A stretch of DNA of 64,000 nucleotides, from NCBI GenBank assembly GCA_964016885.1, contig OZ024740.1, positions 326,678,001-326,742,000 on the forward strand, in the 5' to 3' direction. Every line of letters starts with the position of its first letter. The first letter of the stretch is position 1. This DNA comes from Eledone cirrhosa (lineage: Eukaryota). Under the pieces are notes generated by a model that did not search any database, was not told where the DNA came from, and was given only the letters and a program-made list of their open reading frames with translations. A program made the translations under genes and the position numbers. Below, in pieces: positions 1 through 64,000 of this stretch.

Positions 1-338
1 AACAGAATCAATAGTGAATAAATGCAAAAACACAGAGTACATATATGCATATATATATATATACATATGTATATGTGTAAAATCCATTCTTTGATGTATT
101 CATTGAACCTTGTTTAACCCTTAAATATATATATATTTAAGAAAATACATAAATATTATATACATATAAAAATAAAAAGGTGGAAGGGGTAAACAAATAG
201 TTGGGATTACGACAAATAATAAATAAATAAATAAATAGATTAAGGTATAAATGTTTATAGCTGATATAGAGCACTCAACAAGTTCCTGGAGCAAATAATC
301 AATGAAAATAAACATTAAATTATTCTGTATGTAATTAT

Positions 339-445
<107 letters not shown>

Positions 446-549
446 AATACACACATATATACATACATATATATATATATATATACATATATATATACAT
501 ATAGGAAAAAGTATGACCCCGACGGCAGAGCTCAAGCCGTTTCGACGGC

Positions 550-601
<52 letters not shown>

Positions 602-774
602 ATATACATATATATATAAAAATACACATATACACACACACACACACACTAATATACACACACACATATCTAAACACACACACATATATATATATATATA
701 TACACACACATACATATACATACAGATATATACAACTATATACACACATACATATACATACAGATATATACAAT

Positions 775-866
<92 letters not shown>

Positions 867-1094
867 TACACAACACATACATACACACAGAAATAAATAT
901 CTATAAAATAAAAAAGGTGGGTATGTAAAGGGCAAAGTAGAAAGTAGGGGGGGGGGATAAGGAAAATAAATAACAGGAACAAGTTTAAATATAAGGGGAG
1001 ATAAGGGAGAAAAAGAATATAAGAGTACAGAAAGTGAGTTCAGAAAGTAATAAAAATCGTAGTGGGTGTAAGGCGTAGAGAGCAGAGAAGAAGT

Positions 1095-1760
1095 TCAAGG
1101 TGGTTGAGTCATCGTAGGAATGTCAATCCAGTTACAGATCAGATGTGATTTCAGGTGAGGACAACATCTGAAGATCTCGGTCTTGGAGTTCAGGCAAGTT
1201 GAAGTGGCTTTCAAGTTTTGTAGAATCCTAAATTTTTCAGTGGTACACAAAGAACAATTCTTTGTGCCCCTTTGGTATTCCCTCGAATGGTCTAAAATAG
1301 ACCAATCGATAGAGTAAGGGATGTTTTTATCTTTGAATTCCCACACCTTATTTGCGAGAGCCGTTGCTGTTCGTTTATCAGAGTGGTTAAAAGAAGCGAC
1401 ATGTGCATAAAACCTGGTTTTGAACCTGTCCTGAGTCATGCCAACATATCGTTCACTCCTGGCTGGTTGGTTATTAATAAAAGGTGTCACTTTGGCCTCA
1501 TATACAACGGATTTGGTATTACATTTGCCCTGTAATGGGCATTCATCCGGCTTCCTGCAACTGCATGTGGATTTATTCTCGTACGATTAGAATTGGTGAT
1601 TTTAGACTTCATTGATGGGCAGAAGAGTAACTGATTTTAACTACATTTCTATTAAATATCTTATAATATCTATGATTAGGAGGAAAATGTTTGTCTGGTT
1701 TTGACAGTTAAAGGGGGTGTAAACCAAATAATTTTCCTTTTCCTATTATTGTGATTAGTT
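1095..1760 (-). pseudogene. Penelope-like GIY-YIG endonuclease C-terminal fragment
   Basis: Translates as RKRKIIWFTPP ... CSCRKPDECPLQGKC..VVY...YVGMTQDRFKTRFYAH..SF...TALANKVWEFK...CSLCTTEK. Internally deleted. Confidence 0.85.
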
Positions 1761-2812
1761 TTAGGTGTTGCTTGTACGGCCAAAGCTATAGAAAAGGTTA
1801 ATAAGTTGAGAATGGAAAATACTAAATAAGAAATTGTAGAAGAGGGTAGTGAAAACATATAAAGCAAACTTTACTGGGGTCTAACACAGCTGTTAAAAAT
1901 AGTAAGTAAAGCATATTCCGAAGAATAAAGCGTATTATAAAGAAAAGAGATGTACTTCTTTTCTTTTCTGTAGATGTACTTCTTTTCTTTTCCTCTATGT
2001 TTTCTTCTTCCCCCTGTCTCATCCTATCACTTCCTTCCACCCAATCTTCTTCCTCGTCTGTTTTTCCCCTTTCGCCTACCCCGATGCAGCCCATCGGGCC
2101 TCTGTAGCCTCAGTACACCCACCCCAGTAATTTTAAGATAGAATTGGCCGAATACGCTTTACTAACTATTTATAGCAGATGTGTAGACCCCTGTAATTTT
2201 GTATCATTTTTGTTACTACTCCATCAATTTCTAATTTTTGTTTCTATTCTCAACTTATTAACCTGTAATTGTAAGATAGCATTGGCGGAATACGCTTGAC
2301 TAACTATTTTTAGCAGCTGTGTTAGACCCCTGTAAAGTTTGCTTTATATTTTTTCACTACCCTCTTCTACAATTTCTTATTTAGTATTTTCCATTCTCAA
2401 CTTATTAACTTTTCTATAGCTTTGACCGTACAAGCAACACCTACCAATCATAGCAGCTGTTTCTAGACCCTACTGTTTTTGTTGATTTTTTAAATTCATT
2501 TCTCACTATATATTTTTTTAATATTTCTTTCTATTATTTTTTATTGTCTCCTACTCTCATTCGAATTACTATTCTATAACTTCCCTCCTTCATTTTCTCC
2601 AGAACAATTTTTCGACTTTTCATACACTATCCTTAGAATCTGCTGTATACATATCACTTTCAACGCTTGACCGACTCCACTCACTCCCTATTGTTCTACA
2701 GGAAAGTTCAGCCACCCCTACCTCCCACCAAATGCCATGATAGACTTATTTGTGTTTACAACAAATTTTGACCAATCCTCTTGACAACTATAATCTTCCC
2801 ATGTAAGGAAGT

Positions 2813-2908
2813 ACCCCTTGACAAGTTTGGCTATTTATTCACTAGGCTAAAAATTCTAATTTAGTCCAGAAATAGCCGTCGAAACGGCTTGAGCTCTGCC
2901 GTCGGGGT
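2813..2908 (+). ncRNA. Type I hammerhead ribozyme, U3-A8 core variant
   Basis: acccc-TTGACAA-[long stem II ggctattt/aaatagcc]-GAAA-cggc..gccg-TC-ggggt. Confidence 0.75.
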
Positions 2909-2999
2909 CATACTTTTTCCTACTACCCACTCTACTAGCCTAAGTATTGAGTATTCTGGTGCGTTATGGTCCATCTGGTTCCTTACCACAATTCCTTCG

Positions 3000-6492
<3,493 letters not shown>

Positions 6493-6519
6493 ATCTTAAC
6501 TCGTGTGTTACACCTCTAT

Positions 6520-6610
<91 letters not shown>

Positions 6611-6815
6611 GATAAATATATATCCTAGAAACGATCGTAAAATGATGAATTTTTTAATATAAGGAACTGTTTCTTTGTTTTTATTCATTATTTTTATTAA
6701 TTTATATATATATATATATGTATATAAATGCCTGACTGAATACGCACGTGTGTTTTCTCTCATTCTTTCCCCGTGCTCACTCTTTGTCTTTTTATTTATC
6801 TATTTCTAACTCTAT

Positions 6816-6849
6816 CTTCTGATGAAGGACTAGTGTCCGAAACGTTAAG
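6816..6849 (+). ncRNA. Minimal hammerhead ribozyme in a solo pLTR-like fragment (~6760-6925)
   Basis: ctt-CTGATGA-aggac tagt gtcc-GAAA-cg-TT-aag. A degenerate relative lies at ~45680-45715 in homologous context. Confidence 0.7.
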
Positions 6850-6982
6850 CCTCTTTTCCTAGTATTTCAAGCGTTAAATGAATATATTTCTTCAATGTAC
6901 TGTGTTATTTGTGTTATTTCGGTTTATCTTTCACATAGATACACACACACACAAACAAACACACACATATATATGTGTGTAT

Positions 6983-7026
<44 letters not shown>

Positions 7027-7031
<5 letters not shown>

Positions 7032-7943
7032 TAAGTATGTACACGTACATACATATATGTATACAGACGTACAGTAGTATGTATATATACATACACACAC
7101 GCACACATATATATGTACGTATGGATTCACCGAATATTTATTATAATGCTCGATGTGTTTGTAAACAAACATCCCGTATTAAGCCGTAGTGTCCAGCAAC
7201 CATCGTTGCTCGTTTGTTCAACACTGACAAAGGAACGCTGTACTAGTTTCAAGCTTATTAGCTATCGTCAGCAACGTATACCTTTCTGCCAGATTGTTGA
7301 ACGTATATACTTACCTTATGCATATTAACGGCTGAATAGCCCAATTTGCATATCGAGTGGGTTAATCGGCCGGGTGCACCGAATACGATAAACGGAAAAA
7401 ATGAAACGAAATTTAATTTCCCACTCTTAGTACGGCTGTTACTTAAATATAAGTATGTACACGTACATACATATATGTATACAGACGTACAGTAGTATGT
7501 ATATATATATACATACACGCACACATATATATATTTATATGTACGTATGGATTCACCGAACATTTATTATAATGCTCGGTCTGTTTGTAAACAAACATCC
7601 CGTATTAAGCCGTAGTGTCCAGAAACCATCGTTGCTCGTTTGTTCAACACTGACAAAGGAACACTGTACTAGTTTCAAGCTTATTAGCTATCGTCAGCAA
7701 TATACCTTCCTGCCAGATTGTTAAACGTATATACTTCCCTTATGCATATTAACGGCTGAATAGCCCAATTTGCTTATCGAGGGGGTTAATCGGCCGGGTG
7801 CACCGAAAACGATAAACGGAAAAAATGAAACGAAATTTCATTTTCCACTTTTAGTATGGCTGTTACTTAAATATAAGTATGTACACGTACATACATATAT
7901 GTATACAGACGTACAGTAGAATGTATATATATATACATACACG

Positions 7944-7984
<41 letters not shown>

Positions 7985-8809
7985 GTATGGATTCACCGAA
8001 CATTTATTATAATGCTCGGTCTGTTTGTAAACAAACATCACGTATTAAGCCGTAGTGTCCAGCAACCATCGTTGCTCATTTGTTCAACACTGACAAAGGA
8101 ACGCTGTACTAGTTTGAAGCTTATTAGCTATCGTCAGCAACGTATACCTTTCTGCCAGATTGTTGAACGTATATACTTACCTTATGCATATTAACGGCTG
8201 AATAGCCCAATTTGCATATCGAGTGGGTTAATCGGCCGGGTGCACCGAATACGATAAACGGAAAAAATGAAACGAAATTTAATTTCCCACTCTTAGTACG
8301 GCTGTTACTTAAATATAAGTATGTACACGTACATACATATATGTATACAGACGTACAGTAGTATGTATATATATATACATACACGCACACATATATATAT
8401 TTATATGTACGTATGGATTCACCGAACATTTATTATAATGCTCGGTCTGTTTGTAAACAAACATCCCGTATTAAGCCGTAGTGTCCAGAAACCATCGTTG
8501 CTCGTTTGTTCAACACTGACAAAGGAACACTGTACTAGTTTCAAGCTTATTAGCTATCGTCAGCAATATACCTTCCTGCCAGATTGTTGAACGTATATAC
8601 TTACCTTATGCATATTAACGGCTGAATAGCCCAATTTGCTTATCGAGGGGGTTAATCGGCCGGGTGCACCGAAAACGATAAACGGAAAAAATGAAACGAA
8701 ATTTCATTTTCCACTTTTAGTATGGCTGTTACTTAAATATAAGTATGTACACGTACATACATATATGTATACAGACGTACAGTAGAATGTATATATATAT
8801 ACATACACG

Positions 8810-8848
<39 letters not shown>

Positions 8849-10260
8849 GTATGGATTCACCGAACATTTATTATAATGCTCGGTCTGTTTGTAAACAAAC
8901 ATCACGTATTAAGCCGTAGTGTCCAGCAACCATCGTTGCTCATTTGTTCAACACTGACAAAGGAACGCTGTACTAGTTTGAAGCTTATTAGCTATCGTCA
9001 GCAACGTATACCTTTCTGCCAGATTGTTGAACGTATATACTTACCTTATGCATATTAACGGCTGAATAGCCCAATTTGCATATCGAGTGGGTTAATCGGC
9101 CGGGTGCACCGAATACGATAAACGGAAAAAATGAAACGAAATTTAATTTCCCACTCTTAGTACGGCTGTTACTTAAATATAAGTATGTACACGTACATAC
9201 ATATATGTATACAGACGTACAGTAGTATGTATATATATATACATACACGCACACATATATATATTTATATGTACGTATGGATTCACCGAACATTTATTAT
9301 AATGCTCGGTCTGTTTGTAAACAAACATCCCGTATTAAGCCGTAGTGTCCAGAAACCATCGTTGCTCGTTTGTTCAACACTGACAAAGGAACACTGTACT
9401 AGTTTCAAGCTTATTAGCTATCGTCAGCAATATACCTTCCTGCCAGATTGTTGAACGTATATACTTACCTTATGCATATTAACGGCTGAATAGCCCAATT
9501 TGCTTATCGAGGGGGTTAATCGGCCGGGTGCACCGAAAACGATAAACGGAAAAAATGAAACGAAATTTCATTTTCCACTTTTAGTATGGCTGTTACTTAA
9601 ATATAAGTATGTACACGTACATACATATATGTATACAGACGTACAGTAGAATGTATATATATATACATACACGCACACATATATATATATATATATATGT
9701 ACGTATGGATTCACCGAACATTTATTATAATGCTCGGTCTGTTTGTAAACAAACATCACGTATTAAGCCGTAGTGTCCAGCAACCATCGTTGCTCGTTTG
9801 TTCAACACTGACAAAGGAACGCTGTACTAGTTTCAAGCTTATTAGCTATCGTCAGCAACGTATACCTTCCTGCCAGATTGTTGAACGTATATACTTACCT
9901 TATGCATATTAACGGCTGAGTAGCCCAATTTGCATATCGAGTGGGTTAATCGGCCGGGTGCACCGAAAACGATAAACGGAAAAAATGAAACGAAATTTCA
10001 TTTCTCACTCTTAGTACGGCTGTTACTTAAATATAAGTATGTACACGTACATATGGATGTACATATATATATGTGTCCGTGTATGTATACATACTACTGT
10101 ACGTCTGTATACATATATGTATATACGTGTATACATATATATATGTGTGCGTGTATGTATATATATATATATACATACTACTGTACGTCTGTATACATAT
10201 ATGTATGTACGTGTACACACTTATATTTAAGTAACAGCCGTACTAAGAGTGGGAAATGAA
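7027..10260 (-). mobile_element. Retrozyme-like tandem array, ~430-bp monomer x7 (864-866-bp dimer periodicity), plus short inverted arm at ~10075-10260
   Basis: Tandem repeats visible directly. One minus-strand HHR core per unit. No meaningful ORF. TA-rich flanks. Confidence 0.85.
7235..7277 (-). ncRNA. Type I hammerhead ribozyme (first of 7 in the 430-bp array)
   Basis: Reverse complement reads acgttg-CTGACGA-tagct aata agctt-GAAA-ctag-TA-cagcgt. Stem III ACTAGT is palindromic. Confidence 0.88.
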
Positions 10261-10272
10261 ATATATATATAT

Positions 10273-12081
<1,809 letters not shown>

Positions 12082-12101
12082 ATATATATATATATATATA
12101 T

Positions 12102-13141
12102 AAAAGACGTAAAATAAGAAAATTTAAAAACTTTTTTTTTTTAAAATTAACTTACTTACTTAAATTTTCACTCCAACTAATTAGTTTCTGCAATGGGATA
12201 AAGATAGTTACGTAATGAACTGTTGAGAATTTCATTGCGTCATCAGGGAGGTCTATTCTCAGCCAAGTCTCCAGGCAATGCGCGGACACTGGGGACTCAT
12301 ATAAAAATAATAATAATTCGGTAAATGGAACAGCTATCGAGGACTGGATTCCAGGTACTGAAAATTCTCACTGCTACTGGTCATATGGCCGATTCTAAAG
12401 AATCAATCACGTGACACAGAGGCTAGTCAGTAGGAATGGGATGGTAAGATGACAGACGCCTACTAACACCCCCAAAAAATTTTAGAAGTGGTTTTGGCAG
12501 GTTTGCTCGACAAAACAGTGATTTGGAGATAAATATAGATAATTTAATATATCTACTAACATAAGCGCACAGATGTACGCTAATGCTAGCAAATACACAG
12601 GTTATGTCATAGTACCTAGGTGGTTCAATGCAGGAGGATGCAGAACAATAATATAAAAGACGTAAAATAAGAAAATTAAACATTTAAAAAAAAAAAAATT
12701 AACTTACTTAAATTTTCACTCCAACTAATTAGTTTCTGCAATGGGATAAAGACAGTTACGTAATGAACTGTTGAGAATTTCATTGCGTCATCAGGGAGGT
12801 CTATTCTCAGCCAAGTTTCCAGGCAATGCGCGGACACTGGGGACTCATATAAAAATAATAATAATTCGGTAAATGGAACAGCTATCGAGGACTGGATTCC
12901 AGGTACTGAAAATTCTCACTGCTACTGGTCATATGGCCTATTCTAAAGAATCAATCACGTGACACAGAGGCTAGTCAGTAGGAATGGGATGGTAAGATGA
13001 CAGACGCCTACTAACACCCCCAAAAATTTTTAGAAGTGGTTTTGGCAGGTTTGCTCGACAAAACAGTGATTTGGAGATAAATATAGATAATTTAATATAT
13101 CTACTAACATAAGCGCACAGATGTACTCTACTGCTAGCAAA
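12102..13141. repeat. ~550-bp tandem duplication (1.9 units), non-coding, between TA tracts
   Basis: 12102-12650 is repeated nearly identically at 12655-13141. Confidence 0.9.
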
Positions 13142-13179
13142 TTATCTATATATTATATTAAATTATCTATATTAAATTA

Positions 13180-13294
<115 letters not shown>

Positions 13295-13296
13295 AC

Positions 13297-13328
<32 letters not shown>

Positions 13329-14046
13329 ATATATATATATATATATAATATACTTATGTGTATGTGTGTGTGCGTGGTGTGTGCGTGTGGTGTTTATGTT
13401 GTTATACAAGTTAGTATATAATTAACACTAGTTTACGGCTGAGAAATATGAATACAAAAAGAAACCACAATGATATTAAACTTTATACTAAAAGTAATAC
13501 GTCGAGAATTCATGTACGTTTATACACTTGCTGCCTGTTTGGAAGCATGCCATTACTATTACTATTCTATTGTAATCAGTAAGCAAATTATGGCGCTCCC
13601 TGTATTCTTTTATTCTTCTGCTTTAACTGATTTCAATCAGCGGACCGCGGTCATGCTGCAACACCGCCTCGAGAATTTCAATCGATGATATCGACACCAG
13701 TACTTTTTTTAAAGTCTGCTTAATGTATCGATCACGTTTTTCAAACAGCCAAGTAACGTAACGTAAACAAGCAAAGACCCGGGCACATCTCGATAAACAC
13801 ACACACACATACACTATATATATAAATATACATTGGCGGACTGGGTCTAAAAATATTGGTTGCCAGGAGGAGACATCAGGAGACAACTACTATACTCTTA
13901 TTTAATTTTTATATCGAATAAATAAAACGTCTGAGGTGAGCGGGACACAGCCCAGCGAAGCCAACGTCTATACTAGCGAATCAGGTTCCTTACGATTTGA
14001 ACACATATATCTATATATCTGTGTTCGTTTTTTCTTTTATATCCTA

Positions 14047-14622
14047 CTAGCAGTGGTACCCGGCGTTGCACGGGATAAGGTATTTTGGAACGCGGGCCGC
14101 CAATAGACCTAAAAACTGCATGCCTGGACAATATGTAAAGAAAATAAACCGAATACTCTGATGGTTGGATTTTCCTCGATGAAGCAGGAAAAATGCAGGT
14201 TTTCCCTTAATGCGGGCGCTAGGGGATCAAGAAAATGAATTTTTTTTATGTGCATAATATGTCTTGAAATTTCGGGAAAATCGGCTAGACGTAACGCCTC
14301 CAAAAAGCCCTAAGAAGCTGAAAAAATGAAGTTCTTCACCTAATGCGGGCCCTAGGCCAAAAGAAAGTAGGACTTTCTTTGCTTACGGTATGAAGAAGAG
14401 ACTGACTAATACATAGTTACAATTTCAAGGAAATCGGTCTGACGTAACGCCTCAAAAAACCCCTAAAAACGTTAAACAACGCAGTTTTTCACATAATGCG
14501 GGCCTTAGGTGATACAAAAAGTTGAATTTTTTATGTGCATAACACTCCCTGAAACATAAGTAATACACATGTAAAGTTTGAAAAAAATCGGTTGGGTACT
14601 TCTCGAGTTTTAGGGATTCAAA

Positions 14623-14712
<90 letters not shown>

Positions 14713-15017
14713 TCCTCAAGGAAGTGACGTAATACAGACAGTCAGACATACAGACATATATTATAAGGGCGCGACATTATAAGTATGTATCTATCTAAAA
14801 AGAGAAAGACTAAGAATTATAGAGCGAGATCGCTAAATCGCCTAATGTGGTCGTTGGGGCAGAGAAAATTTGAATTTTATTTTGCTCAGAACACTCCCTG
14901 AAACATAAGTATTACATGTGTAAAGTTTGAAAACAGCCGGTTGGGTGGTTCTCGAGTTTTAGGGATTTGAACTCACACACACACACAGACAGACATCCTC
15001 AGTTTTATATATATAGA
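14047..15017 (-). mobile_element. Non-autonomous Helitron
   Basis: Minus strand reads A|TCTATATATATAAAACTGAGG ... CCCGTGCAACGCCGGG hairpin ... CTGCTAG|T. 5' TC, 3' CTAG, A|T target, no TSD. Homologous to 47136-47713. Confidence 0.82.
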
Positions 15018-16212
15018 TTATAAATAAATATATATTTTCTTCGGAATCGACTACCTTATGTTGTTTGAGAAGGGTGACCGTGGGGCATTCATAGCACCCC
15101 GTTCTCCAGATATTCTGCTGGGATAGTTGAAGGACAGACTGATATGTATACAAGACAGAACAGAAAATAAGGTGCAGTTTGCTGGAAGCAATACGGCAGA
15201 GAATTGCAAATTTGATTAACATTTAACGAGTGTTCCACCAGATTTTTAATGCAGAGTTCATCTTCCATAAATTTAACTTTATATAGATTTTATAAAAATA
15301 AAATATCTGTAGTGTGCAAACGACTTAATAGGTCATATGCTTACTATTTCCGTGATATAAGCTAACTCCACCGACTGATGCTGGCTTTAACAAGATACAG
15401 ATGCTAGAAGAAAAATGAAAAGAAAAAAAGAATGCGATCACAAAATATAAAAAATTACGAAAATAAAACGTGCAACATCAGTTAAGTGATAACTGATTGT
15501 CTCACAGACATTTGCAGACGTTAAACAAATAAAATAAAAACAAAAGAGCGAGGGATCATGATAGACATGTTGTGTCACAATGAGAAAAAATATTCTACAA
15601 AAAATAATCAAATAATCAAATAAAACCAAATGAAAATAACAAAAGTTTGCAGTTTAACGAGTTCTTATTTGAACAAATATTTATACATCTCATTTGATTG
15701 AATACGCTAGACATTAACATAACAAAGCTGCAAATAAATTAATTTATCAAGTGTTTTGATAAGTCTATTTATGCTATCTTCTCTATAGTCATTACAGTAG
15801 AGTTTGATTGACAACTATGTCTGTAGCCCGTCTACCGATTACCAGATATAGCGAGGAGACATGTCATGGCAAATCTAGTTTATAATGTTTCTACTTAACA
15901 CAAATATGTCATAATGTTTTTCCTTTAGTCCAGAGCTATGAATTATGTAATATTCTATATATTTTCTTCCGTGTGTTTATATATATATATATTTATATAT
16001 ATATATGTATATACACACACATATATATATATACATATGTATATGTGTATATTTATATATTCATATATATATGTGTGTGTATATATTTCTTCAATATACT
16101 ATGTCGTTTGCTTTGTTATTTCTGTTCACCTTTTACACACACACACACGCACACATTCATACATATAGTATATATATATACGTATGTGTGTGTTGGTATA
16201 TATATATATATA

Positions 16213-16275
<63 letters not shown>

Positions 16276-16397
16276 GTGTATATATTTATGTATGTTTATA
16301 TAGATATGTCTTTGTATGTACGTGTCTTTTCCTCACTTGAACTTTTAATATTGTGGAGGTCTGACATTGTTCAGCTCAAGCACGTAGATACTTGCAG

Positions 16398-16496
16398 ATA
16401 ATCGAACAGCCGAAAAAATACAAGCAGAGACGTCTAGTAAACTAAAATACTTTTTTAAAATGCTTATTCTCTGTCTTCGTCGGTCCACCACTCTTT
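16398..16496 (+). CDS. Candidate internal exon of an unknown host gene
   Basis: ttgcag| ... |gtaagt, 99 nt, open in phase 1 ([33 protein letters not shown]). No recognised homology. Confidence 0.25.
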
Positions 16497-16518
16497 GTAA
16501 GTTTGACTGTCTTTCCAC

Positions 16519-16586
<68 letters not shown>

Positions 16587-16890
16587 ATTTATGTATATAT
16601 ATATACGTACATGCACGCGTGTACACACACATGAATATATATACATATATACACACATACATACACATACAGATATAAATGCGCAGATGAAAAGAGTTAA
16701 AATGGAAATATGTATGTAAATTTATGTATGTATTATTAGCTGTGAACTATACAGGGGTTACGCAATGGCTTATACACTCACAGACACACATATACACATA
16801 CGCATATATATTTGTACATCATATATAGGCATATGTATATAGGCATATGTATGTGTAAATAGATAAACCGACAGATAAATATTTAGAGAG

Positions 16891-16967
<77 letters not shown>

Positions 16968-17866
16968 AGCAAGCAACAAGGAAGATTTATCGAAGATTCT
17001 GAAGCTTTGCCAGCTAAAATCTATTTGATGTTTGATAAACAGGAAAACATAGATGCACAACTATAAAGATACAAACACATAGACATTTTCATTCTACGGA
17101 AATACGAACATCCCAACGTGCGCACGCAATCACGCATACACTTCTTACCGAAAAACGAAGAAAAATAAGTAAAGCAGAGAAAAATTGAGAAAATATGAAG
17201 AACAAAAATTCTTGCAATATACGTACTCATTCGAGTTACACTGTTGAAATTTTAGCTGCATATTCTGCCCACTTAACATCGTTGTATGTTTGTAATTTCT
17301 TTTCTATGCCAATGACATTTTTGTCAGTAATTTCAAATTTTATCTACTGCATTTATTCATGTATAATATGGACCTTGTCCACACCCCACCGCACCCAATT
17401 TTCAACCAATCCTGTCAACATCAGAGAGCATATCGAACAATATTCGGTTAAATAAAGCAGAATTTTGCTCGTGTCTTGTTGATATAAAGTAGTCTGAGAA
17501 TAAAATTGATATTAGTAGCAAAAGAACATTATCTTTTGGATTAAACTAGACACAAGTTTAGTTTTGTACTATAGATAGGTACTACTTATGTCATTGTTGG
17601 TATCAATACAATTTACGTCCTATGAAAATATATTTGTAGGAAACAAGTAACAAGGCACTGGAGTTGTTTAAAATATTCTAATCACACGCGAGTTTCAACA
17701 ATGCTACAATAATAAAGCAATAATGTAAATAAGGATATTAAGCACATTTTAGTAATGTGATCGTTTTTTGTTTCAATCAGATTTTCCATTTGCGAAATTC
17801 AATCAAAACTTAGAAACTTATTTTCAAAGCACGCACGCACACACTTCTTATTTAGACATTTAACAG

Positions 17867-18057
17867 TTGATGTTTCAACAAATACTGGTGATTTACCATT
17901 TGAACCAAGGAAAACTGCCCTATTGCTGTTTGTCTCAAAGACAGATGCTAATTACATCATCGTGTACATTGCAATCATAGTAGATGTCTTGGTCATCTTT
18001 GTTCACTTTTATCTTGAACTTGCTCTTCAAAAGGAATGCCATTCAAGGCATTTGTGA
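17867..18057 (+). CDS. Candidate terminal exon with a putative transmembrane helix
   Basis: tttaacag| phase 1, reading DVSTNTGDLPFEPRKTALLLFVSKTDANYIIVYIAIIVDVLVIFVHFYLELALQKECHSRHL*. Two AATAAA signals about 100 nt downstream. Confidence 0.3.
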
Positions 18058-18283
18058 TGCAGCATTTGAAATTATACCAAGGAAACATTCGTGTACATTA
18101 CACAATATTTATTTTGCAAGATTTTATTGCCCATAATTATAGATTTTATACACGAATAAAAGAATGAATAAAACATGGATACGGTCATTTTTATTCGTTT
18201 ATTATATAATTGACGCCTCAGCCACCTTTTGTTTTCTCTTGTATCGCTGTCTATGTTTGATTGCTAATGCTCGACGCATTAAA

Positions 18284-18594
<311 letters not shown>

Positions 18595-19781
18595 GAGGCT
18601 GTATTATACGAGCTATCGTCTCCTGCAAGGCGGAAGGTCGGTATTTTAGTGCAATGGTCACCACTGCAGGGATATAGGCTGTCGTTCTGGCATATATCAG
18701 TCCACATTACAGATATGAGTAATTAATTCAAAAGTAGACTGCATTGGCTTGCGGAAGGAAAATGAAAAGTCAAACGTTCAAGTTAGTCCTGTTTGTTGAA
18801 TAACGATGTTTTTAGTTGACATCGAATAAGTAGACTGTGTAGTGAGGAATAGAGGGGGAGGGAAAGAGGGAAGGGAAACAGAGAAAGAAAGAAAGACAAC
18901 AGGGAATAATAGAAGAGGTGGGAAAGAGAAAATAGTAAATAATAAAGATTGGGGGTACAATGTGTCATGTATTGGCCAGTGATCAAAGAGTGAAATGAAG
19001 CCTGCTTGATAAGGAGGGTGATTTTTCAAAAACAAAACCCGTCAAGAGCGGAAGAGCTCACGAGAGTCAACGGTTAATCGGTTGTGTGCATATATGCCAA
19101 TGCATATATATGTGTATTTATATAAATATATGTGTGTCTGTACGTAAATACACATGAGAGAAGGATATTCTTACTTGAAACTTGCAGTGTTTGTAGTCTC
19201 TGGCCATCCTATTTTGTTTTTGCTTGTTACTAGATTAACGACTTCAAACAACCTTTCTAAATTCTATTCCATCCAGCGCAAATCAAAACACAAACTTCTT
19301 GGAGCCACACACTAACCATGGAACTTTTATTGTAGCGATCGGAGTATCAAGCGCGTCTGCGACACTAATACACCACAAGTCATCATGCAGACTAAGTTAC
19401 AGTTTGTACTATATACGTACAGATATAAATTTCTCGTATACCCCAGCTTCTTAGGACAAAGTTTAACCTATTTTATTTATCAAAATTAACTACTAACATA
19501 GACACTAATAATGTGCAATTTAGTACGTCCATTTGATAGGGTTTACAAGCTGATCAGTTACATATTTACTTGTGGTTGTTTAGTGATGTACATATTTTCT
19601 GATGAGGCCAAATAGTAACAGAATATTCGTAAGATTTAACTTTAGGAAATACGCAAATTTGACATGTTCATATGTCCATATACTGAATGTTTATATTAAT
19701 ATACACTTATACACATTTACGTCTCGTTTAAACTCCGTATAGATATACATTTATTGCAAACTTCGGTTGCTTTGTGTACAA

Positions 19782-19960
<179 letters not shown>

Positions 19961-22128
19961 GCTAACTTAACAGACTACATGTTACAGTAGATAATTGAAG
20001 ATAAGAAAGCTATTAAAATGGTAGAGCATGAGAAATGGCCCAAATGTAGAATTCGCTTTGATCATTTCGGAAGAAATAAAAACAATTTTGGCACAAAGAT
20101 ATTACCAGGAGCGTTTCAATCGACTTTATAACTTTCTTACAATATATGAAAATAATATAAGGAAACTATATACCATAAATTAGCTAAGGCAAAGGGAACT
20201 ATACACAAGGAAATTACTACTGTACTTGTTGAAAGTGAAAAATGTATACGTCAGCGTGAACTGTGGTGATCAAAAACATATTATGAAAAACCCATTACCA
20301 TTGCGCAGGTTTTAATCAGGGACGACCTTGGCATTGAATCAAATGTTGAAGTTTTGATCAATAAAATAGTTTCCAATAAAAATGTGCTCGCACTAATTTA
20401 GAAAATTTTACATTACTCAATTAATCTTCACACCTAATTAAACCCTACCAAGTAATGAAATACATTATAAGCCCCGCTTACTAACTAACAGTTACACCAC
20501 ACATAGTAGCCTGATTCAAATATATAAACAGTTCATATCAAGACAAAAATCACAGCCTGACCAGGCTCATTACAACCAGAACTTCGAAGTCACTCTCAAT
20601 CTTTTTATTTGTAAAATTATATCTATACTCTACCAAGTATTGAATGCTCACTCAATTAATGTTTGACTGTTCTTATGCATGATTATATATAAAACATATC
20701 TATCACATGATTAACTAAATATTAAACTATACAACGGAGTAACTAATTAGTTGACTAATCAACAGAGATAAAAAGTAATTAAATAACTAACTAAACAATT
20801 CATAATTCACCAACGAATATTTTAACCGAGCCATAGTTAGTTTTAAGGGTCTCTTGGCCGTCTTATCTGCTTACACTTCGTCGTATCATACGTTGAACAA
20901 ATATCGTGAGACAATCCAATACTGTTATTTTTCAGCAAGACTATATATATTTAAGCATAGACATTTAAGTACATTTTCACATAGGGAACCATTCACTTAT
21001 GTCTCTCATTGAGTATATAATATCTCTCTTCTATCTCTCTCCACTGTTGTAGATCATTAGCAATCACTACTGCCTTCAGTGGCATTCCGATACCATCCTT
21101 CATGCATTCTTTTGAATGTGTGCATTTACACAACCATCAAAGCTGCCTTTCTTTTTCATCGTCACTAATCTTTCCATATTACTAGCTATACTCTCTTTGG
21201 TAACCGTAATTGTTTCTTACTGAAAAGAACAGGCCAACATAGATGTGAGGTGTGGTCTCTAAAGTGATTAGCTGAAATATACTCGGGGTTTCAATAATCA
21301 TTTTTCTTCAATTTTGATACGTGGCATAATTTCTCTTAAAGTTCCCCCGTAGTCTTTGACTTCGGTGAGTGTTTATACATCATGGCTGGTTTAACCATGC
21401 AATACTGAGGCGTTTAACTTTGCAAAGCAGTATACGCTCTCATACTCCGCCAAAGATAATGGGAAAAGAATAAATCAAGATCTTCAGTTATTTATTCATT
21501 AGTCTAAAGGAATACATTAAATTAAACATCACTTAACAGTAGTATTCTGAGAAGTGTTTCCGTTTATTAGAAAAGACTAAACCACGGAGAGAGAATCATC
21601 CTTCATTGTGTTATATCCAGGTAGTGTCATAGAATGACACAAAGTATTTCTAGCGAATTGGAACGCTCCATTTAAAGAGACAATTTTTTCAGCTGAATCC
21701 TTGACTTCTAAAGCAAAGTTATAGACTCCCATAATTAAAATATTTATCAGCCAGTAGATTAGATCTAGTTCCAGAATTGTTTCAAATTCATCGTTTTTTG
21801 GTCCAAAGTTTACGTTGTTTTATTACACAATGTGGCAAATAAAGAGTTGTCTATTTATTTATCCTACTTTGAAGTAATATTATTTGTCATTCCAACTAAA
21901 CAATCACTGAAGTCCTCTTTGTGGCGCCATACGTTGTCATCTAATACTTTTTGTGATTCTCTTTATAAACAAACCGGATTTATATTATTGCCTGAGATTT
22001 GTTTTGCAATCCATTTATTTTTATATAGTAAATGATAAAAGAAAATCGATTATTACTTAAATATATGGGTTTGAATATGATTTCAATAGCAGAAAAGGAA
22101 AACGGATTATCATTTGTATATATGCATA

Positions 22129-22262
<134 letters not shown>

Positions 22263-22868
22263 GTATATATATATGTATATATATGTGTATATATATATAT
22301 GTGTCCATATTATATATATATACATATGCACATACACACTCACACACACACACACATACCCCCCCACACAGACATATATATATATATAGGAAAGTTGCAT
22401 TTGAAAACAAATATAGAACGAAATACGTGGCAAGAATGTACAAAAGCATCTCACTTCCTTTTCAGCCACTTCTTGGGCAATGCAATTTCGTGCATAAGCT
22501 GAATATGAGACAACATAATAACATAGAATCAGGGAACAACGAGTTAGTGCCCTTCAACTCAGACGGCAAAGTGTGTACGTAATTAAAAGTATTACGACTG
22601 GAAACTGGACAGGTTATGGTGTAGTCAAATTATGCAAATGATAATGCCGGAAGGAAGAAATATAAATAGATTTTCGTCAAAAAAGAGGAGAGTGAGAGAG
22701 AGAGGAGAGAGAGTGTGTGTGTGTGTGTGTGTGCGAGAGAGAAGGAGTGAGAGAGAGTGAGAGAGACTGAGAGAGAGAGAGAGAGAGATAAAGATGGGGT
22801 TGGTAATTAAACAGTTAGTTAATCAAAGAAGAAGCGCATAGCTTTACAGTAGTAATTCATAGCGAGGT

Positions 22869-23110
<242 letters not shown>

Positions 23111-23698
23111 TATAAGGATTTTAGATAGATATCCAGTGATTTCGATTTCGTTGTTTACAATTTGTTCAAAAAATTCATTTGGAGCACATGCATTGGATTA
23201 ATTGTAATACAGCCAGCCCAGCCAGAAGCCTAAAGCTTTGAAAACAGTGTAATTATTGTATCGACAGATTAACAAATGAAAATGAAGTACTCACAATTAT
23301 ATTAATTGAAACACCCAGTATCTCCTAGTTATATATATATATATATATATACCTGGTGAGTAAAATGAAGCGCCTAGTTTCTGGGCGGTCACACTCATGT
23401 TGATAATGTTGATATGGTACCTTGGTGTTCTTAATACCTTTCTTTGTTTGAGGAAATTGATAGCAAACTTTGCAAGCGTATGTGTCACTCTATGCCTGCT
23501 CGTCTGCAATTGTGCATTGATCACGAGGGTGGATACTTTGAAAGTAAAACATCCTGTTACGATTCCTCATTCTCTGAATAAATGGAATAATTTGAAAACA
23601 AATCTTTCATTTATTTCTACCTTCTTGTACAAATGATAAACAAACAACAAAACAAAACAACAAACTGATAGTTCTAAAACAGCTACTTTTGACTCAAC

Positions 23699-23792
<94 letters not shown>

Positions 23793-24537
23793 ATTTGAAT
23801 GGATACAGTTTAGTTGAAAGGAATTTATTGACACGTGTTTCTATAACAGTTACATAACCTAAAACAGCTGCTATCTACAAACTTTTAGTTATGCAGACAT
23901 TCAATATTTCAATGTTATTATTTACTGTCATTTCATCAGAATAATATTACTGAGGACCTATTTAGTTTTTATAGAGAATATTAGGAGGGAGGGGTGAAGT
24001 TGTTAGAAGAATAGTTGAAGGAGTGGTTTTTCGATAGCAGTGAGAATTCTTGGTGGCAGTGAGTAATTAGATTCCCATCTGTTGTTTTGACATTTTTTTT
24101 TTTTTTTAGAATATATTATTGGTTATTTTTCTAAATCTATAGAAGGATTAGAGATAGTAAAGATATGCGTGGTTGGTTTTGTGTTTGCACTTAATTAACA
24201 TTCAGACTTAAATTTTTCTTTCAAGTGTACGTATCCTTTCACCCACGCATTCACACAAATATATTTGCACACCTCTACAAAATACATATACTCACAATTC
24301 ACATATTCATACTTACATATATATATACACATGCATACACATATATATACACACATATATTCATGTACATACTTACGCGCTCATGTGTATACATTTTCAT
24401 ACTCAACTTATCTTTATATACACACGTATAGACACACACATATATACATACTTACTCTAGTCCATGTGTACACACATACACATACATACACATCCATATA
24501 CACATATATACATACACATACATATACATACATATAT

Positions 24538-24652
<115 letters not shown>

Positions 24653-24896
24653 TATATATATATATATACACATATATATATATATATACATATACACATA
24701 TATATATACATATATATATACATATATATATATAAGCACTTTAATACATGAATACACTTACATCTAACTATACACATCAAACATATATATATTTACTTAT
24801 TTATATACATTTTCACATATATATACATACTTATGGACGTTTTTAGACACATTCATTATCGCATATTTGCACCTATTCTCATCGGCATATCTTTCC

Positions 24897-24967
<71 letters not shown>

Positions 24968-25160
24968 ACTAAAGACAGAGGTTATTAAAATAGTAAAAGT
25001 AAATAGTACATGTACGTCAATACTCATCTTTTTCCATTTCTCCGAGGGTTCTTAACCCCACTATCAGGCTAAATAATTTCTTTAATTTCTTCAGTCAAAA
25101 TACGGCGATAGCTTACATTTCTAATAATTTCAAACCCACTCGCTGTTTCGAAAATATTAT

Positions 25161-25213
<53 letters not shown>

Positions 25214-25273
25214 TATGTATGATAGGTGGAAATGTAGCGAGCGGGCGTTTTTAGTAAACTCACAATCTGCCAC

Positions 25274-25343
<70 letters not shown>

Positions 25344-25351
25344 TATATATA

Positions 25352-25790
25352 CTAGCAGAGGTACCCGGCGTTGCTCGGGTATTAAATAGCAGTTGTTTAT
25401 ACCCCATTTATATCAATGCTTCAGTGCTGCTTTGAAAACAATACTTTTACAAAATCATCGGCTTTTTCCAAAAGGGGCTTCCTGCCCCCAGGGGTCCCCT
25501 ACTAAATATGTGCCAATTCTGAGAGTTCACTTTCATCTGTTGGATAAACGTAGCCCATGTGTCAAGTTTTGTGAAAATCGGTTGCGAACTCCAGAAGTTA
25601 TGACGTTTTGTTGCATTGCACTGCAGTGCTTCAGTCGAATCCAAGGAAGTGGTTAAAGGGGGTTATCTGCCGGGAGGCCCTATAATCAATATCTGGAAAA
25701 ATGAATGTGCCTATGACCATTCGGAGTACATAAGTAACCTATGTCTTAAGTTTGGTGAAAATACTGTAGAAATGCATAAGGTTTATACAT
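25352..25790 (-). mobile_element. Non-autonomous Helitron, 3' part
   Basis: a|ctagcagaggtacccggcgttgctcggg has the same terminal hairpin and CTAG as 14047. The 5' end was not located. Confidence 0.6.
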
Positions 25791-26314
25791 ACGCGCGCGC
25801 GCGTGTGTGTTTGTGGGTGTGTATGTATTTGTGTGTGCGTATGTATGTGTATGTCCGTCGGGGCATACGTATGTACTGGCCTAAATCTTCACTATTTACT
25901 TTTACTATTTTAATAACCTCTGTCCTTTTCGTTTTCAATTTTATTTACATCATTCTTAAACTCCGGGACTGGAAATCATTCTGTTATTTTAAATAGAATA
26001 TTAGTCTAACGACTCCATTTACACCATAAACTTGGTCTTGTTTTTCCATGAAATTGTTCTTCTCGGTCCACATAACGACGTGTTATCCTCGCTTTTTTTC
26101 CGATCATTACCAGGGAACGTCTTCACGAACCAAAATATCGTCTTCCTGTTTTCCTTCGGTTGCAACGTTTCTCGAAATAATTACTTCTGCGTTCACAGAT
26201 TAAATTTTTTAGTTTCAGAAGATCCCGTTAATGTTGAAAGCATCGATTCTTTGCTTAAACTTTAATCTGTTCTTATAACATATATATATATATTAAACTT
26301 TAATCTGTTCTTAT

Positions 26315-26407
<93 letters not shown>

Positions 26408-26425
26408 CTTTAATCTGTTATTTTA

Positions 26426-26461
<36 letters not shown>

Positions 26462-26484
26462 AGAGAGAGAGAGAGAGAGGGAGA

Positions 26485-26519
<35 letters not shown>

Positions 26520-26812
26520 AGAGAGAGAGAGAGAGAAAGAGATGCTTTGTACGGCTTTAGGAGGATGGAGTGACTAGCAGTACGTTGTTCGGTATTATTA
26601 CGAAAAGGTGTAGCAGAGAATCCCGTGTGATCTAACAGTTCGGGAGGAAACTGCTTACCTCGAAGATTCATTCGCCATTATTCTTGCCAACGCTCCGTTT
26701 ACTTGGTATTTGTTGGTCTACAGTTAGATGAATGGCGCACAAAGGGTTAATGTTTATTGGCAAGAAGTTTTTTGAATAATAAAAGACGGGTTAAAGCGAC
26801 CTACAATGTATC

Positions 26813-26861
<49 letters not shown>

Positions 26862-27449
26862 AATTTATGTTGGTTGTATACCAACACCTCAGTATGCAGG
26901 CTGGAGCACTCGACGAAGTGCGCAGGTTGGTTTGGTTGCTCCGGAGTAGTGTAAAATAAAGTTAAATAAAAAGTCAAATGATTAAAATTTAGCTTCGTTT
27001 ATTACTGCTATATATATTTCAGTGACAGCCATCTTTGGCTGTGACCTCTTCAGGCAGTTTGAATTAGTATGGTATAGACAAGTACATATGTTGTTGAGGT
27101 GTATAATATTGTCAATACTCTGATATGCCCAGTTCCTGGTTGGGTTGTTATTTCACTGAGGAACTGGAATCATATGAATTCAAACAAACGTCTTTCAGTG
27201 TCAAAGGTCCTCTTCTCCTCTCATTGGTCAGTTATTAGAACATTCCTCATTCTAAGTGTTGCTATTGTTGGAGTTAGCTTAAAAAATTGATAAAATGGCA
27301 AGAAGGGACAAGGTGTTAAAGGAATAAAATAACAAAAATAGTGTCATACTTCCCATTGGTCAGTTCTGAGAGCATTCCTCAGTCAGAAGTCTATAGAATT
27401 CTTTCTGGGGTGAGGCTCCCTGTAGTGTTTTTGTTTGCTATTGTTAAGT

Positions 27450-29846
27450 CAGGAGTACCTCAGACACCTGAGAAACCGGATTACAGTACTTAAAGGGACA
27501 ACTGGAATACTTGTCCATGCTGACAAAACAAACAACCTCTACAACATGAACACTGAACTGTACAATAAGATAATCCTCAGGGAACTGAGGAAGTGCTACA
27601 AAAAAACACCTGGATTTACCCTGGATGAGATCAATGCCACAGCTTACAGGATTATATCCAGAATCGGCATAGAGGACAGGACGGCCCCATACCAACCAAG
27701 GGAGCCGCAGATTATCCTTAAAGACCACAAGCCAAACTTTAAGTCCGGCCTCCCTGTCAGACTAATAGCCCCTCCAGATCTGACCTAGGGATCGTCAGTA
27801 AAAGAATACTGGATAGGATTTTGCCCAAGCTTCGGAAGAAAACTAAATTACAGCAATGGTCATGCACGGGAGAAATAATAGAATGGTTTAAAATACTGCA
27901 TGAGAAAAGTAGGACCAGCTTTATACAACTAGACATCGAAAGCTACTACTCCTCAATCTCACCCATAGTACTTAATAAGGCCCTATTTTTAGCGATGTCC
28001 AATACGGACCTAACCCGAGAGGAGGTGAGCATCATCTACGCCGCAAGAAAGACCTTAATCCGCTTCGATGGAGACCTTTGGACCAGGAGTGATTGGCCAA
28101 ATAACTTTGACATCACGATGGGCTCCAGCGACTCAGAGCAGGTAACGGACCTGGTTGGGCTCTACCTGCTGAAGCAGATAAAAGATGAAATCCCCTGCCT
28201 GGGCGGCGGATTATATCGTGACGATGCTCTATTCACAGTATATGACCACAGCACCAATATGTTGGAGGGTATGAGGAGGCGTATTCGCCATTTCTTTAAG
28301 AACCAGGGGCTCAGCATAGAAATAGACCCAAATAGGAATGTAGTTAACTTCCTAGACACCACCCTAAACCTGAACACTGAGCAATACTACCCCTACCACA
28401 AGCCCAACGAGAAACTCGTATATGTTAACGCCAAATCAAACCACCCTAGATCCATAACCAAGGCAGTGGTGAAGAGTGTCTCGGACAGGATCTCCAGCCT
28501 GTCCGCAAGTAAGGAAATATTCAATAACCACGCGGAATATTACAACGCAGCTCTAAAGAAGGCGGCACATGGCCAAAATATAACATATAGTCCGAAAAGC
28601 CGAGATGGGGATAGCCCAACAGACACCCACAACCGCGTTGCCCGGGGGGGGGCGAATCCTAACAATACAGGCAGAGCAGAATCAAATAGGCACCATGTGC
28701 CCGACACCCCACACGGGCGGTGGGGACTAGTGCGCTTGACCACGAGATGGAGCACAATATGAGTAGCAGTCTCAGGCGTGACGCTAACCACCCCAGGATA
28801 GACGACCCCAACCTCAGGACACGTAGGGGTGGGGGAGGAAACGAGCGACCACCCCACGATGGATCTCCCGGGGCGGACAACGACCACCCCACAAATTCGG
28901 GCCGCGAAGATAACAAAAAGCATAGAGCCCAAAGGGGAAGCAACAGTGCGGAAACCACCAGCAACCCAACAAATCTCCAACAAATCACGACGCTCCCGAC
29001 CCACACATATAGGAGGAGACACCGAAAAATCACGCGGTACAACCCACCCTACTCAGCGGCCCTAAAGAAAAGCTTGGCCCGATAATTCTTTGGAGCACTT
29101 GACAAATGCTTCCCGAGGGACCACAGATACCACAGGATCTTCAACAGACACACTGTGAAGCTCTCATATTCCACCACGAGAAATTTGGCCTAACACATAG
29201 CTAGCATCAACAGAAGTAGGCTTAAAAACCACACACAACCAGAATATGGCAATACAAACACTCAGCAGAACCATGTGAAAGGAGGGAAGGGGGGGGGGGA
29301 CCCAGAGCCCACCCAAGAAACGAAAACAGACCCGAGGACCCCCCACCGAGCCCGGGGGAAGACCAACATGTAACACATTACGGGAACCCTAATCTAGGCA
29401 CGCAGAGGCCGACCACCCTCTGCAACTGCAGAAACCCCGAATCATGCCCCCTTGGTAATGAATGCCTCAAGAAGAACCTAGTATACGGTTGTAGGTTTAA
29501 AACCCCCAACTCCGAACACCTCTACATAGGAGCCACATCAACGAGCTTTAAAGACCGCTGGTACAACCATCGCCATTCATTCAAGAAGGAGGCCAAAAGG
29601 AAAAGCACAGCTCTCTCCGACCTGATCTGGAAGCTTAAGCTGGACAGGACCCCATACTCTCTGGCCTGGTACATAATCAGGAAAGTACCACCCGATAAAG
29701 GGGGATCTTGCATATGCAAACTATGCCTGAACGAGACCCTCGAGATACTAAGAGGTGGAAGCGGTCTGATAAACCTCAGAACCGATTTCTTCGGGACATG
29801 CAGACACCTTAGAGCCGGGACCTTTCTCAAGATATATGGACAGTAG
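27450..29846 (+). pseudogene. Penelope-type reverse transcriptase + GIY-YIG endonuclease (frameshifted, 5'-truncated)
   Basis: ADKTNNLY, LKDHKPNF, PVRLI, DIESYYSSI, MGSSDS, YRDDAL, NFLD, SNHP; then CNCR..CPL..CL..LVY..YIG, CKLCLNE. Confidence 0.93.
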
Positions 29847-31055
29847 CAACACAAGAAGATGTGAACTCCCCTCAAGCTATAGGGACTTCTACAGAACATG
29901 AAAACACCTCTCGGCCAGACCTCCCTCAAGCTATATGGGCAGTAACAACACCCTAGGTTGTGAACTCCCCTCAAGCCATAGGGAACAACCCAGGCTGAGC
30001 AGACACCATGATAGCCTAGAGATAGAATCGGACACAGCCATTATAATTTGGCCAACATCTATATAACACAAATACTTTTTAATTTACTAGATTTCTGATT
30101 TTCAAGTTCCAATTTTAAATCTTGATTTCTCTTTATTAATTTGTTATTTGTTTTCTGCCCTCTTCACTGTATCAGCTTATATTTATTTTAAAGTTGAGAT
30201 TGATTATAACACAAACACTTTTAGTTTGATTATCTTAATCTTAACATCTTGTCCTCATACCAATCTATCCAACATATTTCTGACCTTGAGATTGGTTATA
30301 GCACACACACACTTTATCCTACATTATTTTTCACTTCTCCATATTCATTTTCATTACTTTTTCACCAATTTTTCATTTATTCTTTATTCTTTATTCTCTA
30401 TTTATTTATTTATTTTCAAATTATACAAATTATATTAATTATTTTATATTATTTATTTATTTTCTGTTTTCTTCATTTATTGCCTTATATTTCTTCATAT
30501 ACATGGAAGACCCCCCCCCCCCCTCCACCACCACTATGAGAGATGGTGGCAGGAGGGATGAAGAAAAAACACACACTGGATACTTCTAAATTGTTAGCAG
30601 CAGCAAGATATAAGCTGACCACAACACCAACAACACTACCAAAATAATGGTAGAGGTCAAATGTACTTAACAATAGCAAACAAAAACATTACAGGGAGCC
30701 TCACCCCCAGAAAGAATTCTATAGACTTCTGACTGAGGAATGCTCTCAGAACTGACCAATGGGAAGTTTGACACTTTTTTTGTTATTTTGTTCCTTTAAC
30801 ACCTTGTCCCTTCTACCATTTTATCAATTTTTTAAGCTAACTCCAACAATAACAACACTTAGAATGAGGAATGTTCTAATAACTGACCAATGAGAGGAGA
30901 AGAGGACATTTGACACTGAAATTCGTTTGTTTGAATTCATATGATTCCAGTTCCTCAGTGAATTAACAACCCAACCAGGAACTGGGCATATCAGAGTATT
31001 GACAATATTATACACCTCAACAACATATGTACTTGTCTATACCATACTAATTCAA

Positions 31056-31110
31056 ACTGCCTGAAGAGGTCACAGCCAAAGATGGCTGTCACTGAAATAT
31101 ATATAGCAGT
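31056..31110 (+). ncRNA. Type I hammerhead ribozyme of element A (minus-strand copies at 27004-27058 and 34931-34985)
   Basis: actgc-CTGAAGA-ggtcacagcc..ggctgtcact-GAAA-tatata-TA-gcagt. Confidence 0.9.
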
Positions 31111-31151
31111 AATAAACGAAGCTAAATTTTAATCATTTGACTTTTTATTTA

Positions 31152-31200
<49 letters not shown>

Positions 31201-32318
31201 AGATCAAAATATGGTTAAAGGAGTTCCATATATTTTATTATGCGCATTTCAAAAACAAACATCATCATGCAATAATATTTGTGTTTTCATCAGATAAAAC
31301 AGGAGAACATGATATGAAGGCTAAAAAACACTTGTGGATAGTGCAGTTTTAAATCAACATATGAAAAGTGGTTTTAGATTGATGTGTGATATTGGGAAAA
31401 ATATTTTATTTAGAGAGGGGGGGGGGGGAAGGATGAAAAGGGAAGGAGATGAGAGGGAGAGATGGGTGATAGAGAGAAAGAGATAGTTTTTATAACTGAG
31501 AGGAGATATCTTTTTTACATAGAGAGGTTGAAAACCGTTGGAAGATACTGTATAAATTAAAAATTTTGAAAATTAACGAAGGGAGGATATGTGCGAGGAA
31601 AAAATATTTTATTTAGGGAGGGTGGGGTGGGGTGGGGTGGAAAGGATGAAAAAAAGGGGGAGGAGATGAGAGTGAAGGTGGAGAGGGAGAGATGGGTGAT
31701 AGAGAGAAAGAGATAGTTTTTATAACTGAGAAAAAGATATATTGTTTTAATATAGAGAGGTTGGGAACCGTTGGAAGATAATGTATAAATTAAAGGAATT
31801 TGAAAATTAACGAAGGGAAATTATGTATGAAGATAGAGAGAAAAAAATAATAATTGTGGGTGAATATTCTAACGTCAAAAAAAGAAATGTATGTATTGTG
31901 GCAATTTCAAAATTAACGAAGAGAAAAATTGTTAAGGTTTGTGTGTAGAAGGATTTGAGAAAAATAATGTGAAGTTAAAGTTTGTATATTGATTGAATTG
32001 ATAATATATGCGAATAAAGAGTTAATATGTATTAATAATGAGTTCGTTGATGGGGAGAAAAAAATAATAATAAATTAAGGATGAAATTGAGATTAAAAAG
32101 ATTTATGATAGAGAGAAAAAATAATAATGATTGCGGATGAATATTCTGATGTCAAAACAAATGTTATGATTTTACAAGAAGATAGAATGAGGGTAATGAG
32201 TAAACGAGTATTATAGAGTGTATAATGCCCTTTAAAGTAAGGTAGATGGGTATATTTTAAAGAGGTGTATGTATATGTGCCTTTGAGAAAAGATTCTAAA
32301 TTGATAAAGAATTGAATA

Positions 32319-33596
32319 TTAACTGTATACTTTGTGAAAATTTCTATGGAATTTATGCAGGCAGATAGAAAACAAATCTGTGCGTCTATTTATTATAGAA
32401 TCTAGGTTAGAGATAATGGTAAATTTTTCATTTAGGCAGAGATTACAGATTTTAGATAGAGAGCTGTTCAAGTATGAGGATGCAGAAGAAATCTTCTTCC
32501 AAAAGATGGTATATTTAATGTTTTTGTCTTTTAAGGACCATATGAGTTCTGAGAGAGCAGTGTTAGTTCTTTTAAGTTTGTATTTGAAAGATGAATGATG
32601 ATTATAGAGACGAGCTTTAAAAGAGGTGGAAGTGGATCCAAAATAGGTGAAGGAATTGGTGCTAGTTATAATTTTACATTCATAAATTAAGTTTTTATCG
32701 AGACAATGGTTGTTGAGAGGACATTTATTTTTAATGCGGCAGTTGCAATTAGAGAGATTATTAATGAGTGATCTAGTGTTATCTATAGAAGGAATTGGAT
32801 TGGAGAAGTTGTTTGCGATAGGAATAATAGGAATAATAGTTTCTTGATTTAGAGTTGGATTATGAACATTTAGCGAAGTTGTGTTTGACGTTGTATTTGG
32901 GTTTACAGAAGTTAGCCTAGGGTTTACAATGACGTCGGGAGTACTATTACTGTTATTATGAAATTCAATATTGGAAGGAAGAGATTTAGTATTTAGTATT
33001 TTATTGTTGTGTTTAGAGATGATGTTGGAAATATTGGAGGATGTAGAATACGAAAATTTGATGGTGTGTTTGTTAAATATTTTACTATAGATATGTGAGG
33101 GAGGGAAGCATTTATTTAAGGCACTAAAAAATAATTTAGGAATATTGTTATTAATAGAGATGGAGAAAGGAGCATTATACCAGATTATGTTTTTGTATCT
33201 AGGTCTTTTATTAAAATTATTGGAATGGTCATGATTAATTATTCTACTGTAAGTTTTTCTAGAATTTGTTTCTTTATTATATTTGATTTTATCTGGATAG
33301 CCGGCTTTAGAAAGTGCGTTATTATAGTAATTGGCGTTAGCATCAAAGTTGTTTTTATTAGGAGATATGTTAGATATTCTATTTCCAATATTATTAACTA
33401 TAGCATTCTTGATATTGGTAGGATGGTTAGATTTAAAGTTAACATAATTAAGGTTCTCATTGTTTTTATGGTAAGGGTAATATAGGCCAGTGTCAAGATT
33501 AAGAGATACATCCAAGAAATTAGCTAGATTGATACTATTATCAAATTCAATTTTTAGGTTATGTTGGTTAAAGAGATTACGTATATTGTTCTTGAA
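32319..33596 (-). pseudogene. 5'-truncated Penelope RT C-terminus + GIY-YIG, open frame
   Basis: NFLDVSLNL, PYHK, SNHP, IIWYNAPFS, CNCRIKNKCPL..CL..LIY..YFG, CNLCLNEK. Confidence 0.92.
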
Positions 33597-34745
33597 CAGC
33601 TCTCTATCTAAAATCTGTAATCTCTGCCTAAATGAAAAATTTACCATTATCTCTAACCTAGATTCTATAATAAATAGACGCACAGATTTGTTTTCTATCT
33701 GCCTGCATAAATTCCATAGAACTTTTCACAAAGTATACAGTTAATATTCAATTCTTTATCAATTTAGAATCTTTTCTCAAAGGCACATATACATACACCT
33801 CTTTAAAATATACCCATCTACCTTACTTTAAAGGGCATTATACACTCTATAATACTCGTTTACTCATTACCCTCATTCTATCTTCTTGTAAAATCATAAC
33901 ATTTGTTTTGACATTAGAATATTCATCCGCAATCATTATTATTTTTTCTCTCTATCATAAATCTTTTTAATCTCAATTTCATCCTTAATTTATTATTATT
34001 TTTTTCTCCCCATCAACGAACTCATTATTAATACATATTAACTCTTTATTCGCATATATTATCAATTCAATCAATATACAAACTTTAACTTCACATTATT
34101 TTTCTCAAATCCTTCTACACACAAACCTTAACAATTTTTCTCTTCGTTAATTTTGAAATTGCCACAATACATACATTTCTTTTTTTGACGTTAGAATATT
34201 CACCCACAATTATTATTTTTTTCTCTCTATCTTCATACATAATTTCCCTTCGATAATTTTCAAATTCCTTTAATTTATACATTATCTTCCAACGGTTCCC
34301 AACCTCTCTATATTAAAACAATATATCTTTTTCTCAGTTATAAAAACTATCTCTTTCTCTCTATCACCCATCTCTCCCTCTCCACCTTCACTCTCATCTC
34401 CTCCCCCTTTTTTTCATCCTTTCCACCCCCCCTCCCTAAATAAAATATTTTTTCCTCGCACATATCCTCCCTTCGTTAATTTTCAAAATTTTTAATTTAT
34501 ACAGTATCTTCCAACGGTTTTCAACCTCTCTATGTAAAAAAGATATCTCCTCTCAGTTATAAAAACTATCTCTTTCTCTCTATCACCCATCTCTCCCTCT
34601 CATCTCCTTCCCTTTTCATCCTCCCCCCCCTCTCTAAATAAAATATTTTTCCCAATATCACACATCAATCTAAAACCACTTTTCATATGTTGATTTAAAA
34701 CTGCACTATCCACAAGTGTTTTTTAGCCTTCATATCATGTTCTCC

Positions 34746-34816
34746 TGTTTTATCTGATGAAAACACAAATATTATTGCATGATGATGTTTGTTTTTGAAA
34801 TGCGCATAATAAAATA
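34746..34816 (+). ncRNA. Type I hammerhead ribozyme of element B (minus-strand copy at 31231-31301)
   Basis: tgttttat-CTGATGA-[long stem II]-GAAA-tgcgca-TA-ataaaata. Confidence 0.85.
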
Positions 34817-34846
34817 TATGGAACTCCTTTAACCATCTTTTGATCT

Positions 34847-34884
<38 letters not shown>

Positions 34885-34889
<5 letters not shown>

Positions 34890-37800
34890 TAAATAAAAAG
34901 TCAAATGATTAAAATTTAGCTTCGTTTATTACTGCTATATATATTTCAGTGACAGCCATCTTTGGCTGTGACCTCTTCAGGCAGTTTGAATTAGTATGGT
35001 ATAGACAAGTACATATGTTGTTGAGGTGCATAATATTGTCAATACTCTGATATGCCCAGTTCCTGGTTGGGTTGTTAATTCACTGAGGAACTGGAATCAT
35101 ATGAATTCAAACAAACGAATTTCAGTGTCAAATGTCCTCTTCTCCTCTCATTGGTCAGTTATTAGAACATTCCTCATTCTAAGTGTTGTTATTGTTGGAG
35201 TTAGCTTAAAAAATTGATAAAATGGTAGAAGGGACAAGGTGTTAAAGGAACAAAATAACAAAAAAAGTGTCAAACTTCCCATTGGTCAGTTCTGAGAGCA
35301 TTCCTCAGTCAGAAGTCTATAGAATTCTTTCTGGGGGTGAGGCTCCCTGTAATGTTTTTGTTTGCTATTGTTAAGTACATTTGACCTCTACCATTATTTT
35401 GGTAGTGTTGTTGGTGTTGTGGTCAGCTTATATCTTGCTGCTGCTAACAATTTAGAAGTATCCAGTGTGTGTTTTTTCTTCATCCCTCCTGCCACCATCT
35501 CTCATAGTGGTGGTGGAGGGGGGGGGGTCTTCCATGTATATGAAGAAATATAAGGCAATAAATGAAGAAAACAGAAAATAAATAAATAATATAAAATAAT
35601 TAATATAATTTGTATAATTTGAAAATAAATAAATAAATAGAGAATAAAGAATAAAGAATAAATGAAAAATTGGTGAAAAAGTAATGAAAATGAATATGGA
35701 GAAGTGAAAAATAATGTAGGATAAAGTGTGTGTGTGCTATAACCAATCTCAAGGTCAGAAATATGTTGGATAGATTGGTATGAGGACAAGATGTTAAGAT
35801 TAAGATAATCAAACTAAAAGTGTTTGTGTTATAATCAATCTCAACTTTAAAATAAATATAAGCTGATACAGTGAAGAGGGCAGAAAACAAATAACAAATT
35901 AATAAAGAGAAATCAAGATTTAAAATTGGAACTTGAAAATCAGAAATCTAGTAAATTAAAAAGTATTTGTGTTATATAGATGTTGGCCAAATTATAATGG
36001 CTGTGTCCGATTCTATCTCTAGGCTATCATGGTGTCTGCTCAGCCTGGGTTGTTCCCTATGGCTTGAGGGGAGTTCACAACCTAGGGTGTTGTTACTGCC
36101 CATATAGCTTGAGGGAGGTCTGGCCGAGAGGTGTTTTCATGTTCTGTAGAAGTCCCTATAGCTTGAGGGGAGTTCACATCTTCTTGTGTTGCTACTGTCC
36201 ATATATCTTGAGAAAGGTCCCGGCTCTAAGGTGTCTGCATGTCCCGAAGAAATCGGTTCTGAGGTTTATCAGACCGCTTCCACCTCTTAGTATCTCGAGG
36301 GTCTCGTTCAGGCATAGTTTGCATATGCAAGATCCCCCTTTATCGGGTGGTACTTTCCTGATTATGTACCAGGCCAGAGAGTATGGGGTCCTGTCCAGCT
36401 TAAGCTTCCAGATCAGGTCGGAGAGAGCTGTGCTTTTCCTTTTGGCCTCCTTCTTGAATGAATGGCGATGGTTGTACCAGCGGTCTTTAAAGCTCGTTGA
36501 TGTGGCTCCTATGTAGAGGTGTTCGGAGTTGGGGGTTTTAAACCTACAACCGTATACTAGGTTCTTCTTGAGGCATTCATTACCAAGGGGGCATGATTCG
36601 GGGTTTCTGCAGTTGCAGAGGGTGGTCGGCCTCTGCGTGCCTAGATTAGGGTTCCCGTAATGTGTTACATGTTGGTCTTCCCCCGGGCTCGGTGGGGGGG
36701 TCCTCGGGTCTGTTTTCGTTTCTTGGGTGGGCTCTGGGTCCCCCCCCTTCCCTCCTTTCACATGGTTCTGCTGAGTGTTTGTATTGCCATATTCTGGTTG
36801 TGTGTGGTTTTTAAGCCTACTTCTGTTGATGCTAGCTATGTGTTAGGCCAAATTTCTCGTGGTGGAATATGAGAGCTTCACAGTGTGTCTGTTGAAGATC
36901 CTGTGGTATCTGTGGTCCCTCGGGAAGCATTTGTCAAGTGCTCCAAAGAATTATCGGGCCAAGCTTTTCTTTAGGGCCGCTGAGTAGGGTGGGTTGTACC
37001 GCGTGATTTTTCGGTGTCTCCTCCTATATGTGTGGGTCGGGAGCGTCGTGATTTGTTGGAGATTTGTTGGGTTGCTGGTGGTTTCCGCACTGTTGCTTCC
37101 CCTTTGGGCTCTATGCTTTTTGTTATCTTCGCGGCCCGAATTTGTGGGGTGGTCGTTGTCCGCCCCGGGAGATCCATCGTGGGGTGGTCGCTCGTTTCCT
37201 CCCCCACCCCTACGTGTCCTGAGGTTGGGGTCGTCTATCCTGGGGTGGTTAGCGTCACGCCTGAGACTGCTACTCATATTGTGCTCCATCTCGTGGTCAA
37301 GCGCACTAGTCCCCACCGCCCGTGTGGGGTGTCGGGCACATGGTGCCTATTTGATTCTGCTCTGCCTGTATTGTTAGGATTCGCCCCCCCCCGGGCAACG
37401 CGGTTGTGGGTGTCTGTTGGGCTATCCCCATCTCGGCTTTTCGGACTATATGTTATATTTTGGCCATGTGCCGCCTTCTTTAGAGCTGCGTTGTAATATT
37501 CCGCGTGGTTATTGAATATTTCCTTACTTGCGGACAGGCTGGAGATCCTGTCCGAGACACTCTTCACCACTGCCTTGGTTATGGATCTAGGGTGGTTTGA
37601 TTTGGCGTTAACATATACGAGTTTCTCGTTGGGCTTGTGGTAGGGGTAGTATTGCTCAGTGTTCAGGTTTAGGGTGGTGTCTAGGAAGTTAACTACATTC
37701 CTATTTGGGTCTATTTCTATGCTGAGCCCCTGGTTCTTAAAGAAATGGCGAATACGCCTCCTCATACCCTCCAACATATTGGTGCTGTGGTCATATACTG

Positions 37801-38052
37801 TGAATAGAGCATCGTCACGATATAATCCGCCGCCCAGGCAGGGGATTTCATCTTTTATCTGCTTCAGCAGGTAGAGCCCAACCAGGTCCGTTACCTGCTC
37901 TGAGTCGCTGGAGCCCATCGTGATGTCAAAGTTATTTGGCCAATCACTCCTGGTCCAAAGGTCTCCATCGAAGCGGATTAAGGTCTTTCTTGCGGCGTGG
38001 ATGATGCTCACCTCCTCTCGGGTTAGGTCCGTATTGGACATCGCTAAAAATA
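34885..38052 (-). mobile_element. Inverted second copy of element A (matching 27984-31157)
   Basis: Near-identical reverse complement with few SNPs and homopolymer differences. Confidence 0.93.
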
Positions 38053-38063
38053 TATATATATAT

Positions 38064-41000
38064 AAATTGGAATAAATGCTCTGAAATAGCGATATATATG
38101 TGAATATAGACATAGAATATTCGAAAATATTCTGTATGTTTATAATAAACATTTTGAAGACCTAATCGCTATAGAATAGAATACGTCACGTATTACAATT
38201 AGATTCTCGACAAAAGCAAGGGAAGTAAATCTACGCGTTTCATTCTCGTTAGAAATCGTCAGGACTACATATCCAGTGCTTTTATCGAGAATGACACAGC
38301 TAGAGACTTATAGAATACTTAGCCGTGTACAGGAACTGGTTTGAAAGAGCGGTTGCCGGTCCGGCAGAAATTAGAAATTGGAATAAATGCTCTGAAATAG
38401 CGATATATATGTGAATATAGACATAGAATATTCGAAAATATTCTGTATGTTTATAATAAACATTTTGAAGACCTAATCGCTATAGAATAGAATACGTCAC
38501 GTATTACAATTAGATTCTCGACAAAAGCAAGGGAAGTAAATCTACGCGTTTCATTCTCGTTAGAAATCGTCAGGACTACATATCCAGTGCTTTTATCGAG
38601 AATGACACAGCTAGAGACTTATAGAATACTTAGCCGTGTACAGGAACTGGTTTGAAAGAGCGGTTGCCGGTCCGGCAGAAATTAGAAATTGGAATAAATG
38701 CTCTGAAATAGCGATATATATGTGAATATAGACATAGAATATTCGAAAATATTCTGTATGTTTATAATAAACATTTTGAAGACCTAATCGCTATAGAATA
38801 GAATACGTCACGTATTACAATTAGATTCTCGACAAAAGCAAGGGAAGTAAATCTACGCGTTTCATTCTCGTTAGAAATCGTCAGGACTACATATCCAGTG
38901 CTTTTATCGAGAATGACACAGCTAGAGACTTATAGAATACTTAGCCGTGTACAGGAACTGGTTTGAAAGAGCGGTTGCCGGTCCGGCAGAAATTAGAAAT
39001 TGGAATAAATGCTCTGAAATAGCGATATATATGTGAATATAGACATAGAATATTCGAAAATATTCTGTATGTTTATAATAAACATTTTGAAGACCTAATC
39101 GCTATAGAATAGAATACGTCACGTATTACAATTAGATTCTCGACAAAAGCAAGGGAAGTAAATCTACGCGTTTCATTCTCGTTAGAAATCGTCAGGACTA
39201 CATATCCAGTGCTTTTATCGAGAATGACACAGCTAGAGACTTATAGAATACTTAGCCGTGTACAGGAACTGGTTTGAAAGAGCGGTTGCCGGTCCGGCAG
39301 AAATTAGAAATTGGAATAAATGCTCTGAAATAGCGATATATATGTGAATATAGACATAGAATATTCGAAAATATTCTGTATGTTTATAATAAACATTTTG
39401 AAGACCTAATCGCTATAGAATAGAATACGTCACGTATTACAATTAGATTCTCGACAAAAGCAAGGGAAGTAAATCTACGCGTTTCATTCTCGTTAGAAAT
39501 CGTCAGGACTACATATCCAGTGCTTTTATCGAGAATGACACAGCTAGAGACTTATAGAATACTTAGCCGTGTACAGGAACTGGTTTGAAAGAGCGGTTGC
39601 CGGTCCGGCAGAAATTAGAAATTGGAATAAATGCTCTGAAATAGCGATATATATGTGAATATAGACATAGAATATTCGAAAATATTCTGTATGTTTATAA
39701 TAAACATTTTGAAGACCTAATCGCTATAGAATAGAATACGTCACGTATTACAATTAGATTCTCGACAAAAGCAAGGGAAGTAAATCTACGCGTTTCATTC
39801 TCGTTAGAAATCGTCAGGACTACATATCCAGTGCTTTTATCGAGAATGACACAGCTAGAGACTTATAGAATACTTAGCCGTGTACAGGAACTGGTTTGAA
39901 AGAGCGGTTGCCGGTCCGGCAGAAATTAGAAATTGGAATAAATGCTCTGAAATAGCGATATATATGTGAATATAGACATAGAATATTCGAAAATATTCTG
40001 TATGTTTATAATAAACATTTTGAAGACCTAATCGCTATAGAATAGAATACGTCACGTATTACAATTAGATTCTCGACAAAAGCAAGGGAAGTAAATCTAC
40101 GCGTTTCATTCTCGTTAGAAATCGTCAGGACTACATATCCAGTGCTTTTATCGAGAATGACACAGCTAGAGACTTATAGAATACTTAGCCGTGTACAGGA
40201 ACTGGTTTGAAAGAGCGGTTGCCGGTCCGGCAGAAATTAGAAATTGGAATAAATGCTCTGAAATAGCGATATATATGTGAATATAGACATAGAATATTCG
40301 AAAATATTCTGTATGTTTATAATAAACATTTTGAAGACCTAATCGCTATAGAATAGAATACGTCACGTATTACAATTAGATTCTCGACAAAAGCAAGGGA
40401 AGTAAATCTACGCGTTTCATTCTCGTTAGAAATCGTCAGGACTACATATCCAGTGCTTTTATCGAGAATGACACAGCTAGAGACTTATAGAATACTTAGC
40501 CGTGTACAGGAACTGGTTTGAAAGAGCGGTTGCCGGTCCGGCAGAAATTAGAAATTGGAATAAATGCTCTGAAATAGCGATATATATGTGAATATAGACA
40601 TAGAATATTCGAAAATATTCTGTATGTTTATAATAAACATTTTGAAGACCTAATCGCTATAGAATAGAATACGTCACGTATTACAATTAGATTCTCGACA
40701 AAAGCAAGGGAAGTAAATCTACGCGTTTCATTCTCGTTAGAAATCGTCAGGACTACATATCCAGTGCTTTTATCGAGAATGACACAGCTAGAGACTTATA
40801 GAATACTTAGCCGTGTACAGGAACTGGTTTGAAAGAGCGGTTGCCGGTCCGGCAGAAATTAGAAATTGGAATAAATGCTCTGAAATAGCGATATATATGT
40901 GAATATAGACATAGAATATTCGAAAATATTCTGTATGTTTATAATAAACATTTTGAAGACCTAATCGCTATAGAATAGAATACGTCACGTATTACAATTA

Positions 41001-41531
41001 GATTCTCGACAAAAGCAAGGGAAGTAAATCTACGCGTTTCATTCTCGTTAGAAATCGTCAGGACTACATATCCTAACGAGAATGAAACGCGTAGATTTAC
41101 TTCCCTTGCTTTTGTCGAGAATCTAATTGTAATACGTGACGTATTCTATTCTATAGCGATTAGGTCTTCAAAATGTTTATTATAAACATACAGAATATTT
41201 TCGAATATTCTATGTCTATATTCACATATATATCGCTATTTCAGAGCATTTATTCCAATTTCTAATTTCTGCCGGACCGGCAACCGCTCTTTCAAACCAG
41301 TTCCTGTACACGGCTAAGTATTCTATAAGTCTCTAGCTGTGTCATTCTCGATAAAAGCACTGGATATGTAGTCCTGACGATTTCTAACGAGAATGAAACG
41401 CGTAGATTTACTTCCCTTGCTTTTGTCGAGAATCTAATTGTAATACGTGACGTATTCTATTCTATAGCGATTAGGTCTTCAAAATGTTTATTATAAACAT
41501 ACAGAATATTTTCGAATATTCTATGTCTATA

Positions 41532-41535
<4 letters not shown>
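38064..41535. mobile_element. Retrozyme-like array, 311-bp monomer x9.7 (HHR on -) plus inverted arm 41073-41535 (x1.5, HHR on +)
   Basis: Exact 311-bp period with apparently identical units. One HHR per unit. (TA)n on both sides. Confidence 0.92.
41370..41408 (+). ncRNA. Type I hammerhead ribozyme (10 minus-strand copies from 38228-38266, every 311 bp)
   Basis: agtc-CTGACGA-tttct aacg agaat-GAAA-cgcg-TA-gatt. Stem III ACGCGT is palindromic. Enclosed by the stem attctcgataaaagc/gcttttgtcgagaat. Confidence 0.88.
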
Positions 41536-41588
<53 letters not shown>

Positions 41589-41840
41589 TTGTGTGTGTGT
41601 GTGTGTCGGACTGCATGGAACAATTTATTGTCTGGATGGATCACGTACTAGTTACATAGAAATATAAAATTGATTCCTAACCTACGTGAACTTCGTAAAG
41701 TTTCAGTAATGTTAATGTTTCAAAAGTAGCATAAATCATATTTAACCTAACAGCATCAGCAGGTTAATAGGTTTTAAAGGTGAATTTGAATTCCATTGCC
41801 CGTTCTAGTAAAGTTAGAGCAACCTAAAGTAATAAAAATA

Positions 41841-42480
41841 GGCGGTGAATTGGCAGTATCGATAGAGAGTCGGACAACATATTTTGTGGCATATAGATAC
41901 GGCCCTTTAAGTTTTGCATTAGAATCCCGCCGATGTCAACTTTGCCTTTCATCCTTTCGTGGTCGATAAAATATTGTACCAGTCAAGTACTGGCGTCAAC
42001 TTTGCCCTTCATCCTTTCGCTGTCGATAAAATATTGTACCAGTCAAGTACTGGCGTCAACTTTGCCCTTCATCCTTTCGCTGTCGATAAAATATTGTACC
42101 AGTCAAGTACTGGCGTCAACTTTGCCTTTCATCCTTTCGTGGTCGATAAAATATTGTACCAGTCAAGTACTGGCGTCAACTTTGCCTTTCATCCTTTCGT
42201 GGTCGATAAAATATTGTACCAGTCAAGTACTGGCGTCAACTTTGCCTTTCATCCTTTCGCTGTCGATAAAATATTGTACCAGTCAAGTACTGGCGTCAAC
42301 TTTGCCTTTCATCCTTTCGTGGTCGATAAAATATTGTACCAGTCAAGTACTGGCGTCAACTTTGCATTCCGTCTTTTGTTGGGCGATAAAATACTGTACC
42401 AGTCAAGACTGGGGTCAACTTTACATTTCATCCTTTCTTGGGCGATAATACATTGTAGCAGTCAAGTGCTGTTGTCGATG
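41841..42480 (+). mobile_element. tRNA-derived SINE whose core is expanded into a 60-bp minisatellite (~8.5 units, 41935-42455)
   Basis: Head GGCGGTGAATTGGCAG. The unit gtcaactttgcctttcatcctttcgtggtcgataaaatattgtaccagtcaagtactggc matches the core of the single-copy SINEs at 44678 and 62808. Confidence 0.8.
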
Positions 42481-43289
42481 TAATCGACTTTCCCCGTACC
42501 CCTAAATTACTGACCTTGTGCCAAATGAAAAAATAATTATTAGAGAAGTCCTAACTAGTCACGTATTGTGTGTAGGAAGTTGTGCAAACACAGTTTGAAG
42601 GAGTTCAGATATTTTGGAAATGATGTTGAACAAAGGGGGTATAATTAAAATGAAACATTGTAGCATAACATATTTGCATATTGCGAGTGAAGAAAGATAA
42701 CGCAGGACAGTTAATGTGATTTATAACAACCCATGCAAACATCAATTGATAATATATTTTCAACATTATAAAATATATAGCATATATCTTCAATATTGTG
42801 ATGCGCCATTTTGTGAAGAATTCTGAAAAAAAAATACCTGCTTAAAACCAGTTGTTTGTCTTAAATATTTTAATCTAAAATCATTTTTCCCCTTCAAATT
42901 AATGAGAAAGTTATCAGAGTACCTCACAGAGCTCGTATTTTCTTCTTCTTCTTCTTGAGAGAGCCGTAGGGACACAGTCCCCACTCCTTCCAGCGGGCCC
43001 TGTCAGAAGCAAACATTAATTCCCGAACTGACGGTACACTGCATCTTTGAGCAAAATACTTTAGTTCACGTTACACAAGCGCACTCAGCTGTACATGTAT
43101 TTCAAGGAGTCAGCCTTGTCACACTGACTCTTCAAGATTCCCGAGAACTAGTTTAAGGGTGCGTGTATCTGTGGAATACTCAGCCGGTTACACAATATTG
43201 TCACGAGTAGACGGTTCCGTTGTTCAAACTACTGAATCACTCGTCGAAATTGACGAAGGTCCAACACACACACGTGTCTCTCTCTCTCC

Positions 43290-43387
<98 letters not shown>

Positions 43388-43583
43388 AAAGTTATATTTA
43401 AATTGTTGGGTTACAACTAGTAAATATTTATAACTGATATAAAAGCACTCAACAAGTATTTGGAGTATATTTACGATATTAAATAAATGGAAACTATATT
43501 TATAAAACCATATTTATTTCATTATATATATTTCAGGGATATCATATTAACAAATCTATTTATCTATAAAACTGTCTATATTG

Positions 43584-43649
43584 TATTTTGTCTGAGGAAG
43601 GCATAACATATTGTTAATATGATATCCCTGAAATATATATAATGAAATA
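43584..43649 (+). ncRNA. Type I hammerhead ribozyme in a short inverted pLTR-like element (~43420-43690)
   Basis: tattttgt-CTGAGGA-[stem II]-GAAA-tatata-TA-atgaaata. ~43475-43553 is inverted relative to ~43610-43690. Confidence 0.8.
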
Positions 43650-43689
43650 AATATGGTTTTATAAATATAGTTTCCATTTATTTAATATC

Positions 43690-43765
<76 letters not shown>

Positions 43766-44069
43766 GTATAATATGTAGGTTCTCGTGTTGTATCGGAGGT
43801 AACTGAAGTTGGAAAAAGTACTCAACATATAGGCATTTAAAATTTTTATATAGAAATGACTTCTACATGACCAGAACTGTTTCATTCGTATGAAATCACC
43901 AGGAAAGTATACATACATATACGCGCACATATGCATACACACACACACACACACACATACACACACTCTCACACACACAAGCACATATTGTTGCCATGTT
44001 AGTACTACTCCTAATTTATCTTAAATGGTCAACTTCGCACTATATGCAAATGAGCATCTACCACTGATG

Positions 44070-44460
44070 TTTCATATGAAAAATAATATGTAAGCTATAA
44101 TTTATTCTTGTCTCAGTACCGAGTGATTAAACGTCCCTGATGATGGATAAACATCTAGAAACATGTATCTGATGTTTTCACATGGCTACTGAAATAACTG
44201 TTACATGATCATAGGTTAGAATATCCATAGCGAGACTCTTGTATATGTTTATTATACATAAACATATCGTATATGCCGATGTTTCATGTACAAAAATCGT
44301 GTCTCACTACCGAGTAAGTAAACATCTCCGATGACGGATAAACATCCAGAAACACGTGTCTGATCTTTCTCACCAGTGACATGATAAGAGCTTAAAATGT
44401 TCATAACTTGACTCTTATACGTGTATCATACATAAGCATATCGCATAAGCCTTCATATAC
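44070..44460 (+). repeat. Degenerate ~190-bp dimer with HHR-like cores
   Basis: CTGATGA-tgga taaaca tcta-GAAA-catg-TA at 44137, and CCGATGA...GAAACACGT at ~44328. Confidence 0.6.
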
Positions 44461-44490
44461 AACTCTATTATATATATATATATATATAGT

Positions 44491-44539
44491 ACACCCTTGA
44501 AAAGGCTTGTCGAAATCGCTAGGCCTCACGATCGGGGGT
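44491..44539 (+). ncRNA. Hammerhead ribozyme, U3-A8 variant
   Basis: acaccc-TTGAAAA-ggc tt gtc-GAAA-tcg..cga-TC-gggggt. Confidence 0.65.
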
Positions 44540-44677
44540 TTGCTTCTATTTCCTCCTAAATGGGATTCTATTAAGACTTATATAGGTTTGATTACTTCCT
44601 AAGAAGTTGTATCCAGCGGGGCATTATTTCCTCAACGGTTGATGATCAAGTACATCTATCGTGCATGAGAAAACATT

Positions 44678-44866
44678 GGCGGTGGATTGGCAGTATAGGT
44701 AGAGGGTCGGACGCCATGATTTAACGCATAGAGTTACGGCCCTTTCCATTCTGAGTTCAAATCCCGCCGAGGTTAACTTTGCCGTTCATCCTTACGGGGT
44801 TGATAAAATAAAGTACCAGTAATGCACTGGGTAATTGCTGGCCATGTACCAAAAGTAGAAACAATT
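44678..44866 (+). mobile_element. tRNA-derived SINE
   Basis: A-box-like TGGCAGTATAGG, B-box GAGTTCAAATCC, core CATCCTTACGGGGTTGATAAAATAAAGTACCAG (resembles the Meta-SINE domain from memory). Confidence 0.75.
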
Positions 44867-45959
44867 ATTAAAGTTTTTGAAAGTTAAATTTAGTTGACAC
44901 TTGTCCCGCTTCCTTAGAGCTCCAACTACATTCAATCCTTATTGCAATTCTTTGCACATAATTCCCCGTGACAGTCAATAAACTGTTATATTTTGAATGC
45001 AGCTAACCCCTCGCAGCTGTTGGTGTAGCACCACGTCTTAAATGCATTTGAATTTGGTTCGATCAAGAATTTCATCTTTTGTAGCAATATCCTGCCATCA
45101 TATGTGTAAGATGGTTCGTAATTTGGTTTTATGGAAGTGCTCCAAACATTTTATGTCTTTTCAATAAAACATCCATAATTCACATCCTAACAAGAGAATT
45201 ACAAACCATCCGATCTTGATTGCATTGAAATTGAAAACTCTTTTTGCAAAGTTTCTCAAAAAGCAACACATACAAGACAGAAGCACGTTAAAACTTTTTC
45301 CAATAAAATAACTTTCATATTGTAATTACTTCTCATATAACATAAAGCATTAATTCGATCAACGGCGGCATCTTGAATGTGAATTCAAAACGGGTGCGTT
45401 TCTATTCCAAGCAAAAATTTCCCAAGAACTTTGTTTATATTATAGGCTAAACCAAAACGTTCATAAGCGTAAATAATTATATAATTATATAAATATATAT
45501 ATATTAAGGTCAAATACCGAATCTTTGTTACTCTGGAGTTTCGCCTATTTACCACAGGGTAATCAGAAAATATATGACCCGCACTACCCCAAAACGGATG
45601 AATCCACGTGCTTCTCTCCAAAAAATGTTTTGCCGTTACTTCTTCTCATCCTCGTCTTTGTATTTCTTCTTATATTTCTATCTACCGATGAAGGACTAAC
45701 ACCCGAGACGTCATGACTCTTTTCCTACTATATCAAGCGTTAAACTAATATATAACTTCATTGTATTGTATCGTTTTCTTGTGTTGTTTATCCGTTTAAT
45801 TATCCTAATTTTTCGCATACATACACACACTCTCATACATACACACACCCATATATACACGCACACACATATACACATATATATATATATATATATAGTT
45901 ATTTATTACATAATTAAGACATACAGATACACACATACATGCATATAAATAAATAAATA

Positions 45960-46020
<61 letters not shown>

Positions 46021-46279
46021 CAAATAACTTCCAACACATTTCTTTGACTTAAACCCTAAATGTGTTTTTATGTAAGTCTGTAGAGAAAATTCATTTTCAG
46101 TTATAGAGAAGCACATAAAGAATAAAAAAAAAGCAGCGCATATCAACAAACACAAGCGCATATGACCACAAATCTCCATCCCGATATAAACACGTATGTA
46201 ACAACAAACGCGTTCACACATACACATACATACAATCAATACATTGTACATCCTCAACAGACATGCTCAATATAAAATG

Positions 46280-46339
<60 letters not shown>

Positions 46340-46604
46340 AACAAACGTATACACACAAGCAAAACACAAGCAAACACACATGTAATAGAGAACATGCAAA
46401 AGTAGACGCACAAATATATATACAAAATGTAAGACTTAGCCACAGAGATCAAAGGGATTGAGAGAATATCTTAGTGGTCGGTCGATCTGCTAGAAATATC
46501 AGCCAGATCCCCTCAAATCACACACTTCTGTCATAAACAGAGATAGTCTGACCAATATAACTTCATATCCTATATACAAACAGATGGGTTGATAATGATT
46601 GTAA

Positions 46605-47135
46605 TCTACTTATATATATAACCAGCAATTTCTCTGTCTGTCTGTCCGACAGTGGAAACACGTGCGTAGAGAGAGAGTGAGAGTGAAAGAAAGAGACAGA
46701 CTACGAGAGGGGGATAGCGGGAGGGAGAGAGGGAGAGAGAGAGAGTGAATAGACGCTAAAACACGTGCGCGCGTGCGAATGTTTTTGCACACGCGTAGAG
46801 AGAGAGTGAGAATGAAAGAAAGAGACAGACTACAAGAGGGGGATAGCGGGAGGGAGAGAGGGGGGAATTGAGGAGTGCTACAGAAACATATATACATTTC
46901 TGTGTGTGTGTAATATATATATATATACACATACAGAAATATATATATATACACACAGAAATATATATACATTTCTGTGTGTGTAATATATATATATATA
47001 CACACAGAAATATATATATACATTTCTGTGTGTGTAATATATATATATATACACACAGAAATATATATACATTTCTGTGTGTGTAATATATATATATTCT
47101 AGCAGAAAACCACCCGGTGGGTGGTTTTCTGCTAG
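46605..47135 (+). mobile_element. Putative non-autonomous Helitron
   Basis: A|TCTACTTATATATATAACC...ctgtctgtctgtc start; ends in a hairpin followed by ttctgCTAG. Confidence 0.55.
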
Positions 47136-47713
47136 TCTATATATATAAAACTGAGGATGTCTGTCTGTGTGTGTGTGAGTTTGAATCCCTAAAACTAGAG
47201 AAGCACCCAACCGACTGTTTTCAAACTTTACACATGTAATACTTATGTTTCAGGGAGTGTTCTGAGCGAATAAATTTTCAAATTTTCAATGCCCTAGAGA
47301 CCGCATTAGGCGATTTAGCGATCTCTCTCTATAATTCTTAGTCCTTATCTTTTTAGATAGATACATACATATAACGTCGCGCCCTTATAACATCTGTCTG
47401 TATGTCTGGCTGTCTGCATTACGTCACTTCCTACAATTCGACGCGCCCTTATAATATCTGTCTGTATGTCTGGCTGTCTGCTGCCTCCGGTTATTCACCA
47501 CCCTTGCTCAAGACAAATCTCACACTCATTCCCCAAACAGTTGGTAAGTGCACACAACTTCTTCCTCATGTTTTAAGCCACAGTGTTGCTTACTTACGTA
47601 CCACCAAACCCTTACTTCTTTGCCAGCCGTGGTTGTGGCAATACTAAGCTTAGCTAAGGCGGTTATATATTTCACAATACCTTATCCCGTGCGACGCCGG
47701 GTACCACTGCTAG
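47136..47713 (+). mobile_element. Non-autonomous Helitron, same family as 14047-15017
   Basis: TCTATATATATAAAACTGAGG ... CCCGTGCGACGCCGGG TACCACTGCTAG|T. Confidence 0.82.
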
Positions 47714-47985
47714 TGTCTGATAAGATGTCAGCTCAGTTAAGGTTACTTTAGGACTAAACAACCGCAAAATGTGATGATAGGACCAGTGATGGAGCCTGAT
47801 GGAGTTACACGAGTTGCTAGAAGTAACAGTGATATCTTTCTTAAATTCCACATCTAAATCACACTGTGCATAACAATTAAAAAGAAAGGACATAATTGAT
47901 AATGCAGTCTTGTCTTTATACACACTATACTTAGGTTTAACACACGTCCTGGTCTGAGGGGATCTGTCTTATCCTATCCTCCCCC

Positions 47986-48362
47986 TTCTTCTTCTTCTTC
48001 TTCTTCTTCTTCTTCTTCTTCTTCTTCTTCTTCTTCTTCTTCTTCTTCTTCTTCTTCTTCTTCTTCTTCTTCTTCTTCTTCTTCTTCTTCTTCTTCTTCT
48101 TCTTCTTCTTCTTCTTCTTCTTCTTCTTCTTCTTCTTCTTCTTCTTGAGAGGGTCGTGAGGGCTGAGTCCTCAAACACTCCTTCCAACGGGTTCTATCAG
48201 AAGCAACCATCTCCAACTGATTCGACTGGATCACCAAGCGAGACCAGCCAAGCTCATGGATGTTATCTAACTATCTTGCCCGGGGGTCTACGCCAGAGTC
48301 TCTTCCCAGTTGGTTTTGCCCGTAAAATCTGTCCAGCGATTCTTTCCTGTCTTATCCGATTT
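47986..48362 (-). mobile_element. RTE-clade LINE-derived 3' end with (GAA)n tail
   Basis: QILRAKPTGKR..RRPRARWLDNI..LGW...ASDRTRWKE followed by (GAA)n. Homologous to 61236-61510 and a stub at ~42944-43010. Confidence 0.75.
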
Positions 48363-48992
48363 ACTAATTTATCCTGGTTGAGACAGAACCGTCCGGGAAA
48401 TTTTCGGCTTTTAGTGAAAAGGCATAAACTGAAAGAAGGAAAACAAGAAAATGTTAAAATCTATATAGAATCCTGATAAAAATGATAATATAGACAAAAT
48501 ATAATTTTTTATGAATTTATTTTGTCTGCATCAAAACTCTGACGCACAAATGTGATGTAATTTTAAATATCTTCATGAGCAATTAAATTCCCTTGAATTT
48601 TATTGCTATTTAAATGTTTTAAACAAAATATTAAAAAAAAACAATTTTTACTTAATGTTTTATTTTACATATGCTTTAAAAATGATTTATAATAATTAAT
48701 TAGATTTGTTTATTTGAAGGCAGATCATAAAATGTTTAGAGTATTTAAATTATCATAGTAGTTAAATCGAGATTTTTTCGTATGTTATACAAACCTTAGT
48801 GCTGTTGAGCATTTAAAGCCATCAAATGAATTCATCAGATTTCGGTTGAATGATGGTAAATATCTGCGTATGATATCAAATATAGATATCCTATTTAGTT
48901 TGATATTGTAAATATTTTTTACATTTTCGTTTAAAATTTTCGTATTATCCATTATTTGTTTTTTTTATTATACTATATAATATATTACATTA

Positions 48993-49282
48993 TCTATATA
49001 TCTAAAACCGAGAATGTCTGTTTGTCTGTCTGTCTGTCAGCTCACTAAAACTCGAGAACCACCCAACCGATTGTTTTCAAACTTTACGCATGTAATACTT
49101 ATGGTCCTGTGAGTGTTTTGAGAAAAGAAAATTTCATATTTTCAATGCCCTAGGGACCGCATTAGGCGATTTAGCGATCTCTCTCTTTAATTTTTAGTCT
49201 TTCTTTTTAGATAGATACATAAATATAACGTTGCGCCCTTATAATATCTGTCTGTATGTCTGGTTGTCTGCATTACGACATT
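48993..49282 (+). mobile_element. Helitron 5' fragment related to 47136
   Basis: A|TCTATATATCTAAAACCGAG..., aligns with 47136-47425. Confidence 0.7.
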
Positions 49283-49290
49283 ATGACGCG

Positions 49291-50289
<999 letters not shown>

Positions 50290-50608
50290 TGTAACGTTTT
50301 TCGAAATATTTACTTTTGCGTTCACAGATTGATTTTTTTAGTTTCAGAAGATCCCGTCAAGGGTGAAAGCAGTGATATTTTGCTTAAACTTTAATCTGTT
50401 ATTTTAATATATATATAATTATATATTCGTGTACAGATATTTCTGCATACACAATAACAAAATATAAACAAAAGTACTTATTTCGCGATAAAGTATTGAT
50501 TTTCTTCGCACGGAAAAAAACCCTGGCAATCTATGACGAATTTCTTTTTATAAGCACAAAATATAGACACCATCCCGAGGCCGAGGTATTCCGTACTTCT
50601 CTGTACTG

Positions 50609-50689
<81 letters not shown>

Positions 50690-51504
50690 TAGATAAATAT
50701 ACACGGGTGTGTATGATTGTGTATAGAAGATTATATTAATAAAAGGAATTCCAACTTTGTCTGATTTACTCGTTTTATTTACAATCCTTTAAAATTTATA
50801 ATGGTATTAGAATGAAATAGTATGGTAGAATATTAAATGTTAAGTGTTAATTGAACAAGTACTTTCATGCTTTCGCAATCTTCAGGTTCATATTGTGTGG
50901 TGACAGTCAAGTTTGCAATTTTCAACTGTAATGAGATGGGTAAATTTTGTGCCTTATATACAGTGAAAAGTGGCTCCAGAATGCTAAATCTTGCAAACTC
51001 TATTTCGACCAATCAGTGTGTAGTTTCACTGGATTACTAAAGTTGATTGGTTTAGGCGTCACGGTTGGTTGAGCATGTCTAACGACTACTAATTAACCCT
51101 ATCCAAATCATCAATTGTTTTGCTATTTTTAGAAATGATGAAAATAGCATTTTCTACTAATCATCACCATCAACATCACTTTTATTATTATTATTGTTGT
51201 TATTGATGTTAGTGGTCGTAGTCATAGTCATAGTAGGATTAATACCCCATTATTATTGTTCATTTAGCTTGGGTTTGAATTTATCAATAAAATTCTTTTC
51301 TTTGATTTTTCTCTTGATTTTACCTGGGCTGTGTAATTTGTAGAATGGGAATATTATAAACATTCCCTGACAACATGTTGCTAGCTGGTTACTTAGGGGT
51401 ATCTGACGGGCATTTGGGTCTCTGATTTGCTGTCGGTGTACCCGTACACGTTCAGATAGTGCATCTCCAGTTTGACCGACATATAGTTCTTCACAATTCG
51501 GGCA

Positions 51505-53564
51505 TTACGCTGATAAAAGTAATGAGAGTGATGAATCACTAGTAAAGAATAAATCAAATTTTATTCCGCCAAACGGAAGAAATATCTATCTCGACCAATA
51601 CATTGACATCCTGTCTAAATTTCCTCTTAGACGTAATACTAATGTTAGGCCAAACATTAACAAATCAGAAATGTCTACACTTAAACGTATACAAAATGAT
51701 AAAACAATAATAATTAAACAAGCAGATAAAGGGGGTGCAGTTGTTATAATGGATGCTGAATACCACAAAGATTTGGTTGAGGAACAACTGAAAGACACAA
51801 CATTCTATCATGAAATACCGTCAAATATAGACCACAACATCATGAAGAAGATCAACAACCTGGCTTCAAAATACCACAATTCACTTACTGTTAAGGAAAG
51901 AGAATACATCACCAATTTTGAGCCAAAACCCAGCAACCTGTATGGCCTACCGAAAGTTCATAAGTCAAAAGAAATTCAACTGGCAGTAACAAAGTGAGTA
52001 CATTAAATTACTACACCCAAAAGACTTAAAACTTAGACCTATTATAGCTGGTCCAACATGCCCCACCCACCGTCTAAGCATATTTTGTTGACATTATTTT
52101 GAAACCACTATGTATTCACATACCCAGTTTCATCCGGGATGATATCGACTTCCTGTCCCATCTTCCCAAAATCACGGAAACGAATTCACTTCTACTTACT
52201 TTTGAGGTGGTAAGCCTTTACACCAACATTACACATGATTTAGGAATAAAGGCGGTTAAATACTGGGTGGAAAAACATAGAGAAGTGATTCCCATCAGAT
52301 TCACAGAGCCATTTATATTAGACGCAGTTAAACTTATTCTGGAAAACAACACTTTCTTCTTCAATGGAAAGAATTACATCCAAATTAGAGGCACAGCGAT
52401 GGGAACGAAGTTTGCTCCCGTTTACGAGAAGTCTGTAATGGGATACTTAGAACAACAACTCTACCAAGAAATAGAGGAAAAATATAGCACTGACTTTAGA
52501 AAGTACATTGAAAAATCTTGGAAGAGATACCTTGACGACTGTTTCATCATCTGGACAGAATCTCTAGATACTCTGGATGAGTTCAATATCCTCCTGAATA
52601 ACCTACACCCATCTCTCCAATTCACAAAAGAGATGAGTAGTACCAAATTACCATTCCTAGATATAATGATAATCAAAAACGACACCACCATTACCACGGA
52701 TATATATTATAAACACACAGACACCCATCAATATCTGAATTTTAAGTCGTGCCATCCACCTCATACAAAACCCAACATCCCATACTGCCTAGCCAGAAGA
52801 ATTTGTACCATTGTAGAAGATACGAATACCAGGTACAAACGCCTAACAGAACTAAGAGAATTTTTGCTCAAACAAAAATACCCATCTCTACTTATAGAAA
52901 ATGGCATACAGCGGACTATAAAAATACCTATACAACAACCCAAGGAAGAAGAAACCAAGAACTGGTCATACCATTTATAATGACACACAACCCATGTCAC
53001 CAGAATATCTTCAACACTGCCAAAGCAAACCTACCGATCATTGATCAAAGTAATGAATTAAAAGGCTTAATCACAGATTGATCTTTAACTCTTAGTAAAA
53101 GACAGCCGAAAAATTTGAAGCAATTACTAACAAAAGCAAAGTTTGACCTTAACAACAAAGACCAATCATTCACTGTATCTAAATGCAATGATAGCCAATG
53201 TGGCACATGTCAATCCATACACACCGGTCAATATATGAAAACAAAAACTGGAAAAATATCCCCAAATGCAAATATGAACTGCAAAAGCAGAAATCTAATT
53301 TACTGCATTAAATGCCCGAATTGTGAAGAACTATATGTCGGTCAAACTGGAAATGCACTATCGGAACGTGCACGGGTACACCGACAGCAAATCAGGGACC
53401 CAAATGTCCGTCAGATACCTCTAAGTAACCATCTAGCAACATGTGGTCAGGGAATATTTATAATATTTCCATTCTACAAATTACACAGCCCAAATGAAAT
53501 CAAGAGAAAAATCAAAGAAAAGAATTTTATTGATAAATTCAAACCCAAGCTAAATGAACAATAA
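51505..53564 (+). pseudogene. Penelope-type RT + GIY-YIG (frameshifted)
   Basis: KQADKGGAVVIM, YGLPKVHK, VVSLYTNI, GTAMGTKFAP, RYLDDCF, PFLD, SCHP; then CNDSQCGTC, NLIYCIKCPNC..YVGQT. Confidence 0.94.
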
Positions 53565-53764
53565 TAATGGGGTATTAATCCTGCTATGACTATGACTACG
53601 ACCACTAACAACAACAACAACAATAATAATAATAAAAGTGATGTTGATGGTGATGATTAGTAGAAAATGCTATTTTCATCATTTCTAAAAATAGCAAAAC
53701 AATTGATGCTTTGGATAGGGTCAATTAGTAGTCGTTAGACATGCTCAACCAACCGTGACGCCTA

Positions 53765-53868
53765 AACCAATCAACTTTAGTAATCCAGTGAAACTACACA
53801 CCGATTGGTCGAAATAGAGTTTGCAAGATTTAGCATTCTGGAGCCACTTTTCACTGTATATAAGGCAC
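53765..53868 (+). promoter_or_regulatory. Putative pLTR Pol II promoter (CCAAT boxes + TATA)
   Basis: CCAATCA, ATTGG, then GAGCCACTTTT...TATATAAG about 65 nt upstream of the HHR. The GAGCCACTTTT motif recurs at ~6254 in the other Neptune-like element. Confidence 0.4.
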
Positions 53869-53926
53869 AAAATTTACCCATCTCATTACAGTTGAAAATT
53901 GCAAACTTGACTGTCACCACACAATG

Positions 53927-53965
53927 TGAACCTGAAGATTGCGAAAGCATGAAAGTACTTGTTCA
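53927..53965 (+). ncRNA. Minimal hammerhead ribozyme of element C (minus-strand copy at 50852-50890)
   Basis: tgaac-CTGAAGA-ttgc gaaa gcat-GAAA-gtac-TT-gttca. Confidence 0.87.
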
Positions 53966-54085
53966 ATTAACACTTAACATTTAATATTCTACCATACTAT
54001 TTCATTCTAATACCATTATAAATTTTAAAGGATTGTAAATAAAACGAGTAAATCAGACAAAGTTGGAATTCCTTTTATTAATATA

Positions 54086-54624
54086 CTAGCAAATGACCCC
54101 CGTCCATTGGACGGTGTCAGTTCTTGGTAGGGCTGCAATGTTAATGGTCAATTTCCGTGTTGTATGTAACTTGGAGGATAATTTTACCTGATCAACTCTT
54201 TCAATAAAAAAAAATGAGACGGTATTCAAAAAGATCAAGTTTTATTTACAGATATGTGTCATTAAAACCGACACGGCTAACGATACATAGAGAAATGTAT
54301 CGTTAGCCGTGTCGGTTGAACAATGTGTATTTTAAAACATTCATCATGTACACACACACACAAACACATACACACACAAACATACACACACATACACACA
54401 AACACACACACATACACACACACACATACGCACACAATCCCAAGACGTGACGTTGTGGAAGGGGGAGAGTTAAGAAGTGTAATAAATAAGTTAAAATTAT
54501 AAACGCTGTATTTATCATATTCGCGTCACACACACTTCTCTCTTTCTTTATTTTACTGTCTCTCTCTCACTCCTCTCTTTCTATCTCCCTCTCACACATC
54601 CTTCTCTCTCTGGCCGTTATGGAA

Positions 54625-54660
<36 letters not shown>

Positions 54661-55003
54661 CACGCACACATACACACACAAACACATACACACACATATA
54701 CACACGCACATACACATACAATCCCATAACGTCGTGTTGTGGAAGGGGGAGTTAAGAAGTGTGTAAAAGGAACGCTCTCTCTCTCTTTATGGCCGTCATG
54801 GAATTTGTTAGTGCAAAAGTCTATAAGATTATAAAATCGAAGTTTGTGACTTCGAAATTAATCATTATGAAATAATTTTTTCTTGATGTTACAAACCGTA
54901 GCCTATTTTGGCTATGTGTTTAATTTGACAGAGATCGATGGAATATTTTCCAAGTGAAACTCTTTTACACACACACACAGAACGGGAATTATATATAAGA
55001 AGA
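54086..55003 (-). mobile_element. Non-autonomous Helitron
   Basis: Minus strand A|TCTTCTTATATATAA ... CCGTCCAATGGACGG hairpin ... TTGCTAG|T. Confidence 0.72.
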
Positions 55004-55473
55004 TATATATACATATGCTATTGTTCTCCACGCTCCACATACGACCTATTATCTTCGTTTTTTCTGTTCATTGCCAGAGAACGTCTCTATGCACCACCTA
55101 AGAGAACATTAGTCTATGACCTCTTTTATACCATAAACGTGGTTCTGTCTTTGCGCGTAATTGTTTTTCACTGCTCCTATTAATGACGTATTATTCGTTC
55201 TTTCCCGTTCTTTGCCAGCGAACGTTTCCACGAACCAAAGTATCGTCTTCCTGTCTTCTTCCGGTTGCAACGTTTTTTGAAATATCCAGTTCTGCGTTTA
55301 CAGATTGACTTTGTTAGTTTCAGAAGAACCCGTTAAGGGTGAAAGCAGCGATTCTTTGCTTAAACTTTAATCTGTTATTTTAATAAATATTTGCTCTACG
55401 GTTCTTATATATTTGATATATATTTATCCTTATCGAGCCCTCTTTGGATTTTAGTCTTCTAATTTATTATTAT

Positions 55474-55511
<38 letters not shown>

Positions 55512-55513
<2 letters not shown>

Positions 55514-55908
55514 AAGGCGGGTAAAATTCCCGAGATCCATGGACGAGTTCTCTCCAGCGGTCTCTGTCCCTCATTATCGCTGCCATGTCCTGCGTCTCCA
55601 ACAGACCAGTATCTGTCCTTAGGGCATCAACATACGCTAACCTTGGTCTTCCTCTTCTAGTGTGTCCATGTAGGGGCTCCCAAAGGAGCACTGAGTGCAA
55701 TGTCAACTCTGGATGTCGGTGAGCATGTCCAGCTAACCTCATAGTTTTGGTGACAAATACAGTGAAGGAGGCAGAGGATTTGTTGCGGGAGGTTGAGACT
55801 GTGTCGATGAGTGTGGGGCTGAGAATGAATGAGACTAAAACAAAATATCTAGTAGAGAATGTTGAGAAGCCAGAGGGGATCACTAATGTAGGCGGGAAGC
55901 CGCTAGAA
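55512..55908. mobile_element. RTE-clade LINE fragment with 5' inversion
   Basis: Minus 55512-55742 encodes RLAGH..R...LLWEP.HG..RRGRPR..YVD...DRDRWR. Plus 55747-55908 encodes the RT segment VSMSVGLRMNETKTKYL. Between (TA)n tracts. Confidence 0.8.
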
Positions 55909-56257
55909 TATATATATATATATATATATATAGTCGCAGAAACCAATACTGGATTTTACCATCAGTCCAGGGTCCGGGAAAGTATCAACACATATATTTT
56001 TATTGTTTGACCCGAATTACTTGGTCGTTTGTTTTGGCTGTGCGGATGATATGTTTAACCATCATCTCAGTGTGTTTGGCCCTTAACGTATGTTGTAGCT
56101 CTGATTCACATGAATCATCGAGCGTCGCCACACATATCGGACGTTGATTTTCGTTAATTCCTGAGCTGAAAACGATTCTCGCTAATTTATATTTATATAT
56201 ATATATATATATATTAATAAAAGGAATTCCAACTTTGTCTGATTTACTCGTTTTATT

Positions 56258-56331
<74 letters not shown>

Positions 56332-56984
56332 TATATTCGTGTACAGATATTTTTGCATACACAATAACAAAATATAAACTAACGTATTTATTTCACGAGG
56401 CTTGATAAGGATAAATATATATCAAATATATAAGAACCCTAGAGCAAATCCCGAACAACGTCGGGCCATTCTGCTAGTAATTAATAAAACTTGATGTTCA
56501 TAATTTTGATGAAATATTTTTCATGTTTCATTATATATATTTTTACAAATTATTCTAATCATTAAATATCTATATGCGTTTCTGAACCTAATCTCAGGCA
56601 GATTACGAGATACATGTTTTATTTACCAGGCACGCCAGCCTCCCCCCTCCCCGCCTAAAAAGTATTTTTAATGAATAGCAGATCTAATAAATGAACCAAC
56701 ATTGACTTGATTTGCAGTGAGTTCTTCGAAGAAATAAAATCTAATTAAAATCTAATAATTTTTTTTCAAGAAAATTCATTCAAGTTTAAAATATGAGTAG
56801 TAAAAAAAAAAAAAAATTCAGCGAAAAGTTAATGAAATTTTGATTGCCTTGCTGAATTTAAATATATATTTGATACATAGATATGAACTAACAGTATTAT
56901 TTTTAGTTTGTTTCGGCATTAAAGCTTACAGGGTGTTAGATTATGGTCGTAGTAGATATAATGATTTATAGTCCCAGTAGGTAT

Positions 56985-57404
56985 AATGGTTTCTAATTCA
57001 GACATAAAGCTAGCAATTTGTGGGATTAGACATTCGATTACATCGACCCTGTACTATACTGGTACTTTATTTTATAGATCTCAAAAGAATGAAATGCAAA
57101 GTTAACCTCAGCGGGATCTGAACTCAGAATGCAAAGGGCCGTAACAAATACCAGAAAGTCAATACACCACCTGAGTACCAGTAGATATACTGCGTTCTAG
57201 GTTAGGTACAAATCCAGTAATTTGGGGGCGAGTGGAAAGCTGATTTTATCGACCAAAGTTCTTTAATCGTACTTTATTTCATAGACCCAGGAACGGTGAA
57301 AGGCAAATTTGACCTCGGTGGGATTTAAACCCAGAACGTAAAGGACCATAACTATATGCCGTAAAGCATGTTCGAAGCTCTATCGATAATGCCACTCCAC
57401 CGCC
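56985..57404 (-). mobile_element. Two degenerate tandem copies of the tRNA-derived SINE
   Basis: Reverse complements of the SINE head, B-box and core (ctggtactttattttat...gaactcagaa; ...ccaccgcc). Confidence 0.65.
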
Positions 57405-58304
57405 CTACCGGTAGATATAATAAAAATTGAAAGCGTTCTTTGTTTGTGACTTGGTAAGCGTAATCATGGTAAGCTTAACCATACCTTATAAAAAGACGGT
57501 ATTAGACCTGCCAACCTCTAAAAACCCAAACGGAGTGTACCATAAAAGAAAGGCCCCTAAAGGCAAAATGGTGAAAATTTACATAATAAAAGCTATACAA
57601 AGTGGGTGGGAGATCTCCCTGTCGGACGGGGTGAGCTGACATGTCTGTGGTATGATCAAAGTTCGAATGATTTTGGTTTAAATCTCACCGCATTCACATA
57701 ATAGTGTTATCGATTTGTTACAATTTCATATGAAAGTCGCACATTTTTCTAGGAGTGAGGGTAGGGGAGGCAATTTACTTAACTCCTCCTCAACTTTTAA
57801 AGGGTATAACACGCACACATATTTCATTTCGACTGTGTTTCGTCTGTGTATACAAAGTTTCATCAGACAAGACTAGTTTTCAGAGAATGAAGATACGGTA
57901 TATATATATATATAGAGAGAGAATTCCACAGGGAAAACAGTAGATTGAGGTAGAGAAATGGAGAAATAAGCAGTGGAAAAAGAAAAGAAAGAACGTGAAA
58001 AAGAACAGAAAGAAATAAAGAGTGGGGAAATACTGTCTCTGCATTCCCTGAAAACTAGCCTCGTCAGATGATCCTGTGAATATATAGGCGAAACTCAAGA
58101 GTAACAGCACCCAGTGGCCTTAATAAGAAAATATTAATTTTTACTATAATATTGAGTACTCATTTCCGTGAGCGTCAATACTTAGCGTAATGAATTCCCT
58201 AGAGCTAAACGCTTGCCTGAACTGGTTTTATCCTGATGTATGTATGTATGTATGTATGTATGTATGTATGTATGTATGTATGTATGTATGTATGTATGTA
58301 TGTA

Positions 58305-58752
58305 TGGAGAAAGACTGTATATGAGGGAAAAGTTGCCTTTGCGGCATCTCGAATCGCATACGAGAAAGTAAAGCGGGATGTGAGGAAGGGCATTGCTGTT
58401 GCACTTCCAGACGGCGAGGGTCCTCCTATGGTGCTGACATGCAGCGTATGTGCGAGACTCTGCCTAAGCAAAGCTGGACTCGAAAGTCATCTTCGCAGTC
58501 ATAATGTAAGACCAGTGGTTGACTACCAGGCTGCTGTTGGAGATGCTACTCATCATGCTTTCCAAACATGTGGTAGAGAATGTAAATCAGCAGGAGGGCT
58601 CAAGCGACATGCAAAAGTACACGAACTCCAACCACAGCCGACTATTCCCAGTGAATGTTTTTTTTTTTTTTTTTTTTTTCTGCCGTCTCTGTGCAAGATA
58701 TTTTAGATCATTGGCTGGGCTAACAAGCCGCATTCGATCGCAGCGCTGTTAG
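58305..58752 (+). mobile_element. LINE (RTE-like) 3' end with C2H2 zinc fingers
   Basis: WRKTVYEG...CSVCARLCLSKAGLESHLRSH...TCGRECKSAGGLKRHAKVH, plus a third degenerate finger. Confidence 0.65.
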
Positions 58753-58758
58753 TTGCTA

Positions 58759-58810
<52 letters not shown>

Positions 58811-58876
58811 GCTTATGTGTGTGCGTGTGTGTGTATATATATATGTATATGTATATTATTATTGTTGTTGTCGTTA

Positions 58877-60245
58877 AACTGGGACGAGGTGACGAGCAGG
58901 GTGGCTTCTCTCACCCAGAAATGGGCGGAGAGGAAGCTATCCCTGAAAGGTCGAGCGGAGGTGGCGAATGCGTACATCGCGTCCGTCATCTACTACCGCC
59001 TGACCGTCGTACCTTGTCCTAAGCCCCGCCTGACTGCGCTGGAGCGTTTGCTCTTTCGCTTCTTGTGGAAGGGACGTGCTCCGATGGTCAGGCGGTCCAT
59101 CTACTGTCAACACCCGCTACGTGGAGAGCTGGGCATGCCGTGGCTGATGATGCGCAGACACGCGCTCAGGCTACGACATCTCCACCTCTTCCTCGACGGT
59201 GATCAGGTGTGGTCGCCGTTTGCTAGACACGTTTTTCCCCAGCTCGTCTCCTTGACGGAGCTGCAGTCCTGGGTCAAGCGAAGACCGAGAGGGAGCGCTT
59301 GGAGACTGGAATGTCTTCAGGCGCTCACAGCCCTCGACCAATCGGGTAATGTGATCGGTGGAAACTCCACCTTGGCGTTCTATAGGGGATTAGTGGAGGG
59401 GAAGAGCGACGACGTACTTGGAGAAACTCTAGGCGTCGACGAAAATCAACTAGCCAATCTCTTCAGAAGGACTTTCGGGCCGGGGCCTATGGACAACTTC
59501 CAGAAATCCCTGGCCTGGCAGTGCTACCGGGGAGCTTTGCCAGTTCGGGATAAACTCTACAGGCATGGAGGTGCCGTCAGCCGGGCATGTCCGAGATGCG
59601 CGCAGGGCGACGAAACCGTCCTGCACGCACTCGTCCAGTGTCCGAGCATTGCTGACTTGTGGATTTATGTCGAACACCTGCTGTCACGTGTAGGACGGAT
59701 CCAGCTATCAGCTGAGTCCATCGTGAGGATTGCCCCGCCCCCTTCCTTTAGCCGGGAAGGGCAGGCAGTTTTTATCTGTCTGGTGGCCATGGCGAAAGAG
59801 ATAGTATGGTGGACACGTTTGAAAGGGCTGAAGACGAGCACTTACCTCTTCGGTGATGCCCTGATTAACCTTTTCAAATTTCATTTGAAAAGGAAAATCA
59901 GGGTAGAGAGGGAAGTGCTCTCTTCCCAGAATTTTGTTGAAAGATGGGTGAGAGAAGCAAGTATGGCCCGAATGAATGGGCCTTCTCTGAGTATGTGTCT
60001 GTAAATTAAGGGTGGAAAACTGGGAGAGGGCACTTGCCCTGGTGGTCAGGGTCACTGTGGTCTTTTAATGGGCTTTCTCCACAAATGTCCCTCGGAAGTC
60101 TCCCCCCTATTGGGGAATTTTTCTTTGTTATTTTATTTCATCCTCTGTTTTTTACACGCAGAAATGCCCATTTGTACCGTCCTATATTGTCCTGTACTGT
60201 CCTTAATGTCTACTTTATGTAAACCCTTGTGGTTAATAAAGAAAA
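58877..60245 (+). mobile_element. 5'-truncated Tx1/L1-clade non-LTR retrotransposon (ORF2 C-terminus 58877-60004 + 3' UTR)
   Basis: W..RKLSLKGRA, FLWKG, GALPVRDKL, CCHC knuckle CPRCAQGDETVLHALVQC; AATAAA at ~60235. Confidence 0.9.
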
Positions 60246-60312
60246 CATTATTGTTGTTGTCGTTATTATTATTGTTGTTATTATTATTATTATTATTATT
60301 GTTATTAATGTA

Positions 60313-60377
<65 letters not shown>

Positions 60378-60438
60378 ATGTATATGTATATATATATATA
60401 TATATATATTTCTTTTTTTTTTAAATTTTCTTTTTATT

Positions 60439-60537
<99 letters not shown>

Positions 60538-61235
60538 TTTTTTTCTTTCTTCTCGTGCAATGGCCATACTCGATAACGAGGGGGCAGCCATCATGTATGT
60601 ATGTGTGGGTTCTGTGAGATGTTGATTAAATTTAGAGCGTACGTATTTTGATTTTATAACCCACCTACTTAAGCTTATATTGTTCTACTCAAGGAAAATT
60701 AAGTACAAGAACGAATCTTTGATAGTTTCAGATTTCAGGTTAATTCCGTGGTTCTTTGTGCGGCCGATTGTCACACTTGGTGGTGAATGGAGGTCGCTTT
60801 TGTTTTTGTTTCTTTTTTTCTCTCACTTTGATCGTATATTTTAGTGTGTTGTATTTGTGAAGTTCCTAGCAATAGTTAATTGCATTTATTATATGTGTTT
60901 ATATTTGTGTTTATATTTTCATTCTGAAAGAATTGTAAACAATTTATAATGTTATTTATACAACTATGAATACAAATTTAAATATTTTCTTTTAAAACAT
61001 AAAATTATTTCCGTGCATTCAGATATACACAAGCCATTATATAGAGAACTATTTGGTTCTAAAATCAACTTTATTATCTTTGAATTGCGATATCGTCTCC
61101 GCTAAAGCCGTCTGGGATTTTTTAATATTTATTTTTAAATGAACCAACGTGGTTGTAATATCTACTCTTAAAAGGTAATCACTATTATTGGTAGTCATGG
61201 TGCATTTATATATTTTGTTGGTGGGGTTGTTCACG

Positions 61236-61510
61236 GTAAGAAATTGCCAGGAAAGAGTTGCTGGACAGATTTTACGGGCCAAACCAACCGGCAAGAGACC
61301 TTGGCGTAGATCCCGAGCCAAATGGTTGGATAACATCCTTGAGCTTGGCTGGTCACACTTGGGGATCTAGTCGGATCAGTTGGAGACGGTTGCTTCTGAT
61401 AAGATCAGCGGGAAGGCATGTTTGAGGACTCTCCCCCATGACCCTCTCAGGAATAAATGGGCGAAGAAGAAGAAGAAGAAGAAGAAGAAGAAGAAGAAGA
61501 AGAAGAAGAA
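61236..61510 (+). mobile_element. RTE-derived 3' end with (GAA)n tail
   Basis: Homologous to 47986-48362. Confidence 0.72.
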
Positions 61511-61619
61511 GCTGTTCATGTTCATCTTGTGTAGGACTTTTCATATTCACCTTCTGTCTCAGGTCGGGCGTCTCAATGTTTGCGCAACGACTGTACTCCG
61601 ATGTATTATATATGCTCAT

Positions 61620-62710
61620 ATATTCTTTGAGCTCTTTTTATTAGTGATACCTGTTATGTTTTCAGTTAAATTATATATGGTAGAAAATGAGAACCTAACA
61701 GTATGCCTGTTAAATAACTTGTGGTTTATATGGGACAGTGGGAAACATTTGTCTAGAGCAAAGGTTCTCAACGGGGGGCATATGCACTCCCGGGGGGCGT
61801 TTCGGAACTCCAGGGGGGCGTTTGGGAGCAAGGTCGCGTTAGGGGGCGTTTGGAGCTGGGGTTGGGGGGTTTGGGGGGGGGGGGGGGGCTCCGGAAGGCT
61901 GTTTATTTTGGTAAGTTTTATAAGCCATATTTGTATGTCTTTGAGACAGCCAGTGTGAATGTATTTGAATGAGCTTGTAGACAGCATAACTATAGTCTGA
62001 CCGCAGCTGGGAGCAGCTGTGCAGGCATGTCCGGTAATTGAGACGTTAACCGGTAATTGAGATCCTAAAAATGGAAAAACCCACAGTCAACTGGGTCAAA
62101 AACACTTTGAGCGCAGCCAGTTAGAATCTTATCTTTCCTTCACCGATAACAATGTATTTCATGTCTGAAATTATTAACTCAACCGCAACGAGTTAACACT
62201 ATGTAGATCTATTTTATTCTCTATTGTATAAATAATATTACAAATAAAAAAAAGAAAAGAAAAAAACAGAAGCAAGTAGCACAAACATCTAGGACCACAT
62301 ACAACACATAATCAGATAATACACACATCTAGGACCACATACAATACACAAGCAGGTAATACACACATCTAGGACCACATACAACACATACTCAGATAAT
62401 ACACATATCTAGGACCACATACAACACACAAGCAGGTAATACACACATCTTTGGAATATTGTTAATCAATTTTTTAGTAATCTACTGATATAAAAATCAG
62501 TTGTATATTGAAAAATGGAAAACTAGGGTGGCCGGGGGGGGGGGGGGGGGGGGGCGTTTCGTGATTTCGAGGGACAAAAGGGGCGTTTGGCCTAAATGGG
62601 TTGAGAACCCGTGGTCCAGAGCCCTGAGAAAAACATTCCAGTTATGTTTGTCCGGATGTGACTAGATATTACACTTTAAACCAGATTATCGAGGGTTTAC
62701 GCGATATAAC
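61620..62710 (-). pseudogene. Old Penelope linker fragment interrupted by a MITE
   Basis: RKPSIIWF...TNITGMFF | LDKCFP..H.NHKLFNRHTVRFSFST..NL, matching the linker of elements A and B. Confidence 0.7.
61759..62613. mobile_element. hAT-type MITE
   Basis: TIRs CAAAGGTTCTCAAC / GTTGAGAACCCGTG. 8-bp TSD GTCTAGAG / GTCCAGAG. Internal ~40-bp repeat x4 at 62283-62452. Confidence 0.82.
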
Positions 62711-62807
62711 AGATATGTTGAACCGAAATTCTTTCTCTTTCTTAATATAAACAATCTGAACATTACGCCAATAACAAACAGATGTCAGTATTTATCCCAA
62801 CATTACG

Positions 62808-62935
62808 TCCCTTTACGATCTGAGTTCAAATCCCGCCGAGGTTGACTTTGCCTTTCATCCTTACGGGGTCGATAAAATAAAGTACCAGTAATGCACTGGG
62901 TAATTTGCTGGCCTTGTGCCTAAAGTAGAAACAAG
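62808..62935 (+). mobile_element. 5'-truncated tRNA-derived SINE
   Basis: GAGTTCAAATCCCGCC plus core, nearly identical to 44740-44866. Confidence 0.75.
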
Positions 62936-63190
62936 TATTTATCCCAACATTTTAAACGCTAAATATCCAATTCACGTATAAGCATTGCGTACTGAAGCAA
63001 TAGTAATTAATATTATCACCTATAGTAATTAGTATAGCTTACCAACTTGCAGTATGTATATATATACACACACACACACAAATGTACTCACACAGAACGC
63101 ATACGCGCAGTTCTCAACATCACACTCACTCCAATTCTCTTTTTCTCATACACATTCTGCCTCAGTTTTTTTATCCACCTCTCTCTCTGC

Positions 63191-63239
<49 letters not shown>

Positions 63240-63485
63240 TATATAACAGTGATAATCATCGGTGAAAAACAATAAACGTGAATTAAATACGAATGACATT
63301 TCAAGTAATAAAAGGAAACAATCTCTTTAATGTCGCTTTGAAAACTTTCATAAACAATTCTGAAGCTAAATAAATTTTTTCACAGAACCATCTGCAAATC
63401 ATTAAATATATAATATAACAATTTAGACATTTATATTTGAAAGAAAATTTTCTAACATCTTTTGTTACATGTACATACATACATG

Positions 63486-63580
<95 letters not shown>

Positions 63581-63646
63581 CGGCGATAGCTTACATTTCT
63601 AATAATTTCAAACCCACTCGCTGTTTCGAAAATATTATTATTTGAC

Positions 63647-63683
<37 letters not shown>

Positions 63684-63730
63684 ATATCAATGATATTAAT
63701 AAATGGAAACTATATTTATAAAACCATATT

Positions 63731-63791
63731 TATTCTATTATATATATTTCAAGGGTACCAAAACTTTGGTACGTTCTCATCAGATAAAATA
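63731..63791 (-). ncRNA. Type I hammerhead ribozyme (pLTR-like, related to 43584)
   Basis: Reverse complement reads tattttat-CTGATGA-gaacgtaccaaa gt tttggtaccctt-GAAA-tatata-TA-atagaata. Confidence 0.85.
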
Positions 63792-64000
63792 CAAAGTTTG
63801 TTTTATAAATATTGACATATCCAGGAACGAGACCTTCACGGTTTAAGTTTTACCTGGATAGTAAAAGGAAAAAGGGGAAGAGAGGAAAAAACAAATATTT
63901 CAAATTATTAAGATGAATATAATATGCAAATGAGATTGAGGCATAGGGCTGAAAAAAACGTTATTTTTAGACGCTAGGTAGATTTAAATAATTATTAGGA

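Follow-up and report, generated by a model that had tools for sequence, protein, structure and literature searches.

Among the closest described systems are the non-LTR retrozymes of metazoans, which, as presented in the main texts of PMC7229834 and PMC7761336, are tandem arrays of non-coding units of 150-450 bp with a GC content under 50%, each unit carrying one type I hammerhead ribozyme. They are found together with Penelope-like elements (PMC7229834; 10.64898/2026.07.22.740005). Amphibian retrozymes are described as having a weak stem III that requires a dimer (PMC7761336), and a preprint on frogs reports cleavage in only one of nine tested retrozyme dimers (10.64898/2026.07.22.740005). 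Synthesis of tandem cDNA from a circular RNA by a Penelope-like element is a published hypothesis (PMC7229834, with the model in Fig. S9), in whose main text the words "inverted" and "rolling" occur 0 times. The 2026 preprint by Li, Clavereau and Pollet (10.64898/2026.07.22.740005), in the portion available to us, argues from co-occurrence and trees and partly replaces the circle-to-tandem hypothesis with local amplification.

Characteristic of Penelope-like elements themselves are (TA)n targets, a partner copy in inverted orientation and, at one end, a tail of 30-40 nt (PMC8557442, main text). In vitro, both strands of AT-rich DNA are cut and extended by a purified Penelope-like protein for which a dimer is predicted; its synthesis begins at two sites within the RNA, and these set the 30-40-nt tail (PMC11167929, main text). 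How Penelope-like elements come to insert in tandem and inverted form, with the tail on one side, is described as undefined in the main texts of PMC8557442 and PMC11167929. The former also describes the Chlamys elements, e.g., MRC1, which are non-autonomous, non-coding Penelope dependants that insert head-to-tail in multiple copies and resemble the 3' ends of their helpers, in a clade said to lack canonical hammerheads.

The window analyzed here, a 64,000-nucleotide stretch of Eledone cirrhosa DNA, contains an array at 38064..41535 that appears to work like a non-LTR retrozyme moved by a Penelope-like enzyme. Its unit is 311 bp long, with a GC content of ~0.35 and a longest stop-free run of 59 codons, and each whole unit carries a type I hammerhead motif for which self-cleavage is predicted. 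Expression, cleavage and circles were demonstrated in the retrozyme papers, whereas the array is known from its DNA sequence. We consider it probable that the array is one young, non-coding hammerhead-repeat insertion with two facing arms in a TA microsatellite, for which a Penelope-like protein cut both strands and both 3' ends copied one small, probably circular RNA round and round. The features on which this reading draws are as follows.

38050..38063, no strand: left (TA)n target tract, recognized from the sequence; putative primer of arm A.
38064..41073, plus strand: arm A, 9.68 identical 311-bp units, with the cDNA read as the plus strand and the ribozyme as the minus strand; starts at site A (unit position 1) and stops at unit position 211.
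38092..38101, plus strand: first-unit copy of site B (unit positions 29-38), an AT tract belonging to the unit and the place where B arms of the family start.
38221..38274, minus strand: type I hammerhead motif of the first unit, called from motif and stems, with its core from 38262.
Between 38232 and 38231, minus strand: predicted cut of the first-unit hammerhead; the motif recurs each 311 bp on this strand as far as 41061.
38211..38211, minus strand: allele at unit position 148, G on the RNA strand and A in most copies; candidate A-to-I edit in a long stem.
38324..38324, minus strand: allele at unit position 261, G on the RNA strand and A in most copies; candidate A-to-I edit in a long stem.
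41073..41535, minus strand: arm B, 1.49 identical inverted units, with the cDNA read as the minus strand; overlaps arm A by 1 base, starts at site B (position 38) at 41535, and has a single plus-strand hammerhead core at 41374.
41536..41588, no strand: right (TA)n target tract, recognized from the sequence; putative primer of arm B.

The initial annotation of this DNA had counted about 11 identical 311-bp units, and alignment confirmed their exact identity. The 311-bp period is exact over 38064-41073 (3,010 bp, 9.68 units, 0 mismatches), and the inverted arm at 41073-41535 (463 bp, 1.49 units) exactly matches, as reverse complement, the unit from position 189 back to 38. The array's outer ends correspond to unit positions 1 (left) and 38 (right), and the hammerhead cut is predicted at 168/169, so the ends lie at different monomer positions and neither is the cut site, as the annotation had stated; its proposal of internal priming away from the cut site is supported by the same positions. 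The right end merges into (TA)n beside the unit's own ATATATAT tract (positions 29-36), with one mismatch, again in agreement with the annotation, and the left end likewise borders (TA)n (38050-38063), a point missing from it. LTR, primer-binding-site and polypurine-tract architecture is lacking (judged by layout in the fetched loci, where the arms adjoin (TA)n directly), and a reading frame for reverse transcriptase (RT) and GIY-YIG was not found in the 311-bp unit. The annotation had also called the event very recent. The youth stands but does not set this locus apart: given how often variants occur within loci of the family (134 variants in 220,698 bases, ~6 per 10,000, with most arrays uniform), a flawless 3,473 bp has a probability of 0.12, and the flawless state of the array is therefore ordinary for the family.

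Hammerhead cores occur ten times on the minus strand of the array and once on its plus strand. The motif consists of the core CUGACGA plus GAAA, a 4-bp stem II with a U-U mismatch at its base, a GUA cut triplet, and a stem I of 4 contiguous pairs in the array haplotype and 6 in the commonest haplotype. Stem III is a palindromic 6 nt that would require a dimer and is predicted to be too short for monomeric cleavage. A scan of the whole window with Rfam at the gathering score returned 0 matches. The ribozyme call is therefore based on the core motif and stems, together with four related repeats that show compensatory changes, keeping the core and altering the stems; across the five related repeats the stems covary. 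Pairing of C3 with G8 in the hammerhead is well established, and the C3-G8 of the array motif is replaced by a compensatory U3-A8 pair in two relatives. C3-G8 pairing is also used in PMC11167929 (main text). All 100 shuffled sequences fold less well than the ribozyme strand (z -4.1).

Several other hammerhead repeats were noted in passing. A sister 320-bp repeat, ~70% alike, lies at window 49332-50284, two-armed within (TA)n, with a U3-A8 hammerhead core and a full stem III; it has at least 117 matches in the assembly. Three repeats of other families (window 7026-10330, 10409-12082 and 12098-13142; ~424, 466 and 550 bp) are all stacked in TA tracts, and the first two are partly inverted. Elsewhere in the assembly, loci L155, L158 and L168 hold a short unrelated repeat, often as a small palindrome flanked by TA tracts, with a hammerhead stem II nearly that of the 311-bp family.

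Approximately 1,200 insertions of the 311-bp family are dispersed through the 3.0-Gb assembly, and their arms start either at site A (unit positions 1-3) or at site B (29-43), about 35 nt apart (26-40). Junction patterns applied assembly-wide gave ~1,200 A junctions (606 were counted on the reverse strand, a variable gap doubling the forward counts) and 1,178 B junctions (unit positions 29-38), with 0 for reversed-pattern controls. The first 171.9 Mb of contig C1 contain 74 A and 74 B sites; all 46 facing pairs within 20 kb there were A+B and 0 were A+A or B+B, while 28 sites of each kind were partnerless under the exact patterns used. From 74 consecutive fetched A loci, a set selected on a TA flank at the A end (unlike the first 19 loci that we examined), we obtained 66 A+B, 0 A+A and 5 one-armed insertions, with 3 extending beyond the fetched stretch. 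Loci picked by similarity and not by their ends yielded A+B in 14 of 17 fully seen two-armed copies (this array included), the remaining three (L038, L042 and L044) having one end at another site. The sister 320-bp family uses identical sites, with A+B in 7 of 30 fetched loci and 0 facing A+A or B+B. The family therefore has a two-arm layout and two fixed start sites, one of each per insertion. The initial annotation had proposed looking for circular permutation of start points at other loci; random permutation was not found, and the outcome that the annotation had named as a refutation, all genomic copies starting in the same phase, was observed in a modified form, with two fixed sites in place of a single phase, which removes random priming and does not remove rolling-circle copying.

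The target is (TA)n at both ends of the array and at most ends elsewhere in the family, and every arm, read inwards from its TA flank, is the complement of the ribozyme strand, as would be expected of cDNA primed from that flank. The predicted cut shows no enrichment of inner arm ends (4 of 115 lie near it); these ends, together with the seamless sequence at 168/169, led us to reject template jumping at the ribozyme cut. The inner joints (n = 67) fall at scattered positions and comprise 28 microhomologies, 7 blunt joints and 32 insertions, a spectrum that would fit end-joining repair. Arm lengths are uncorrelated (rho 0.18, n 46), which counts against a strictly coupled dimer, since such a dimer might have produced a correlation.

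The family's geometry, with 66 of 74 loci A+B, matches the Penelope type of inverted partner and one-end tail. Autonomous Neptune and Hydra copies in the assembly have a long and a short end in 8 of 10 informative two-armed copies (14 were examined; offsets of ~35-40, 60 and 80-98 nt, by eye). Site B is the AU tract of the RNA, able to pair with the target, and site A offers 1-2 bases. Like the endonuclease-bearing Penelope-like elements Neptune, Hydra, Naiad and Poseidon as described in the main texts of PMC8557442 and PMC11167929, with their inverted 5'-truncated partner and a 30-40-nt tail that is often one-ended, the family has paired, inverted arms, (TA)n targets and a hammerhead motif upstream of the start sites; cutting and extension of both strands, an in vitro feature of the Penelope-like protein (PMC11167929), would be a further common trait. 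Unlike these elements, the array unit is without a reading frame, has many units per arm, and is without a homologous terminal repeat in the loci searched; a strand preference of either start site was also not seen in vitro (PMC11167929), whereas the family has one of each per insertion. The unit differs from Chlamys elements in having a hammerhead motif and in that no resemblance to a helper 3' end was found in the loci searched. Another comparison is with LINE-1. In LINE-1 twin priming, both nicked target strands prime on one RNA, giving an inversion, with the second primer at a variable upstream place and the two cDNAs covering different parts of the RNA; the array cDNAs, in contrast, would start at two fixed places ~35 nt from each other and both copy one sequence repeatedly. 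Non-LTR retrozymes are a kind already known, and the two-armed, fixed-end footprint was not found in published papers: the inverted layout, fixed start sites and (TA)n target are absent from the portions of the retrozyme papers that were covered, and paired fixed ends, a common arm haplotype and editing-like alleles in retrozyme insertions were not found in the literature covered, mostly open-access main texts.

A helper was sought by BLAST of the unit against the window and the masked flanks of 59 loci, and with a four-family DNA profile against 50 GIY-YIG loci (of 10,595 candidates). No terminal repeat related to the unit was found in those 50 loci or in the window, and the search returned only other retrozyme-like repeats. 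A match at L121 was rejected as a helper, being a separate TA-flanked insertion behind a Neptune element. As a helper was not found in the loci searched, the Penelope link rests on the footprint, which makes a Penelope-like protein the likely helper. Pfam gave weak or no matches for the element proteins of the window, and clade names follow the motifs in PMC8557442 (main text). Noted in passing at L150 (C1:145868500-145878400) was a Neptune element in which two direct terminal repeats flank an open frame of 938 codons; the 3' end of this element, too, is placed at an AT tract inside it, ~150 nt behind a hammerhead with U3-A8.

In the mechanism that we propose, arrays would be transcribed, paired hammerheads would cut the RNA, and ligation would yield circles of 310-311 nt, some A's of which would be edited in long stems by a host deaminase. 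A dimer of the Penelope-like protein would hold one RNA and cut both target strands. The first cDNA would start at site A via 1-2 bases of pairing and the second at site B, where the TA end of the target would pair with the AU tract of the RNA; both would run past the ligation point, leaving no seam, and the same-sense cDNA ends would be joined at variable points by end-joining repair.

Haplotypes bear on whether both arms copied the same template. Among 56 consecutive loci in which each arm exceeds one unit, arms A and B have matching haplotypes in 51, across 26 haplotypes (shuffles: mean 6.1, maximum 16). Our first counts (42 of 44 agreeing; 10 vs 0 at network tips) included loci chosen for their likeness to the array, and the consecutive set is quoted instead. 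The exceptions are L079, L179 and L196, which have short arms and differ at 1-2 sites, L076, which is a mosaic, and L187, which has a haplotype switch in both arms. In the array, the haplotype common to both arms is unique: a 67-base pattern diagnostic of it has 11 matches in the 3.0-Gb assembly, all inside the array. Two A-to-G changes on the ribozyme strand, at positions 148 and 261 and each within a long predicted stem, separate the array haplotype from the nearest common one, which 11 of 60 loci carry in a sample biased in its favor. The G at position 148 is present in all units of both arms, and the G at 261 in all units covering that position.

Similar changes recur across the family. 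In the haplotype network of 67 consecutive loci, RNA-strand A>G changes outnumber U>C by 16 to 5 (p 0.004), and by 10 to 3 at the tips only (p 0.02); within-locus variants lean the opposite way (A>G 11 vs U>C 20; Fisher p 0.005). A-to-G recurs at positions 148, 203, 219 and 220 on different haplotype backgrounds. In the predicted fold, the four recurrent sites have a pairing probability of 1.00, and 38 of 92 A's exceed 0.8. Among the 67 loci, site 148 is all-G in 5, all-A in 62 and mixed in 0, and the corresponding counts at site 203 are 4, 59 and 1; of six extra loci picked for G at 148, five are uniform and one, L208, is mixed. One change on one RNA, present in all units of both arms, is what a monomer circle predicts, whereas edits on a linear multimer would be expected to produce differences from unit to unit. 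The all-or-none RNA-strand alleles and the private haplotype in all 11 units support the initial view of an RNA template in which one monomer was copied repeatedly.

Squids and octopuses edit their RNA heavily, and A-to-I editing would be the simplest source of the A-to-G alleles. Because an A-to-G change turns an A-U pair into a G-U pair, which is tolerated, part of the bias could nonetheless come from selection on the fold, and the direction of the change at site 148 is uncertain because two relatives carry G at its counterpart; both points weaken the editing reading. The fuller version of our proposal is that each insertion involves one Penelope-like dimer and one RNA circle, that the active sites are split over the two start points and the two cut strands on the same template, and that host A-to-I edits are written into all units of both arms, with editing feeding heritable variation. 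We offer it tentatively, as a reading slightly more apt to fail than to hold.

Alternatively, twin priming by a Penelope-like enzyme could occur on a linear, multi-unit transcript of a source array, with the number of units set by template length. This is how L187 (C1:136718200-136726200) could be explained, where both arms swap lineage haplotype after the second unit from the outer end (X,X,Y / X,X,Y,Y...), as if read in parallel; L084 and L208 fit parallel reading by both arms as well. A stem III too short for monomeric cleavage would also favor such a template, as would the observation that uncut RNA is the main substrate in vitro (PMC11167929, main text). The array haplotype, however, is without a source array in the assembly, and edits or errors on a multimer would vary by unit, yet site 148 is mixed in none of the 67 consecutive loci and is all-G on several backgrounds, each origin of which would need a single-unit bottleneck. 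We therefore regard a linear template as unlikely for the array, while accepting that L187 reflects either a linear multi-unit template or a synchronous template switch and that L187, L084, L208 and L076 need multimeric templates or template switching. Mosaic loci, in which a variant is present in some but not all units, number 11 of 80; a twelfth flag, L189, proved to be two pooled insertions.

A short insertion of 1-2 units per arm could instead have been expanded later in the chromosome by slippage or unequal exchange, like a satellite, and the frog preprint proposes local amplification by unequal crossover (10.64898/2026.07.22.740005, in the part available to us). Long arms at five loci (L061, L065, L066, L089 and L171) contain repeated blocks (L065 and L089, for example, have variants at units 5 and 12), and the arm of at least 31 units at L171 (C1:97461200-97471100) is an irregular mosaic of two linked variants; that of L061 has at least 25 units. 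Because of these blocks, DNA-level growth or multimeric templates also contribute, and unit number need not equal revolutions everywhere, which qualifies the earlier estimate of about 10 RT revolutions: repeated copying of a monomer stands, and the equation of units with revolutions does not hold throughout. The array is without an internal variant that could tell revolutions from later growth. As a general origin, later expansion is quite improbable, since most arrays are uniform at 6 variants per 10,000 bases, expansion of both arms would have to precede mutation at each of more than 1,000 dispersed loci, and older tandem repeats nearby in the window are only 93-99% alike.

In a third alternative, one enzyme would make ~10 rounds, after which the cDNA would fold back and self-copy 1.5 units, up to the point where the right target end paired with its AT tract. 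Site B, an AT tract within the unit, does provide ready microhomology with (TA)n, and arm B is shorter than arm A in the array. In the family, however, B arms exceed A arms in 21 of 46 loci, at the extreme by 6,019 vs 370 bp, and it is the outer, not the inner, units of the long arm that recur in the short arm of L187. These two observations contradict a fold-back origin, which we judge very improbable, and for the same reasons we favor a second cDNA with its own priming, over an extension of the first, as the origin of the inverted part.

Least probable of all is that identity or copy number is an artefact of assembly or polishing: the runs covering the array are short-read contigs, those of run set X1 end at the TA junction, and contig ends and gaps occur at some family loci (L033, L059 and L209), yet collapse or polishing would favor the commonest haplotype whereas the one in all 11 units occurs at no other place in the assembly, other loci retain their own haplotypes and joints, and X1, an independent run set, contains the unit at very high depth. 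The unit is present in sequencing runs under 18 organism codes. In two of these runs under other codes, X4 and X7, it forms a single 340-letter contig, a closed cycle of 310 plus 30, that shares the haplotype and lacks the neighboring element, which may reflect a related species, contamination or transfer.

Together, more than 1,000 fresh copies provide countable rules for a proposed insertion by one Penelope-like protein on one small RNA: one A and one B end, a single haplotype, and all-or-none changes of RNA type. The 311-nt unit with its two predicted start sites is a named substrate for an in vitro assay, so the mechanism of Penelope and retrozyme insertion becomes directly testable. The alleles also suggest that RNA edits can turn into inherited DNA variants.

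The array lies beside a Penelope-like element.

34886..38052, minus strand: 5'-truncated Hydra-clade Penelope-like element (RT, CxCx5C linker, GIY-YIG), called from motifs.

This element is the end of a 4.5-kb inverted duplication, its frame is set off from the array by (TA)n, and it is probably a separate, earlier event. A single chimeric event joining the array to its truncated neighbor was rejected, as A ends of the family adjoin (TA)n throughout, and is also disfavored by the neighbor being the end of a duplication with 6 substitutions. The duplication (27984-32472 / 38052-33591) is 99.2% identical, with those substitutions and homopolymer indels; within it lie a TA tract, most of the Hydra-clade element and the terminal part of a second Hydra element. 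At its far end, the duplication meets the TA tract entered later by the array. Both ends of the second Hydra element are "short", unlike those of its L051 copy, so the duplication looks like a fold-back copy of flanking DNA. More Penelope-like elements lie at window 26858-31158, 50732-54085, 3008-6623 and 1095-1586, among them Hydra (DKT and CxCx5C motifs; ends differing by ~98 nt), Neptune (~39 nt) and fragments. A 60-bp minisatellite (9 copies, 93%) occupies window 41935-42471, immediately to the right of the array, and window 58724-60004 contains a 426-codon frame resembling the 3' part of a LINE element.
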